In this document: in pieces, positions 1 to 64,000 of the stretch | Position numbering within the stretch: position 1 is the stretch's first letter | How the letters are laid out: the number at the start of each line of letters is the position of its first letter | NCBI GenBank assembly: GCA_964291295.2 | Contig: OZ219754.1 | Location: 1,600,001 to 1,664,000 of the forward strand | DNA length: 64,000 nucleotides | Direction of reading: 5' to 3' | From: an uncultured Candidatus Binatia bacterium | GTDB lineage: Bacteria; Desulfobacterota; Binatia; UBA9968; JAJDTQ01 | Notes under the pieces: generated by a model | What the model was told of the DNA's origin: nothing | What the model saw: only the letters and a program-made list of their open reading frames with translations | The model's database searches: none | Program-made: the position numbers and the translations under genes

Positions 1-1
1 G

Positions 2-544
2 GAGCAGACGGTGACGGATGCCGGCAGAAAGGCCACCGACAGGCGCATGCGCATGAATCATGTCAAGAGCGTCAAGGAGTTGCAGGCGCTTCAGCGGGAA
101 ATCGCCCAGATCAAGGAGTCCAACGCCATCCTGGAGGAGGAGCTGCTTGAGGTGATGACCGATCTGGACGAGCAGGAGGATGCCCTGAAGCGGAAAGAGG
201 AGGAGTTGACCGGTCTTGAGATGGCCTGGCACGATCGGAAGGGGCCCCTGGAGGCGGAGATCGCCGAAATCGAGGGAAAGATCGCCAGCACGCGAACCGT
301 GCGCGACGAGACGGCGTCGCGTCTCGACGGTGATCTCATGGGCAAGTACGAGTTGCTGTTCGACCGGCGCGGCGGCACCGCGGTGGTGTCGGTGTCCACC
401 GCCATATGCCGGGCCTGCTACATGAACATCCCGCCCCAGCTATGGAACGATGTCTTGCGCAACGAGCGGGTGAACCTGTGTCCGAGCTGCCAGCGCATCC
501 TTTTCTACAACCCGCCCGCCCAGGAACAGGACGGGCAGTCGTAG
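2..544 (+). CDS. Coiled-coil protein with C-terminal C4 zinc ribbon (DUF164/CT398-like), 5'-truncated by window edge
   Basis: The frame is open from base 2. A long charged coiled coil is followed by CRAC...CPSCQRIL, a typical C4 zinc-ribbon tail. Confidence 0.85.
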   Translation, partial: EQTVTDAGRKATDRRMRMNHVKSVKELQALQREIAQIKESNAILEEELLEVMTDLDEQEDALKRKEEELTGLEMAWHDRKGPLEAEIAEIEGKIASTRTVRDETASRLDGDLMGKYELLFDRRGGTAVVSVSTAICRACYMNIPPQLWNDVLRNERVNLCPSCQRILFYNPPAQEQDGQS

Positions 545-693
545 GGCCCCAGACGCGGCGGGCGCCTTCGTGTGGTTGCCGGGCGTTGCTTCCACCGCCA
601 GTCCGCTTTCGGCTCCGGTGCCATGCGGGCGGACTCCCGCTGCGGGGGTGCCAGCGGTTGCATCCGCGCCGTTTGTTCGCGAAACTGGGCTCC

Positions 694-1079
694 GGGGTAC
701 AGTGGATCAGACGGTCGCTTCCGCGTTTCACGCGGAGGAGGAAAGTCCGGACTCCACAGGACAGGGTGGCCGTTAACGGCGGCCTCGAGCGATCGAGGGA
801 AAGTGCCACAGAAAACATACCGCCCGGCGGGTACCGGTCGAACCGGACTGTCGGGCAAGGTTGAAAAGGCGAGGTAAGAGCTCACCGGTCCGCCAGTGAT
901 GGCGGGCGCATGGTAAACCCCACCCGGAGCAAGACCAAATAGGAGGGTCGGGTTGTCCGCCTGAGAACCCTCGGGTAAGGTCGCTGGATCCCGTGAGCAA
1001 TCACGGGGCAAGATGAATGACCGTCCCGCTTCCTGTTGGGAAGCGAACACAGAATCCGGCTTAACGATCCACTGTCCCC
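694..1079 (+). ncRNA. rnpB: RNase P RNA (type A)
   Basis: Conserved GAGGAAAGTCCGGACTC, GAAAGTGCCACAGAAA, GGTAAACCCC, GAGCAAGACCAAATAG and ACAGAATCCGGCTTA motifs. Terminal P1 pairing GGGGtACAGTGGATC / GATCCACTGTCCCC. Confidence 0.97.
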
Positions 1080-1297
1080 AGCCATCCGGACCGTCCCCGC
1101 CCGGATGCGTCTTCACCCACCCCGCACGCATTCTTCTTCGGAAAGCCACAGCCAGCCACAGCCATTTTCCGGAAAACTGCATTTCCGGCAACCTGGATCT
1201 TGTGGCTGATGCGCACCGGCAAGCTCCCAGGCAACCACCTGTAGCCCGGATCGCGACTTTTCGGCCCCTGCGCCGCGAAACAACACGACGTTTCTTC

Positions 1298-1363
1298 TTG
1301 ACACCCCAAGGCGGTCTGGCTATACAGGGTGGGATCACGTGGGCTGAAATCCCATAAAGTGGG
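1298..1363 (+). promoter_or_regulatory. sigma70 promoter of the dcw operon plus MraZ-type GTGGG boxes
   Basis: TTGACA (1298-1303), a 17-nt spacer and TATACA (1321-1326). GTGGG at 1329, 1339 and 1359 in a 10-bp register, with ATCCC at 1349. Confidence 0.8.
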
Positions 1364-1388
1364 CTTGGAAAGGCGTCAGTCACAAGTC

Positions 1389-1841
1389 ATGTTTCGCGGC
1401 AGACATGAGCATACGGTCGACACCAAGGGTCGCTTGAGCATTCCGGCCAGGTATCGCGAAGTCCTCCTGGACAAGGGTGACGAACGCCTCATTGTCACAA
1501 ACTTCGTCTTTGCCTCCAAGCGCTGCCTGGACGTCTATCCTTTCGACGAGTGGCTGGCCCTGGAGGAGGCAGCCCGTCAGAAGCCCAAGTTCGACCCGCG
1601 CATGGTGCGGTTCCAGACCTACTACCTCGGCGGGGCGGCGGAATGTGCGGTGGACCCCCACGGCCGCATCCTCATCCCGCCGGCGTTGCGCAACTACGCC
1701 GGTCTGAGACGCGATGTCATGCTGGTGCCCGCCAGCGAGAAGTTCCGCATCTGGGACAAGGGCGCCTGGGACGCCGTGTTTACGGAGTGCGAAGAGCAAC
1801 TCATGGAAGATCCGGAATCCCTCTCGGACCTGGGCCTGTAG
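1389..1841 (+). CDS. mraZ: Division/cell wall cluster transcriptional repressor MraZ
   Basis: MFRGRHEHTVDTKGRLSIPARYR and a second DPHGRILIP AbrB-like repeat; first gene of the dcw cluster. Confidence 0.96.
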   Translation: MFRGRHEHTVDTKGRLSIPARYREVLLDKGDERLIVTNFVFASKRCLDVYPFDEWLALEEAARQKPKFDPRMVRFQTYYLGGAAECAVDPHGRILIPPALRNYAGLRRDVMLVPASEKFRIWDKGAWDAVFTECEEQLMEDPESLSDLGL

Positions 1842-1873
1842 CTCCGGGGAAGCCGCCGCCGGAAAGGAGCAGC

Positions 1874-2242
1874 ATGATCGGATTCGACAGGAAGCTCATT
1901 CAGGATATTGCCGTCATCGATGTCAACGGCGATATCGACCTGCGGGAGATGGTGGCGATCAAGGACATCATCGAAGGCCTGATCGAAAAGGAACGCCTCA
2001 AGGTCGTTCTCAATCTCAAGGCGGTGGACCATATCAACTACCTGAGCATCGGGGTGCTGCTGGACCGCCTGAAGCTGTTGCGCGAGAGGAACGGTGATCT
2101 GAAACTCTCGGGCATGCACCCCCATCTGAAGGACATCTTCCGGGTGGTGGGCATGGACGGGGTGTTCGAGTTCTACGCCTCTTTGGACGAAGCCATCGAG
2201 AGTTTCGACGACGACTGGGAGGGCGCGGCTACCTGCCATTGA
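1874..2242 (+). CDS. STAS-domain (anti-sigma-factor antagonist-like) protein
   Basis: RBS AAGGAG. Motifs VIDVNGDID...KVVLNLKAVDHINYLSIGVL...GDLKLSGMHPHLKDIFRVVGMD fit the STAS fold. Confidence 0.88.
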   Translation: MIGFDRKLIQDIAVIDVNGDIDLREMVAIKDIIEGLIEKERLKVVLNLKAVDHINYLSIGVLLDRLKLLRERNGDLKLSGMHPHLKDIFRVVGMDGVFEFYASLDEAIESFDDDWEGAATCH

Positions 2243-2254
2243 AACAGCGGTCGC

Positions 2255-3205
2255 ATGAGCTATGCACACCAGCCCGTAATGCTTCGCGAGGTGCTCGAGA
2301 TCCTCGCTCCGAAACCGGCGCGAAGGTATCTTGATGCCACCGTGGGCGGAGGCGGCCACGCGGCGGAGATCCTGCGCCGGTCTTCTCCGGACGGCGAACT
2401 CCTGGGGCTGGATCTGGATGACCATGCGATTGCCGCCGCCGGGCGCGCGCTGGCCGCCTACGGCGAGCGGGTGACCCTGCGCCGGTCGGGATTCGACCAG
2501 GCGCGGGCGGCTCTGGACGAGTTGGGCTGGCCGGGCGTGGACGGACTGCTGCTGGACCTGGGCCTGTCCTCCCACCAACTCGATACGCCGGAGCGTGGGT
2601 TCGGCTTTCTCAGCGACGCCAGACTGGACATGCGAATGGACCGAACCGTCCGGGTGGACGCGCATGCACTGGTGAACAGTCTGCCGGTGGAAGCGTTGGC
2701 GGGAATCATCCGCGATTTCGGCGAAGAGCCCCGGGCACGCCGGATCGCCGCGGCCATCGACGCGCGCCGCCGCCAGGGAGCCATTGATTCGCCCCGGCAA
2801 CTGGCCGACACGGTGGCTCGGGCCACCCGCGGTTCGGCCCGTCCGCGCAAGTCCGGCAGACCCGCCGCGCATCCGGCCACCCGGACGTTTCAGGCGGTGC
2901 GCATCGCGGTGAACCGTGAGTTGGAAAATCTCGAAAGGTTCCTCGAGTCGGCGTACGAACTGTTGTGCGCCAAGGGACGCCTGGTGGTCATTTCATTTCA
3001 CTCGCTGGAGGATCGGCTGGTCAAGCGCGCGTTTCACCGTTGGGGCCTGGACTGTGTCTGCCCCCCGCGTCTGCCCGCCTGTGCCTGTGGCTGGGCCCGC
3101 AAGACCCACGCCCTCACCCGGAGGCCGCGGGTGCCCGGCCAGGACGAGGTCCGGGCCAACCCGAGGGCGCGTTCGGCCAAGCTGAGGGCGGTGGAACGAG
3201 TATGA
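2255..3205 (+). CDS. rsmH: 16S rRNA (cytosine1402-N4)-methyltransferase RsmH/MraW
   Basis: HQPVMLREV, DATVGGGGHA, DLGLSSHQLD, HPATRTFQAVRIAVN, SFHSLEDR, NPRARSAKLR. Confidence 0.97.
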   Translation: MSYAHQPVMLREVLEILAPKPARRYLDATVGGGGHAAEILRRSSPDGELLGLDLDDHAIAAAGRALAAYGERVTLRRSGFDQARAALDELGWPGVDGLLLDLGLSSHQLDTPERGFGFLSDARLDMRMDRTVRVDAHALVNSLPVEALAGIIRDFGEEPRARRIAAAIDARRRQGAIDSPRQLADTVARATRGSARPRKSGRPAAHPATRTFQAVRIAVNRELENLERFLESAYELLCAKGRLVVISFHSLEDRLVKRAFHRWGLDCVCPPRLPACACGWARKTHALTRRPRVPGQDEVRANPRARSAKLRAVERV

Positions 3206-3570
3206 CGCTTTTCGGCTCCGGAGCGGGCATATGGCTTTCCCGGCCGAGACCGACCCGCGGCGCGGAGAGTCTGTACAACCAGCATGTGGCCGCCTCCGCG
3301 TCGGCGCGGCGCGTCGGCTGGTTGCCGGTGGTGCTGAGCTGCCTCCTGTTGGCCCTGGCCCTGTTGCTGGTATGGCAGCGCCTGCGAGTCGTGCAGCTCG
3401 GCTACGTGCTCTCCACCGCCGCCAGGCTGGAGCGCGGGCTGGAGCAGATGAATCGCGAACTCAGGCTGGAGCTGACGACGCTGACCGCACGCGAACGCCT
3501 TGAGAGCATGGCCCGGAGGCGCCTGGGGCTGAGGGATCCGGAGGCCGGCCAGGTGGTGAGATTGCCGTGA
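3202..3570 (+). CDS. ftsL: Cell division protein FtsL
   Basis: Single TM helix plus coiled coil ending RLESMARRRLGL; lies between rsmH and ftsI with overlapping start/stop codons. Confidence 0.85.
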   Translation: MTLFGSGAGIWLSRPRPTRGAESLYNQHVAASASARRVGWLPVVLSCLLLALALLLVWQRLRVVQLGYVLSTAARLERGLEQMNRELRLELTTLTARERLESMARRRLGLRDPEAGQVVRLP

Positions 3571-5516
3571 CGAAGACACCGCCACAGAATCCTCTCGGCA
3601 GGTTTCGTTTCCGCCTGCAGTTCACCGGCGGACTGCTGCTGGCACTGCTGCTGGCGGTGGCGCTGCGGGCCATCCACCTGCAGGCTTTCGACGGCGCCAA
3701 GCTGGCGCGGCTGGGCGAGAAACAGCACCTCCAGGAACAGATCGTCGTTCCCCGGCGCGGTACCATCCTGGGCCGAAACGGTGACGCGCTGGCCATCAGC
3801 GTCGAGTCCAGATCGGTTTACGTGCGGCCGCGGCGGGTCCGGTTGCCGGACAGGAGGGTGCCGGCGGTGGCGCGGGCCCTGGACCTGAAACCCGACACGG
3901 TGCGCCGCAGGGCCACCTCCGACAAGCCGTTCGTGTGGCTCAAGCGGCAGGTGACGCCGCGCGAGGTCCAGCGCATCCAGGCCCTGAAGATCGAGGGAAT
4001 CGGGCTGTACCACGAACCGAAACGCTTCTACCCGCAGGGCCGCCTCGCCGGACAGGTGTTGGGCCTGGTGGGCAGGGATGCGCAAGGGCTGGAGGGCGTC
4101 GAGCGCAGCTACGATGGCCACATACGCGGCAAGACGCATTCGTCGGTGGTGGAGCGGGATGCGTTGGGGCGCCGCATGCTGGTCACCGGTCTGCACGACC
4201 TGAGGACACGCCCCGGGGCGGACGTGCACTTGACTCTCGACACGACCCTTCAGCATCTCGCCGAAAAGCACCTGGCGGCCACCGTGAAACGCTTTCGCGC
4301 CAAGGGCGGCACGGTGGTGATGGCGGACCCGTTCTCGGGCGCGATACTGGCGCTGGCGAGCTACCCGTTCTTCAACCCCAACCAGTTCCGCAGCCAGGAA
4401 CGCGACCGGTGGCGTATTCGCGCCATTACGGACACCTATGAACCGGGCTCGGTCTTCAAGGCGGTGTTGGCCGCGGCCGTGCTGGAAGAAGGGGTGGTGG
4501 GACGGGAGGATCTGATCTTCTGCGAGTTCGGCCGCTATGGTTACGGCGGCCGTGTCATCCACGATATCAAGGAGCATGGCTGGCTTTCCTTTGCCAAGGT
4601 GCTTCACCTTTCCAGCAACATCGGCGTGACCAAGGTGGCCGAAAAGCTCGGCCGGGAGCCGTATCACCGCTACCTGCGGCGGTTCGGTTTCGGCCGGAAG
4701 ACGGGCGTCGATCTTCCCGGCGAGGTGTCCGGCAGGGTGCGGCCGCACCACACGTGGCACGACATTGATCTCGCCGCGCTCTCCTTCGGACAGTCCGTGG
4801 CCGTGACGCCCCTCCAGATGGTCATGGCCTTCTCGGCCATCGCCAACGGCGGCCTGCTGATGAAGCCGTTCATCGTGGACCGCGTCGTGGACCAGGACGG
4901 CACGGTCCTGCTGCGGCACAGGCCGGAGGTGGTGCGGCGCGTGGTGTCCCGGACCACGGCCCGGACGGTGGTGGATATCCTCAAGGGGGTGGTGGCCGAG
5001 GGGGGCACCGGCGCCCAGGCCGCCCTGAGAGGTTTCGAGGCGGCGGGCAAGACCGGTACTTCCCAGAAGGCGGATGCGGTCAAGGGCGGCTATCACAAGA
5101 CCCGGCGGGTGGCCTCCTTCGCCGGCTTCGTGCCCGCGGACGAGCCCCGTTTCGTGTTGCTGACCCTGGTGGACGAGCCCGCGGTCAGCGTGTACGGGGG
5201 CGTGGTCGCCGCCCCCCTGTTCCGACAAATCGCCGCTCCCGCGCTCCACGCTCTCGGCGTGACCCCCGACCCGCGGCTGTTGCCGGCCACGCCGCCGGGA
5301 AGGGGCGCCGGCGTTGTCCGGGTCTCCCGCAAGGCCGGTCCGCACCGCCAGCCGCCCCGCGGCGGCTGGCCGAATCTCGTCGGCCTGAGCATGCGCGAGG
5401 CCGTGGACAAGGCCAGGCGGCACAGGTTCTCCGTGGTGCTCCGCGGCCATGGCTACGTCGTGGACCAGCGGTGGGACGGTGCCGGCGGCCGTCTGGTGCT
5501 GACCTTGAAGGACTGA
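3567..5516 (+). CDS. ftsI: Peptidoglycan transpeptidase FtsI (PBP3) with C-terminal PASTA domain
   Basis: RRGTILGRNG, EPGSVFK (SxxK), SSN and KTGT motifs; PNLVGLSMREA PASTA-like tail. Confidence 0.95.
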   Translation: MTKTPPQNPLGRFRFRLQFTGGLLLALLLAVALRAIHLQAFDGAKLARLGEKQHLQEQIVVPRRGTILGRNGDALAISVESRSVYVRPRRVRLPDRRVPAVARALDLKPDTVRRRATSDKPFVWLKRQVTPREVQRIQALKIEGIGLYHEPKRFYPQGRLAGQVLGLVGRDAQGLEGVERSYDGHIRGKTHSSVVERDALGRRMLVTGLHDLRTRPGADVHLTLDTTLQHLAEKHLAATVKRFRAKGGTVVMADPFSGAILALASYPFFNPNQFRSQERDRWRIRAITDTYEPGSVFKAVLAAAVLEEGVVGREDLIFCEFGRYGYGGRVIHDIKEHGWLSFAKVLHLSSNIGVTKVAEKLGREPYHRYLRRFGFGRKTGVDLPGEVSGRVRPHHTWHDIDLAALSFGQSVAVTPLQMVMAFSAIANGGLLMKPFIVDRVVDQDGTVLLRHRPEVVRRVVSRTTARTVVDILKGVVAEGGTGAQAALRGFEAAGKTGTSQKADAVKGGYHKTRRVASFAGFVPADEPRFVLLTLVDEPAVSVYGGVVAAPLFRQIAAPALHALGVTPDPRLLPATPPGRGAGVVRVSRKAGPHRQPPRGGWPNLVGLSMREAVDKARRHRFSVVLRGHGYVVDQRWDGAGGRLVLTLKD

Positions 5517-5521
5517 CGCGG

Positions 5522-7042
5522 ATGCAGCTCCGGGACCTTCAGCATGCACTGGACATCCGGGACGAGAGCGGACCCATGGACCGCGGCGTCCGGGGTCTCG
5601 CATGTGATTCCCGCCGGGTTCGGGAGGGCCATGTCTTCTTTGCGCTTGCCGGGCAGTTCGCCGATGGTCACGACCACGTGGACGAGGCGGTGAGGCGGGG
5701 AGCGGCCGCCGTGGTGGTGGAACGCTCCGTTCCGGTTGCGCCGGAAGCCGCCTGCCTGCGCGTGCCGGATACCCGGCTGGCCATGGCCCATGCGGCGGCG
5801 GCGTTCTACGGCCATCCGAGCCGGGGGCTCGTGCTGGTGGGAGTCACCGGCACCAACGGCAAGACCACGGTCACCTGGCTGCTCGATGCCATGCTTGCTG
5901 CCGCCGGTGAGCCGTGCGGGGTCATCGGCACCATCAGCCAGCGCCATGGCCAGTGGCAGAGGCCCGCGGCGCTGACCACTCCCGAGGCCATGGACATCGA
6001 GGAGCTCCTGTCCGACATGGTGAGCGCGGGCGTGCGGTTCGTCGCCATGGAGGTCTCCTCCCATGCCCTGGATCTGCACCGGGTGGACGGACTCGATTTC
6101 GACGGCGCGGTGTTCACCAATCTGTCGCGGGATCATCTGGACTACCATCCGGACATGGAGGCCTATTTTTCGAGCAAGGCCCGGTTGTTCACCGGCTGCC
6201 TGCCCGTCAGCACCAAGGATCGGCCGTTCGCCGTGATCAACGCCGACGACCCCAAGGGGGTGGAGTTGGTGCGTCTGGCCGGGAAGGCCGGCCTCGTGAC
6301 CTTCACCTGCGGCCGTTCGCCGCAATGGGATATCCATCCCGTCGATTTCGAGAGCGGTCCCGAAGGGTTGAAGGGAACCCTGGCGTGCGGTGAACGGATC
6401 GATTTCGAGTGCGCGCTCATGGGCGAGCCGAACCTGGAGAACATACTCGCGGCCGCGGGTGCGGCCCGGGCCCTGGGTCTCGGCGCCGATGCCATCGCCG
6501 CCGGCCTGTCCCGGCTTGAGCGGGTTCCGGGGCGCCTGGAGCGGATTCCCAACCAGATGGGGATCATGCTGGTGGTGGACTATGCCCATACGCCGGATGC
6601 CCTGGCCAAGGTCCTCCGCGCCCTGCGGGCATTGACCTCCGCGAGGCTGATCACGGTATTCGGCTGCGGCGGTGACCGCGATCCCGGGAAACGCGCGCTC
6701 ATGGGCGCGGTGGCGGCGTCGGAAAGCGACCGGGTCGTACTGACCTCCGACAATCCGCGCGGCGAGGATCCGCTGGCGATCATTCACGATATCGAGGCGG
6801 GCGTCCGCGGCGGGGGCATGAAGCGGCTCGGGGAGGGGGCGTTGAACGGGGCGGAGACGGGATACCGGATCGAGCCCGACCGGCGTGCCGCCATCCGCCT
6901 CGGGCTGTCCATGGCCGCTCCGGGGGACGTCCTGCTGGTGGCGGGAAAGGGCCACGAGGACTATCAGATCGTCGGCACCCGGCGGTTGGCGTTCGACGAC
7001 CGTCAGGTGCTGCGGGAAGAGGTGCGCGGCGCCGGCGGCTGA
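5522..7042 (+). CDS. murE: UDP-MurNAc-dipeptide--meso-DAP ligase MurE
   Basis: GVTGTNGKTT, MEVSSHAL, DYAHTPDAL, SDNPR (DAP-type), AGKGHEDYQ. Confidence 0.96.
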   Translation: MQLRDLQHALDIRDESGPMDRGVRGLACDSRRVREGHVFFALAGQFADGHDHVDEAVRRGAAAVVVERSVPVAPEAACLRVPDTRLAMAHAAAAFYGHPSRGLVLVGVTGTNGKTTVTWLLDAMLAAAGEPCGVIGTISQRHGQWQRPAALTTPEAMDIEELLSDMVSAGVRFVAMEVSSHALDLHRVDGLDFDGAVFTNLSRDHLDYHPDMEAYFSSKARLFTGCLPVSTKDRPFAVINADDPKGVELVRLAGKAGLVTFTCGRSPQWDIHPVDFESGPEGLKGTLACGERIDFECALMGEPNLENILAAAGAARALGLGADAIAAGLSRLERVPGRLERIPNQMGIMLVVDYAHTPDALAKVLRALRALTSARLITVFGCGGDRDPGKRALMGAVAASESDRVVLTSDNPRGEDPLAIIHDIEAGVRGGGMKRLGEGALNGAETGYRIEPDRRAAIRLGLSMAAPGDVLLVAGKGHEDYQIVGTRRLAFDDRQVLREEVRGAGG

Positions 7043-7064
7043 CGCGGACCCATGCCACATGCCC

Positions 7065-8462
7065 ATGGATTGGACCATCGAAGAACTGGCGCGGGCGGCC
7101 CGGGGAACCATCGTTCGGCACGGTGCGGTGACACGGTTCGGCCGCATCAGCACGGATTCGCGGCAAGTGGAACGGAACGGCGTGTTCGTGGCGCTGCGCG
7201 GCGAAGTGCGGGACGGCCACGCGTTCGTGTCCGAAGCGGTGCGCCGCGGCGGCGGGTGCGTGGTGGTGCAGCGGAGCGTTGCCGGCCCGAAGCGGGTGTC
7301 GGTGATTCGCGTGCGCGACACCCTGCGGGCGCTGGGCGACATCGCCCACTTCCATCGCCGGAAGCTGGCGCCGCGGGTCCTGGCCATCACCGGGTCCAAC
7401 GGCAAGACCACCACCAAGGAGATGCTTTTCGCCATCCTGCAGCGCGCGCGTACGGAAGACGGCCCGTTGCGCGGCAAGGTCCTCAAGACCGAAGGCAACC
7501 ACAACAATCTGGTGGGTCTGCCGCTGACGTTGCTGCGGCTTCGGGGACACGAGCGTGCGGCGGTGGTGGAACTCGGCACCAACCGGCCAGGCGAGATCCG
7601 CCGGCTCACGGCCATGGCCAATCCCGATCTGGCCCTCATCACTTCGGTGGCGGCCGCCCATCTTGCGGGGCTGGGAACCCTCGCCGGCGTCGCCCGGGAA
7701 AAGGGTGCGCTTTTTCGGGGCCTTCATCCGCAGGCCATTGCCGTGGTGAATCTGGACGATGACCGGGTGGCGGGCCAGAGCCGGAGCTTCCAGGGCCGGG
7801 TGGTGACTTACGGCACCGGCGGTTTCGTCCGCGGCGAGGATCCCGAGGTGCTGGCGGGCGGGCGGCTGCGGTTCAGCTTGCGCGTGGGCCGTCTGCGGGA
7901 GTCGGTACGGCTGCGGCTGTGCGGCCTGCACAACGTCCGGAACGCGGTGGGGGCCGCCGCCATGGCCCACGCCTTCGGAGCGGATGTGGCGGCCATTCGC
8001 AGCGGCCTTGAGGCGGTTCGGCCGGTCTCCATGCGCATGCAGGTGGAGCGCTGGAACGGTATCGGCATCATCAACGACGCCTACAACGCCAATCCGGCAT
8101 CCATGGAAGCGGCGCTGGCGGCGTTGAAGACGATTCCGGCCCGCGGCCGGCGCGTGGCCGCGCTGGGCGACATGATGGAAATGGGCGCCGGCGAGGCGGC
8201 CTGCCATCGCCGGCTCGGCGAAGCAGCGGCCGCGAGCGAGCTGGACGCGCTTTACTTGCTGGGCCATTTCGCCCGCGATATTCGCCAGGGAGCGCTGGCT
8301 GCGGGCATGGACCGGGCCCGGGTACGGTTGACGCGGAGCCACCGGACGCTTGGGTCGGCGTTGCGGGCCGAGTTGCGCAGGGGGGACTGGGTCCTCGTCA
8401 AGGGTTCGCGGGGCGCCTCCATGGAAAAAGCGCTGGCGGCCATGAAGGACGAAAGGGCCTAG
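7065..8462 (+). CDS. murF: UDP-MurNAc-tripeptide--D-Ala-D-Ala ligase MurF
   Basis: ITGSNGKTTTKEM, NNLVGLPLTL, INDAYNANPASM, LVKGSRG. Alternative ATG at 7059. Confidence 0.95.
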   Translation: MDWTIEELARAARGTIVRHGAVTRFGRISTDSRQVERNGVFVALRGEVRDGHAFVSEAVRRGGGCVVVQRSVAGPKRVSVIRVRDTLRALGDIAHFHRRKLAPRVLAITGSNGKTTTKEMLFAILQRARTEDGPLRGKVLKTEGNHNNLVGLPLTLLRLRGHERAAVVELGTNRPGEIRRLTAMANPDLALITSVAAAHLAGLGTLAGVAREKGALFRGLHPQAIAVVNLDDDRVAGQSRSFQGRVVTYGTGGFVRGEDPEVLAGGRLRFSLRVGRLRESVRLRLCGLHNVRNAVGAAAMAHAFGADVAAIRSGLEAVRPVSMRMQVERWNGIGIINDAYNANPASMEAALAALKTIPARGRRVAALGDMMEMGAGEAACHRRLGEAAAASELDALYLLGHFARDIRQGALAAGMDRARVRLTRSHRTLGSALRAELRRGDWVLVKGSRGASMEKALAAMKDERA

Positions 8463-8466
8463 CCTC

Positions 8467-9543
8467 GTGCTGTATCTTGTTCTCTATCCGCTGCACGCCA
8501 CGTTCCCGTTACTGAACGTGCTTCGCTACATCACGTTTCGCGCGGCGCTGGCGGCGCTGGCGGCGCTGCTGCTTTCCTTCGTCATCGGCCCCCGTTTCAT
8601 CCGTGCCCTCAAGGGGTGGCAGATGGCGCAGCCCATCCGGGACGACGGCCCGGACCGCCATGCCGGCAAGGCCGGCACACCCACCATGGGAGGGACCCTG
8701 ATCGTGCTGTCGCTGGTCTTGTCCACCGTGCTGGTGGGGGACGTGACCAACGTGTACGTCCTGGTGGCGCTGGCCGTGACCGTGGCCTTCGCGGCCATCG
8801 GCCTGATCGACGACCTCCTCAAGGTGCGGCGCGGGAGCAGCCGGGGATTGAGTCTGTGGGGCAAGCTCGTTCCCCAGATCGCGGCGGCGGCACTGGCGGC
8901 GGTGGTGCTCCTGCTGCAGCCCGATTTCAGCAGCACCGTGGCCGTCCCTTTCTTCAAGAATCTGCGTCCGGATCTGGGGCTCTGGTACGTCCCGTTCGCG
9001 GTGGTGGTGGTGGTGGGGGCTTCCAACGCCGTCAACCTCACCGATGGGCTGGACGGGCTGGCCATCGGGCCGGTGATGACCGCCGCCGCCACCTACGCGG
9101 TCATCGTGTATCTTGCCGGCCATGTGGAGTTCGCCGAGTATCTCCAGATTCCCCACGTATCCCGGGTCGGCGAGCTCACGGTGTTCTGTGCGGCGGTGGT
9201 GGCCGCGGGCCTGGGTTTCCTGTGGTTCAACACCTACCCGGCCCAGTTGTTCATGGGCGACGTGGGCAGTCTGGGGCTGGGGGCCGCACTGGGAAGCCTT
9301 GCGGTCATCAGCAAGAACGAGATCCTGTTGGTGGTGGTGGGTGGTGTCTTCGTGCTGGAGGCCGTGTCGGTGATCGTCCAGGTGGCCTCCTTCAAGTGGC
9401 GCGGCAAGCGGGTCTTCCGCATGGCGCCCATCCACCATCACTATGAGTTGAAGGGCTGGCCGGAACCGCAGATCATCGTGCGTTTCTGGATCGTGTCGAT
9501 TATCTGCGCGCTGTTCGCATTGAGCACGCTCAAGCTGCGCTGA
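8467..9543 (+). CDS. mraY: Phospho-N-acetylmuramoyl-pentapeptide transferase MraY
   Basis: KAGTPTMGG, NAVNLTDGLDGLA, FMGDVGSL, RMAPIHHHYE; multi-TM. Confidence 0.97.
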   Translation: MLYLVLYPLHATFPLLNVLRYITFRAALAALAALLLSFVIGPRFIRALKGWQMAQPIRDDGPDRHAGKAGTPTMGGTLIVLSLVLSTVLVGDVTNVYVLVALAVTVAFAAIGLIDDLLKVRRGSSRGLSLWGKLVPQIAAAALAAVVLLLQPDFSSTVAVPFFKNLRPDLGLWYVPFAVVVVVGASNAVNLTDGLDGLAIGPVMTAAATYAVIVYLAGHVEFAEYLQIPHVSRVGELTVFCAAVVAAGLGFLWFNTYPAQLFMGDVGSLGLGAALGSLAVISKNEILLVVVGGVFVLEAVSVIVQVASFKWRGKRVFRMAPIHHHYELKGWPEPQIIVRFWIVSIICALFALSTLKLR

Positions 9544-9611
9544 GGACCCGGGGAGTGATTTCGACAGCAGCGGCATGCGGACAAGGCCCGGGAGCGGGCG
9601 GGGATCCCGTG

Positions 9612-10952
9612 ATGGAACTGGAGGACAGAAAGATCCTGGTGCTGGGACTTGCCCGCACAGGTCTGGCCGTGGCGCGGTTTCTCGCCGACCGTGGCGCGCG
9701 GGTGGTGGGCGTGGACGCCTCCCCGGCAGGGCGGATGGCGCCGGCGAGGGACGCGCTGGCACGGTTGCCGGTGCCGGCGGACTGTCATTTCGGGACCGGG
9801 GAGATGGCTTGGCTCGACGGCGTGGACGCGGTGGTTCCCAGTCCCGGGGTGCCGCGGAACCATGGACTGCTGGTGGAAGCCGTCCGCCGTGACATCCAGG
9901 TGCTGAGCGAGATCGAACTGGCGGCGCGGTTCGGCCGCACCCCCATGGTGGCCATCACCGGGACCAACGGCAAGACCACCACCACCCGGCTCGTGGCCGC
10001 CATCCTTGAGGCGGCCGGACTGCGGGTCTTCGCCGGCGGCAACCTTGGCCGGCCGCTCATCGAGTCCGTGGACGGAAGCTGGGACTGGGGGGTGGTGGAG
10101 GTCAGCAGCTTCCAGCTCGAATGGGTGCGGGACTTCCGGCCGCGCGTCGCCCTCTGCCTCAATCTCAGCGAGGACCATCTCGACCGTCATGACGGCTTGG
10201 CGAACTACGGCGCGGTCAAGGCCCGGATCTTCGCCGCCCAGCAGTCCGACGATGTCGCCGTGCTGAACCGGGACGACCCCTGGGTATGGGGACTGCGCCG
10301 CCGACTGGCGGCCCGGCGGGTCTCCTTCGGCTGGTCGGAGGCGGCGGAGGGAGCCTTCGCAACCGCGGACGCGGTGGTCTGGCGCGGCGGCGCGGCGGAA
10401 GAGCGCTTCCCCCGGACCGACCTCCGGCTGCCCGGGGTCCACAACGTGGAGAACGTCATGGCGGCGGTCTGCGCGGTCAAGGCCGTGGGCGTGAAGGCAC
10501 GCCACATCCGCGCCGCCGTGAAGCGGTTCCCGGGCATCGAGCACCGGCTGGAGTTTGTCCGGGAGCTCGCCGGGGTACGGTACTTCAACGACTCCAAGGG
10601 CACCAACGTGGGTGCCGTGCGGAAGTCTCTGGCCAGTTTCGATGGCCCCGTCGTGCTGATCGCCGGCGGGGTGGACAAGGGCGGCAGCTACCGGGGGCTG
10701 GAGCCGCTGGTCCGGGAGCGGGTGCGCAAGCTGATCCTGCTGGGCGCTTCCGCGGAACTCATGAAAAAGGCCCTGGGACACCTGACCGACACGCGGGTGG
10801 TGAAGGATCTGGAGGAGGCGGTTCGCGAGGCCCGGGCCGCCGCCCGCGCCGGAGATGTGGTGCTGTTGTCGCCCGCCTGCTCGAGTTTCGACATGTTCGA
10901 GAACTACGCCGAACGGGGGCGCGCGTTCAAGGAGGCGGTGCGGTCCCTATGA
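9612..10952 (+). CDS. murD: UDP-MurNAc-L-Ala--D-Glu ligase MurD
   Basis: AITGTNGKTTT, EVSSFQLE, DHLDRH, NDSKGTN, LSPACSSFDMF. Confidence 0.96.
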   Translation: MELEDRKILVLGLARTGLAVARFLADRGARVVGVDASPAGRMAPARDALARLPVPADCHFGTGEMAWLDGVDAVVPSPGVPRNHGLLVEAVRRDIQVLSEIELAARFGRTPMVAITGTNGKTTTTRLVAAILEAAGLRVFAGGNLGRPLIESVDGSWDWGVVEVSSFQLEWVRDFRPRVALCLNLSEDHLDRHDGLANYGAVKARIFAAQQSDDVAVLNRDDPWVWGLRRRLAARRVSFGWSEAAEGAFATADAVVWRGGAAEERFPRTDLRLPGVHNVENVMAAVCAVKAVGVKARHIRAAVKRFPGIEHRLEFVRELAGVRYFNDSKGTNVGAVRKSLASFDGPVVLIAGGVDKGGSYRGLEPLVRERVRKLILLGASAELMKKALGHLTDTRVVKDLEEAVREARAAARAGDVVLLSPACSSFDMFENYAERGRAFKEAVRSL

Positions 10953-12049
10953 GCGGCATTCGCAACGTGGATCGCTGGATGCTCGCAAGCCTGCTGGCGT
11001 TGCTTGCCATCGGCATCACCATGGTGCTGAACACCAGTTGGCTGTTTGCCCAGGAACGCTTCGGCGACGGCTTCTACCTGTTCCGCAAGCAGCTGGTGTC
11101 CACCGGCGTGGGGCTGTTGGGACTGGCGGCGGCCCTGTGGCTGCCGCCGTCGGTCTGGCGGCGCCTCGCCGTCCCGCTGCTCGCCGTCGCCCTGATCGCT
11201 CTCGTGCTCGTGCTGATCCCGGACGTCGGCGTGGCCAGGGGCGGCGCCCGCCGTTGGCTGGGCTTCTCGCTGTTCCTGTTCCAGCCGTCGGAGATGGCCA
11301 AGGTCTGTTTCGTACTGTACCTGGCGTACTCTCTCTCCAGACGGGCCGAGCGGCTGGACGGCTTCGTGTCCGGGGCGCTGCCCCCGCTGCTGGTGACCGG
11401 GGGGTTCGTGGCCCTGTTGCTGGCCGAGCCGGATTTCGGCTCGGCTTTCATGCTTGCCATCCTGGCCATGGCCATGCTGTTCGTGGCCGGCAGCCGGGTG
11501 AGGCATCTGGCCTGGGTGGCGGCGGCGGCGTTTCCGGCGCTGGTCCTGCTCATCATGTCCGCCGACTACCGGGTCAAGCGGCTGTTGAGCTTCCTGGATC
11601 CCTGGAGCGATTCCGCCGACAGCGGCTTCCAGATCATCCAGTCCTACATCGCTTTCGGCTCCGGCCAGTTGTGGGGCCGCGGCCTGGGCCAGAGCCGGCA
11701 GAAGCTGCTCTACCTGCCGGAGGCGCACACGGACTTCATCTATTCGGTGATCGGCGAGGAGCTGGGTTTGTGGGGCGCGCTCCTGGTGGTGGCCCTGTTC
11801 GGCATCCTGCTGTTTCGCGGCCTGCGGCTGGCCCTGGACAGCGAGGACGCCTTCACCCGGTTGATGGTGTTCGGCCTCACCATGCTCCTGGGGCTTCAGG
11901 CGCTGCTGCACATGAGCGTTGTCATGGGTCTGGTGCCCACCAAGGGGCTGGTGCTGCCGTTCGTCAGTTACGGCGGTTCGGCCCTGGTGGTTCACATGAC
12001 GGTTGCAGGGATGCTCCTGGGCGTTTCCTGGAGACGGGCATGCGGCTGA
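10949..12049 (+). CDS. ftsW: Peptidoglycan glycosyltransferase FtsW
   Basis: GARRW, FQPSEMAK, LPEAHTDFI, LPFVSYGGS; SEDS family. Confidence 0.96.
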   Translation: MSGIRNVDRWMLASLLALLAIGITMVLNTSWLFAQERFGDGFYLFRKQLVSTGVGLLGLAAALWLPPSVWRRLAVPLLAVALIALVLVLIPDVGVARGGARRWLGFSLFLFQPSEMAKVCFVLYLAYSLSRRAERLDGFVSGALPPLLVTGGFVALLLAEPDFGSAFMLAILAMAMLFVAGSRVRHLAWVAAAAFPALVLLIMSADYRVKRLLSFLDPWSDSADSGFQIIQSYIAFGSGQLWGRGLGQSRQKLLYLPEAHTDFIYSVIGEELGLWGALLVVALFGILLFRGLRLALDSEDAFTRLMVFGLTMLLGLQALLHMSVVMGLVPTKGLVLPFVSYGGSALVVHMTVAGMLLGVSWRRACG

Positions 12050-13119
12050 TCGTGGCCGGCGGCGGCACCGGCGGGCACCTCTTCCCGGGCCTGGCCGTGG
12101 CGCGGGAGTTCCGGCGGCGGCACGGGGAGGCCCGAATCCTGTTCGTGGGCAGTCGGTGGGGCATTGAGGCCCGGGTGATGCCCGAGACCGAGTTCGCCCT
12201 GGAGTTGTTGCCCATTCGCGGCCTCAAGGGCCGCGGCCTCAGGGGATTGCTGGAGGGTCTGTACGGTATACCCGCAAGCCTGTGGCGCGCGCGCGCCATC
12301 ATCCGCCGTTTCGATCCCCAGTGCATCATCGGACTCGGCGGCTACGCTTCGGGTCCGCTGTTGCTGGCCGGGGTGTCGCGGCGCGTCCGCTGCGCCATCC
12401 TGGAGCAGAACCTGCGCCCCGGGATCACCAATCGTGTCCTGGGCCGGCTGGTGGATCGGGTCTTCACGAGCTTCCGTGAGAGCGCCGCCTGGTTTCCCGC
12501 GGCCAAGGTGGTGCTGACGGGGACGCCGGTGCGGTGGCGCCGGCTGCCGGAGGTAGAGCGGGAGCAGGGGGATCGATTTCATCTGCTGGTGTTCGGCGGC
12601 AGCGCGGGCGCCCATCGGATCAACCAGGCGGTGTTGGGCGCGCTGGCCAGCCTGGGCGACTTGGCGGCCGGATTCCGGGTCACGCACCAGACCGGCGGCG
12701 CGGACGAGGCCAGGGTGAGGGAGGGTTACAAGTCGCTTCCCTGCACGGCGGAGGTGCTGCCGTTCATCGACCGCATGGACAGCGCGTATGGGAAAGCCGA
12801 CCTGGTGCTCTGTCGGGCCGGGGCCTCGAGCCTGGCGGAGCTTGCGCTCTTCGGCAAGCCCGCGGTGTTGATCCCGTATCCGTATGCGGCCCACGACCAT
12901 CAGAGGCTCAATGCGCTGGCACTCAAGGAGGCCGGCGCCGCGGAGGTGTTGGTGGAGCCGGAACTGACGGCTTCGAGTCTGGCCGAGCTCCTTCGTGCGC
13001 TCCACGGGGATGCCGGCCGGCGACGGGCCATGGGCCGCGCCGCGGCGCGCCTTGGCCGCGAGGACGCGGCCCAACGGATCGTGGACGAGTGCCGCGCTCT
13101 CGTTCCCGAGTGGTCGTGA
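12040..13119 (+). CDS. murG: Undecaprenyl-PP-MurNAc-pentapeptide GlcNAc transferase MurG
   Basis: AGGGTGGHLFPGLA, GGYASGP, FGGSAGA, CRAGAS, HQRLNA. Confidence 0.96.
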   Translation: MRLIVAGGGTGGHLFPGLAVAREFRRRHGEARILFVGSRWGIEARVMPETEFALELLPIRGLKGRGLRGLLEGLYGIPASLWRARAIIRRFDPQCIIGLGGYASGPLLLAGVSRRVRCAILEQNLRPGITNRVLGRLVDRVFTSFRESAAWFPAAKVVLTGTPVRWRRLPEVEREQGDRFHLLVFGGSAGAHRINQAVLGALASLGDLAAGFRVTHQTGGADEARVREGYKSLPCTAEVLPFIDRMDSAYGKADLVLCRAGASSLAELALFGKPAVLIPYPYAAHDHQRLNALALKEAGAAEVLVEPELTASSLAELLRALHGDAGRRRAMGRAAARLGREDAAQRIVDECRALVPEWS

Positions 13120-14513
13120 TGGTTCCAGGGGCTTTCGAAAGACGCCACCGGGTGCATTTCGTGGGCATTGGCGGCGTCGGGATGAGCGGTATCGCGGAGG
13201 TCTTGTTGAATCTGGGTTACGAAGTCAGCGGCTCCGACCTTCAGGAGAGCGACGCCACCGGGCGGCTACGCTCCCTGGGTGCGGAGGTGCACATCGGCCA
13301 TGACGTCGACAATCTGGCCGAAGAGCTCTCCGTGGTGGTCATTTCCACCGCGGTGCGGTTCTCCAACCCGGAAGTGATGGCGGCCCGGGAGCGGCGCATT
13401 CCGGTGATCCCGCGGGCCGAGATGCTCGCCGAGCTCATGCGCATGAAGTACGGCGTCGCGGTGGCGGGCAGCCACGGGAAAACGACGACGACGTCGATGA
13501 TCGGACACGTGCTGACCGAGGCGCGCATGGACCCGACGCTGGTCATTGGCGGCCGGGTGCGGTCCCTGGCCGGTAACGCGCAGGTGGGCCGGGGCGACAT
13601 CCTGGTCGCCGAGGCCGACGAGAGCGACGGCACCTTTCTGCTGCTTTCGCCGTCTCTGGCGGTGGTGACCAATATCGACCGCGAACACGTGGAGTACTAC
13701 GGCACTCCGGAAGGGCTGGCCGAGGCGTTCCTGGAGTTCATCGACAAGGTGCCGTTCTACGGCGTCGCGGTGCTCTGTCTCGACCATCCGACGGTCCGCG
13801 GGCTGCTCCCCCGGGTGAACAAGCGGGTGGTCACCTACGGCCTCTCGGCGGACGCGGATTTCAGTGCGGAGAACGTCCGGACACGGCAGATGGAGTCGCG
13901 GTTCTCCGTTCTCCACCAGCGGCGGGCACTCGGCCCCGTGACCCTGCCCATGCCGGGCCGGCACAACGTTGCCAACGCCCTGGCCGCCATCGCCGCGGCG
14001 GCGGAGCTGGGCATCGACTTTGCGGCCGCTGCCGCGGCCCTGGGCTGCTTCGCCGGGATACACCGCCGGTCCGAGGTCAAGGGAGAGGCGGCCGGAGTTC
14101 TGGTCATGGACGACTACGGGCACCATCCCGCGGAGATCGAATCCACCTTGAGGGCCGTCATCGAGGGTTGGGGCCGCCCCCTGACCGTGGTCTTCCAGCC
14201 GCACCGCTACAGCCGTACCCGGCAGCTTTTCGAAGATTTCGTGTCGGCCTTCGACCGCGCCCGCCGGCTGATCGTCACGGATATCTACGCCGCGGGAGAG
14301 GAGCCGGTGCCGGGGATGGGCAGCGAGGAGCTTTGCCGCGCCATCCGGCGCCGGGGTCACATGGAGGTGGAGTTCGTCGCCGCCAGGGACGATGTCGCCG
14401 GCGCGCTGCTGCCTCGGCTCGCGGACGGGGACATGGTCCTCACCCTCGGGGCCGGGGACATCTACAAGGTCGGGGAGGCGCTGCTTGAGTCCTTGCAGGC
14501 ACAGAGGCAATGA
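13119..14513 (+). CDS. murC: UDP-N-acetylmuramate--L-alanine ligase MurC
   Basis: HFVGIGGVGMSGIA, GSHGKTTTTS, EADESDGTF, DDYGHHPAEI, FQPHRYSRT. Confidence 0.97.
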   Translation: MVPGAFERRHRVHFVGIGGVGMSGIAEVLLNLGYEVSGSDLQESDATGRLRSLGAEVHIGHDVDNLAEELSVVVISTAVRFSNPEVMAARERRIPVIPRAEMLAELMRMKYGVAVAGSHGKTTTTSMIGHVLTEARMDPTLVIGGRVRSLAGNAQVGRGDILVAEADESDGTFLLLSPSLAVVTNIDREHVEYYGTPEGLAEAFLEFIDKVPFYGVAVLCLDHPTVRGLLPRVNKRVVTYGLSADADFSAENVRTRQMESRFSVLHQRRALGPVTLPMPGRHNVANALAAIAAAAELGIDFAAAAAALGCFAGIHRRSEVKGEAAGVLVMDDYGHHPAEIESTLRAVIEGWGRPLTVVFQPHRYSRTRQLFEDFVSAFDRARRLIVTDIYAAGEEPVPGMGSEELCRAIRRRGHMEVEFVAARDDVAGALLPRLADGDMVLTLGAGDIYKVGEALLESLQAQRQ

Positions 14514-15424
14514 CCATCGATCCGTTGATCCGGGAGCTGGGCCGCATCGCCGGCATTGCGGTCCGGATGCGCGAGCCGCTGGCCCGCTACACCTCCATCA
14601 AGGTCGGCGGACCGGCGGATTACTTCGTGGAGGCGAACACGGGCCCCGGGTTGAGCGCCTGCCTGGAAGTCGTGGCGCGCCGCGGCGTGCCGGTACTGCT
14701 GCTGGGCAACGGCAGCAATCTGCTGGTGAGCGACCGGGGGGTGCGCGGGGTGGTGCTGCGGCTGCGAGGCGAGTTTCGCGGGGTGCGCTGGCGGAATGCC
14801 GGGGCCGACGTGGGCGCCGCCTGCGCGGTGAGCCGGCTGGTGCGGGGAACCGTGCGCCGCGGATTGGGCGGCCTGGAGTTCGCCGAGGGGATCCCCGGCA
14901 GCGTGGGCGGTTCCCTGGTGATGAATGCCGGGGCCTACGGATCGGAAATGGAGCGGGTCGTGATCCGGGTTGACGCGGTGAGCGGCGGCGGCGAGCCGTT
15001 GACTTTCGGGCGGGAGGCGCTGCGCTTCTCCTATCGTGAGACGCGCCTGCCCGAGGGCGCCGTCGTCACCCGTGTCGGCCTGATCCTGACGCCCGACACC
15101 CCGGAAGTGGTGGAGGCCCGCATGCGGGCCATCCAGGAGCGGCGCCGGGAGAGTCAACCGATGGGGTATCCGAACTTCGGTTCGGTGTTCCGCAATCCGC
15201 CGGGCGGCCACGCCGGCAGGCTGATCGAGGCGTCGGGGCTCAAGGGCCTGCGGGTGGGCGGTGCCGAGGTGTCCCGGCGGCACGCGAACTTCATCGTCAA
15301 CCGCGGCGGCGCCCGGGCGGAGGACGTTCGAACATTGATCGAGCAGGTGAGCCGCAAGGTGGCGTGCCGGTATTCGATCACCTTGCGGACCGAGGTCCGC
15401 TTCGCCGGGGAGTGGCCGCCATGA
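14510..15424 (+). CDS. murB: UDP-N-acetylmuramate dehydrogenase MurB
   Basis: KVGGPAD, LGNGSNLLV, GIPGSVGG, MNAGAYG, GSVFRNP, HANFIVN. Confidence 0.96.
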   Translation: MTIDPLIRELGRIAGIAVRMREPLARYTSIKVGGPADYFVEANTGPGLSACLEVVARRGVPVLLLGNGSNLLVSDRGVRGVVLRLRGEFRGVRWRNAGADVGAACAVSRLVRGTVRRGLGGLEFAEGIPGSVGGSLVMNAGAYGSEMERVVIRVDAVSGGGEPLTFGREALRFSYRETRLPEGAVVTRVGLILTPDTPEVVEARMRAIQERRRESQPMGYPNFGSVFRNPPGGHAGRLIEASGLKGLRVGGAEVSRRHANFIVNRGGARAEDVRTLIEQVSRKVACRYSITLRTEVRFAGEWPP

Positions 15425-16386
15425 ACCGGCCCCGGACAAGCTGTCGAAACCGGCGGGTGGGCGTCCTCTACGGCGGTCCTTCGGCGGAACGGGAGGTGTC
15501 GCTGGTGTCCGGCCGGGAGGTGGCCGGCGCCTTGCGGCAACGGGGTTACAAGGGCGTGTCCCTCATCGATGCGGGGCGGGGCCTGCCGGGACAACTCCGG
15601 CAACGGAGAATCGAGGTCGTGTTCAATGCGCTGCACGGCAGAATCGGAGAGGACGGCTGCGTGCAGGGGCTGCTGGAGGTCATGGGGATTCCCTACACCG
15701 GTTCGGGGGTCACCGCCTCGGCGTTGTGCATGGACAAGGTGTTGACCAAGGAAGTCCTGGTCCGGAAGCGCATTCCGACGCCGCCGTACCGGGTCGTGGC
15801 CGGGGACGACGAGGCGCTGTCGAAACTCCCGTTGCCGGCGGTGGTGAAGCCGCGGGCCGAGGGGTCGTCCATCGGCGTCACCGTCGTGCACCGGCGAAGG
15901 GAGCTTGCTCCGGCGGTGCGCGAGGCATGTCGATCAGGCCGGGATGCGCTGGTGGAGCAATACGTGACCGGCAAGGAGATCACCGTGGGGCTCCTGAACG
16001 GCCAGGCGCTGGGAGTTACCGAGATCAGGCCGGCGAAGGGGTTCTACGATTTCAAGGCCAAGTACACCTCGGGCATGGCCACCCACGTCTTTCCCGCCCC
16101 CTTGCCGAAGGCCCTCTACGGCAGGGCCTTGCGGCTGGCCGCCCGGACCTGCGCCGCGTTGGGGTGCGAGGGGGCGCCGCGGGTGGATTTCCGGATCTCG
16201 CCGCAACAGCGGCTGTATGTGCTCGAGGTCAACACGCTGCCCGGGATGACCCCGCTGAGCCTCTTGCCGGAGATTGCCGCGGGGGTCGGCATCGATTTCG
16301 GAGAGCTGGTGGAGCGGATTCTCGACGGCGCCTCGCTGAAAAACGCCGTTGCGCCCGGGAGTGTGCGGGAGGTGGACCATGGCTAG
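15421..16386 (+). CDS. ddl: D-alanine--D-alanine ligase
   Basis: GGPSAEREVSLVSG, ALHGRIGEDG, YDFKAKY, LEVNTLPGMT. Confidence 0.96.
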   Translation: MNRPRTSCRNRRVGVLYGGPSAEREVSLVSGREVAGALRQRGYKGVSLIDAGRGLPGQLRQRRIEVVFNALHGRIGEDGCVQGLLEVMGIPYTGSGVTASALCMDKVLTKEVLVRKRIPTPPYRVVAGDDEALSKLPLPAVVKPRAEGSSIGVTVVHRRRELAPAVREACRSGRDALVEQYVTGKEITVGLLNGQALGVTEIRPAKGFYDFKAKYTSGMATHVFPAPLPKALYGRALRLAARTCAALGCEGAPRVDFRISPQQRLYVLEVNTLPGMTPLSLLPEIAAGVGIDFGELVERILDGASLKNAVAPGSVREVDHG

Positions 16387-17218
16387 TCCACGGGTCCGGT
16401 TCGGCCGGGTTCGCTGGCGTTGGCCGGGTCTGGCGGCGGTCTGCGGTCTGGCGGCCGTGCTGGCATGGGCGGGCCACGAATACGGTGCAGGTTTCCATCG
16501 CCATGCACGGCAAACCCTGGAGGCGGCGGTGGAGCGTGCGCGGACTGCGGTGCGGAGGACCACGGGTCTCTTCATGGCGCACCGCTATTTCGCCATCCGG
16601 GAGGTCAAGGTCCTGGGGGCGGACAAGGTCAAGGGCGCCGACCTGGTGGTGATGTCCGGTCTGGGACCCCATACCCGCATCTGGAGCATCGATCCGGCGG
16701 AGCTTGAGGAACGGGTGCGGCGGCATCCCTGGGTCAAGTCGGTGCTGCTGCGGCGGGAGTTGCCGGCGCGCCTGGTGATCCACATCGAGGAATGGAGCCC
16801 GAGTGCCATCGTCGCCCTGGACAAGCTCTACTACGTGGCCAACGACGGTGTGATCTTCAAGGCGCTCGACGAAAAGGATTCCGTCGACTTTCCCTTCATC
16901 ACCGGCCTGCGGGCCGCGGGCCTGCCGCCGCACGAACCGGCCACGCGGAAGCGGCTGTCCCAGGTGGCGGCGCTGGGACGGCGGGTGGAAAGGGCGTCGC
17001 TGGGCCTGTCCGAGATCCGCTTCGAGCCCGACGGCGGCATCGTTGTCTACCCGGTCTCGTTCGCGGTGCCGTTCCGCATGGGCTGGGGTGACTGGGACGA
17101 GAAGCTTCATCGGTTGGGGTGGTTCGTGCGGGAGTTTCGGGGCAAGGGGGCCCGTTTCCGGGCCGTTGATTTGAGTTTCCGGGGACAGGTGGTGGCGCAC
17201 CCGCGCGGACGGGTGTGA
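16379..17218 (+). CDS. ftsQ: Cell division protein FtsQ/DivIB
   Basis: N-terminal TM and POTRA-like PWVKSVLLRRELPARLVIHIEE; position between ddl and ftsA. Confidence 0.88.
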   Translation: MASPRVRFGRVRWRWPGLAAVCGLAAVLAWAGHEYGAGFHRHARQTLEAAVERARTAVRRTTGLFMAHRYFAIREVKVLGADKVKGADLVVMSGLGPHTRIWSIDPAELEERVRRHPWVKSVLLRRELPARLVIHIEEWSPSAIVALDKLYYVANDGVIFKALDEKDSVDFPFITGLRAAGLPPHEPATRKRLSQVAALGRRVERASLGLSEIRFEPDGGIVVYPVSFAVPFRMGWGDWDEKLHRLGWFVREFRGKGARFRAVDLSFRGQVVAHPRGRV

Positions 17219-17256
17219 TTCGACGATCAGGATCCGGACCACAGGCGGGAAGATCC

Positions 17257-18486
17257 ATGGCCAAGAAGACCCATATTGTCGTTGGGCTCGATATCGGCAC
17301 CCACAAGATCTGTGCCGTGGTGGGCGAGCAGACCGAGCAGGGACCCGAGGTGGTGGGAGTCGGCATCAGCCCGTCGCTGGGCTTGCGCAAGGGCGTGGTG
17401 ATCAATGTCGAGGCTACCATGGACGGCATCCGGAAGGCGGTGGCCGAGGCGGAGATCATGGCGGGCTGCGAGATCAATACCGTCTTCGTCGGCATCGCCG
17501 GGGGCCACATCCGCGGTTTCAACAGCCACGGGGTCGTGGCCATCAAGAACCGGGAAGTGACCGGCGCCGACGTGGAGCGGGTCATTGACGGAGCCAAGGC
17601 CGTGGCCATTCCCATGGACCGGGAGGTCCTCCACGTGCTGCCCCAGGAGTTCGCCGTCGACGATCAGGATGGCATTCAGGATCCTCGGGGAATGGCCGGG
17701 GTCCGGCTTGAGGCCAGTGTTCACATGGTCACGGGCGCGGTGGCGGCGGCACAGAACATCATCAAGTGCTGCAACGGAACGGGGCTCAACGTCGCGGACT
17801 TCGTGCTCGAGCCGCTGGCGTCGGCCGACGCGACCCTGACCAAGGAAGAGAAGGAGGTGGGAGTGGCGCTGGTGGACATGGGCGGCGGCACCACCGATAT
17901 CGCGCTGTTCCACGGCGGCTCGGTGAAGCACACGGCGGTGTTGAGCGTGGGAGGGAACCATCTCACCAGCGACATCGCCGCGGGTCTGCATGCCCCGATG
18001 GCCGCCGCCGAGCAGTTGAAGCAGCGCTTCGGGTGCGTGGAGACCGACCTGGCCAACCGCGACGAAATGCTGGATGTGCCCAGCGTGGGGGGACGGAGCC
18101 CCCGATCGGTGTCACGCCAGATCCTCTGCGAGATCATCGAGCCGCGCCTGGAGGAGGTGTTCCACCTGGTGCGGCGGGAGATCGGCAAGTCCGGTTACGA
18201 GGATGGTCTCGTGTCGGGCATCGTGATGACCGGCGGCACCACGCTGCTGCCGGGAATCGTCCGGATGGCGGAACGGCTCTTCGACGTGCCGGTGCGCCAG
18301 GGGGTGCCGGCCAACGTCACGGGGCTGGTGGATGTGGTCTCCAGTCCGGTCTACGCCACCGGCACCGGGCTGTTGCTGCACGGGCTCAGGCAACGGGACC
18401 GGAATCTGTTTCGAATCCGCGACAACGAACATCTGTTCTGCAGGGTCCGGGGCCGCATGACCGAGTGGTTCAAGGAGTTCTTCTAG
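17257..18486 (+). CDS. ftsA: Cell division protein FtsA
   Basis: [38 protein letters not shown]-terminal WFKEFF amphipathic helix. Confidence 0.97.
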
Positions 18487-18595
18487 CCGAAGGAAGGCGG
18501 GAGTGGCGGCCCGGCCGCATGTCGGGCGCCGCTTTTCGCATGAATTGAAGACGTCGTTGAATATGTCAACGCAACAGGGAAAAGGAGGAAGCGGC

Positions 18596-19816
18596 ATGTT
18601 TGAAATGGTGGAACCGATTGATTCCGGAGCCAGGATCAAGGCCATCGGCATCGGCGGCGGCGGCAACAACGCGATCAACACCATGATCGACGAGGGGCTC
18701 AAGGGGGTGGACTTCATCGCCGCCAACACCGACAGCCAGGCGCTGGACGCGAGCCGGGCCGAGATCAAGGTGCAGATCGGCGATTCCCTCACCAAGGGGC
18801 TCGGGGCCGGTGCCAACCCGGAAGTGGGCCGGCGCGCCGCGATGGAGGACAAGGAGCGCATCCGCGAATATCTCACGGGCGCGGACATGGTCTTCATTAC
18901 CGCCGGGATGGGCGGCGGCACGGGAACCGGCGGCGCTCCGGTGATCGCCGGCGTGGCGCGGGAAGTGGGCGCGCTCACGGTGGGGGTGGTGACCAAGCCC
19001 TTCGTCTTCGAAGGGAAGCGGCGCATGTACCAGGCGGAGGAGGGAATCCGGGAGCTCAAGGACAAGGTGGACACCCTTGTGGTCATACCGAACCAGCGGC
19101 TTCTCAGTATCGCCGGCCAGTCCACGACGCTGCTGGAGACCTTCAAGGTGGCCGACAGCGTGGTGACACAGGCGGTGCGGGGCATCGCGGGCCTGATCGT
19201 GACGCCCGGGCTCATCAATCTCGACTTCGCCGACGTGCGCACGGTCATGAAGGAGATGGGCTTCGCGCTCATGGGCGCGGCTTCGGCAAAGGGCGAGAAT
19301 CGTGCCGTCGAGGCGGCCCAGCAGGCCATTTCCAGCCCGCTGCTGGAAGACGTATCCATTGCCGGTGCCCGCGGCGTCCTGATCAACGTCACCGGTGGTC
19401 CGGACACCAGCCTGTTCGAGGTCAACGAGGCGGCCACCCTCATACAGGGCGAAGCCCACGAGGAGGCCACCATCATCTTCGGGGCCGTCATCGACGAGAC
19501 GCTGGAGGAAGAGATCCGGATCACGGTCATCGCCACCGGGTTCGGTGACGGCGGTGTCCGGATGCCGGAGGCCGCGCCCGCCGGGCCGCGGACGGCGGCG
19601 GGGCCGAAACAGGGGTCGCTGGGGCTGGGCGGCAAGGACACCAAGGGCAAGAAGGTCGTTCACTTCGGCACCCTTGAGGATGACGGGTTCGCTGATCTGA
19701 ATTGGCAGCCGGGGAAGGATCTGCCGGCGTCGGAGAGCCCCTACGATCTCAAGGAGGACGAAGTGGCCGAAGACGACTTCGACGTTCCGACGTTCCTGCG
19801 CAAACGGACGGACTAG
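18596..19816 (+). CDS. ftsZ: Cell division protein FtsZ
   Basis: [28 protein letters not shown]-terminal DVPTFLRK. Confidence 0.98.
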
Positions 19817-20049
19817 ACGGGCCTGCGGCGCTGCAAGAGCAGCGGGAGGAGCCCCCAGACGCCGAGAATCAACCCGGCCAGGGCCCAGCCGGCTTGGTGG
19901 CGTCCGCCGTGCCGGGCGACGATGAGGCACAGAACGCCGTCGCACAGGTGGATGGCCGCCAGGGTCGCCAGCAATGCGTGGGGCTCCAGATCCGGCCTGA
20001 TGAAGTGGAGGCCGGAAAGGCGTGAAAGCAGTGCGGCGAGGTCTGCCAT
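19813..20049 (-). CDS. Small hypothetical membrane protein (2 TM)
   Basis: 78 aa with an AAGGA RBS and two hydrophobic segments; fills the gap between ftsZ and mtnA. Confidence 0.6.
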
Positions 20050-20072
20050 TCGGTGTCCTTGACGGGGTGTCC

Positions 20073-20100
20073 TTGACGGTCGTCGTCAGGGTACTATATT
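20073..20100 (+). promoter_or_regulatory. Probable sigma70 promoter of mtnA
   Basis: TTGACG (20073-20078), 16 nt, TATATT (20095-20100). Confidence 0.5.
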
Positions 20101-20127
20101 GAAGTTCGACTGGAAGATGAAGCCGAC

Positions 20128-21165
20128 ATGACGGTACGAACCATCCAGTGGCGGAACGGCGACGTGATCTTCATCGATCAGCGGCGGCTCCCGCGCAAGG
20201 AGGTGTACCGGTCCTGCCGCAACTTCCGGCAGGTCGCCCAAGCCATCCGCAGCATGACCGTGCGCGGCGCCCCCGCCATCGGCGTCGCCGCGGCCATGGG
20301 CGTCGCGCTGGGCGCGCGCCACATCCGGCATCCCGGGCGGGTCGCTACGGTGATGGAACGGGTCTTCCGCACGTTGGCCGACACCCGTCCCACCGCGATC
20401 AATCTGCATTGGGCGCTGGCGCGCATGCGGCGGATCTACGACGCCAACCGGGACGACGATCTGGAATCGCTGAAGCGGCGGCTCGAGGAAGCCGCTCTCG
20501 AGATATACGAGGAAGACATCGCCGCCAACCGCCGCCTCGGCGGCCTGGGCGCCGGATTGCTGAAGGACTGCCGGCGTATCCTGACACACTGCAACGCCGG
20601 TGCCTTGGCCACCGCGGGTTACGGGACCGCCTTGGGGGTGCTGCGGGCCATGAAGGAATCGGGCGCGGTCATCGAGGAGGTGTTCGTGGACGAGACCCGC
20701 CCGTTTCTTCAGGGCGCCCGGCTGACCGCATGGGAACTGTGCAAGGAAGAGATTCCCGTAACCCTCATCACCGACAACATGATGGGTTACGTCATGCAGA
20801 GCCGGCAAGTGGACGCGGTGGTGGTGGGGGCCGATCGCGTGGCGGCCAACGGTGACGTGGCCAACAAGATCGGCACTTATCCGTTGGCGGTGCTGGCGCA
20901 AAGGCATCGCGTCCCCTTCTACGTGGCCTGCCCCACCTCGACGGTGGACCTCGACTGTCCGTCGGGAGCCGCCATTCCCATCGAGCAGCGCGGCCAGGAT
21001 GAGGTCACCCATGTCGCTGGAAGCCGAATCGCGCCCGCCGGCGTGAACATCCTGAATCCGGCCTTCGACGTGACCGATCATACCCTGGTCTCGGCCATCA
21101 TCACGGAAAGGGCAGTGGTCAGGCCGCCCTACCGGAAGAACCTGCGCGCCGCCTGTCGCGGGTAG
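20128..21165 (+). CDS. mtnA: S-methyl-5-thioribose-1-phosphate isomerase
   Basis: VRGAPAIG, TRPTAINL, THCNAGALAT, ETRPFLQGARLTAWE, NKIGTY, NPAFDVT. Confidence 0.96.
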   Translation: MTVRTIQWRNGDVIFIDQRRLPRKEVYRSCRNFRQVAQAIRSMTVRGAPAIGVAAAMGVALGARHIRHPGRVATVMERVFRTLADTRPTAINLHWALARMRRIYDANRDDDLESLKRRLEEAALEIYEEDIAANRRLGGLGAGLLKDCRRILTHCNAGALATAGYGTALGVLRAMKESGAVIEEVFVDETRPFLQGARLTAWELCKEEIPVTLITDNMMGYVMQSRQVDAVVVGADRVAANGDVANKIGTYPLAVLAQRHRVPFYVACPTSTVDLDCPSGAAIPIEQRGQDEVTHVAGSRIAPAGVNILNPAFDVTDHTLVSAIITERAVVRPPYRKNLRAACRG

Positions 21166-21202
21166 ACCGGCCGCGGGCGTTTTTCGGCGAAAGTGTGGTG
21201 CC

Positions 21203-22546
21203 ATGGCCGTGATCGAAAGACGGGACGAGCTGGAAGCCTTCTTTCACGACGCCGGCAAGCCGCGTGCGCAGTGGCGCGTGGGCACGGAGTACGAGAAGGT
21301 GGGCATCGAGCGCGATACCGCCAGGGCGCTTTCCTATTCCGGCCCTCGGGGCGTGCGGGTCATCCTCGAAGGCCTGGTCAGCGACTACGGCTGGGCGCCG
21401 CAGGAGGAAGGCGGCTTCGTCATCGGCCTGAAGCGCGGCGACCATGCCATCACCCTGGAGCCGGGCGGTCAGATCGAGTTGAGCGGCGAGCCCTGCGACG
21501 ACATCCACTGCAGCAACGCCGAGTTCTCCCAGCATATCCGCGAGCTGATCGACGTGGCCGGGCGGTTCGACGTGGTGTTTCTTGGCCTGGGGATGCAGCC
21601 CTTCAGCCGCGTCGACGAGATCGAGTGGCTGCCCAAGCGGCGCTACCGCATCATGGGGCCGTACATGGCCCGGGTGGGAACGCTGGGCCGGCGGATGATG
21701 AAGCAGACCGCCACGGTGCAGGCCAACATCGACTACGGCGACGAGACCGACGCCATGGCCAAGCTGCGGGCGGCCATGGGCTTGGCGCCCGTCATCGGCG
21801 CGGCGTTCGCCAACTCGCCCGTGTCCGACGGCGAACCCAACGGCTTCAAGAGCTATCGCGGCCACATCTGGACCCGGACCGACCCGGACCGCTGCGGGCT
21901 GCTGGAGTTCTGTTTCGCTCCCGACGCCGCCTTCCACCACTACGTTGAGTACGCCCTCGACGTGCCGATGTACCTCATCGCCCGGGACGGCAACTACCTG
22001 GACATGACCGGGATCCCGTTCCGTCACTTCCTGGAGCACGGCCATCAGGGCCACCACGCCACCATGGCGGACTGGCAGCTTCACCTGACCACGCTGTTCC
22101 CCGAGGTGCGGCTCAAGCACTATATGGAGTTCCGCTCCGCCGACAGCCAGGCGCCGGAGTTGATGCCGGCCCTGCCCGCGCTCATCAAGGGCATCTTCTA
22201 CGACGCCGACTGCCTGCAGGCCGGATGGGATCTGGTCAAGGGGTGGACTTTCGACGAGCGCATGACCGCCTATCACGACTCGCACCGGTACGGCCTGGCG
22301 GCGCGCTTCCGGCGCTACACCCTTGGCGACCTGGCGAGGGAGATGGTGGACATTGCCTGGGAAGGGCTGGCGCGCCAACGGGGACTGAACCGGCGTGGCG
22401 AGGATGAGACCATTCATCTGGCGCCGCTGCGGGAACTGGTCGCGCAAGGGCAGTGTCCCGCGGACGTGATCCTCTCCAAGTGGCGGGGCGAGTTTCGCCA
22501 GGATCTCCGAAGGCTCATCGAGGACACTTCCTACAAGCTGCCGTGA
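21203..22546 (+). CDS. gshA: Glutamate--cysteine ligase (plant/alphaproteobacterial type)
   Basis: GTEYEK, TLEPGGQIELSG, PKRRYRIM, FANSP, TTLFPEVRLK, EFRSAD. Confidence 0.9.
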   Translation: MAVIERRDELEAFFHDAGKPRAQWRVGTEYEKVGIERDTARALSYSGPRGVRVILEGLVSDYGWAPQEEGGFVIGLKRGDHAITLEPGGQIELSGEPCDDIHCSNAEFSQHIRELIDVAGRFDVVFLGLGMQPFSRVDEIEWLPKRRYRIMGPYMARVGTLGRRMMKQTATVQANIDYGDETDAMAKLRAAMGLAPVIGAAFANSPVSDGEPNGFKSYRGHIWTRTDPDRCGLLEFCFAPDAAFHHYVEYALDVPMYLIARDGNYLDMTGIPFRHFLEHGHQGHHATMADWQLHLTTLFPEVRLKHYMEFRSADSQAPELMPALPALIKGIFYDADCLQAGWDLVKGWTFDERMTAYHDSHRYGLAARFRRYTLGDLAREMVDIAWEGLARQRGLNRRGEDETIHLAPLRELVAQGQCPADVILSKWRGEFRQDLRRLIEDTSYKLP

Positions 22547-22582
22547 ACGCCGCGCCCGTTGGCGGAAGCGCGGAAACCGCAC

Positions 22583-22611
22583 TGGACTTTCCACGCGCCT
22601 CGCGCTAGTAT
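22583..22611 (+). promoter_or_regulatory. Probable sigma70 promoter of panBC
   Basis: TGGACT, 17 nt, TAGTAT. Confidence 0.55.
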
Positions 22612-22619
22612 CGCCTCAT

Positions 22620-22796
22620 CTTTCCGGAATGTTCCGGAGCGGCCAGGTTGAGCCGGCCGACTCCACGCCAGGAGCACCGGGAGGACGGGAACCGCCGCTT
22701 GGATCCGGGAGAGCCGGACCGGGACGGACATTCCGGCATCTATCGTCGGCAACGGTAGCGGGATGGCCTTCCGGATCGGTCCGGAAGGCTTTTTTT
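22620..22796 (+). ncRNA. Structured cis-regulatory leader of panB (pan RNA motif-like attenuator)
   Basis: About 200-nt leader with repeated GAGCCGG...GGACGG elements and a long-range CCGGAATGT/ACATTCCGG pairing, ending in an intrinsic terminator 30 nt before panB. Confidence 0.55.
22766..22796 (+). terminator. Intrinsic terminator in the panB leader
   Basis: GCCTTCCGGA-tcgg-TCCGGAAGGC followed by T7. Confidence 0.85.
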
Positions 22797-22825
22797 GTGG
22801 ACGTTCAGTCGAGGAGGTTCACGGA

Positions 22826-23626
22826 ATGGGACGCATGACGGTGCCGAGAATCCGGAGCATGAAGGAACGGGGCGAGAAGATCGTCTGCCTCACGGCCTAT
22901 GACTACTGCTTTGCCCGCATCCTGGATGAATCCGGCATGGATCTCCTTCTGGTCGGCGACTCGCTGGGCTCCGTGGTCCAGGGGCACGACACCACGCTGC
23001 CGGTGACGGTGGACGACATCATCTATCACACGCGGGCGGTGATTCGCGGGCGCAAACGCGCGCTGGTGGTGTCGGACATGCCCTTCATGACGTTTCAGTT
23101 GGGCGTGGACGAGGCCAGGCGCAGTGCCGGCAGACTCATCCAGGAGGGAGGCGCCGAGTCGGTCAAGCTGGAAGGGGGCGTCACCCAGGCCGCCACCATC
23201 GAGGCGCTGGTGAAGATGGGCGTGCCGGTCATGGGCCACGTGGGTCTCACGCCCCAGTCGGTGCATCAGTTTGGCGGCTACCGGATCCAGGGCCGCGGCG
23301 AGGCCGACGCCCGGGCCATTCTCGACGATGCCCTGGCGGTGGAGCAGGGGGGCGCCTTCGCGGTGGTGCTGGAGGGCATTCCGGTGCCCCTCGCCCGGGA
23401 GATCACCCGGCGGGTGTCCATCCCCACCATCGGCATCGGTGCCGGCATGCACTGCGACGGGCAGATCCTGGTGGTCCACGACATGCTGGGCCTGTTCGAC
23501 GACTTCACGCCCCGTTTCGTCAAGCGCTACGCCGAACTCAAGGAGACCATCGGCGGGGCGGTCCGGAGCTACATGGAAGAGGTGCGGGCGGAGGCCTTTC
23601 CCGCCGAAGAGCACACCTTCCAGTGA
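22826..23626 (+). CDS. panB: 3-methyl-2-oxobutanoate hydroxymethyltransferase
   Basis: [40 protein letters not shown]. Confidence 0.97.
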
Positions 23627-24504
23627 TGAACGGGCTGGAACCTCGCGCCATGCAAGTGCTGCCCGACATTCCGGAGATGCAGTCCTGGAGCGACCGCGCC
23701 TGGCGGCAGGGAAAGCGCATCGCCCTGGTGCCAACCATGGGTTTCCTGCACGAAGGCCATCTGAGTCTCGTGCGCCAGGGCCGGCATCGGGGCGATCTCC
23801 TGGTGGTGTCCATCTTCACCAATCCGACCCAGTTCGCTCCCTCCGAGGATTTTGACAGCTATCCGCGGAATCTGGAGCGCGACGTCCGGTTGTTGGCGGA
23901 GGAGGGCGTGGATTTCGTCTTCAACCCCACGCCGGAAGACATGTACCCCCGCGGGTATCAGACCTTCGTGGATGTGGAGCGGGTCAGCCGACCTCTGTGC
24001 GGCGCCCGCCGGCCGGGGCATTTCCGCGGCGTGGCCACGGTGGTGCTGAAGCTCTTCAATATCGTGCGCCCGCATGTGGCCCTGTTCGGCCTGAAGGACT
24101 ACCAGCAGATCCAGGTTGTCCGGCGCATGCTCGAGGATCTGAACCTGGCCGTGGAGATCGTCGCATGTCCCACCGTGCGGGATCCCGACGGCTTGGCCAT
24201 GAGTTCACGCAACCGGTACCTGGGGCCGGCCGAGCGGGAGGCCGCGGGGTGTCTTCCGAGGGCGCTGGCAAGGGCGGAAGCGCTGGTCCGGGGCGGCGAG
24301 ACCGCCGCCGGGAGGATCCGCGAGGCGGTGGTGGCGGAGGTCGCCCGTCAACCCGCCGCGCAGTTGGAATACGCCGAACTGTGCCACCCCGGCGAGTTGC
24401 ACCCGGTGGCGGAGGTTCGGGGGCCGACGCTGTTGGCCCTGTCCGCCCGGGTTGGCAAGGCTCGCCTGATCGACAACCGCATCCTCGGAGGGTACGAATC
24501 GTAG
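23626..24504 (+). CDS. panC: Pantoate--beta-alanine ligase
   Basis: VPTMGFLHEGH, NPTQF, RPGHFRGV, GLAMSSRN, RLIDN. TGATG coupling to panB; alternative ATG at 23650. Confidence 0.96.
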   Translation: MNGLEPRAMQVLPDIPEMQSWSDRAWRQGKRIALVPTMGFLHEGHLSLVRQGRHRGDLLVVSIFTNPTQFAPSEDFDSYPRNLERDVRLLAEEGVDFVFNPTPEDMYPRGYQTFVDVERVSRPLCGARRPGHFRGVATVVLKLFNIVRPHVALFGLKDYQQIQVVRRMLEDLNLAVEIVACPTVRDPDGLAMSSRNRYLGPAEREAAGCLPRALARAEALVRGGETAAGRIREAVVAEVARQPAAQLEYAELCHPGELHPVAEVRGPTLLALSARVGKARLIDNRILGGYES

Positions 24505-24562
24505 AGGGGTCGTGCGCTGGTGCGGGATTCATTCGTCGGCGAATCGGGAGACTGGACAAGCC

Positions 24563-25036
24563 ATGGCCACCGCCAGGGAAACCACGGAGAAGACCGTCAC
24601 CGTCAACCGGAGGGCGCGCCGCGAGTACTTCATCGACGAGTCCTTCGAGGCCGGGATGGTGCTGCTGGGCAGCGAGGTCAAGTCGTTGCGCGACGGCCGC
24701 GCCAATCTGGCCGACAGCTACGCCCGGGTCGACAAGGGCCAAGTGTACCTCGTGAATTCCCACATCAGTCCCTTTCCGGCCGCCAACAGGTTCAATCACG
24801 AGCCCACCCGGCCGCGGAAGCTGTTGTTGCACAGGCGCGAGATTGCACGGCTGACGGGAAAGGTGAAGGAGCGCGGCTTGACTCTGATCCCGCTGAAGCT
24901 ATACTTCAAGGATGGGCGCGCCAAGGTGGAGTTGGGTCTCGCCCGAGGCAAGAAGCTCTACGACAAGCGCCACAGCGTCAAGGAAAAGATGGTCCGGCGG
25001 GAGATGGAGCGCTCGATGAAGCTCCAGAGAAGTTGA
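24563..25036 (+). CDS. smpB: SsrA-binding protein
   Basis: NRRARREY, GSEVKSLR, RKLLLHRREI, GKKLYDKR; immediately upstream of ssrA. Confidence 0.97.
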   Translation: MATARETTEKTVTVNRRARREYFIDESFEAGMVLLGSEVKSLRDGRANLADSYARVDKGQVYLVNSHISPFPAANRFNHEPTRPRKLLLHRREIARLTGKVKERGLTLIPLKLYFKDGRAKVELGLARGKKLYDKRHSVKEKMVRREMERSMKLQRS

Positions 25037-25099
25037 CCGCCCGGGTCGGGTACCTTCCGTAACGGAGAACGTCGCGCAGGTCGTGACAAGGACGTCATT

Positions 25100-25449
25100 G
25101 GGGGCGATATGGGTTCGACGGGGGTGGGAAGTCAAAGTGGCATGCCGGGGTCCTGCGGCCTCGTCAAAAACGCAGGACTGCAAGTAACTGCAGACGAACC
25201 ACAGTACGCTCTGGCTGCCTAGACAGCCAGCGTCTTGCCGGCTTTCTCCCGCGGGGTCGGACAAGGCGTCATTCAGCGGGATGGACCGATTCTCCTGCCG
25301 GAGGAGATGAGGTCGAGATCCAAACCGGCTGGCCGCGCAAGATCCTGTCGCCGGGATCTCGCGCGGCAAGACTCGAACGGCGACTAAGCATGTAGTCACT
25401 TTTGGCGGAAAGCCTTCGGACGGGGGTTCGATTCCCCCCGCCTCCACCA
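25100..25449 (+). ncRNA. ssrA: tmRNA, tag peptide (A)ADEPQYALAA*
   Basis: 5' GGGGGCG..GGTTCGAC; 3' GGGTTCGATTCCCCCCGCCTCCACCA; tag frame 25190-25222. Confidence 0.96.
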
Positions 25450-25501
25450 ATCCTTCCGTGCCCTGCTTCCGTGCTCCTCCTCCGCGCCCTTCCTCCGGCC
25501 G

Positions 25502-26443
25502 CTATCCCGGGGCGTGGGAGGCTTCCCCCTCCCGGGGTTTTCGGAACCCCATCCAGCTCCACTGGTCCGGATGGCGTCGCACCATCTTCTCGATTTCCCG
25601 GACGAACAGGCCGGCATTGGTGCGGAGGTCTTCCTCGTGATCACCGGTCTGGACGAACCGCACCTCGGGTTCGACGTGCAGTGTCAACCGGTCCCGCGAA
25701 TCCCGCACCATGAAGATCGGGAGCACGGAGGCGCCGGTACGCCGGGCGATGGTGACCGGCCCCTTGGGCGCGGGCACCCGTTGTCCGAGGAAGTTCACCT
25801 CGACCCCGGTGGTCTTGAATTCGTCCGGGATCATCAGGACGATTTCGTTGCGGCGCAGGGCCTTGATGATCTGCACGACGGACTGGCGTCTGGGACGGGC
25901 CGGGATGAGCCGGATGCCCGCCCGGTCGCAGTATTTCTTTTGCAGCGAGGCGAAACGCCTCTCCTGCGGCAGCTTGATCACCACGCTGAAGTCATAACCC
26001 TGTGCCACCAGGCGGGGGCCGATCATGGTGAAGTTGCCGAAGTGGGCGCTGATGGCGAGGACGCCCTTGTCCCGGGCCAGAGCCTCGCGCAGCCGCTCCC
26101 CGCCCTTGATCTCGATGCGCGCGCACAGCTCTTCTTTCGTCATGAACAGGGTGGCGGCCGTCTCGACGAACGCCTGGGTGAAATTTCGCCACGCGGCCCG
26201 CACCACCGCACGGCGCTCGTCATGGGTGGGCAACTCCTGGCCCATGGTGCGCTGGAGCGCGTCGTGCATGCGCTCCCGAAACGGCCGCAGCAGCAGGTAG
26301 CTCACGCGGTCGGTGAACCAGGCAATACCGGGTTGCGCGCACGCCGGCAGCCAACCGACGTTCGCGACCAGCGCTCGCATCAGATATTCGCCGGCCCGGT
26401 AGCGAAGGCGGTAGAGGAGCCGACTGCGTCTGTCGGATCTCAT
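25502..26443 (-). CDS. Lipid A late acyltransferase-family (LpxL/HtrB-like) lysophospholipid acyltransferase
   Basis: GVLAISAHFGNF, FLG.., HPDQWSW motifs. Confidence 0.8.
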   Translation of the reverse strand: MRSDRRSRLLYRLRYRAGEYLMRALVANVGWLPACAQPGIAWFTDRVSYLLLRPFRERMHDALQRTMGQELPTHDERRAVVRAAWRNFTQAFVETAATLFMTKEELCARIEIKGGERLREALARDKGVLAISAHFGNFTMIGPRLVAQGYDFSVVIKLPQERRFASLQKKYCDRAGIRLIPARPRRQSVVQIIKALRRNEIVLMIPDEFKTTGVEVNFLGQRVPAPKGPVTIARRTGASVLPIFMVRDSRDRLTLHVEPEVRFVQTGDHEEDLRTNAGLFVREIEKMVRRHPDQWSWMGFRKPREGEASHAPG

Positions 26444-26444
26444 G

Positions 26445-27641
26445 TCACGTGGCCTGCCCCGGCCGACCTTCCCTTGTCCCCGCCCGGCCCAGGGCGGAAA
26501 GCCCCCGGAGGCGCCGGATGATGCCGGGGATCTTCTCCGCCGCGAAATCGACTTCCGCGCCGGTATTGTAGCGGCCGAGACTGAAACGGACCGCACCCTG
26601 CAGCCATCGGGACGGCACTTTCATGGCCCGCAACACGTGGGACGGTTCCACCGAGCCCGAGGTGCAGGCCGAACCGGTTGAGGCGCAGATGCCGAACTCG
26701 TCCAGCAGCACCAGGATCGATTCGCCCTCCAGATATTCAAAGGAGGCGTTGAGGGTGTTCGGCAACCGGTCCGATCCGCCGCCGTTGACCCGCAGGCCCG
26801 GGCAGGTGGATACGAGCGCGCTTTCCAGTCGGTCGCGCATGCCGGTCAACCGCGCGCATTCGGCGGCGATGTCCTGGCCGGTGAGCGCGGCGGCTTCGCC
26901 CATGCCGACGATGCCGGCGACGTTCTCGGTGCCGCCGCGGCGGTTGCGCTCCTGGTGGCCGCCGACGATGAAGGGGCGGAGGGTGATCCCGCGCCGGACA
27001 TACAGCGCCCCCACGCCCTTGGGGCCGTGAAACTTGTGGGCCGAGATGGTCAGCAGGTCGATGGGGCTGTTCTTCACGTCGAGTTCGATCTTGCCCGGCA
27101 CCTGCACCGCGTCCACGTGCAGGGGAATGCCTCTGGCCTTGACGATTTCGCCGGCTTCGCGCACCGGGAAGATGACGCCGGTCTCGTTGTTGGCGTACAT
27201 GATCGAGACCAGGGCGGTGTCGTCCGACAGGGAATCCCGGAGTTCGTCCAGGTCCAGCATGCCGTTCTCGTCCACTCCCAGCCAGGTGACCCGGTAGCCC
27301 TTCCTCTCCAGGTGTTGCGCCAGGCCCAGCACCGCGGGATGCTCCACCGCCGTGGTGATGAAGTGGCGCTTGTTCGGGGCGCCTTCGAGGATTCCGCGAA
27401 TGGCGGTGTTGTCACCCTCGGAGCCGCAACTGGTGAACAGCACCTCCACCTCGTCTCCCGCTCCCAGAAGCTCCGCGACCTGGCGGCGCGCGCGGTCAAG
27501 GGCGCGTCCGGCGCCGCTTCCGAATCGGTGAATGCTCGAGGGGTTCCCGTAGAGTTCGGTGAGATAGGGCGCCATGGCCTCGAAGACCTGCGGCGCGACG
27601 CGCGTGGTTGCGTTGTTGTCGAAATAGACGACGTCGGACAT
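26445..27641 (-). CDS. nifS: Cysteine desulfurase NifS-type
   Basis: YFDNNATT, MYANNETG, SAHKFHGPKG, STGSACTSGSVEPSHVL. Confidence 0.9.
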   Translation of the reverse strand: MSDVVYFDNNATTRVAPQVFEAMAPYLTELYGNPSSIHRFGSGAGRALDRARRQVAELLGAGDEVEVLFTSCGSEGDNTAIRGILEGAPNKRHFITTAVEHPAVLGLAQHLERKGYRVTWLGVDENGMLDLDELRDSLSDDTALVSIMYANNETGVIFPVREAGEIVKARGIPLHVDAVQVPGKIELDVKNSPIDLLTISAHKFHGPKGVGALYVRRGITLRPFIVGGHQERNRRGGTENVAGIVGMGEAAALTGQDIAAECARLTGMRDRLESALVSTCPGLRVNGGGSDRLPNTLNASFEYLEGESILVLLDEFGICASTGSACTSGSVEPSHVLRAMKVPSRWLQGAVRFSLGRYNTGAEVDFAAEKIPGIIRRLRGLSALGRAGTREGRPGQAT

Positions 27642-27708
27642 GGCGTGTCCCGCGAGCGAACGCTGCGACGGGCGGAATCGGCCCCGGCCGCCGTTCCGGG
27701 CGGCGCCC

Positions 27709-28038
27709 TCAGGCCACGAACGAGGCGCCGCAGCCGCAACTGCGTTTCACATTGGGATTCTGGAACACGAAGGCCGCCTCCATGAGGGTTTCCCTGTAGT
27801 CGAGTTCGGTGCCGCCCAGGTACAGCAGGCTCTTCAGGTCCACGATGACCTTGGCCCCGGCCTCCTCGAATACGCGGTCGGCGGGCCGCGGGTCGTCGAG
27901 TTCCATCTTGTACTGCAACCCGGAGCAGCCGCCGCCCACGACCTTGAGGCGCAGACCGGTCAGATCGCGTTGGTCCTGGCCGAGCAGTTCCTTGATCCTG
28001 TCGGCCGCCGATTCCGTTATCCGGACCCCAGTCGCCAT
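27709..28038 (-). CDS. iscA: A-type Fe-S carrier (IscA/HesB family)
   Basis: GGGCSGLQY, NPNVKRSCGCGASF. Confidence 0.9.
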   Translation of the reverse strand: MATGVRITESAADRIKELLGQDQRDLTGLRLKVVGGGCSGLQYKMELDDPRPADRVFEEAGAKVIVDLKSLLYLGGTELDYRETLMEAAFVFQNPNVKRSCGCGASFVA

Positions 28039-28090
28039 TGTCCTTTCCCGCGTGCCGCCGGCGAGTCCGCCCCTCGCCTGACGCGGCAGG

Positions 28091-29284
28091 TCATTTGCCA
28101 GCGGCCGCCGCTGCCGACCGCCTGCCATAGTGCGGCGACAGTGCGCGCAACCTCAGGACTTCCTCCTCGACCCGATCCAGGACGTAGTCCACCTCTTCCT
28201 CGGTGTTGAAGCGCCCCAGGCCAAAGCGGATGGAGCCGTGGGCCAGGTCTTCCCGCAGGCCCATGGCCTTGAGCACATGGGACGGCTCCAGCGCCGCGGA
28301 CGTGCAGGTGGAGCCGGAGGAGACGGCGACATCGTTGAGGCCCATGATCAGCGATTCGCCTTCCACGTAGCCGAAGGAGACGTTGAGGTTGCCGCACAGA
28401 CGCTCCGTGGGATGTCCATTCAGGTGGAGTTCATCAAGGCGCGAGAAGAGTCCGGTTTCGAGCCGGTCCCGCAATCCGGCAATGAACGGCAATTCGCTGG
28501 ACATGGCATCCCGCGCGAGTTCGCAGGCCTTGCCGAATCCGACGATGCCGGGAACGTTCAGGGTGCCCGACCGCAGGCCGCCCTCGTGGCCGCCGCCGTG
28601 AATGGTCGGGTTCAGTCGCGCCGCGGGTTTCCGGGTGCTGACGTACAGCGCCCCGACTCCCTTGGGGCCATGCAGCTTGTGGGCGGTCATGGACAGCAGG
28701 TGAACGCCGCATGCGCCCACGTCGATGGGCATCTTGCCCACCGCCTGGGTGGCGTCGGTATGGAAAAGGATTCCGCGTTCCTCGGCGATGCGGCCGATCT
28801 CCGCCAGCGGCTGGATGGTGCCCACTTCGTTGTTGGCCAGCATGATGGAGATGAGCAGCGTCTTGTCGTCGACGGCGGCGCGCAGCCTGTCCATGTCCAC
28901 CGTACCGCGGGCGTCCACGGGCAGGTAGGTGACGCGGTAGCCTTGCCGTTCCAGGAACCTGCAGCAGTCCAGAACCGCCTTGTGCTCGGCCGCGCAGGTG
29001 ATGATGTGGTCTCCCCGGTCGCGGTGGAGCTCGGCGACGCCCTTGATGGCGAGGTTGTCCGACTCCGTCGCACCGCTGGTGAAGACGATCTCCCGGGGCG
29101 CCGCGCCGATCAGGCGGCCGACGTTCTTGCGCGCCTGATGCACTGCCGCCTCCGCTTCCCATCCGAAGGCGTGCTTGCTGGCGGAGTTGCCGAACTGCTC
29201 GGTAAAGAAAGGCAGCATGGCATCCACCACCCGGGGATCCACGGGTGTGGTGGCATGATTGTCGAAATAGATGGGCAGCTTCAC
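28091..29284 (-). CDS. iscS: Cysteine desulfurase IscS
   Basis: [54 protein letters not shown]. Confidence 0.93.
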
Positions 29285-29332
29285 GATAACAGTCCTGATC
29301 CTTCTGAAGGTTTCATCTTCAAAACTTCACCT

Positions 29333-31882
29333 TCAAAACGCTTCATTTAGGCCTGAAGGCGGGTGAATGTCAAGAAAGCGGGCACCCGGAGCCTTCCCGC
29401 AGCGCTCCTTCAGGTACCGTCCGGTGGCGGAGCCGGCCACCTCCATGACCTCCCGGGGCGTGCCCGCGGCCACCACGTAGCCGCCGTTCTCGCCGCCCTC
29501 GGGACCGAGATCCACGAGGTAGTCGGCGCACCTCAGGAAATCCGGGTTGTGCTCGATGGCGATGACGGTATGACCGGATGCCACCAGCCGGTCCAGGATC
29601 TCCACCAGCCGGCCGACTTCTTCGAAGTGAAGCCCGGTCGTGGGTTCGTCGAAGAGGTACAGTGCCCGGCCGCCGACGCTCTTGCCCAACTCCCGGGCCA
29701 GCTTGACGCGCTGCGCCTCGCCGCCGGAAAGGGTCGTGGCCGGCTGCCCCAGCCGAAGATAGCCCAGGCCCACCTGCCACAGGCTTTCCAGCCGCTGCCG
29801 CACCGGCGGCACGTTGCTCAGGAAGTCGAGTGCTTCGGCGACGGTCAGGTCGAGGACATCCGCGATGCTGGCGCCCTTGTAGAGGATCTCCAGGGTCTCC
29901 CGGTTGTACCGCCGTCCGCCGCAGACGTCGCAGGTCACCGACACGTCCGGGAGGAACTGCATCGCGATATCCACCTGGCCGGTGCCGAGGCAGGCCTCGC
30001 AGCGGCCGCCCGCGGCGTTGCAGGAGAAACGTCCGGGGCCATAGCCGCGCAGGCGGGCGTCCGGCAGGCGCGCGAAGAGGTTTCGCAGCGGGTCGAAGAG
30101 TCCCGCGTAGGTGGCGGGGGTGGAGCGGCTGCTGCGCCCGATGGAACCCTGGTCCACGTAGAGAACCCGATCGAAGGCGTCGAGCCCGGTGGTCTCGAGG
30201 ATCCCCGCCCCGGCCTTGGCGGGCGCCGCGGCGTTCCGCCGTCGTGCCCGTGCGTAGAGGGTGTCCACCACGAGGCTGCTCTTGCCGGAACCCGAGACTC
30301 CGGTGACGCAGGTCATGAGTCCGATGGGGAAGTCCACGTCGATGTGCTTGAGGTTGTGGCGCGCCGCGCGCCGGAGGGAAAGGGTGCCGGATCGTGTCCG
30401 CGGCGTCCGGATGGAAGCGCCGGCGCCATCGGCCAGCCAGGGTCCGGTGCGGGAAGCGGGGCTGCGGCGGACCTGGTCCACGCTTCCGGCGGCCAGTACC
30501 TCGCCGCCTGCCGCGCCGGCTCCCGGACCCATGTCGATGACGTGGTCGGCCGCCAGGATCACGTCCCGGTCGTGTTCCACCACCAGGACGGTGTTGCCCG
30601 CATCCCTCAGTTCGCGCAGGATGTCGAGAAGCCGGGCGGTGTCCTTGGGGTGGAGTCCTGCCGTGGGTTCGTCGAGCACATAGATGACCCCCGACAGGCG
30701 GGCGCCGATGTGAGCCGCCAGCCGGATTCTCTGGCATTCGCCGCCCGACAGACTGTCGGAGGACCTGTCCAGGGAGAGATATCCCAGTTCGAGCTCCAGC
30801 AGGGTGGCGGTGCGTTCCCGTATCTCCCGGAGGATGTTTCCGGCAAGCACGCGCTCGCGCTCGTCGAGGGAGACCTCCTCGATGAAACGGTGGAAGCCGC
30901 TCAGGGGCAGCGCCGATACCTCCGCGATGTTCAGGCCGTCGATGCGCACCCGGAGGCTGTCGCTCCGGAGTCGGGCACCGGCGCACTTCGGGCAGGACCG
31001 CCGGGCCGCGTCCGGTGCCGGAGCGCGGCCCGGGCGGGTGCCGAGGCCGTCGCAGGCGTCGCAGGCACCGTGCGGACTGTTGAAGGAAAAGAGTTGCGGC
31101 ACGCAGGGGCGGGACGGCGTACCGCAGTCCAGGCAGGCGGACCGTTGCGTGTAGCGGCGGGACTCCGGCGCGGGGACCGCGTGCAGGTCGATCTTCACCA
31201 CCCCGGTCCCGTGCTTCAGCGCCACCTCGATGGAGTCGGCCAGCCGCTTGGCGGCCCCCTCCCGTATCACCAGCCGGTCCACCACCAGGTCCGCCCGCTC
31301 GGGCGGCTCCGCGCCGGAGAGGTCCTCCAGTTCCCGAATCTCCCGATTCACCTTGATGCGCACGAACCCGGCCCGGATCATGCTCTTGATCTCTTCCCGG
31401 TACCGGTCCGGGTCGCCGCATCGAAGGGGCGCCAGCACCTCGATGCGGGTGCCGGAGGGGAGGTGCCACAGGTCGTCGACCATCTGCTGCACCGTGTGCA
31501 CCGTGATGGCCTGGCCGCAGCGCCCGCAGTGGGGCCGTCCCACGTGGGTGAACAGCAGCCGCAGGTGATCGTGTATCTCCGTCAGCGTCCCTACCGTGGA
31601 GCGGGGGTTCTCGTGGAAGCGGCGTTGGGGGACGGCGATGGCCGGCGAGAGCCCCTGAATGGAGTCCACGTCCGCGCGCGCCAACGGATTCAGGAGCTGG
31701 CGCGCGTAGGTGGACAGGGATTGCATGTAGTGCCGCTGTCCCTCGGCGTAGACCGTGTCGAACGCCAGCGACGACTTGCCCGAGCCGGAGACCCCGGTGA
31801 TCACCACCAGCTTGTCGCGGGGAATCGCGACGTCGACGTTCTTGAGGTTGTGGACGCGAGTGCCCCGGATGACGATGTTCAT
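29333..31882 (-). CDS. uvrA: Excinuclease ABC subunit A (short form, about 849 aa)
   Basis: HNLKNVDV, two [10 protein letters not shown] Walker A motifs, two LSGGE signatures, [14 protein letters not shown], zinc fingers. Confidence 0.92.
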
Positions 31883-32910
31883 GCCCGTCCGTCGTTCCCG
31901 GGGGAGCGCGGGGCGGGTGTGGCCGGCGGCATGCCCCTCCGCCGCGCCAACGCCGCAGCCAGCAGGATCGCCTGCTTCATGCTGCGGGCGTCGGCCACGC
32001 CCTTGCCGGCGATGTCGTAGGCGGTGCCGTGGTCTGCCGAGGTCCTGATGAGCGGCAGGCCCAGGGTGAGATTGACGCCGTCGGTGAAGTGCAGCAGCTT
32101 GAACGGCCCGAGCCCCTGATCGTGGTACATGCAGATGACGGCATCGAACTCCCCGGCCGCGGCGCGATAAAACAGGCTGTCCGCGGGAACGGGGCCGGAA
32201 ACGTCCACTCCCTGCCGCCGGCAGTCGCGTACCGCGGGCCGGACCACTTGGCGTTCTTCTTGTCCGAACATGCCGTCCTCGCCGCCGTGCGGGTTCAGGG
32301 CGGCCACCGCCAACCGCGGACGCGCCAGGCCGAAGCACTGTTGCAGCGAACCATGGGCGACCTCGATGGTGGCGCGGACCCGCTTGCGGGTCAGCGCCGC
32401 GGTCACTTCCGCCAGCGGCAGATGCACCGTCGCCAGCACCACCTTGAGGCGCCGCCCGTAGAGCATCATGCGGACCTCCCGCGCGCCGGCAAGGTCCGCC
32501 AGCAGCTCGGTGTGTCCGGGCCAGGCGTGGCCGGCGTCGTTCAGTGCCTTCTTGCGGATGGGTGCCGTCGCCAGGGCGTCGGCGGCGCCGGTGCGGACGA
32601 GATCCACCGCCCGGAGGATGTAACGGTACGAAGCGTCGCCGCCGGCCCGGGTTGCGCGGCCGGGGCGCCTGGCCCCGGGCCGGAGGTGCGTGACGGATTC
32701 CACCCGGACAGGAGCCGTGTCCACGGCCTGCGCGCAAGGTTCGAGGCGGGGCCAGCGGGGCGCGCGGCAGTGTTCAAGCGATGGCGCGTCACCGACGATC
32801 ACCACGCGGCAGGCCCGCCGCACCGCGCCATCCCGGGCGGCCTTGACCACCACCTCGGGTCCGATGCCCGATGGATCGCCCATGGTTACGGCCACGACGG
32901 GTCTGGACAT
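31879..32910 (-). CDS. pdxA: 4-hydroxythreonine-4-phosphate dehydrogenase PdxA
   Basis: [38 protein letters not shown]. Confidence 0.94.
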
Positions 32911-32939
32911 GGCGATGGGTGGCGGGAACCGGCGGCCGG

Positions 32940-34226
32940 CTACTGCGCGGGTGCGTCGCCTTCGAAAGACTCGTCCAGGGGTACGTCATCGTCATCGCCG
33001 ACGTCGGTGGTGAACAGCGGTATCCCGAACAGCTTGACCCGCTTGCGGTCGCCCACCGCTCCCGACGTGTCGCGCAGGATCTCTTCGTCGTAGATGTAGG
33101 TCAACGGGTTGAGGTAGTGCAGGAAACTCTTGTCTTCCGGGTCTTCGGTGGCCGAGGCCATCAGGCTGCCGACCGTGCCGCGCTCGGCCTGCTGCGCCTC
33201 GAAGGCGTAGCCGTCCAGCTTGACCTCCACGCGGTGCTTCTTGCGCAGGTCGGTCTTCAGCCACTTGGCGAACCTTTCCTGGAGCGTCTTGCCGTAGAGT
33301 TCGTCCCGCACCTTTTCCCAGACCGTGTCGAACGCCAGCCGCTCCCCGCCTTGCCGGTCCTCCGCCCTGATCACGTGGTATCCCAGGCGGGAGCGGACCG
33401 GTTGGCTGAGCGCTCCCTTCTTCAGGGTGGCGGCGACCCGCGCGAGCGAATCGGGCAGGCTCCCGGGTCGGACCCAACCGATATCGCCGCCCTCGCTCGC
33501 TCCCGAGCCCTCGGACTCGGCGCGCGCCAATGCGGCGAAGTCGGCCCCCTCGACCACCTGCCGGCGCAACGCTTCGATGCGCGACCTGACGGACTGTTCC
33601 CGCTCGGAAGCGGCGCCCTCGTCCAGTGCCAGCATGAGGTGGCGGAGACGCACCTGGAGTTCGGTCCGATACAAATCCGGGTTGGCGTCGTAGTAGCGCC
33701 GCGCGTCCTGCCGGGTGACGTGAACCCTTTGCCTGACGTTGCGCTGGATCAGTTCGTCCTGTTCGATGCGGCGGCGCACCTCGTCGCGGTACTGGGCGGA
33801 GGTCTTGCCGTCCCTCCTCAACAGCGCGTCGAACTCCGCGGGGGTCAGATCGTTCCGTTCCCTGACGGAGCGGATGTGCTTGTCGATGTCCGCGTCACGC
33901 ACGCGGATGCCGCCGTTCCGGACTTCGGTCCGGATGAGTTCATGGGTGATGAACTCCTCCACCCACTGCTCGGGCACCTGTCCCGCGGTCAACGCATCGA
34001 TCTGGACGTCCTGGTTCAGCCGGGTTCGGGCGAACTCCCGGAGGTCCGAGAAGGTGTGCGGATCGCCGTTGACCACCACGACGATCTTCTCCACCACACT
34101 TCCGGGAGACGGTCCGGGGAAGCCCGCCAGCAGGGCGGCCAAGGTCAGCAGGGCGGCCAAGGCCGGGACGGCGGCCGCGGACAGGCCGCGCCGCACGCCG
34201 AGAGTGGATATCGCAAACCGCTTCAT
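32940..34226 (-). CDS. surA: SurA-like periplasmic chaperone / parvulin peptidylprolyl isomerase
   Basis: Signal-like N-terminus, VVEKIVVVVNG, FAALARAESE..GGDIGW, SRLGYHVI; located between mfd and pdxA. Confidence 0.85.
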   Translation of the reverse strand: MKRFAISTLGVRRGLSAAAVPALAALLTLAALLAGFPGPSPGSVVEKIVVVVNGDPHTFSDLREFARTRLNQDVQIDALTAGQVPEQWVEEFITHELIRTEVRNGGIRVRDADIDKHIRSVRERNDLTPAEFDALLRRDGKTSAQYRDEVRRRIEQDELIQRNVRQRVHVTRQDARRYYDANPDLYRTELQVRLRHLMLALDEGAASEREQSVRSRIEALRRQVVEGADFAALARAESEGSGASEGGDIGWVRPGSLPDSLARVAATLKKGALSQPVRSRLGYHVIRAEDRQGGERLAFDTVWEKVRDELYGKTLQERFAKWLKTDLRKKHRVEVKLDGYAFEAQQAERGTVGSLMASATEDPEDKSFLHYLNPLTYIYDEEILRDTSGAVGDRKRVKLFGIPLFTTDVGDDDDVPLDESFEGDAPAQ

Positions 34227-34259
34227 GGGACGTTCCTTTGTTGGAACCACAATACCTTC

Positions 34260-37200
34260 CTAGCAGAGCGCGTGCAATAATTCGCAAGCCTCGTCGATCA
34301 GCGCGGGCCAAGCGGTATGGTCCGGGCTGAAGGACAGGTGTCCTTCCGGCGAGAACCGAAAACGCCGGTGATCTTCCTTCGCAAGAGCGAGCAGCCGCTC
34401 CACGTTGAGCGTGGAGGTGGCGTGGAAGGTCAGCGACAGGCGCCCGCCCTGGTAGATGATCCGGGTTCCCAGCGAGCGGATGAGGGCGCGCCGGAGTTCC
34501 ATGACCCTGAAGAGATTCTCCACCACCTCCGGGTGGTTCCCGTATCGGTCACGCAGCTCGTCCCGGATCTCCGTCAGTTGCTCCGGCGTCTCCAGGTTGG
34601 CCAGGCGCTTGTAGAACAGCAGCCGCTGATTGGCGCTGGGAATGTAATCGTCCGGCAGGTAGGCGGGGATGCCCAGGCGGATCTCCGGCTCGACGCGAAC
34701 CCGGTGCGCTTCCCCCTTGAGCTCGCGAAGGGTCTCTTCCATCATCTGGGTGTAGAGTTCGAAGCCTACCGCCGCGATCTGGCCCGATTGCTCGCGCCCC
34801 AGCAGATTGCCGGCGCCGCGGATCTCCAGGTCGTGCAGCGCAAGCTTGAAACCGCTCCCCAGTTCGTCCAGCTCCTGCAGCGCCCGCAGCCGTTTCTCGG
34901 CGTCCTTGGTCACGGTGCCGCTCTCGGGCAGCAGCAGGTAGGCGTAGGCGCGCCGTGACGAGCGCCCCACCCGGCCCCGCAGCTGGTAGAGTTGGGCGAG
35001 ACCGAACCGGTCGGCGCGGTTGATGAGGATGGTGTTGGCGTTGGGATAGTCCAGGCCGGACTCGATGATGGCGGAGCACACCAGGACCTGGGCCTCGTTC
35101 TCCTGGAACCGGGCCATGTTCTTCTTGATCTCGCCGGGGGTCATCTGTCCGTGGGCCACGGTGACCCGGGCCTCGGGCACCAGGTCCATGATCTTCCGGC
35201 CCATGCGCTGGATGTTCTCCACCCGGTTGTGCAGGAAGAATACCTGCCCGTCGCGGTGGAGTTCCCGCAGGATGGCGTCGCGGATCACGCCTTCGTCGTA
35301 ACGCGTGACATAGGTCCGGACGGCCAGCCTGTTGGGCGGCGGCGTCTCGATGACGCTCAGGTCGCGGATGCCCGACAGCGACATGTGCAGGGTTCGCGGA
35401 ATGGGCGTGGCGGTGAGGCTCATGACGTCCACGGTGTGGCGAAGCTTCTTGAGCTTCTCCTTGTGGCCCACGCCGAAGCGGTGCTCCTCGTCCACCACCA
35501 CCAGTCCCAGATCCTTGAAATTCACGTCGCTCTGCAGCAGCCGGTGCGTGCCGATGACGATGTCGATGAGCCCGCCGGCCAGGTCCTTGAGCGACTGTTG
35601 CACGGTCTTGCCGGTGACGAAGCGGCTCAGGCTCTCCACCCGCACCGGATAGGGTTCGAAGCGGGCGCGGAAGGTCTCCAGGTGCTGCTGCGCCAGGATG
35701 GTGGTGGGGGCAAGCACGGCCACCTGCCGGCCGTCCATCACCGCCATGAAAGCCGCGCGCATGGCCACCTCGGTCTTGCCGTAACCCACGTCGCCGCAGA
35801 TGAGCCGATCCATGGGCTTGCTACGGGTCAGGTCCTGGAGGGTCTCGGTGATGGCCTGCTCCTGGTCGGGCGTCTCGTCGTACTCGAATGCGGCCTCGAA
35901 CTCCCGGTACGCCTGATCCGGGGGCGGGAAACCGTGGCCCTGGTGCAACTCCCGCGAGGCATGGACCCGCAGCAGCTCCTTGGCCATGGCCACGATGGAC
36001 TTGCGCGTCCGGTCCTTGAGCTTGAGCCAGGAGGTGCCGCCCAGCCGGTCCAGGACCGGGGCGGCGCCGTCCGCGCCGATGAACTTCTGCACCAGGTTGA
36101 TGCGGTCGATGGGCAGATAGAAGCGGTCGCCTCCCTGGTACTCCAGGTGCAGGAACTCGCCTTCGGTGTCCGCCACCTTGAGGTACTTGAGCCCGCGATA
36201 GATGCCGATGCCCTGGTCCAGGTGCACCACCACATCGTCCTGCCGGAGCTCGCTCAGGCTGGTGATGAAGTGGCCCGGCGCCTCCCGCCTTCGGACCGCG
36301 CGGTCGCGCTTGCGGCGGCCCCACAGCTCTTCGAGGGTAATGAGGATCAGCCCCTCGTCGGGGAGCCGCACTCCCTGTGTCAGGGCGCCCAGCAGGATCG
36401 CGGGGCCGTTGGCGGGGTTGCCCATGACTTCATGGAAGGGTTGCGCCGACAGCGGCAGCTCCACGTCGTAGTAGGCCAACAGTTGTTGCAGCCGTTGCGC
36501 GTCGGCGGGATGGCCGCCCACGAACAGCACCCGCTGGCCGCGCCACCGTTTCAGGTGTTCCACCAGGGGTGCCAGGGAGCGTTCCGACCCCTGCTGCGTG
36601 GTGAGGGCGCTGTGCAGGTCGGCGTTGCCATGGGAGCGCACCGAAAGCGCCGACGAGGATCCCTCCGGGGGCGCGAGGACATCCAGGCTCTCGCCGTGGA
36701 TCTGCCGGAAGGCCGCGGCCTCGCCGCGCCAGCTGTCCGGGTCGAGATACACGGCTCCGGCGTGGGGATGGAACCGCCCCTCCGCCGCGGCCTTGGAAGC
36801 CCGTTGGGTCACGAGCGCGTCGAACTTCTCGAACTCTTCTTCCAGCCGGGTGGGCTGATCGTACCAGAGGATGGCGTTGCGCGGGAGGTGGGCGAGGATC
36901 GACGGCAACGGCCGCTCGTGAAAACAGGGCGCCAGGAATTCCATACCCGCGAAGCGCACGCCTTCGCGCACCGCCTCCAGCAACGCGCGCTTGTCCTTGC
37001 GGGCGAAACCCAGTTCGTCCGCACGCTCCTCGATGCGGATGAGGGTGTCCTGCGGGGTCTGCGGTCCGGAGGCGAACTCCCGGATGGGCAGAAGCCACAG
37101 CTCTCCGGGACGCGCCCGGGTGCGTTGCGTCCGGGCGTCGAACTGGCGTATGGAATCGATGCGGTCGCCGGCGAACTCCATTCGGAAGGGCCGCTCGCAG

Positions 37201-37760
37201 GCCGGCGGAAACAGGTCCACGATGCCGCCGCGCACGCTGAAGTCGCCCCGTTCCTCCACCAGAGGGGCGCGCGCGAAGCCCAGACGGGAGAGTTGCCCCA
37301 GCAACTGGTCCCGCTCCACTTCCTGGCCTTCGACAAAGTGCGCGGCGTGCAGGCTGCCTTGGGGCACCACGCGCTGCAGCACCGCGGCCGGGGTGGTGAC
37401 CAGGATCGGCGCGGACTGCCGGGCGAGCCGGTGGAGGCCCTCCATCCGGGCGGCCATCTGATCGGGGTGAGGCGACAGGCTCTCGAACGGCAGCACGTCC
37501 CAGCCCGGAAACAGCTGGAGCCGCCGTTCGAGGGGAGCGGAGCCGCCCTCTTCACCCAGGAAGAACGAAAGGTCGAGGAAAAGCCGTTCGGCCTCCTTCA
37601 CGGCAGGCGCCAGCAACACCAGCGGGCAGCGGATACGCCGGGCCGCCAGAAAGACGGCATAGGCCTGGGCGCTGCCGTGGAGGCCGGAGATCCGCTTTTC
37701 GCTGCACCACTCGTCGTTCAGCAGTTGCGAGATCTTGTCGTCGAGGGAAGGGGATGTCAC
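34260..37760 (-). CDS. mfd: Transcription-repair coupling factor Mfd
   Basis: RGGIVDLF, CGDVGYGKTEVA, DEEHRFGV, TATPIPRTL, QLRGRVGRS, DLEIRGAGNLLG. GTG start chosen from the GAGGT RBS. Confidence 0.96.
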   Translation of the reverse strand: MTSPSLDDKISQLLNDEWCSEKRISGLHGSAQAYAVFLAARRIRCPLVLLAPAVKEAERLFLDLSFFLGEEGGSAPLERRLQLFPGWDVLPFESLSPHPDQMAARMEGLHRLARQSAPILVTTPAAVLQRVVPQGSLHAAHFVEGQEVERDQLLGQLSRLGFARAPLVEERGDFSVRGGIVDLFPPACERPFRMEFAGDRIDSIRQFDARTQRTRARPGELWLLPIREFASGPQTPQDTLIRIEERADELGFARKDKRALLEAVREGVRFAGMEFLAPCFHERPLPSILAHLPRNAILWYDQPTRLEEEFEKFDALVTQRASKAAAEGRFHPHAGAVYLDPDSWRGEAAAFRQIHGESLDVLAPPEGSSSALSVRSHGNADLHSALTTQQGSERSLAPLVEHLKRWRGQRVLFVGGHPADAQRLQQLLAYYDVELPLSAQPFHEVMGNPANGPAILLGALTQGVRLPDEGLILITLEELWGRRKRDRAVRRREAPGHFITSLSELRQDDVVVHLDQGIGIYRGLKYLKVADTEGEFLHLEYQGGDRFYLPIDRINLVQKFIGADGAAPVLDRLGGTSWLKLKDRTRKSIVAMAKELLRVHASRELHQGHGFPPPDQAYREFEAAFEYDETPDQEQAITETLQDLTRSKPMDRLICGDVGYGKTEVAMRAAFMAVMDGRQVAVLAPTTILAQQHLETFRARFEPYPVRVESLSRFVTGKTVQQSLKDLAGGLIDIVIGTHRLLQSDVNFKDLGLVVVDEEHRFGVGHKEKLKKLRHTVDVMSLTATPIPRTLHMSLSGIRDLSVIETPPPNRLAVRTYVTRYDEGVIRDAILRELHRDGQVFFLHNRVENIQRMGRKIMDLVPEARVTVAHGQMTPGEIKKNMARFQENEAQVLVCSAIIESGLDYPNANTILINRADRFGLAQLYQLRGRVGRSSRRAYAYLLLPESGTVTKDAEKRLRALQELDELGSGFKLALHDLEIRGAGNLLGREQSGQIAAVGFELYTQMMEETLRELKGEAHRVRVEPEIRLGIPAYLPDDYIPSANQRLLFYKRLANLETPEQLTEIRDELRDRYGNHPEVVENLFRVMELRRALIRSLGTRIIYQGGRLSLTFHATSTLNVERLLALAKEDHRRFRFSPEGHLSFSPDHTAWPALIDEACELLHALC

Positions 37761-37990
37761 CAGGCCGGTTACCTCACGAGGAACGGTGAACCAGTGTAGC
37801 GGAAGGACGGCGGCAGCCGCAACGGAACCCCGGTGGATCCGGTGCATTCGGCGTGTTCGGGGCCGTGCGGGGCGAGCCGGGCGTCCTGCATGACTTCCGG
37901 CTCCTGGATTTCCGGTTCCTGGACTTCCCCGACACGGGTAGGTTACAGTGGCATTCTCCCGACACCCACACGGAAGAGGATCCACCCATC

Positions 37991-39670
37991 ATGGCGAAGA
38001 GGAGCCCGAGAAGCGCAAGGACGGTGCAGGCAGTGCCCGAAAGGGGCTATCCGGACCTCCATGAACATCTCCGCCGCCTGGACGACGCCGGCCTGCTGAT
38101 CCGGGTGGCGCGCCCGGTGGACAAGGACCAGGAGATGCATCCGCTGGTGCGCTGGCAGTTCCGCGGCGGGATCAGGGAGCGGGACCGCAAGGCGTTCCTC
38201 TTCGAGCAGCCGGTGGATGCAAAGGGGAAGCGCTACGACATCCCGGTGGCCGTCGGCGTGCTGGCCGCCAATCGACGGATCTATCGCATCGGCCTGGGGT
38301 GTGACGAGGACACGGACATCAATGCCCTGTGGAGCGAGGCCAGGGCGAATCCGCGGGAGCCGGTGGAGGTTCCGTCGTCGGCCGCGCCGGTGCACGAGGT
38401 GATCCTGTCGGGGGCGCAGCTCAAGGGCCGGGGCAAGGGCATGGACGGCATCCCGGTTCCCATCTCCACACCCGGCTGGGACAACGCGCCGTACGTGAGC
38501 GCGGCCCATTTCATCTCGCGCGACCCCGATCATGGCGGGCACAACATCGGCACCTATCGGGCCATGATCAAGGCCCGCGACCGGCTTGGTTGCAATCCGT
38601 CCATCGAGCTCGGGCAGGGCATCTATCGGCACTGGCTCAAATACCGGGAACGGGGCGAAAAGATGCCGGTGGCGCTGTGTATCGGCGGCGTGCCCGCCAT
38701 CTCCTACGTGGCGGCGCAGAAGCTTGCCTACGACCTCGACGAGTTCTCCGTGGCGGGAGGTCTGGTCAAGGCCCCCATCCGCGTCACCGAGGCCCGCACC
38801 GTGCCGGTGCGGGTGCCGGCGGACGCGGAGATCATCGTCGAGGGCTTCGTCAACACCGAGTGGCTGGAGCCCGAGGCACCCTTCGGCGAGTCCCACGGCC
38901 ACGTGAACCCAAAGGAGTACAATCCGTTCATGGAGGTCACCTGCATCACCCGGCGGCGTGACGCCATCCTCTGCTCCATCATCAGCCAAGTGACGCCGTC
39001 CGAGTCGAGCGTCATCAAGAAGATGGCGTACGAACCCCTCTACCTCGAACATCTGCGGGACGGCATCGGGGTGAAGAGCGTCCTTCGGGTGATGCTCCAC
39101 GAGCCCTTGACCGCCACCCAGAAGCTCACGGTGATACAGATGCGCCAGCCCGGTGCCGCGGAGGTGTGGCGCGCGCTCATGGGCGCGGTTGCGTTCCGTC
39201 CCTCCATGTCGAAGATCGTCATCGCGGTGGACGAGGACATCGATCCCGATAACCTCGACGCCGTGTTCTGGGCCATGGGCTACCGCTCCAGGCCGCACCG
39301 CGACGTCCAGATCATGCACGGCATGGACGTGGGCCACGCCCCCCGGCACGATACGCGCGGCTCCGCCGATGACTCGTGCCTGCTCTGGGACGCCACCCTC
39401 AAGGAGAAGCTGCCGCCCATCTCGCTGCCCACTCGGGAGTACATGGAGCGGGGCCGGAAACTCTGGGAGGAGCTGGGGCTGCCGGAACTGGAGCCCCAGT
39501 CGCCGTGGTTCGGTTACTCCCTGGGGGACTGGAACCCGGAACTGGAGCGGGAGGCGGCCTTGGCCACCCGCGGGGAGTACTGGAAGACCGGCGCGAAGAT
39601 CGCCCGCCAGCGCCGCTCCACGAAGGACCTCCTGCCCAACGAGTCATTCTACGGCGACGATGACGCGTAA
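37991..39670 (+). CDS. UbiD-family (prFMN-dependent) decarboxylase
   Basis: NIGTYR, VPADAEIIVEG, EAPFGESHG, KIVIAVDEDIDP. Confidence 0.9.
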   Translation: MAKRSPRSARTVQAVPERGYPDLHEHLRRLDDAGLLIRVARPVDKDQEMHPLVRWQFRGGIRERDRKAFLFEQPVDAKGKRYDIPVAVGVLAANRRIYRIGLGCDEDTDINALWSEARANPREPVEVPSSAAPVHEVILSGAQLKGRGKGMDGIPVPISTPGWDNAPYVSAAHFISRDPDHGGHNIGTYRAMIKARDRLGCNPSIELGQGIYRHWLKYRERGEKMPVALCIGGVPAISYVAAQKLAYDLDEFSVAGGLVKAPIRVTEARTVPVRVPADAEIIVEGFVNTEWLEPEAPFGESHGHVNPKEYNPFMEVTCITRRRDAILCSIISQVTPSESSVIKKMAYEPLYLEHLRDGIGVKSVLRVMLHEPLTATQKLTVIQMRQPGAAEVWRALMGAVAFRPSMSKIVIAVDEDIDPDNLDAVFWAMGYRSRPHRDVQIMHGMDVGHAPRHDTRGSADDSCLLWDATLKEKLPPISLPTREYMERGRKLWEELGLPELEPQSPWFGYSLGDWNPELEREAALATRGEYWKTGAKIARQRRSTKDLLPNESFYGDDDA

Positions 39671-39769
39671 CAGGCCGGCGCAGCCCCGCCCGGTGCGTTC
39701 CCGCGTGGTCTGGGCGCGGCTTGCACGCGAGGGCCACGTTCGGGACAAGTGCCGAAAGGACCGTTGTCG

Positions 39770-40678
39770 ATGGACTACAAGACGCTCAAGTGGACCGTGC
39801 GCGACAACCCGTCGAGGCCGGGCGAGCCCTGCATCGGGGTCATCGCGCTGAGTCGTCCGGCGCAGCTCAACGCGGTGGATCCGCTGATGCGGCTGGAACT
39901 GGACGCCCTGTGCAACGAGATTGCGCGCAACTCCATCCTCAAGGTGGTGATCCTCACCGGCGAGGGGCGCGGCTTCTGCGCCGGCGGCGACCTCACGTCC
40001 GAGGGCGCCGTGCTGGGGGCGTTCGAGGGTTCCAGCGGCATCGAAGGCCCGTACAAGGAGCTGGCCGAGCATTTCCTGAACGATCTCCGGCACCGGGTGC
40101 TCCAGAGCGCCATGCGCAAGCTTGAGGACCTGCCGCAGCCCACCATCGCCGCGGTGAACGGCCCGGCCGTGGGTGTGGGGCTGGAAATGACCACGCTGTG
40201 CGACATGCGCATTGCCTCGGACCGGGCGCGCTTCGGCGAGGTGGCGGTGCCCGCGGGCTTTGTTCCGGAAAGTGGCGGCTCGCGCAATCTGCCCAAGCTC
40301 GTGGGCATCGGGCGGGCCATGCGCCTGATCCTCACGGGCGACATCATTGATGCGCCGGAGGCTCTGCGTATCGGCCTGGTGGACGAGGTGGTGCCGCACG
40401 ACGAACTGATGGGCGAGGTCTTTGCCCTGGCCGGCAGGATCGCGGCCAACCCGTATCTTTCGGTGCGGCAGGCCAAGCGCCTGGTCAAGATGTACTGGAA
40501 CTGGAACCGGACCGACGAAGGTTACCGCGAGGAGCTGGAGTCGGTGCTCGAGATCACCCGCACCAAGGATTGTCAGGAAGGCATGCGGGCGTTCAGGGAA
40601 AAGCGCCCACCCCGCTACACGTATCCTCATGACGCCGGTTGGCCGTTTCCCGAGAAGGGCGGAGGCGGGAAGGGGTGA
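39770..40678 (+). CDS. Enoyl-CoA hydratase/isomerase (crotonase) family protein
   Basis: LSRPAQLNA, FCAGGDL, IAAVNGPAVGVGLE, EGMRAFREKRPP. Confidence 0.92.
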   Translation: MDYKTLKWTVRDNPSRPGEPCIGVIALSRPAQLNAVDPLMRLELDALCNEIARNSILKVVILTGEGRGFCAGGDLTSEGAVLGAFEGSSGIEGPYKELAEHFLNDLRHRVLQSAMRKLEDLPQPTIAAVNGPAVGVGLEMTTLCDMRIASDRARFGEVAVPAGFVPESGGSRNLPKLVGIGRAMRLILTGDIIDAPEALRIGLVDEVVPHDELMGEVFALAGRIAANPYLSVRQAKRLVKMYWNWNRTDEGYREELESVLEITRTKDCQEGMRAFREKRPPRYTYPHDAGWPFPEKGGGGKG

Positions 40679-40746
40679 GCGACCCGGTGCCGGCCTCCCG
40701 AGGGCAACACTCCGGCGGCAGCGGAGACCCGGGGGCTGTGACGGCA

Positions 40747-42321
40747 ATGGCTGCAGGTTCGATCCCGTGGCCGGGCTACCGGAAGATCCCTGCCAGACTC
40801 AACCTCGCGGACGAAGTGCTTGAGCGGCCGGGGGCGGCGGACCCTGCGGCGATGGTGTGGAACCGCGGCTCCCTGACCCGCCGGGAACTTCGCGGCAAGG
40901 TGCACGCCTTCGCCAGGGGCCTGCGGGAACTGGGAGTGTTGCCGGGAGAACCGCTGGTGGTGCAGATGGCCAACTCGCCGGAGTTCGCCACCGCGTTTCT
41001 GGCGGCCGTCAAGATGGGAGTGCTGCCGGTGATGGTCAACTCGCTCCTGGGCGTGCGGGAAGTCCAGGCCATCCTGGCGCAGACGCAGCCCCGTTTCGCA
41101 GTCACCGAAGGCTCCCGCGCCCAGGCCCTGCGCCAGCTGCGCGGCTCCATGGGGCTGCGGAACCTGGTTTGCGCGGGCGAGGCCCGCGGCGACGAGATTC
41201 CGTTCGACGCCCTTCAGGGGAAGTCGCCGGAAGACGTCCGCACGCGCGACACCTCGGCCCACGAGCCGGCGTTCATGGTATGTACCTCCGGCACCACCGG
41301 CCGCCCCAAGTGCATCGTCCACGCGCACCGGTGGATCGTCGCCCTGGGGGACCTGAACCGCTACCGGCTGCCGCCGGAGCCGGGCGACGTGGTGATGGCC
41401 ACCGGCGAGTGGAGCTTCATCAGCGCGCTGGGCCACAACCTGCTCTTCCCGCTGCGGAACGGGGTCACGTGCGCCGTGCTGTCGGGCCGCGCGACCCCCG
41501 AGAACGTGCTGGAGCACGTCGCGTCTCTGGGCGTCACGCTGCTCCATTCCGTGGCAACGGTCTACCGCCGGATGCTCGCCGCCGAGGGCATGGAGGATCG
41601 CTACGCCATCCACACCCTCAGGGGCGCGCACTCCACCGGCGAGGCGCTGCGCGAGACCATCTGCCGCCAGTGGAAGGCGCGCTTCGGCTGCGAGATGTAC
41701 GAGCACTACGGAGTGTCCGAGTATCAGCTCGTGGTCGGTCACGGCGTCCGGCATCCGGTAAAGCCGGGCTCGGTGGGGGTGCCGGCCCCGGGCGTGGGCA
41801 TCGACATCGTGGACGACGACGGCCGCCCGGTGGGGGCGGGCGTGGTCGGCCGCACGGTGATCTCGGTTCGGGATCCGGGTCTCTTTCTCGAATACCACGC
41901 CGACCCTCGTCGCACCGAGGAGGCCCGCCGGGGTGGCGTTTACGACACCGGCGACTTGGCGTACCGGGACGAGGAAGGCTACTTGTTCATCGCCGGGCGC
42001 AGCGACGACTGCTTCAAGACCCGCGGGCTCTTTCTGGTGCCCGCGGAAGTGGAGAACGCGCTCCAGCGTCATCCCGCGGTGGCCGAGGCCGTGGTGGTGC
42101 CGGAGCCCGATGCGGAGATCGGCAACCGCGTCTTCGGGATGGTGGTGCCGGCGGCGGGCAGCAAACCGTCGGAGGAGCTGTCAGAGACGCTGCGCCGGAG
42201 CCTCCGGCAGGAACTGGCGCACTACAAGGTTCCCTACCGGATCGAGTTCGCCGAAACGATTCCCAAGAGCCCGGTGGGCAAGATACTGCGGAACGAGGTA
42301 TCCGCGCGCAAAAGGATGTGA
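40747..42321 (+). CDS. AMP-dependent acyl/aryl-CoA ligase (benzoate-CoA ligase-like)
   Basis: TSGTTGRPK, HYGVSE, YDTGDLA, GRSDD, PKSPVGKILR. Confidence 0.9.
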   Translation: MAAGSIPWPGYRKIPARLNLADEVLERPGAADPAAMVWNRGSLTRRELRGKVHAFARGLRELGVLPGEPLVVQMANSPEFATAFLAAVKMGVLPVMVNSLLGVREVQAILAQTQPRFAVTEGSRAQALRQLRGSMGLRNLVCAGEARGDEIPFDALQGKSPEDVRTRDTSAHEPAFMVCTSGTTGRPKCIVHAHRWIVALGDLNRYRLPPEPGDVVMATGEWSFISALGHNLLFPLRNGVTCAVLSGRATPENVLEHVASLGVTLLHSVATVYRRMLAAEGMEDRYAIHTLRGAHSTGEALRETICRQWKARFGCEMYEHYGVSEYQLVVGHGVRHPVKPGSVGVPAPGVGIDIVDDDGRPVGAGVVGRTVISVRDPGLFLEYHADPRRTEEARRGGVYDTGDLAYRDEEGYLFIAGRSDDCFKTRGLFLVPAEVENALQRHPAVAEAVVVPEPDAEIGNRVFGMVVPAAGSKPSEELSETLRRSLRQELAHYKVPYRIEFAETIPKSPVGKILRNEVSARKRM

Positions 42322-42446
42322 CCGCGTGGATGTGATTGCTGTGCAAACGGGCGGAGAGGTGACTGCGACGCAGCCGGGCGCGAACCGGCCGGGACAAGCG
42401 GCGGAGACTCTGTGAAAGGCCGTTCACGGCATGGGAGGTTGACGAT

Positions 42447-42860
42447 ATGGCAGACCTGTCGCACAAGGTGATCCACGAGGCAGCCGGCGAGCTGCTGGCG
42501 GAGTTGGCGAACGAAGCCGGGCGTCCGGTGTCGTGGGCCGTGCTTGACGCCCACCGGGGACTCTTGCACTACACGCGCATGGACGGCGCACCCTACCGCT
42601 CCAGCATTCTCTCCCACAACAAGGCGTACTCCGCGGTGTGGTTCGGCCGGGACTCGGTGGAGATCGAGAAGATGGTGGGTAACCGCGGCATCGCCGCCTA
42701 CGGCGACCCGAACCTGACCTCCATCGGCGGCGGCGTCCTGGTCAAGGACAGGTCAGGTGCCGTGGTGGGCGCCATCGGCGTGAGCGGACGCACCATGGAG
42801 GATGACATCGCGGTGGCGGTGCGGCTGGTGGACAAGATCAGGGCCAAGGCGGGTTTCTGA
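42447..42860 (+). CDS. GlcG/HbpS-family heme-binding protein
   Basis: AVLD..G.L...RMDGA, KAYSA, GGGV...GAIGVSG; RBS GGGAGG. Confidence 0.88.
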   Translation: MADLSHKVIHEAAGELLAELANEAGRPVSWAVLDAHRGLLHYTRMDGAPYRSSILSHNKAYSAVWFGRDSVEIEKMVGNRGIAAYGDPNLTSIGGGVLVKDRSGAVVGAIGVSGRTMEDDIAVAVRLVDKIRAKAGF

Positions 42861-42915
42861 GGGGAGGCTGGTGCCGTTCAGGAGGAGATGCCTCAATGCC
42901 TCTGGAGCGCAACGA

Positions 42916-45003
42916 CTAACCCAAGCCGAACAGTTCCAGAAGTTCCTTGCGGTTCAGGCGTGTCGAGAGGTCCATTGACACATCATCGACCAGTTGATCG
43001 AACAACGCCTGTTTTCGCCGCAGAATCTGATCGATGCGCTCCTCGATCGTATCCTCGCAGGTGTACTTGATTACATTCACCTTGACCGTTTGGCCCAAGC
43101 GGTGACTCCGGTCCTCGGCCTGCTGTTCCACGGCCGGGTTCCACCACCGGTCCAGATGGAACACATAGGACGCCTCCTGTAAATTCAGACCAAGCCCGCC
43201 CGCCCGCAAAGAAATGATCAGTGCTCTGTGAGTATTTCCGGTCTTGAAGCGGTCGATGAGTTCCGAGCGCCGCTCCGGCGGGGTATCGCCGGTCAGGACA
43301 AGTGGGTTGAAGGCCTTGAGATGATTGGCGGCAGCCCCTACGCCCGCAGTGTCGCTCTTGTACTGGGAAAAGACCAGCGCCTTGTGTCCCTGCTCCACCA
43401 ACGCCTGCAATCTGTCGCTGATATCGTCCAGTTTGCTGGAGGCTCCCGTTCTGGGATCGGCATTGCAGATTTGTTTCAGACGGGTGATCAGTTCCAACAC
43501 ATGCTGGATTCCGACTTCGGTTCCAAGAGACTTCAGATAGACGATCCCCTCGTGTTCTGCCTTGTCGTAGCTTTCCCGCTGCTCGCGGTGCAGGGAGACC
43601 GTCAATCTGCTCTCCAATTTGGGCGGAAGATCCTGAAGAACGTCACCTTTTTTGCGCCGAAGCTGCAATTCACGGTGCCGCTGGCGCAACGCCGGGCCTG
43701 GACTATAGTGTTTGCGCGGGGTTCCCTTTTCGTGATCGACGAACTCCATGATGGAAGCCAATTCGTCCTCATCGTTCTCGATGGGTGTGCCGGTCAATGC
43801 CCAGGAGCGCCGCCTCGGGAGGTTCTTGACAACCGCGCTCGTGTCGTTTCGGTTCTTGATTCTCTGAGCCTCATCAAGCACGACCACTCCCCAAGCATTC
43901 CTGGTGGCCTGGAGTCTCGCCAGATATACTGTATCCTGACGCAGGACATCGTAGCTGACCAACGTGATGTCTTTCCCGGCCCTCCAGTGCCAGCTTCGGT
44001 CATTCCATCCCCCGCGGACGATGATCGCACTGAGTTCAGGCGCCCACCGCGCGAGTTCGCTCCGCCATTGATCGAGCACACTGGCCGGGGCCACTACAAG
44101 CCCGGACTCGATCTCTCCCCGCGCCCTCAGTATCCGTAGAGCGGCGACGGCCTGCACCGTCTTGCCCAGGCCCATGTCGTCTGACAGCAGCAAGCGGTCC
44201 ATTGAGATCAGGGCTTGGATGCCTTCGCGCTGGAACGGCATGAGCTCGGCGGGCCACTCCAGGTGCGCGTCCGGTCGGGTGGAGGCGCTAGGGGTTCGGG
44301 GGGGCGCAAGCACTGCCCACAGCCGTTCGACCAAGTCGAATTCCGCTCGGCCCTGCGCCCCGGCCTTGGACGTAGTAACAGAGGATACGGCGTCTTCACT
44401 CATCTGCGTGCCAGTTCGGGGAGGCAATGAAATCACCGTTCTCAGCCCCTCCATCTCCATCAACGATCGGACCCGCGGGTCGGCAAATGCAATGGTCAGA
44501 GCCTTGGCAGTCCGCACCATCGGCTCAAGCGGATCCTGCCATTGCATGATCCGGCCGAGCGCCTTGTTCGCGGTCGATTGCGGTCCGGGATCCCCGTTCG
44601 CCCAGAGCACCTGACGAACAGCACCGATCGATGGCCCCGGTCCCGAATCACCCTCGCACTCCTCGGATGTCCAAACAACACGACCAAAGGGTACCTTGGG
44701 ACTCAGTGCATGGAAGTGCCGAGAAGGTACCTCTTCCGCAAGACCGAGCAGTAGTGTGGGTGCTGCCACGCACGACTGAACCAAAAAGCCTGCGAGAAAC
44801 GGTGTCACGGATTCGTCAGCAGATCCCCGCAGCGTTCCCCGGACGAAGCTGAAACCCAAAGGCTCCCCCCGTGCCGACGTCTCCAACAGTCCGGCGTGAA
44901 TGCCCCGGCCGTCCTGTACCCGGACAAACCGCAGCCACCCGATCACTCCGCCTCCGGTCATGCCGTAAAAGGGAAGGGGTACGCGAGAGTGCCGTTCATC
45001 CAT
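42916..45003 (-). CDS. SNF2-family helicase/ATPase with uncharacterised N-terminal domain
   Basis: PFQREG, LLSDDMGLGKT, LDEAQRIKN, LTGTPIEN, LRRKK, LVFSQY, GGLGLNL, WWNPAVEQQAEDRSHRLGQ. Confidence 0.92.
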   Translation of the reverse strand: MDERHSRVPLPFYGMTGGGVIGWLRFVRVQDGRGIHAGLLETSARGEPLGFSFVRGTLRGSADESVTPFLAGFLVQSCVAAPTLLLGLAEEVPSRHFHALSPKVPFGRVVWTSEECEGDSGPGPSIGAVRQVLWANGDPGPQSTANKALGRIMQWQDPLEPMVRTAKALTIAFADPRVRSLMEMEGLRTVISLPPRTGTQMSEDAVSSVTTSKAGAQGRAEFDLVERLWAVLAPPRTPSASTRPDAHLEWPAELMPFQREGIQALISMDRLLLSDDMGLGKTVQAVAALRILRARGEIESGLVVAPASVLDQWRSELARWAPELSAIIVRGGWNDRSWHWRAGKDITLVSYDVLRQDTVYLARLQATRNAWGVVVLDEAQRIKNRNDTSAVVKNLPRRRSWALTGTPIENDEDELASIMEFVDHEKGTPRKHYSPGPALRQRHRELQLRRKKGDVLQDLPPKLESRLTVSLHREQRESYDKAEHEGIVYLKSLGTEVGIQHVLELITRLKQICNADPRTGASSKLDDISDRLQALVEQGHKALVFSQYKSDTAGVGAAANHLKAFNPLVLTGDTPPERRSELIDRFKTGNTHRALIISLRAGGLGLNLQEASYVFHLDRWWNPAVEQQAEDRSHRLGQTVKVNVIKYTCEDTIEERIDQILRRKQALFDQLVDDVSMDLSTRLNRKELLELFGLG

Positions 45004-45015
45004 ATGGCGAAGGTC

Positions 45016-46299
45016 TTACCCGGATTCGTCCCTGGTCTCGTGTTCCAGGTCAACGTTCTCGTCATACGGTGTTGTAAACTCCACACCCTCGGTGTGAGGC
45101 CGGTAGTTCGGATATAGCCGGCGCAGATCCCATTCGTTGATCGCAGCCCGGACCTTGTAACGCATTCGTCCCTGAAAACCCGCTCCCCCCGCCGAGGCTT
45201 CATAGGCCGGAGGCTCCCACCCGTAAGCTTTGTTGTACAAGCCGCGCAAGGTTTCGACAGTTGCCTTTACGTCTTGATCGTTGGGTGACCTCAAGCTCAA
45301 TGAGTTGTTCACCAGGAGATGCATGCCGCTCTCTGCGCGAGCCCCGAGATCGCTGTGTCTCGCGCTCTGTTCCAGTTTCGGTCGAACGTAATCGCCGTCC
45401 TTCTTTTGTCCGTCAGGGCTGATGATAGCAGCCGCAAAATCCTCGGTAACTGCGCCGACTACGATCAGGCCGGGATAACTCTCTTCCTGCGCCAATCCCA
45501 TCCACCTTGCCAACTCCGCGTACGACCGTCCGCGTTGCAATATCGAATATGATCCGATCAACTCGATCTCGTCCAAAAGTACAACCCAGCCGCGATACCC
45601 GGCGCTCTTGATCAACTCAACGGCGAACCGCAATCGCTGCGGCGGCAGGTCGGCTGCTTTCGGCGCGCGGAACTTGTAATTTTTGGACTCATCGATCTGT
45701 TTGAGTCCATTGCGAATCCTGGAGATCGGTATGGGGTCACCCGCCCAGAAGGATTCGATTTCGCTCATCAACTCCATGTCTCTCGAAAGTTCGTGGACGA
45801 TACGGCTTGCAGGAAACATCATGCTCAGGCGGCCATCTGAGGCGGCGGTGTCAGCCCACCGAGCAAAGGTCATATACTCCTTCGAACTCGGCTCCATGGA
45901 AAGCGCAAGCTCTTCAATGAAGCGTCCGCGTCGGTCAGGTATCCGACCGTTCTCCATGGTCGAGACAAACACTTTCCCCAGATCGTAGAGCGGAGTTTCC
46001 TTGCTGATGGCAACCCTGCTGCAAACGAAGTTCTTGGAAAGGGCGAGATGTTCAAGGTGCGCCAGAAGATGCGACTTGCCCGAGCCAAAATCCCCGGAAA
46101 CAAGCATTCCATGAGAGTGTGTCAACGGCCCATCGGTTCTTGCCGCATCATCCAGCATCTGGACAAATCGTTCTTCAGCCTGCGGTTGATTGCAACCCAG
46201 TTCCCGTACTGCTTGCCGGTTCGGCACACCGTTGCGCAAGGCCTCCACGGCCATCCGGGCTTCCAGTCTTCCGTTCGTGTGAAACGCCATACGATCCAT
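45016..46299 (-). CDS. BrxD/DUF2791-like P-loop ATPase (intact motifs)
   Basis: AVEALRNGVP N-terminus, Walker A GDFGSGKSH, ISKETPL, Walker B VVLLDEIE. Confidence 0.82.
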   Translation of the reverse strand: MDRMAFHTNGRLEARMAVEALRNGVPNRQAVRELGCNQPQAEERFVQMLDDAARTDGPLTHSHGMLVSGDFGSGKSHLLAHLEHLALSKNFVCSRVAISKETPLYDLGKVFVSTMENGRIPDRRGRFIEELALSMEPSSKEYMTFARWADTAASDGRLSMMFPASRIVHELSRDMELMSEIESFWAGDPIPISRIRNGLKQIDESKNYKFRAPKAADLPPQRLRFAVELIKSAGYRGWVVLLDEIELIGSYSILQRGRSYAELARWMGLAQEESYPGLIVVGAVTEDFAAAIISPDGQKKDGDYVRPKLEQSARHSDLGARAESGMHLLVNNSLSLRSPNDQDVKATVETLRGLYNKAYGWEPPAYEASAGGAGFQGRMRYKVRAAINEWDLRRLYPNYRPHTEGVEFTTPYDENVDLEHETRDESG

Positions 46300-46302
46300 C
46301 CT

Positions 46303-47262
46303 CTACAAAAGCCGCACCAGAGCCGCCACCGGATTGGCGACATTCCGATCTCGAACGTCGTCCATCACCCTGGTGCGGAGAGCGGGGTAGATGGCCCAGC
46401 TTCTCCCGGACTGCTCGTCGATGAACGTGGCGTCGGTCAACGTCACCATCAAACACCCTGATAACCGATCCACGTCGTCAATGAATTCTCGCAGCAACTC
46501 GTAGTGATCCATGGTCATGGCCCGCGTGTAATAGCGCTTTCCGTCCATGGGATTACGAGACAGGGTCACGCGGGTATTATCCAAAAGAAGCACCGTACCG
46601 GAATATCCCGCCTGTCGTACCCAATACAAAGCCGATTCGATGAAATATCGTGCAGTCGTACGATTGATGGGTGTATGAATTTGGAACGGCTTGACATTGC
46701 CAATCCGCGTGTTGGTGCCCGATAGCCAGTCAAGCAGCGGCTGGTCAGCATATCTCTCCGGCCCCGCACTCTCCCTTTCGGAAAGGCAGAGATGCGTCAT
46801 AGCCACCCGGAAGGGCTTGGCCATGTTCGCGTTCTTGATGACCTTTTTCTCCAAGGCTGGTCGCAATTCGATGAGTACGGTCTGAGGTTCGATGTCGTTG
46901 GCTTGAGCCACGGCATTGATTATGTTGGCTGCCCCGTCCGGCTCAATGCCATCGACCGGAAAGGCCGTCTCCGAGAGCAGCCGCAAGACCACCCGACGCG
47001 CAAGCAATCGCCAGTCAATCTGCGAAGCCAGTCCGAAAAAGACATCCTGAGGCATGTGCACACGACTGGCGGTGGCATCCAGCGCAACGAACAGGTACGC
47101 TTGTCCTTCGCAAAGGTTCTTCATACCCTCGACAAGAGCAGGCCGTCGGTCCTCTGCGGTAATCGCAAACTTCACCGCAGCACCGCCGTCCTTGATGAAC
47201 GTGGACAAGTACTCGCGATCCATATGGTCGAGCCAGTCGGCTACCGGGATAGCATTGGTCAT
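46303..47262 (-). CDS. BrxD/DUF2791-like protein with degenerate Walker motifs
   Basis: IKDGGAAVKF, LLDWLSG, AGYSGTVLLLDN, YELLREFIDD and YPALRTRV match BrxD architecture, but there is no GxxGxGKS/T. Confidence 0.72.
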   Translation of the reverse strand: MTNAIPVADWLDHMDREYLSTFIKDGGAAVKFAITAEDRRPALVEGMKNLCEGQAYLFVALDATASRVHMPQDVFFGLASQIDWRLLARRVVLRLLSETAFPVDGIEPDGAANIINAVAQANDIEPQTVLIELRPALEKKVIKNANMAKPFRVAMTHLCLSERESAGPERYADQPLLDWLSGTNTRIGNVKPFQIHTPINRTTARYFIESALYWVRQAGYSGTVLLLDNTRVTLSRNPMDGKRYYTRAMTMDHYELLREFIDDVDRLSGCLMVTLTDATFIDEQSGRSWAIYPALRTRVMDDVRDRNVANPVAALVRLL

Positions 47263-48086
47263 TCGCCACCCTTGCTGAATCGAACACCGTAATATTCGGC
47301 GTTATCGCCGTTTGGCCCAATGAAGGAAAAAAGATCGCTCGAACGTTTCCGGGCACCCGTAGAACTCGGGAACGAAACGGCTGCGCCATCCTTGGTGCGG
47401 CGAGGTCCGTGCGACTCGAGAATGTAGAGGTCGCGGGCAAAGTCGCTTCGACCATAGTCGCGAGCGCTCCCAGGAAGGGCCGTCATCAGCTTGTATATCC
47501 TGGCCAGAGGCATAACACGACCGCTGTCCGGCAAGAGGCCTGAGGAGGATTTCTGGTTTGAGGATGATTTCTTTGCAATCTCTGCAAGGTCGGTATAAAC
47601 AGTATACAACGATTCCAGAAATCGTTGCGATGAAAAGCCGCTGGACTTCTTCTGATTCGTCAGGAGGAGCCCGGCGAGGTAGGACGGCCTTACGGTGGAC
47701 ACCTTCTTTCTGTCCACCATGACCACACGTTCAGCCGGGAGTATCCGTACGATTGACGGGTATGAGATCAAGCTCCCTTCCCGTTCATGAATCTTCAGCC
47801 CCTTTGTGCTCGCGGCAGCCTTGAGTTCTTCGGAGTACTGAGGACCGAACAACTCCTGTTCTCCCTCGCCTGAGAACGGCCAGCAGGAACCGATATTGGA
47901 AACCTCTTGCTGAAGCGTAGCGAGAACTTCGTTCAGTCTCCGCAGGCAGCGTCTTCTGCCGGCAATATCACCGGTTCGGGCAGCTTTCGCCAAAGCGCGG
48001 ATCTGAGAAGAAACGCTGCCGGCGGACTTTAGTGCGTTTTCGGCAGCTCTTTCGGTATCACTACAGGCTTGTTCGAAGCTGACCAC
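47259..48086 (-). CDS. Hypothetical protein (helical N-terminus, possible winged-helix C-terminus)
   Basis: GTG start with GGAGGTG RBS, about 275 aa; stop overlaps the next start codon (47259-47262). Confidence 0.75.
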   Translation of the reverse strand: MVSFEQACSDTERAAENALKSAGSVSSQIRALAKAARTGDIAGRRRCLRRLNEVLATLQQEVSNIGSCWPFSGEGEQELFGPQYSEELKAAASTKGLKIHEREGSLISYPSIVRILPAERVVMVDRKKVSTVRPSYLAGLLLTNQKKSSGFSSQRFLESLYTVYTDLAEIAKKSSSNQKSSSGLLPDSGRVMPLARIYKLMTALPGSARDYGRSDFARDLYILESHGPRRTKDGAAVSFPSSTGARKRSSDLFSFIGPNGDNAEYYGVRFSKGGE

Positions 48087-48268
48087 TATCCACACCTCCC
48101 ATGTGGGTCCAGATAACCAACACCATTGATACGAGTTTCTGTTTGGCAACGCAAGAGCCGGATTCCCTGACGAGCATCGGCCGTGCCACCGTCAGTTCGA
48201 TCACGGCGGCCGACGAGCATCCCGTCCATCCGGTGCTGTCGTAGCCTGCCGAGCCTCTTCAAACAGCG

Positions 48269-48631
48269 TCATCCCGTCCATCCTGCCGACAGCGCGTCCG
48301 CCGGTTCGAACATGGAGTGCGTCGTCTTTCCCGCCTGTCCAGTGGGTAGCCAACTGCGCAAGATGCGTTTCACCAGTTGGCGCAGGTTGGCACGGACGGT
48401 CTCGCTCCGTGTCCAGTCGTCGTTGCGGTCCTCGACTGTTGTCCGGCACAGGCCCGGGTTGAGCCGGGCCTGCGCCGGCGTAGACGCTGCCCCAGCAACA
48501 CCACGCCATGGTCTGCACGCTCGGCCATCGGTCCATCGGGGATGATGTCCAGGCCGTGCGCGCGGCCCGGCCGAGGCTCGAAAGCCATTCGAGGGTGCCC
48601 CCTCGACCGTAGATTCTGTGACACGGTTCAT
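48269..48631 (-). pseudogene. hsdR: Type I restriction endonuclease R subunit remnant (N- and C-termini only, frameshifted)
   Basis: Reading across three frames gives VTESTVE../LEWLSSLG/AHGLDIIPDGPMAERADHGVVLLGQRLR/ARLNP (HsdR N-terminus), joined to DWTRSETVRANLRQLVKRILR (DUF3387-like HsdR C-terminus). Confidence 0.75.
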
Positions 48632-49392
48632 GCAGCCAACTCATCCCGCGCTTCGTCACGGGTCGACCATGGAACCGGGTTCACCGCATAACTCCGCAGG
48701 GCATCCAGGACGTTCTCGGAAATCTTCTGTTCGGAGTCGTTCAGAATCGCGTAGGCGCGAGCCTCGGAGGAACGTTCTTCTCTGGTGTCAATCCAGGAAA
48801 ATACCATCGCCTGTGCGGCGTCGCGGTTTGGCCGGTTGATGGCACGCAGGACACGTTCAGGCCGAGCTTTCGATTTTGGTATGACAAAATCGAAACGATG
48901 ATCGTAGCCGCTCTTGCCGGTGAATTTGACGCTCGGCGTATAGCGGATATCGGAGAAATCAAACCACGCGGTGACATCCTCGTGAAACAGATGCATGATG
49001 GCAGGTGAGGCCAGATGGAAGAGATCGTTGACCGCCAGCATCGCCTGCACGAGATTGTGCTTCCGTAGAGGAAAATTGTCCGGTGATGCCTTGACTTCAA
49101 GCGCCTTTCCATTCGCCTGTACACCGAATCCGTTCAGCGTCGTCCTGAACATGGCTTGGCGCTTCGGGCTGTCAATCCTGCATCCTGATAATTCGAGATC
49201 TTCGAGAACATGCCCGTCATCCGTCAGCACGAAACCGTTGTCGGCGCGTCTGGCATAAATCTGGAGGTAATCGTTGTGCCGGTCCAGGTACGGTGTTGTG
49301 ATCTCGACGCAGTCTCTCACCTCGCGCAGGTTAGTCTTGTCCTTCAGCCAAGCCCAGTAAAGTTCCACCAGTTTCTGTATGTCCTGGATCAT
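48628..49392 (-). CDS. DUF1828/DUF1829-like protein
   Basis: [22 protein letters not shown]; [16 protein letters not shown]; ATGA overlaps at both ends. Confidence 0.8.
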
Positions 49393-49838
49393 ATGAACAG
49401 CCCCGGCCTGATAATGGGCGGCTCGGTGATGCGGCAGAACCGCATGAAGTCTTCGAGCGTCAGCCACGGGTCGTCGAGATTCGGGAAACTGACGGCTGGA
49501 GCCGGAAAGGCCCACTTGTCGCCAAACCCTTCTCGGTAAAGATGCAGGTGAAGGGAACCGACTTCTTTGCCGTCCGGGTTGCGATGCGGTGCCCCACCGA
49601 AATCGAGCCGAGCCAGGGTCCCAGTCTCCCGACCGCGATTCGGGTAGGTTCCTTTCTGGAGGTCAATCCTCGCCCGCCGAAGGTCGAGAAAGAACCGCTC
49701 GCGCCCATTCACTGAGACCAAGGGTGCTGTAAGCCGCCCTCCCAGACCCGGATAGTCCCGCTCGGCAGAGCCCGCACGCCGTTTTTCCATTGCCAGAAGC
49801 GCGTCGGCCTCTGCTTGTGCAAGGCTTGCGTCAGTCAT
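49389..49838 (-). CDS. DUF6978-like protein
   Basis: [28 protein letters not shown]...[22 protein letters not shown]. Confidence 0.72.
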
Positions 49839-50045
49839 GGGAAAGCGCGTGGATGGATGAAAATGGCGGAGGCGAAGACCCTCACAGCTTTGGCAGCGGT
49901 GGTCCGCCCGGCTTTGGCCCCCGCCGTCGGGGCCGGGGCCGGTGGAAGGGTTCGGGGTTGGTCCGGTCCGCCTCGTGACGGCGATGCGGTGTGTACGATG
50001 GCGTGTGCGCGATGCGCCGGGTGACGAGGAAGATCCTCGCGGCAC

Positions 50046-50930
50046 TCAGGGATTTGAGGCTGTGGTGGTCGGGTTCTTCTTGGCTCCGAATGCACCGACG
50101 GCAAGGGGATGGGTAAACACGCCGCCTACCTCGGCGTGGTTCGGGCCGTAGAACTTGCCGGAAATGTGCGCGGTACCCCGGTCGGAGAAGGCTCCGTTGC
50201 GTACGGTAATGCCGGGGAAGGTGATCGAACCGGTAAACTCCTCGTTCGTATCCATGTAGACGATGTCGGTGAACTCGACATCGAGCTCTCCGGTGGCGAG
50301 TTCGAATTCGAGAGAGGCGCCGCCCCGCAACGGCCGGAAAGGCTGTCTCGCCCTGGTGCTGCCGAACATCAACCCGGTCCATTCGGCGTTGCCGTCAGGG
50401 TTCTGCCCGGTCTGGTCGCCGAAGGAGACGTTGTATGCCGTTTGCCAGGTGACGGACTGACCCTGGGTGGTGGCGACCAAGGACTCGAATGCGCTGTGTT
50501 TGAGCCATGCGCCATAAGCTGCGTAGTTCCAGGTGACGTCGCCCCGGCTCTGCCGGACGCTGTATCGTGCGAACTGGACTCCGGAGATTTCGGTGGCCTC
50601 GCCGTAGTCGATGTCCGGGTCGATGACATGCTTGGAGAGGTCCTGATGCAACGGTCTGGCCGCATCATCCTCCGCTCCCGCCGCCGCCTCGCATTTGAAA
50701 CCCGCGCAATCGTACTGGCTCACGGATGGCGTGTCGTCTCCTTTCACCGAGACCACGTCGCCAATGATCAGGGTGTCCGCCGTCACTATGATATTGCTCA
50801 GTTGCGCCGCCACTCCAAGGCCTTCGAGGACCGTGCCAACGCGATTGCCGCCGCCGCCATCCTTGCCGCATGCCGCCAGCAGAACCACGAAAGCAAGTGC
50901 GATGCGCCACATGTAAAACCTCCTTGTCAT
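50046..50930 (-). CDS. Lipoprotein with transferrin-binding protein B-like C-terminal beta-barrel
   Basis: Lipobox LLAAC-G; AEWTGLMFG, ISGKFYGPNHAEVGGVF..GAFGAKK. Confidence 0.75.
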   Translation of the reverse strand: MTRRFYMWRIALAFVVLLAACGKDGGGGNRVGTVLEGLGVAAQLSNIIVTADTLIIGDVVSVKGDDTPSVSQYDCAGFKCEAAAGAEDDAARPLHQDLSKHVIDPDIDYGEATEISGVQFARYSVRQSRGDVTWNYAAYGAWLKHSAFESLVATTQGQSVTWQTAYNVSFGDQTGQNPDGNAEWTGLMFGSTRARQPFRPLRGGASLEFELATGELDVEFTDIVYMDTNEEFTGSITFPGITVRNGAFSDRGTAHISGKFYGPNHAEVGGVFTHPLAVGAFGAKKNPTTTASNP

Positions 50931-51224
50931 GGCTCCGGGTTACGGCTCCGGGTCATTACGGCCGGGAGTCGGGTTTCTGAGGGGCCACCGAGGGGGGCCA
51001 CCGGGCCAGCAACCTTGATCGACTAACAGAGAAGCCCCGGGACCGCAAGCCGGCTCCTGGTCTGGTCGGAGGAAAGGTTCGTTGGAAAGGTCTTGAAGAA
51101 CCTTCAGGAAACCGGCAGACCGCTGGACGGAACCGGGGCGGAGGTGTGGAGCGATGCCGCGGGCCGAATGACAGCCTCCACTTCGAGCAGAAGGTGCGCG
51201 GTCCCGACGATGTTCACATGGACA

Positions 51225-51254
51225 TGTCCACAAGGGCTGTGTCCACAAGGGCTG
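51225..51254. repeat. Perfect 15-bp tandem repeat TGTCCACAAGGGCTG x2, overlapping the palindrome TGGACATGTCCA (51219-51230)
   Basis: Read directly from the sequence. Confidence 0.9.
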
Positions 51255-51343
51255 GGACGTCGAGCCTACGGAGCCCGCCCGCGCCGCAAGGAAGGACGGA
51301 GGACCGGACGGAGGGAAGTACGGAAGGGGTGAGTGAAATCAGG

Positions 51344-51381
51344 GAGGGGCCTGCCGCGGCTCCGGCGGCAGGCCCCTCTTT
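51344..51381. terminator. 14-bp GC-rich hairpin downstream of the ABC binding-protein gene
   Basis: GAGGGGCCTGCCGC-7 nt-GCGGCAGGCCCCTC; the U-tract is weak on both strands. Confidence 0.6.
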
Positions 51382-51413
51382 GCTGGCGTGAATGCTGGCG
51401 TGAGTATGTCCCG

Positions 51414-52946
51414 CTACTTCACGCCGATGTCCATGCCGTAGATGCGGGAATCGGCCGGAGGTTGATAGTCGATGTTGCTGGCCATGCCCCACAGGAACTC
51501 GTGCCGCCACTGAAAGCAGGCGGGCGCCAGGTCGGTGATCAACTCCATGGCGCGGGTGAGGTATTCGTTGCGTTTCTCCGGATCGAACTCCTGCTGTTCC
51601 GCGTCAAGGGCCGCGTCCAGGTCGGGATGGGAGAAGCCGATGCGCGGCGAGCCGCCCTTTCTGAAGTACTGGTGGAAGGCCGAGCTTGGGTCGAGTACGC
51701 CGCCGCGGCCCATGTAGAAGAACGGCACGCGGCCCTTCTGGACGTTGGCCCAAAGGGTCGGCCACTCCGGCGTCCGCAGCTTGGCCTTGAAGCCAGCGGC
51801 GTTGAGCATCGGGATCATGGCCTCGGTCACCTGCTTGTCGAGGATGTAGCGGTTGACCGGGGTCTGCAGTTCCACCTCGACGCCCCCGTCGGGGTAGCCG
51901 GCCTTGGCCAGCAGCTCGCGCGCCTTCCCAGGGTCATAGGTGTAGCGGGTCTTCAGGTTCGGATTGTATCCCAACTGGCCGGGACCCAGAGGCCCGTCAA
52001 GCCGTTGCGCCTGCCCCTGGAGCAGGGTCTTGATGATCTTGTCCCGGTCGATGGCGTAACACACCGCCTGGCGCACTTCCTTCTTGTCGAAGGGCGGCTT
52101 GGGCTGCATGGCCAGGAACATGAGCACGAGGGACTGGGTTGTCACGATCTTGTGCTTCGGAGAGCTGTCCACCGTCTTCATCAGATGCGGCGGGACGAGC
52201 TGCGCCACCTGCACCTCGTTGTTCATGAGTGCCGCCACCCGTTGCTCGGGCTCGCGCATGACGCGGAAGACGACCTCGTCCGGTGCGTGGGGATTCCTCG
52301 ACATGGCCGGGTGGTCGGGCCGCTTCTTGATGACCATGCGCTGTCCCTGTACCAGTTCCGCCAATTCGTAGGGGCCGCTGCCCATCATGTGCTGCCGGTC
52401 GGCCACCGCGGGGCCGTACTTGTCATAGGCTGCCTTGCTGGTGATGATCAGGCCGTCGCAGAGGAAGTCGAGCAGCGGGGCGGTGGGCTTCTTGGTGGTG
52501 ATCTGCACGGTGAAGTCGTCGATGGCCTTGGCCTCCTTGACCGGGCGGGCCACGGACGCCTTCTGCTTGCTCTGCGGATCGTTCAGGATTCGCCAGAACG
52601 AGTGGACGATGTCGTGGGCCGTCACCGGGCTGCCGTCGTTGAACGTGTAGCGCTGGTCCAGTTCGAACACCCAGGTGTTGGGATCCACAACCTTCCAGCT
52701 CTTGGCCAGTCGCGGCTCCCACTTGCCGTCGCTCCAGTTGTATTTGCACAGGGGGCCGGTCAACTCGGTGTAGATGCCATAGAGCAGCGCGACGCTGTCG
52801 CCGTAAGGGTTGTGCGTCTCCATGGTCTCGGTGACGCCGATGCTGACGCGCGTCTTGTTCTGCGCGAACGAAGCCGTGGCGGCGAGGCACAGGGCCAAGA
52901 CCGCGACGAACAATGCCAGGATGGGGGTCCGCAAAGGATTTCGCAT
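51414..52946 (-). CDS. ABC transporter substrate-binding protein, family 5 (peptide/nickel type)
   Basis: Signal peptide, EPRLAKSWK, FNDGSPVTAHD, GSGPYEL, VRQAVCYAIDR, YDPGKARELLAKAGY. Confidence 0.92.
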   Translation of the reverse strand: MRNPLRTPILALFVAVLALCLAATASFAQNKTRVSIGVTETMETHNPYGDSVALLYGIYTELTGPLCKYNWSDGKWEPRLAKSWKVVDPNTWVFELDQRYTFNDGSPVTAHDIVHSFWRILNDPQSKQKASVARPVKEAKAIDDFTVQITTKKPTAPLLDFLCDGLIITSKAAYDKYGPAVADRQHMMGSGPYELAELVQGQRMVIKKRPDHPAMSRNPHAPDEVVFRVMREPEQRVAALMNNEVQVAQLVPPHLMKTVDSSPKHKIVTTQSLVLMFLAMQPKPPFDKKEVRQAVCYAIDRDKIIKTLLQGQAQRLDGPLGPGQLGYNPNLKTRYTYDPGKARELLAKAGYPDGGVEVELQTPVNRYILDKQVTEAMIPMLNAAGFKAKLRTPEWPTLWANVQKGRVPFFYMGRGGVLDPSSAFHQYFRKGGSPRIGFSHPDLDAALDAEQQEFDPEKRNEYLTRAMELITDLAPACFQWRHEFLWGMASNIDYQPPADSRIYGMDIGVK

Positions 52947-53004
52947 GGCTGTCTCCCTTTCGTTGTGGGTTGCCGACAGGTAACTGACGAAGAGCAATCT
53001 GGCG

Positions 53005-53033
53005 CTTCTATCAACGCGCCCTGGAGTTGTCAA
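53005..53033 (-). promoter_or_regulatory. Probable sigma70 promoter of the ABC binding-protein gene
   Basis: Minus strand TTGACA, 17 nt (ending TGa), TAGAAG. Confidence 0.5.
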
Positions 53034-53449
53034 CCATGGAAGCGCACCTGGAAACCGCTCTTCAGGATCATCTCACGTTGTCAAGTGCGAGCCTTCGCCG
53101 CCGTCCTTTCTCCCTGAGCATCACAGACCCGGCCCATCCGGGCGCCGGACCATGGGACGCCTGGCGCGTTCCATCGCCGCCATCCACCGCACCGGCCGGT
53201 TTCCTGGGTGGTTGCGCCCTCTTCGGCGCTGGACGATTGTCGTGCGCGCGCCGTCTCGTGGGCGCCCGCCGGCGGGTGATCGCCGGCGGGGGATGACTGA
53301 GCCGGGACGCGTACCTGGCCGTTTGGGGGGAGGGGGGGCGACCACCGCGGCAAGGCTGCGGTCACCACGGACCCGGCGGCGGCCAGCGTAAGGCCCCGGT
53401 ACCGCCCAGCCCGAACCGCGTCAGGCCGGGCCAGCCTTGGGGCGCCCTG

Positions 53450-54088
53450 TCATTCGGCGTCCGGCTGCCGCTCAGGGGCCTGATCCCTGAATGCCGGCAA
53501 TCCCATGCAGTTCTCGTGGATACGAGCCAGGGTCGGGTATCGGTCCAGTTCCACGCCGAAGCGTCGTGCGTTGAAGACCTGCGGTACAAGGCAGATGTCG
53601 GCCAAGGTCGGCCGGTTGCCGAAGCAGTGGTCGCCGGTGCGGGAATCGTCCTTCAGCATGGCTTCCATGGCGGCAAAGCCCTCGTCGATCCAGTGGCGGG
53701 CCCACGCGGCCCGGGCGTCGTCAGCGACGCCCAGCTCGTTCTCCAGGTACTGGAGGACGCGGAGGTTGTTGATCGGGTGAATATCGCAGGCGACGACCTG
53801 CGCCAGCGCCCGGACCCACGCCCGGTCCACCGGTGCCTCGGGCAGAAGGGGCGGCTCCGGCACCCGTTCGTCCAGGTACTCGATGATGGCCAAGGACTGC
53901 ATCAGCACCGCCCCGTCGTCGGCCAGCGCCGGTACGAGGCCCTGCGGATTGCACGCCAGGAACTCCGGCGCCCGCTGCTCGTTGCGGCGCAGATGAACCG
54001 GCTGCAGATGGTAGTCCAGGCCCTTGAGCGACAGCGCGATGCGCACCCGGTAGGACGCGGAGCTTCTGTAGTAGCCGTAGAGCTTCAT
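53450..54088 (-). CDS. maiA: Maleylacetoacetate isomerase (GST zeta class)
   Basis: MKLYGYYRSSASYRVRIAL, NPQGLVP, QSLAIIEYL, CDIHPINNLRVL, PERQPDAE. Confidence 0.93.
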   Translation of the reverse strand: MKLYGYYRSSASYRVRIALSLKGLDYHLQPVHLRRNEQRAPEFLACNPQGLVPALADDGAVLMQSLAIIEYLDERVPEPPLLPEAPVDRAWVRALAQVVACDIHPINNLRVLQYLENELGVADDARAAWARHWIDEGFAAMEAMLKDDSRTGDHCFGNRPTLADICLVPQVFNARRFGVELDRYPTLARIHENCMGLPAFRDQAPERQPDAE

Positions 54089-54151
54089 GAATCCTCCGGA
54101 GTTGGCCGGTCCCGGGGTGATACGGCCCGCAAGCCGCATTGCCGCCCATAA

Positions 54152-57100
54152 TCAGGGAGGCGAAAGGACGATATGCGCCGGTCGATGTCTGCTTTCTCCG
54201 AAGTAGAGAGCGCGGAACCTGTCCATCTGCTTGATCCTGTCGATCAGCCCCTTCTCCTGCTTCGAGTTCGAGACGTTCCTGACAAGAAATTTCGCATCTG
54301 CGTCCGTCGAGCGAAAGATGAGATAGTTCGCAACAGCCGAAAATATGGACACATCGAAGTCCCGAGCTTCCTGTGATGCCAATACCAGGGATATGCCGTA
54401 CTTTCGGCACTCCTTCGCCATTGTCGGGATGAGTTTGAGTCGAGCGGCACGGTGTGCTTCGTCGAAGATCAACGCATGAGTGATACGCTTCTGTATTCCT
54501 CGGCGAAACATGTCCTTGTACAGACCGTAGAACACGAGATAGGCAAAAGCTCGTTGCAGGTTGTCGTTTTGTGTCGTGTGGATGCGAATGATGATCGGTC
54601 GTTCATCCTCCCACAAACTGTTCCGTGATCCATCACCGGTTTCAAAGAAACCGTAGTCATCGAGTTCACCCAAACGGGCAAGCAGGGTGCGCAGACCACG
54701 ATCCGGATTTTCGTCGGCATGCAGTATCTCGACGAAACGCTTGAATTCCGGCTCTGGAGCACTCTCGTTTCCGAAGATCCAACCCGCTTCCTCGAAGCTC
54801 TCCTTGATGGCGTGACGAATGCGGTCCGCCTGGATATCTCCCAAGTCCGGAAAGATGGCGGTGAAGATGTCCCGGACGGCCCCGGCAACGTCCAGATGGG
54901 CCATCCGCCCATTTCGATCAATGACTTGCAGCGGGTTAAAGCCAAGTCCGTCGAAGTCGACAAACCGAACTTCCCCGAGCGATTCATGAAGCCGCTCGTC
55001 GATGTCTTGATGGTAGGAAAAGACGACAGGTCGAACGTCCGCAGCGACCATTTTCTTGCACAGATTGACCAGACATGTGGTCTTTCCCATGCCGGGCAGT
55101 CCGGCAATCAGAAGGTGAGGATTGCCGTCTATGCCAAGCCGCCAGTCAACCCCGGCGTTCGTGAGCATGTCTGTGCCCAGGTGCACATCCGGCACACGAC
55201 CGTCCTTGTTGGATAACAAGGCATCCGATGCCTGCCCAGCATCATTCGCTTGTCGAGCGGCAGGTTCGTTTGCGGGAAACGCATGGCTCCCGGTCGACAT
55301 GCTCTCTTCTCGTTGACTCGCTCGTTCCGAAGGAACTGCTCCGGAGTCGCAATTCGAATCCGGGAGAAGACCGGGTCCAAAGAGATATATCTGCGTGGAA
55401 TAGTGATCTGGCGAGATTCTCAGCGGCTGGTGGCCGGAGTATTCCGGGCAGAACAGCCAGCCGCGATCGCTTCTCGTGGTCGATGCGAAGGTATAGTCTC
55501 TGCCCCGTTCGATCATGCGATCGATTTGGTCCATGAGTTCGCCATGGCGCTGGGCCGGAAGACAATGCCTTCGCGCCTTGTCGGCGTAGAAGCGCAGCAC
55601 ACGCGCCAGCTTGGCGCGGCGAATGGCCCGGAACGTCGAGCAGACGTTTTCGCCGCCATACCAGCCCTCCCATTGCTCCCGGAGCGTCTGTGTCTGTTTG
55701 TCGATCTGTTTGAGGATATCCGAGGACCGAGCCGTACGCAGATGACGTCGGAACTTTACCTCGATAAACTGAAAACAGAGGCCCTTGCGGGGCTCCACGG
55801 TCACGTAGATCAGGTCGGGGCGTGTCGCTCTCCCATCCTTGTCCTTGTCTCCCATCAAGGGCGGAAGCAGATCCCTGACATCGTCAACCGGGATGATGAC
55901 TCCGTCCTCAAGCGAGCCCCAGCAGTCGTCGTCTCCCGAGAGGGCTTGGCAGTTGGCGTGGGACATGGCCAGCGCGATCAATTCCGATGTAGGCCGCCTA
56001 TGGCCGGTGAGACGAATGGCAAGTCGGCCGCTAAGGGCTTTCAGATGTCTCAACAGGAACGCGGCGTTGCCGCTGCCGCGGCTCAATCCCATCTGATCGA
56101 GCATGCCGTCGAGCAGGCTGCAGACTTCCTCCAGATTGGCAGTGGATGTAATCAATTGCAGGCACCCGAGGTCTTCACGCTCCGGCACGCAGTCGATGAC
56201 GTATGCGTCGTAGACCGCACGGTTATCCTGCGGTGAGTCGAAATATTCGATGCCGGCGTTCCGGTCCAAGGTGATGAGCCAATCGCAAAGTTGGTGCAGT
56301 TGCTTGAGGCTCTGGCCCTTCTCGGGAGGTACTTCCGTTCTCAATACCGGCAATCTGCCGGTATTTGCGCCGATGTGGCGGGCTACGCCATCCTGAAGAG
56401 CGTGCTGGAGGCGCGCGAGCCACTCGGTATGTGTCCGTCTGGACGGGTGCCTTTCGCCTTCGGAAACCTTGAGAGGGATGCTACTCCATGCGGGTGAAGG
56501 CAGGCTCGTGTAGTACCGCTTGTAGAAGGACAGCAAGCCGAACGCGTGGGGTGGCCCGGAGGCCTCGTCCTCCTTTTCCACGACGACACGGGACTCGAAC
56601 GTATCGAACGCGATCGCCAAGTGCGCCGCGGTGCTTGGATCCGGCTGCTCCTTGCGCGCCCAACGCAGCCGGGGCATGTTGACGCCTCCGGGAAGGCTCA
56701 AGGACTCCAACATCCACCGATCTTCTTCAGCCAGAACCCCTGCTCCACTTCGGCGCTTCTCCCGCGCTTCCGCAATGAACCGTCCCGCGACGCCACGTTG
56801 CTCGGTGGTCGGATAGAGGTCCAACGAGAATATCGGCGCTGTCGCGGTATATTCCTGGCCACCGTCCTGATCCGCATCATCAACATCCTGTCGATAGCGC
56901 CGCTGAACGGTACCGAGCGATCGGGCGACGGTCTGACCGTCGCCGGCGCGTAGCGCATGGATGTGCAGCAGGCGTGACGTGTCGTGACAATCCAGGTACT
57001 TGACGACTTCGTCCGCCAACACTTGGGCGCTCTGGCTGCCTACGGCCGGTATGCTGTCGGCTACCTCGCCGGCGCCGAGCGCGCGCGCCAGGATCGCCAC

Positions 57101-59146
57101 CGCGGCCTTGGGTTCCTTGTCCGTATCTGGCACCATTCCCACCGAATGGAAGCCGAGCATATCAGCGAAGACGAACGCCCCGCCATTGGGGTTGGGAAGG
57201 AACGTGGGGAACATGGCACCGTTCAGGCTCGAAAACTCGGCGCGAATGTCCTTGGGGGCCTGACCTTGGGCGAAGGCCGTATGGAGAACGAGATTGTCGT
57301 AAGCTGCATGCCACGCCACCCGCAACGGGTGGGCAGGCAGGACGATGAGGCCGATGGTGCGTTCAGACAGCGATTGGACTTCCACGGTGTTGGCAAGCGA
57401 CAACAACGGATCGCCGTCTTGCAGGAGCGCAACCCAGGCCCGCAGATACTCGTGGACGATGCGGAATACTCCGGCCATTTCGTCATAAATCTGGCCGACT
57501 CCACCAATCTCGGCGAAGCGGATGGCAAGTTTGCGGCTGGCCGCCGCCACCGATTCCCATGCTTGGCCGTCATCACTCGGAAACGGCTTGAACTCCGGAG
57601 CGCCGGCGCGCTCTCCGGAGCCGCGCACGGTGACTATCCACCGGCCAATTCGGCCTTCTCTCTTCACCCATTGACTTTCGACCTCGGCAATCAGCGAGGG
57701 CCTGAAGACACGAAAGCTCTTTCGTCGGCCCTGTTCGACGGGCGTTCGCAACAGGATGATGCCTTTGTTGGAATCGGTGGTCACGCCGGAAGACGGAGAT
57801 GAGACAATCGCCGAGACGGCTTCGCGACTTTCGAGTTCGGCAAGCCCTTCGCTGAGTGTCCGAACCTTCGTGCCAACGCCTCCGGTTTCCTGCTTCGGCG
57901 GGTCTCCGAAGCGAATAACAAACTCCTCGCTTTCCTGGCGCTCGAATTCAGCCTTGTCGACAACTTCAACCGTGACTTTAGCCGACAGCCGTGCGTTTTC
58001 ATCCAGAATCTGGAAATCGTCTTCCGTGAAGCGATGTTTCTCCCCACCTTTTCGTGCAGAGTGCGGGACTTGCTCGCTTGCGATCTCTTCACCCTGATCC
58101 GTTTCGACAACAACACGATAGTCCGCTGCGTTCTTTTCGAGACGAGCCGGCTCAATCTTCCACCTGATCTCCAGAATCGAAGAAGGGCCGCTCTTGTCTG
58201 CATCTCCTCTGAGGATGAGTTCGGGAGGATTGTCTGCACCGCCGTCCTCGACCAAGCCGGACCACCGGGCGACGGTACCGTTCCGGTTTCGCCAGGAGGT
58301 TAGTTCGATATGCTGGATCGACTGTGCCGGAGGTTCGGTACGCAGATTACCGATCCACAGGGTTTCTTTCTCGGCCAACGTTTCCAGCGCGGTACGCAGC
58401 GGCTTGGTATCTACTGAATGGAGGAAGCGCTCAAGGTTGTTGATTTCGGTCTCCGAACTCCGATCGAACCGTACTGCGTCGATGCGCGTCGCTGGTGCCA
58501 AGCTCGCGCCGGCAGTCCCCAACAGGCGATCGACCAACATGCGCGAAGTGTCGAGGTCATCCGGAAAACTCGAGCCTTTCGAATGCCGGATGGGCCAAAG
58601 ACCAAGTAAATGCAAGTAAGATCCCGGCCATTTGCTACCCGCGGCGACTTGGCAGAGGAAGTCGAACTCCGCCCATCGCGACAGGGCGTACCTGCCGCGG
58701 CGTCCTCGCGCCTTTTTGATCGCCTGCTCGGCGTATCGACGATCCTCCGAAGAGTGGCTCGTTGTGATCTGACGGAGCGCCAAGCGCCCCGCCTCCTGAA
58801 ACAGCGCTACTTCACCCACTTCCCGGGCAGCGCTGTAGATGCTGTCCATTCCGGCACCGGCATGTGCAGTGTCAATCAGAAGCAGGACGGCATCGCCCTT
58901 CGCCTCGCGTATCTCTACCGCACGATCGGCGGTGACGGTCCGTTCTCCGGCATCTTCCCTGTCTGCCACCATCAGCACTTGCCAACCGGAAGGCGCAAAG
59001 GATCGATCCGCGGCGAGCGCTTTCACTACACCCGGCGTCAAGCAGCGCACAAAGGCCATAGTGCCAGGTAGGGAAGCGCCGAGTACTTTGCCGAGCGCCT
59101 TTGCGAGTACCTTGCCGTGAAGTCCCGTCCAGTGCATGTCAATCAT
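54152..59146 (-). CDS. Large DndH(DptH)/Mad8-like protein: PD-(D/E)xK motif plus C-terminal HerA/FtsK-type ATPase
   Basis: About 1,660 aa. RPDLIYV...FIEVKF; Walker A GLPGMGKT, Walker B ALIFDEAH, KECRKYG and LASQ HerA motifs. Confidence 0.78.
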   Translation of the reverse strand: MIDMHWTGLHGKVLAKALGKVLGASLPGTMAFVRCLTPGVVKALAADRSFAPSGWQVLMVADREDAGERTVTADRAVEIREAKGDAVLLLIDTAHAGAGMDSIYSAAREVGEVALFQEAGRLALRQITTSHSSEDRRYAEQAIKKARGRRGRYALSRWAEFDFLCQVAAGSKWPGSYLHLLGLWPIRHSKGSSFPDDLDTSRMLVDRLLGTAGASLAPATRIDAVRFDRSSETEINNLERFLHSVDTKPLRTALETLAEKETLWIGNLRTEPPAQSIQHIELTSWRNRNGTVARWSGLVEDGGADNPPELILRGDADKSGPSSILEIRWKIEPARLEKNAADYRVVVETDQGEEIASEQVPHSARKGGEKHRFTEDDFQILDENARLSAKVTVEVVDKAEFERQESEEFVIRFGDPPKQETGGVGTKVRTLSEGLAELESREAVSAIVSSPSSGVTTDSNKGIILLRTPVEQGRRKSFRVFRPSLIAEVESQWVKREGRIGRWIVTVRGSGERAGAPEFKPFPSDDGQAWESVAAASRKLAIRFAEIGGVGQIYDEMAGVFRIVHEYLRAWVALLQDGDPLLSLANTVEVQSLSERTIGLIVLPAHPLRVAWHAAYDNLVLHTAFAQGQAPKDIRAEFSSLNGAMFPTFLPNPNGGAFVFADMLGFHSVGMVPDTDKEPKAAVAILARALGAGEVADSIPAVGSQSAQVLADEVVKYLDCHDTSRLLHIHALRAGDGQTVARSLGTVQRRYRQDVDDADQDGGQEYTATAPIFSLDLYPTTEQRGVAGRFIAEAREKRRSGAGVLAEEDRWMLESLSLPGGVNMPRLRWARKEQPDPSTAAHLAIAFDTFESRVVVEKEDEASGPPHAFGLLSFYKRYYTSLPSPAWSSIPLKVSEGERHPSRRTHTEWLARLQHALQDGVARHIGANTGRLPVLRTEVPPEKGQSLKQLHQLCDWLITLDRNAGIEYFDSPQDNRAVYDAYVIDCVPEREDLGCLQLITSTANLEEVCSLLDGMLDQMGLSRGSGNAAFLLRHLKALSGRLAIRLTGHRRPTSELIALAMSHANCQALSGDDDCWGSLEDGVIIPVDDVRDLLPPLMGDKDKDGRATRPDLIYVTVEPRKGLCFQFIEVKFRRHLRTARSSDILKQIDKQTQTLREQWEGWYGGENVCSTFRAIRRAKLARVLRFYADKARRHCLPAQRHGELMDQIDRMIERGRDYTFASTTRSDRGWLFCPEYSGHQPLRISPDHYSTQIYLFGPGLLPDSNCDSGAVPSERASQREESMSTGSHAFPANEPAARQANDAGQASDALLSNKDGRVPDVHLGTDMLTNAGVDWRLGIDGNPHLLIAGLPGMGKTTCLVNLCKKMVAADVRPVVFSYHQDIDERLHESLGEVRFVDFDGLGFNPLQVIDRNGRMAHLDVAGAVRDIFTAIFPDLGDIQADRIRHAIKESFEEAGWIFGNESAPEPEFKRFVEILHADENPDRGLRTLLARLGELDDYGFFETGDGSRNSLWEDERPIIIRIHTTQNDNLQRAFAYLVFYGLYKDMFRRGIQKRITHALIFDEAHRAARLKLIPTMAKECRKYGISLVLASQEARDFDVSIFSAVANYLIFRSTDADAKFLVRNVSNSKQEKGLIDRIKQMDRFRALYFGESRHRPAHIVLSPP

Positions 59147-60956
59147 CCATCCGAGGTTCAAAGCGAGGCCGTAGCCGTTTCATCGCCTCGGCATCGTTGA
59201 CGCCGACCAGAAGTCCCAGGTCTCGCAGACGACGTTCCAGCACCACACGGTTCGAGCGGAGAAGATCATTGGAGATCGTCATGCCCGGAGGCGCGGAATC
59301 GACGTGGAAGCCGTATCGCTCGCGGATTCTGTCCAGGAATTCCTTCAATGAGAGCGGTTTCACATTTGGCTTGTAGCCACTCCGAAGAAGGTGAAGGTGA
59401 ACCAGATAATCCAGAACCGGGTCGGTAAGAACCAGCGATCGAACTTCTCGCTGTCTCCTTCCGCGTCCAGTCGTATGGGCACCACTTGTGGTCTTCCGTT
59501 TGCGCGCCAGACCGTTCGGCCGCTCCACATTCAGCGTCGAGTCGACCATGGAAATGGTATTGCCCCGCGCTTTGGTTCCCAAGAGCGGCGTCAGCGCTGC
59601 GGCGAGGCGCCGGACTGGATGCGGCTCATTCTGCTCGTTGTCCAACACCCTCTCGGCTTCTGGATAGTCATCCTTCAATTCCTCTGCCAGTTCTGCGCCG
59701 TATTTGTACATTTGACGATGAATGTTCCCCGCTTCCGGGTGGCGCTTGTGGAGCAGTTCACCGAGCAGGTTGAGCCATGATGTGGCGTAGGGCCGAATCG
59801 GGCTTGGATCTTTTTTCAATTCCTCCTTTAATTCCCTATTGTACCTCGCCTCGTAATCAAGCAGACGCAGCATCATCAGGATGGCGGGGACCCGTTCAAC
59901 GCGACGCATGAGGTCATCGAAAGACTGTTCGGCCAGGCCCCGCAATCGGCCATCAATGCCGTTCGAACAGTCAACGAACATGCTTGCGGGTCGCTGAAAC
60001 CGTTTTTCGATGACACTACCTGTATCGGCCCATTCAAACAGGATTTCGATGACGCTGGTGAGGATCGTCGTCATTCCTGTCGCGATACACGCCTCAAGCA
60101 TATCGACGAATGCATGACGAGGGATAACCGCCGCATAGGCGCGGACGAAACGGCGCATGTCTTCCGAGAAAGTCGACGCCGCATTTTCCGCGATGGGACG
60201 TTGATTGGAGATTTTGGCGCTGTCCGATCCCCGCATCTTGTCGGGCGCTGCGCCTAACTTCTGCGCCAGCCGGATCATCAACAGCTGATCGATCCCAAGG
60301 TCCACAAAAGACTCTTTGAATTCGTCTCCCGCTAAGTTGCCCTTCAGATTGCTTCGCTGGACGCCGTGACTGAATGCTCTCAGAAGCAGGTTCTTGGTAT
60401 GTTCTCCAGCGATTGGAAACAATGTCGGTTTTCCTTCTTTACTCGGTTCTACATGTAGCCCGTCTTGGTTCGCCAGCATTGCGACAATCATCTCCGGTAC
60501 GGACCGAAGGTGTGTCACACTCTCCGGAAGGTCGACCCAGCTTGCCATATAGTGGGCTGGGGCAACCCGCTGAATCTGCTTGTCTCTACCGAGACTGTGG
60601 TTGATGTTCTCAAGACTGAAACCTAGTAGTAAATCGCCGAGTATTGCTTGTTCAACTCTTCCGTCAAAGCCGTGTAGATCGGGGCTGGCCGCCAATTCTT
60701 CCGCGACTCGCCCGATGGTCGTCGCTTTCCTGCGATCTCTGGGGCTACCGGCCGTTGGACCAAAAGCCTCCAGAAACTGGCCTTTACCGCGTCGATGGCC
60801 GAATCGAAGCATGTAGAACACGGCCGGCAGCACCGCTGCGAGTTCGAACAAGTTGAACGAGATCGGCAGTACCTTGTCATACCGTGCCGACCAGATTTCG
60901 TCCGCCATTCGCGGGGAGAGTACCTTCCGAACTATGGTGCGGGCGCTATCGGCCAT
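59139..60956 (-). CDS. Hypothetical protein, DndG(DptG)/Mad7-like by position and C-terminus
   Basis: 605 aa between the kinase-ATPase and the HerA ATPase. The C-terminus LKEFLDRIRERYGF...LERRLRDLGLLVGVNDA resembles DndG/Mad7 endings (recalled, not searched). Confidence 0.6.
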   Translation of the reverse strand: MADSARTIVRKVLSPRMADEIWSARYDKVLPISFNLFELAAVLPAVFYMLRFGHRRGKGQFLEAFGPTAGSPRDRRKATTIGRVAEELAASPDLHGFDGRVEQAILGDLLLGFSLENINHSLGRDKQIQRVAPAHYMASWVDLPESVTHLRSVPEMIVAMLANQDGLHVEPSKEGKPTLFPIAGEHTKNLLLRAFSHGVQRSNLKGNLAGDEFKESFVDLGIDQLLMIRLAQKLGAAPDKMRGSDSAKISNQRPIAENAASTFSEDMRRFVRAYAAVIPRHAFVDMLEACIATGMTTILTSVIEILFEWADTGSVIEKRFQRPASMFVDCSNGIDGRLRGLAEQSFDDLMRRVERVPAILMMLRLLDYEARYNRELKEELKKDPSPIRPYATSWLNLLGELLHKRHPEAGNIHRQMYKYGAELAEELKDDYPEAERVLDNEQNEPHPVRRLAAALTPLLGTKARGNTISMVDSTLNVERPNGLARKRKTTSGAHTTGRGRRQREVRSLVLTDPVLDYLVHLHLLRSGYKPNVKPLSLKEFLDRIRERYGFHVDSAPPGMTISNDLLRSNRVVLERRLRDLGLLVGVNDAEAMKRLRPRFEPRMDD

Positions 60957-60966
60957 GAGCCACCCC

Positions 60967-63900
60967 CTACGATTCAGACCGCGAGATCACTATACGTTGT
61001 CGAGGACCGGAGCCAGAATCTTCGGTGCGTGCCGAAACCTCGAATGTCGTGGTTTCTGCCCTCGGATTCCAGGCCAGCATCCTACGATGGTCCTCACGAG
61101 TGAGACGTTGTACGAAGATCGAGAGATGCGCAAAGGTGTCATCTGCCGCCGCGTCGCCCAATTGATAGCCGTCATTGAGTTCCAGTAGGAGATCAAACAG
61201 GTCGGCGCCGAGGCGCAGGCGTTCTTCGCTTCCATCGTGGTAACGGTAGATCAGGTACGCTTGGCGATGGAGCCAGTCCAAGCCCTCTACCCTTTTCTTC
61301 TCGGCTTCCAGGCGAAAATTGGTTACGGATTTCTCGACCCAGAAAGCCGTCTCCGTCGGTGTTCTGGGCGTGACGCGCAATGGCACCATGCCGGGTCGCT
61401 CCAAAGCCTTTGGCGGAAGCGCCTCCAGACGGGAAATGCCACGGCAAAGGTCCCGTATCAGAGCCTTCACATTCTCACTCGGTGGGTCGACAGCAAGGTT
61501 ACGAAATTGACGCAGATGCCGCCCGTGGGCCAGACCGAACGCATCGGGATCGCCCGTCAGCCGTTCAATCTCCTCCCGGCCCAACACGAAATAGGCCTGG
61601 CGTCGGAGAAACTCGAGGCTCTTCGTCCCGTCACGCTGCGAAACATCACCGATATCGGCACCTCGCTGCAGATGAAGCAGGTGACGGTCGATCTGCGGCT
61701 GCGCTTCAAGGGCGGGGTCGAAATGTGGCAGTTCGCTCAGCAATTCACCCTGCCGCCCCGTTGACTCGGGCGAGAAGGCGCGGTCCCAGTAGGGATGAGG
61801 CGTCGATGCGTCGGAGCCGTCCGTGGCATCGTGATACTCGCTGCAGTAATGTACTCCAAAGAGGATATAGACCAGCGCGGCTCGCAATTCGCGGACGGTG
61901 ATATGGACCTCGCCTCGCAGATGTACGGCCTGCAACGCCTCGAACAGCCGGCCACGAGCGTGGTCGCGAATGGATTTTTCCGAGAGGTCGCCCGGGCCGA
62001 AGCGTTTGGTGGCGCGGAAGACCTCGCAGCGTTCCCGGGCCGAGCAAGTGCGACAGGGAGTCCAGATTTCCGCAGCGCGTTCGCCGCCGTACAGCTTGTC
62101 CACCAGACGACCAAGAAAGTCGGTGGCGATGACCTTGTCGTCGTCGGCGATATCGCCAACCAGCGAACGATGGTTCAGATCGAAGAACCGGATATGGGAT
62201 CCGGAACTTGGAGCAACGTTCTCGAGAAGGTCGGAAAGGTTCCTTGTCAACGACGACTCGCCTTGGTCTCCTTCGACGGACTCGACCCACTCAAGGAGCC
62301 GGCCATCGTTGATGGCCAGCAGATGGACGATATCCTCGTCCGGCGGGCCGTGCCGGAACGGCGCCAGGAATTCGTTCAGAAGATCGTCCGCAGAACGACC
62401 CTGCCATGACGCCGAGCCGTCGAGATTCATGCGCACGGTCAAGCCGTCGTCCAACTGCCCCTCAATGATGCGCGTCGCCGAAGTCTGGACATCCAGGCGA
62501 AGTCTCTTTGCGAGGCGCTGAAGCAGGGCAGTCTTCCCGTCGCCGGCATTGCCGCAGAGGATCACGAGGTTCGCTTTGCGCTCCTTGATGTCCCCAAATA
62601 GTTCTCGCTCCAGGCGGGTTTCGACATACGTCTCCTCGGCAAAGTCACTGTCCATGCCACGTGTCTCGCTGTTGCCCCACCGCGATCCAGGATAGGACTG
62701 TAGCAACAACTTGAGCCAATCTACCTCCTGTTCCGTTAGCCCCTCCCTCGCATCGGTCGGCTGTGCCGCTTCCTCCGCATCGGCGACGCGGGCCACATCC
62801 CCATGGGTGGTGACTATCGATCGGTTCCCGACATGCCTGGATGGACTCAAGATCGCTAGTGCGTCCGCGACGCTGGCAATGCGCTCATCCGGGTTCGGGC
62901 TCGTGGCCCGATCAAGGAACCCTGCCAGCGATGGATCGTCCTCCCGGTCGATCCCGGTCCAGTTCAATCCGCGTTCCTTGGCCAGAACACCGTCGTATTG
63001 AAACGGTTCCCTATCGAACAGCACGTGAAAGAAACTCGCAGCCAATGCATAAAGGTCGTCGGACGGCTTCGCGGCATCGTGTTCAAGAAACGAAGGCGAG
63101 CAGTACGGTACCGTGCCAGGTGCGTCTGGCGGAACGCCGATCCTGGTCACGCAGTCATAGTCGGTCAGCACGAGATCAGGACCGGAAACGATGATGTTAC
63201 GCGGACTGATGTCGCCGTGCACCAGGCCGTTGTCGTGCAGTACCCGCAGCGCCTCGCATGTTGTCCGCAGCCAGCTTCTGGCCAGAGCCTCGTGGGAGTC
63301 CTCTCCCCGATCTTCGGCAAGAAGCGGCAGCATACCGGAGTACTCCCGCAGCGGCTCGCCCTCGACCCAGGTCATCAAGGCAACGAAGCCGTTATCCCGC
63401 CATTCTGATGCGACCTCCAAGATCATTGACAAAGCTGAGTGACGAAGATGTGAGCGCGCCAGCTTGTAGGCTCCAAGCACCCTCCGCCCGGTTTGCCCAT
63501 CGCGGGCTACCTTGGCGACATAGGTGCCGAGATCATCTTTTGTTTCTCGATCCACTTCCACGACCTTGAAAGTCGTTCCTACTCCACCGGAACCAAGACG
63601 CGAGACGATTCGATAGTCGTTTGCTCCGAAAGAGACGACTTGGTCCTCTGTCCAGAACCTCGCCGGTGGTGGCGGCGGTTCCGGCGGCGGCTCGCCCAAC
63701 TGTTCGGAGAACAGCGCTTCCAGTTTCGACAGGCTGCTTCTCTCCGCGGGATCGTTGCCCATTCCCAAGGTCAGAATTTCCGTAGCCTTGACGCTGATGG
63801 CATCTTCCTGACCCTCGAACAGCACTGCAAGCGAAGCGCATAACGAATAGACGTCGGACCGATGATCTGCCGCTCCGCGGCCCTGGGCGCGAACCTCGGG

Positions 63901-63999
63901 AGATACTGCGGCATCCCAATCTGTCGCGGTGGCAGGGGAAGCCACGGAGACATCCGTCGGAATCCGGGCATGCTCGAAACCAGTCAGGATCGGCGAGTT
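60967..63999 (-). CDS. Tandem (pseudo)kinase + Ser/Thr kinase + DndF-like P-loop ATPase fusion (Mad6-like), 5'-truncated by window edge
   Basis: The frame is open to the window edge (NSPILTGFEHARIP...SDVYSL). Second kinase: LGSGGVG, VAK, HGDISPRN, DYD, DDLYAL. P-loop: LVILCGNAGDGKT, LLAINDGRLL. Confidence 0.82.
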   Translation of the reverse strand, partial: NSPILTGFEHARIPTDVSVASPATATDWDAAVSPEVRAQGRGAADHRSDVYSLCASLAVLFEGQEDAISVKATEILTLGMGNDPAERSSLSKLEALFSEQLGEPPPEPPPPPARFWTEDQVVSFGANDYRIVSRLGSGGVGTTFKVVEVDRETKDDLGTYVAKVARDGQTGRRVLGAYKLARSHLRHSALSMILEVASEWRDNGFVALMTWVEGEPLREYSGMLPLLAEDRGEDSHEALARSWLRTTCEALRVLHDNGLVHGDISPRNIIVSGPDLVLTDYDCVTRIGVPPDAPGTVPYCSPSFLEHDAAKPSDDLYALAASFFHVLFDREPFQYDGVLAKERGLNWTGIDREDDPSLAGFLDRATSPNPDERIASVADALAILSPSRHVGNRSIVTTHGDVARVADAEEAAQPTDAREGLTEQEVDWLKLLLQSYPGSRWGNSETRGMDSDFAEETYVETRLERELFGDIKERKANLVILCGNAGDGKTALLQRLAKRLRLDVQTSATRIIEGQLDDGLTVRMNLDGSASWQGRSADDLLNEFLAPFRHGPPDEDIVHLLAINDGRLLEWVESVEGDQGESSLTRNLSDLLENVAPSSGSHIRFFDLNHRSLVGDIADDDKVIATDFLGRLVDKLYGGERAAEIWTPCRTCSARERCEVFRATKRFGPGDLSEKSIRDHARGRLFEALQAVHLRGEVHITVRELRAALVYILFGVHYCSEYHDATDGSDASTPHPYWDRAFSPESTGRQGELLSELPHFDPALEAQPQIDRHLLHLQRGADIGDVSQRDGTKSLEFLRRQAYFVLGREEIERLTGDPDAFGLAHGRHLRQFRNLAVDPPSENVKALIRDLCRGISRLEALPPKALERPGMVPLRVTPRTPTETAFWVEKSVTNFRLEAEKKRVEGLDWLHRQAYLIYRYHDGSEERLRLGADLFDLLLELNDGYQLGDAAADDTFAHLSIFVQRLTREDHRRMLAWNPRAETTTFEVSARTEDSGSGPRQRIVISRSES

Positions 64000-64000
64000 G

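Follow-up and report, generated by a model that had tools for sequence, protein, structure and literature searches.

Introduction

Classical DndFGH restriction systems are linked to dndBCDE and spare DNA that carries phosphorothioate marks. Comparative genomics (Rakesh, Aravind and Krishnan, NAR 2024, PMC10853773) defines their class as tripartite, with F, G and H invariably found together, and the available text of that paper also describes DndFGH as a stand-alone system. The core of DndF is there given as a derived P-loop kinase with a canonical Walker A, an Asn-type Walker B (ND motif), a large lid and an optional Zn insert, followed by an alpha+beta domain. DndH is described as an eight-domain protein, with an inactive SNF2 C-domain, an HTH, two beta-sandwiches and a TRD as domains i-iv, and an inactive Dam-type methyltransferase with a nested insert, an active REase and a C-terminal HerA/FtsK ATPase as domains v-vii (PMC10853773). 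NERD and tandem inactive and active S/T/Y kinases are listed as fusions on DndF in the same text, which mentions an optional wHTH ahead of the NERD domain, and the available text of PMC12839542 restates the NERD-kinase-DndF fusion.

The other close relative is MADS. According to the available text of Maestri et al. (bioRxiv 10.1101/2023.03.30.534895), defence depends on every one of mad6, mad7 and mad8, and the detection model requires all three, while mad1-5 are classed as accessory; the absence of mad1-5 alone therefore does not exclude a MADS-like core.

Results

Layout of the cassette

Three intact genes, called A, B and C here (Table 1), span positions 54152-65004 of the minus strand and run past the end of the window (the whole stretch of DNA that was analysed, 64,000 nucleotides). 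The first-pass annotation had described three coupled reading frames with an operon start beyond 64000, and this was confirmed, gene A overshooting the window end by 1,004 nt. The 10-nt gap that it gave between A and B also stands, whereas the overlap of B and C (23 nt) exists only if C begins at the TTG of the longest reading frame. An alternative ATG at 59137, 1 nt past the stop of B, would give a protein of 1,661 aa. Because the orthologues of C begin at the equivalent ATG with the same 1-nt spacing to B, this is most likely the true start, with C of about 1,661 aa and coupled to B without overlap; the spacers between the same-strand genes are then 10 nt (A/B) and 1 nt (B/C).

Table 1. Features of the three-gene cassette and of its predicted domains, in window coordinates.
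Feature	Position	Strand	Extent and basis
Gene A	full 60967..65004, in window 60967..64000	-	ORF, 1,345 aa; window covers residues 336-1345
First kinase-like domain of A, C-terminal part	63685..64000	-	aa ~190-440, remainder past 64000; conservation over 42 sequences
Second kinase domain of A	62833..63621	-	aa 462-724; Pfam Pkinase
DndF/SspF/DptF-like half of A	60967..62727	-	aa ~760-1345; HMM matches and conservation
Gene B	59139..60956	-	ORF, 605 aa; DndG-fold, MAD7-like predicted DNA-binding subunit
Gene C	54152..59161	-	ORF, DndH-like giant; 1,669 aa from longest-ORF TTG at 59161
N-terminal region of C	57572..59137	-	AF2-model secondary structure: alpha/beta and helical (aa ~9-265), then all-beta (aa ~280-530)
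Predicted class-I SAM-methyltransferase fold with large insert, in C	56117..57364	-	aa ~600-1015, catalytically eroded
PD-(D/E)xK restriction-endonuclease motif of C	55562..55909	-	D1116, E1134, K1136 nearly invariant (at least 90% of 50 sequences)
HerA/FtsK-type ATPase of C	54152..55225	-	aa 1313-1669; Walker A G1354-T1361, Walker B D1567-E1568

Distribution and neighbourhood

Other genomes, from many phyla, carry the trio in the same gene order at 64 loci (42-73% identity), and its association is therefore far beyond chance; as in the class definition of DndFGH, the F-, G- and H-type genes occur together in an operon. Full-length orthologues were found for A in 53/64 loci and for C in 56/64, and most of the misses are contig ends. 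The trio is foreign, horizontally acquired DNA that is mobile between genomes. Its GC3 is 0.62-0.67, as against 0.85-0.88 in the adjoining host genes.

Downstream of the trio lie genes for a GST and an ABC substrate-binding protein; upstream lie a divergent host amidohydrolase gene and then metabolic genes, and an FAA hydrolase is also among the neighbours. These flanks in the window's genome are housekeeping genes and form no defence island. A 463-aa minus-strand reading frame upstream of A was rejected as a fourth gene, its GC3 being 0.63 as against 0.85 in the overlapping 368-aa plus-strand reading frame, which matches Pfam Amidohydro_2.

No dnd or methyltransferase gene adjoins the cassette on either side, beyond 64000 included, in keeping with what had been noted for the window. 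A search for a conserved flanking partner across the 64 loci showed no neighbour family in more than six of them, and among 136 neighbouring ORFs there were three N6-methylases and one HsdR. By tblastn, DndC was found in the flanks of 0/64 loci, and N6-methylase genes or fragments were found within 10 kb of the trio in 5/64 loci. Since no neighbour is conserved, there is no hidden conserved marking partner, and the suggestion of a self-marking partner that might be novel was not supported.

Gene A

The product of gene A consists, in order, of a NERD nuclease, a pseudokinase, an active S/T/Y kinase, a DndF/SspF-like P-loop NTP-binding module with a CxxCx5C insert, and a C-terminal domain. The first-pass annotation had seen one or more kinases and a P-loop, both of which were found again; the part beyond 64000 adds the NERD nuclease and most of the first, degenerate kinase-like domain. 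Pfam placed NERD at aa 16-90 and also matched Pkinase, of which a second stretch emerged only in the scan of the full-length protein. The catalytic residues of NERD are conserved among the orthologues (42-52 sequences), as are those of the P-loops of A and C and of the REase of C.

The first kinase-like domain carries H322-R323-N324 in place of HRD and G342-F343-E344 in place of DFG, and it is therefore predicted to be a pseudokinase. The second matched Pfam Pkinase with an E-value of 3.3e-17 for the part in the window and of 5.3e-24 for the whole protein. Its G-loop (G471-G476), K498, H596-G-D598, N603 and D615-Y-D617 are all conserved in 42 sequences, and to judge by these motifs it is apparently catalytically live.

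The NCBIfam MAD6 model matched the N-terminal half of A (E 1.5e-46, 159 bits, curated cut-off 460), while the PADLOC models that matched A were SspF (E 2e-16, spanning aa 793-1051), PglW (E 9e-11) and DndF (E 2e-8). The match of TIGR03238 (DptF) was confined to the N-terminal 47 residues and remained below its cut-off (E 1e-4, 20.9 against 50 bits). Conserved in the DndF-like half are a Walker A (G818-T825), the N899-D900 motif and C984-x2-C987-x5-C993. This half gave nothing above noise against PDB sequences, among which no solved DndF was found, and it serves alone as gene A in three loci (L017, L044 and L066).

Gene B

Gene B matched the NCBIfam MAD7 model over its full length (E 2.8e-46, 159 bits against a cut-off of 410), and its C-terminus weakly matched PADLOC SspG (E 4e-3). 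TIGR03236 (DptG) gave no match at E<=0.01, nor was any PDB entry matched by sequence. The predicted structure of B folds like the solved DndG (7exx), as a compact multi-wHTH protein. Pfam PF26611 is assigned to B in a large protein database. Proteins of this type are currently annotated as 'hypothetical', and they could be named DndG/MAD7-like.

Gene C

The nuclease motif and the HerA ATPase reported for C in the first-pass annotation proved real: at least 80-97% of the 51 sequences keep D1116...E1134-x-K1136 and Walker A/B. In PADLOC, the ATPase matched DndH (E 2e-18), mad8 (E 3.4e-18) and HerA models, and the best PDB sequence match of C was 7es4_A, the C-terminal domain of DptH (E 1.5e-7), with HerA chains next. 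TIGR03237 (DptH) gave no match to C at E<=0.01. The PADLOC mad8 model has 314 positions and covers only the ATPase, about 1,300 N-terminal residues of C lying outside it.

Foldseek with a 1,200-residue model of C returned weak and mixed matches; those of the N-terminal region were SF2 helicases (Brr2, E 6e-4 to 3e-3, TM < 0.1) and proteins with beta-sandwiches (prob 0.93-1.0, E 1e-3 to 8e-3). The modelled N-terminal ~530 residues are consistent with a weak resemblance to the published DndH domains i-iii. According to the model, C carries an inactive methyltransferase fold with a nested insert, as in domain v (Dam-type) of DndH. The motif D1116...E1134-V-K1136 points to a counterpart of the REase of domain vi, which is predicted to be active. 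Together, the inactive methyltransferase, the PD-(D/E)xK nuclease and the DptH-type HerA/FtsK ATPase match the layout described for DndH, and the N-terminal domains ahead of them may do so too.

Comparison with the described systems

Comparison of the trio with the NERD-kinase variants of DndFGH in PMC10853773 showed the same three-gene order, the same domain grammar of A with its Zn-type Cys insert, the predicted DndG fold of B, and the same stand-alone setting with no Dnd modification genes nearby. Against the available text of that account, which is computational, no architectural difference of the trio can be demonstrated. The possible novelty raised earlier thus falls away as far as architecture is concerned: the NERD-kinase fusion on DndF and stand-alone DndFGH are already in print, in the available text of PMC10853773 and PMC12839542, and have been known from comparative genomics since 2024. 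The trio is no new system.

The proposed relationship to DndF-G-H and to Mad6-7-8 is borne out by all three proteins, B resembling MAD7 and the DndG fold, A resembling MAD6 together with SspF, DndF and DptF, and the ATPase of C resembling DndH, mad8 and DptH. By sequence, the trio would sit on the MADS-core side (MAD6/MAD7/MAD8) of the DndFGH class. It shares with the MADS core of Pseudomonas aeruginosa SMC4386 the order of a kinase protein, a MAD7-like protein and an ATPase, and the families that match best are MAD7 for B (over its full length) and MAD6 for the N-terminal half of A. However, MADS has mad1-5 (a regulator, a methylase, a specificity subunit and the OLD-like MAD3/MAD4), which the trio does not; the MAD6 model has 612 positions, to which A adds its DndF-like half, and C exceeds the mad8 model by far. 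We rejected canonical MADS, as mad1-5 are missing upstream and neither MAD6 nor MAD7 comes near its equivalog cut-off.

The classical DptFGH/DndFGH of Salmonella and E. coli B7A (solved DndG 7exx and DptH 7es4) resembles the trio in the ATPase of C, in operon order and in the overall size of G and H, but classical DptF is without the NERD-kinase extension of A. A classical Dnd-linked DptFGH was also rejected, given the DptF score, the failure of DptG and DptH to match, the lack of adjacent dnd genes and of a genomic DndD, and the distance to DndC (below).

To our knowledge, no kinase fusion of SspF has been described. SspF is the best PADLOC match of the P-loop half of A and SspG a weak one of the C-terminus of B, but unlike SspFGH, the trio has no sspABCD nearby, and SspH is absent among the matches of C. 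PglW of type 2 BREX/Pgl has the N-terminal triad of NERD, pseudokinase and active kinase in common with A (PMC12839542, available text). In PglW this triad runs into triple-wHTH and inactive STAND modules, with PglX, PglY and PglZ as partners, whereas in A it runs into the DndF-like core, with G- and H-type partners.

Modification genes elsewhere in the genomes

In the window's genome, a DndC that passes its curated cut-off (337 bits, cut-off 290) adjoins a DndA/SspA-like desulfurase 830 kb from the trio. These belong to a conserved seven-gene cassette (DndA, short DndC, a DUF262-like protein, SNF2, ParB, a 236-aa protein and an MBL-fold protein) without DndD or DndE, which may represent a module for sulphur modification or restriction that has not been described before. 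Its presence favours an explanation in which the trio does the restricting for a DNA-marking system, phosphorothioate or other sulphur, that is encoded elsewhere, and leaves marked self DNA intact in the manner of classical DndFGH paired with DndBCDE. We consider this unlikely. The DndC of the window's genome is without the last ~100 profile positions, and DndD was not found in that genome; among the 64 loci, DndC is absent from the flanks, and it was found within about 25 kb of the trio in one case only (G012).

Genome-wide, DndC was present in 11/40 trio carriers and in 12/198 lineage-matched genomes (about 6%). The background was 4/400 for the phylum of the window's genome, 7/100 for the class to which it belongs and 5/98 for the order that includes genome G022. 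This association (Fisher odds ratio 5.9, p = 2e-4, calculated on 12/199 and with related genomes that are not independent counts) speaks for a sulphur mark, but 29/40 trio genomes are without DndC, and the control PglZ was enriched at least as much (21/40 carriers against 12/198). Because PglZ, which is unrelated, is also commoner in carriers, the link between DndC and the trio is unproven; the excess of DndC looks general to defence-rich, well-assembled genomes, and we did not count the global enrichment in favour of coupling.

Within the window's own class, DndC was present in 3/6 trio genomes and PglZ in 0/6, which again speaks for a sulphur mark. So does the finding of DndD beside DndC in 5/5 examined carriers of full-length DndC, together with the failure to find canonical DptG (TIGR03236) in the five DndC/DndD-positive trio genomes, this model being silent in every control genome too. 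In the window's own phylum, B-like genes occurred in only 2/400 other genomes, neither with DndC, and the cross-tabulation is without power. The DndC excess may reflect a genuine need for phosphorothioation in some hosts, and it makes 'modification-independent' less secure as a label for all carriers. It seems to us rather improbable that the trio reads in trans a mark written by unlinked cassettes (here the seven-gene DndA/short-DndC cassette), with the live kinase turning the complex towards an abortive, NERD-dependent reaction once the mark is absent or the main nuclease obstructed.

We judged it very unlikely that the trio is a MADS-type, methylation-dependent system with unlinked methylase and specificity genes, in which a genomic N6-adenine methylase gives the self mark. 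The closeness of B and of the N-terminal half of A to MAD7 and MAD6 would fit, as would the nine N6_Mtase-family matches in the window's genome (one about 20 kb from the trio), the five loci with an N6-methylase gene or fragment within 10 kb, and an hsdM in locus L064, on the strand of C, with its start 40 nt ahead of the end of C. However, 59/64 loci are without a methylase in the vicinity, the trio has no mad1-5-like genes beside it in the window's genome, the MAD6 and MAD7 scores reach about a third of the equivalog cut-offs, and the DndF-like half of A and the N-terminal bulk of C fall outside the MADS models. Type I methylases are common in any genome, and their presence is therefore uninformative.

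That the trio is no defence system but serves a mobile element or chromosome maintenance (by pumping or segregating DNA) and shares domains with DndFGH is hardly credible, for although HerA/FtsK ATPases act in segregation and conjugation and the flanks in the window's genome are housekeeping genes, the trio has two conserved nuclease active sites and a predicted inactive methylase/TRD-type module, a patchy cross-phylum distribution at high identity, homology to the experimentally required mad6-8 genes and, in some loci, AbiE, HsdR/M, PLD-SNF2, OLD-like ATPases or transposases as neighbours.

Discussion

The trio is probably a horizontally acquired, self-contained three-gene cassette against invaders that belongs to the DndFGH class, in its subtype with a NERD, pseudokinase and active-kinase DndF. 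A literature search found no published experiments on this subtype, and 'defence' therefore rests on homology and context.

We infer every mechanistic step of the working of such a cassette. B, with its multi-wHTH DndG fold, and the inactive-methylase/insert region of C would read the DNA, with the DndF-like NTP-binding module of A as the sensor. The HerA/FtsK motor of C would then pump DNA to the PD-(D/E)xK nuclease of the same protein, which would cut the invader DNA, and the NERD nuclease and live kinase of A would form a regulatory or back-up arm, possibly an abortive one. The kinase control proposed in the first-pass annotation is likewise a hypothesis. The cassette would require no linked modification gene, and phosphorothioate may be a facultative self mark where the genome also has a Dnd modification module.

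The clade appears well suited to a first experiment, with intact catalytic sites, strong conservation across many phyla and confident models of B and of most of C. No paper treating both 'methylation-associated defense' (US spelling only) and 'DndFGH' was found in our literature search. If the cassette defends, it would connect MADS, which has been tested and is linked to methylation, with DndFGH, which has been tested and is linked to phosphorothioation, and its three genes would make up a compact and transferable machine for restriction, able to tell invader DNA apart without a modification enzyme of its own.

Gene organization and origin of the cassette

Genes A, B and C, the three minus-strand genes of the DndFGH/MADS-core-type cassette (the trio), are long ORFs arranged head to tail in a genome of 3.70 Mb with a GC content of 66%. 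Gene A crosses the upper end of the window, and its remainder was read from the genome beyond base 64000 (Table). The first-pass annotation described a 10-nt gap followed by an overlap. The A/B spacer is indeed 10 nt, but the 23-nt overlap of B and C exists only with the TTG start of the longest ORF, whereas the orthologues of C begin at the position of an alternative ATG at 59137, 1 nt past the stop of B and with equal 1-nt spacing, and the product of gene C is therefore probably 1,661 aa long. Residues of C are numbered here on the TTG-based translation.

Table. Positions of the genes and loci discussed (window positions unless a locus or contig is named; G000 is the genome of the window)
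Feature	Position	Strand	Description
Gene A	60967..65004	-	ORF, 1,345 aa
Gene B	59139..60956	-	ORF
Gene C	54152..59161	-	Longest ORF, TTG start
GST gene	53450-54139	-	GC3 0.86; begins 12 nt past C stop
Second low-GC island	42916-50930	-	SNF2-family helicase (695 aa), BrxC/BrxD-like ATPase split into two ORFs (427, 319 aa), DUF1828/DUF1829, DUF6978, unknown ORFs
Seven-gene low-GC cassette	G000:C1:770692-779057 (L003:8692-17057)	+	DndA/SspA-like desulfurase, short DndC, 591-aa DUF262-like/SspE-N-like protein, SNF2 helicase, ParB-like protein, 236-aa protein, 412-aa MBL-fold protein
Nearest N6_Mtase match	G000:C1:1685354-1686382	+	In a 561-578-aa ORF
Type I-like N6-methylase gene or fragment beside trio	L064:11389-13605	+
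	L058:3438-5660	-
	L023:2974-4560	-
	L040
	L009:5557-5913
DndF-like half of gene A	L017, L044, L066: ~8050-10010		606-652 aa
IS21 IstB gene	L022:8333-9082	-	Directly after truncated C

GC3 was 0.62-0.67 in A, B and C and 0.85-0.88 in the neighbouring genes for the GST, the ABC-binding protein and the FAA hydrolase, a contrast that marks the cassette as foreign DNA. Transcription of the cassette may run on into the GST gene, which lies on the same strand as C; this gene was not conserved beside the trio at other loci. A 463-aa minus-strand ORF was rejected as the upstream neighbour, the true one being a divergent host amidohydrolase gene.

Domains and relatives of the three products

Pfam searches of A showed a NERD nuclease domain at residues 16-90, plus protein-kinase matches. 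The NCBIfam MAD6 model matched residues 6-557 (E 1.5e-46) and the PADLOC SspF model residues 793-1051 (E 2e-16), with weaker matches for DndF and DptF. An alignment of 42 full-length sequences showed that the NERD motif D58...E71-V-K73 is kept, while H322-R-N324 and G342-F-E344 replace HRD and DFG in the first kinase-like domain, which on this ground is a predicted pseudokinase. The second kinase domain retains the glycine loop, K498, D598, N603 and D615, and the P-loop part retains Walker A (G818-T825), the N899-D900 motif and a C984-x2-C987-x5-C993 cluster. All parts of the kinase and P-loop fusion first proposed were thus found, with NERD in addition.

Protein B had no match among the families of the Pfam copy scanned, and the NCBIfam MAD7 model matched its whole length (E 2.8e-46). 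Its AlphaFold2 model (44 sequences) was confident (pLDDT 83.5, pTM 0.88), and among its Foldseek hits only the solved DndG 7exx was significant (E 6e-4, probability 1.00; the next had E 0.33). B is thus homologous to DndG in its fold and resembles MAD7 in its sequence. A large protein set contained 1,266 relatives at E<=1e-3; B and its relatives carry the tag PF26611 (Pfam) in a large protein database.

The last 350 residues of C form a HerA/FtsK-type ATPase (PADLOC DndH E 2e-18, mad8 E 3.4e-18; best PDB sequence match the DptH C-terminal domain 7es4, E 1.5e-7) whose Walker A and B are kept among orthologues. Upstream of it, the nuclease motif D1116...E1134-x-K1136 is nearly invariant, in agreement with the nuclease-ATPase reading of the first-pass annotation. 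The model of residues 1-1200 (50 sequences; pLDDT 77.1, pTM 0.63) starts with an alpha/beta domain and a helical region, after which come an all-beta region (~280-530) and a mixed region. The Foldseek hits of the whole model (SF2 helicases, beta-sandwich proteins, a single methyltransferase) were all weak. The N-terminal third thus appears compatible with the published DndH domain order.

The proposed kinship to DndFGH and Mad6-Mad7-Mad8 was borne out by the MAD6, MAD7, SspF, DndF, DndH and mad8 matches and by the fold of B, MAD6 and MAD7 each scoring 159 bits against cut-offs of 460 and 410. By sequence, the MADS core is the closest relation of the trio.

Spread and intactness

A scan of species-representative genomes gave 64 trio-type loci in many phyla. 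By tblastn, A was whole in 53/64 and C in 56/64. The 11 other A genes comprised seven cut by contig ends, one on a 1.7-kb contig and three (L017, L044, L066) with the DndF-like half only, where at least 8 kb of upstream DNA was present and NERD-kinase sequence was found nowhere in the locus; since this half stands alone there, the NERD-kinase-DndF fusion is modular. The eight incomplete C genes lay at contig ends (L012, L013, L060), on the same 1.7-kb contig (L049), in L022 and in the Bryobacterales loci L033, L038 and L041. C of L022 stops at residue ~1090, directly before an IstB gene, a sign that a mobile element may have interrupted it. In the Bryobacterales, C ends near residue 1265-1278 without the HerA/FtsK part, and the ATPase may have been split off or replaced; a separate 364-384-aa ORF with no Pfam match at 1e-5 follows C in L033 and L038, and the neighbouring ORFs found in L041 were on the opposite strand.

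Search for a marking partner

The suggestion of a self-marking partner, possibly novel, was not upheld in cis. Clustering of 1,580 flanking ORFs gave no family present in more than 6/64 loci. From 215 selected nearest ORFs, 136 were scanned with Pfam (135 of at least 200 aa within 1.7 kb, and one 173-aa ORF of L017); they included three N6-methylases (L023, L058, L064) and one HsdR (L008), the others being housekeeping or assorted mobile and defence genes. Across all 1.25 Mb of available flanking sequence, tblastn detected DndC at 0/64 loci and N6-methylase-like sequence at 5/64. In L064 the hsdM start lies inside gene C, 40 nt ahead of its end and in the same orientation, a MADS-like physical coupling. 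Overall, the trio has no conserved marking partner in cis.

A DndC encoded elsewhere in the genome would be a candidate partner in trans. In the genome of the window DndC scored above the cut-off, 830 kb from the trio, and DndD was not found. DndC was present in 11/40 trio-bearing genomes, against 4/400 in the window's phylum, 7/100 in its class and 5/98 in the order of genome G022 (three trio genomes left out), an odds ratio of about 6. PglZ, an unrelated defence marker, was enriched as much or more (21/40 against 4/100 and 8/98), and the DndC excess is therefore not specific. Only inside the window's own class was it DndC-specific (DndC 3/6, PglZ 0/6), among few, related genomes. DndD lay beside full-length DndC in 5/5 carriers tested; canonical DptG was not detected in these five, its model being silent in all control genomes as well.

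The short DndC of the window's genome (338 bits) covers only profile positions 11-341 of 447 and belongs to a seven-gene cassette outside the window. The seven genes had identical order at 4/6 short-DndC loci examined (L082-L085, from different groups) and were partial in L080 and L081. This cassette, not described in the portions of PMC10853773 available, is a possible variant sulphur-modification/restriction module. N6_Mtase-family matches occur at nine places in this genome; the closest one lies about 20 kb beyond A in an ORF with two further plus-strand ORFs behind it, which may together form a type I R-M system.

Discussion

In the available portions of Rakesh, Aravind and Krishnan (NAR 2024, PMC10853773), DndF may bear NERD and a tandem of inactive and active S/T/Y kinases at its N-terminus, DndG contains three wHTHs, and DndFGH counters invaders as a stand-alone system that is commonly uncoupled from DndABCDE. 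The architecture is thus already published; their 2026 BREX paper (PMC12839542), in the part available, restates the DndF fusion and likens the triad to PglW. Neither paper mentions MADS, and we found no paper joining 'methylation-associated defense' with 'DndFGH', nor a published experimental test of the NERD-kinase-DndF subtype. According to the accessible part of the MADS preprint (bioRxiv 10.1101/2023.03.30.534895), defence requires each of mad6, mad7 and mad8. The cassette is a real, intact and mobile DndFGH-class system of the NERD-kinase-DndF subtype, and a reasonable target for experiment.
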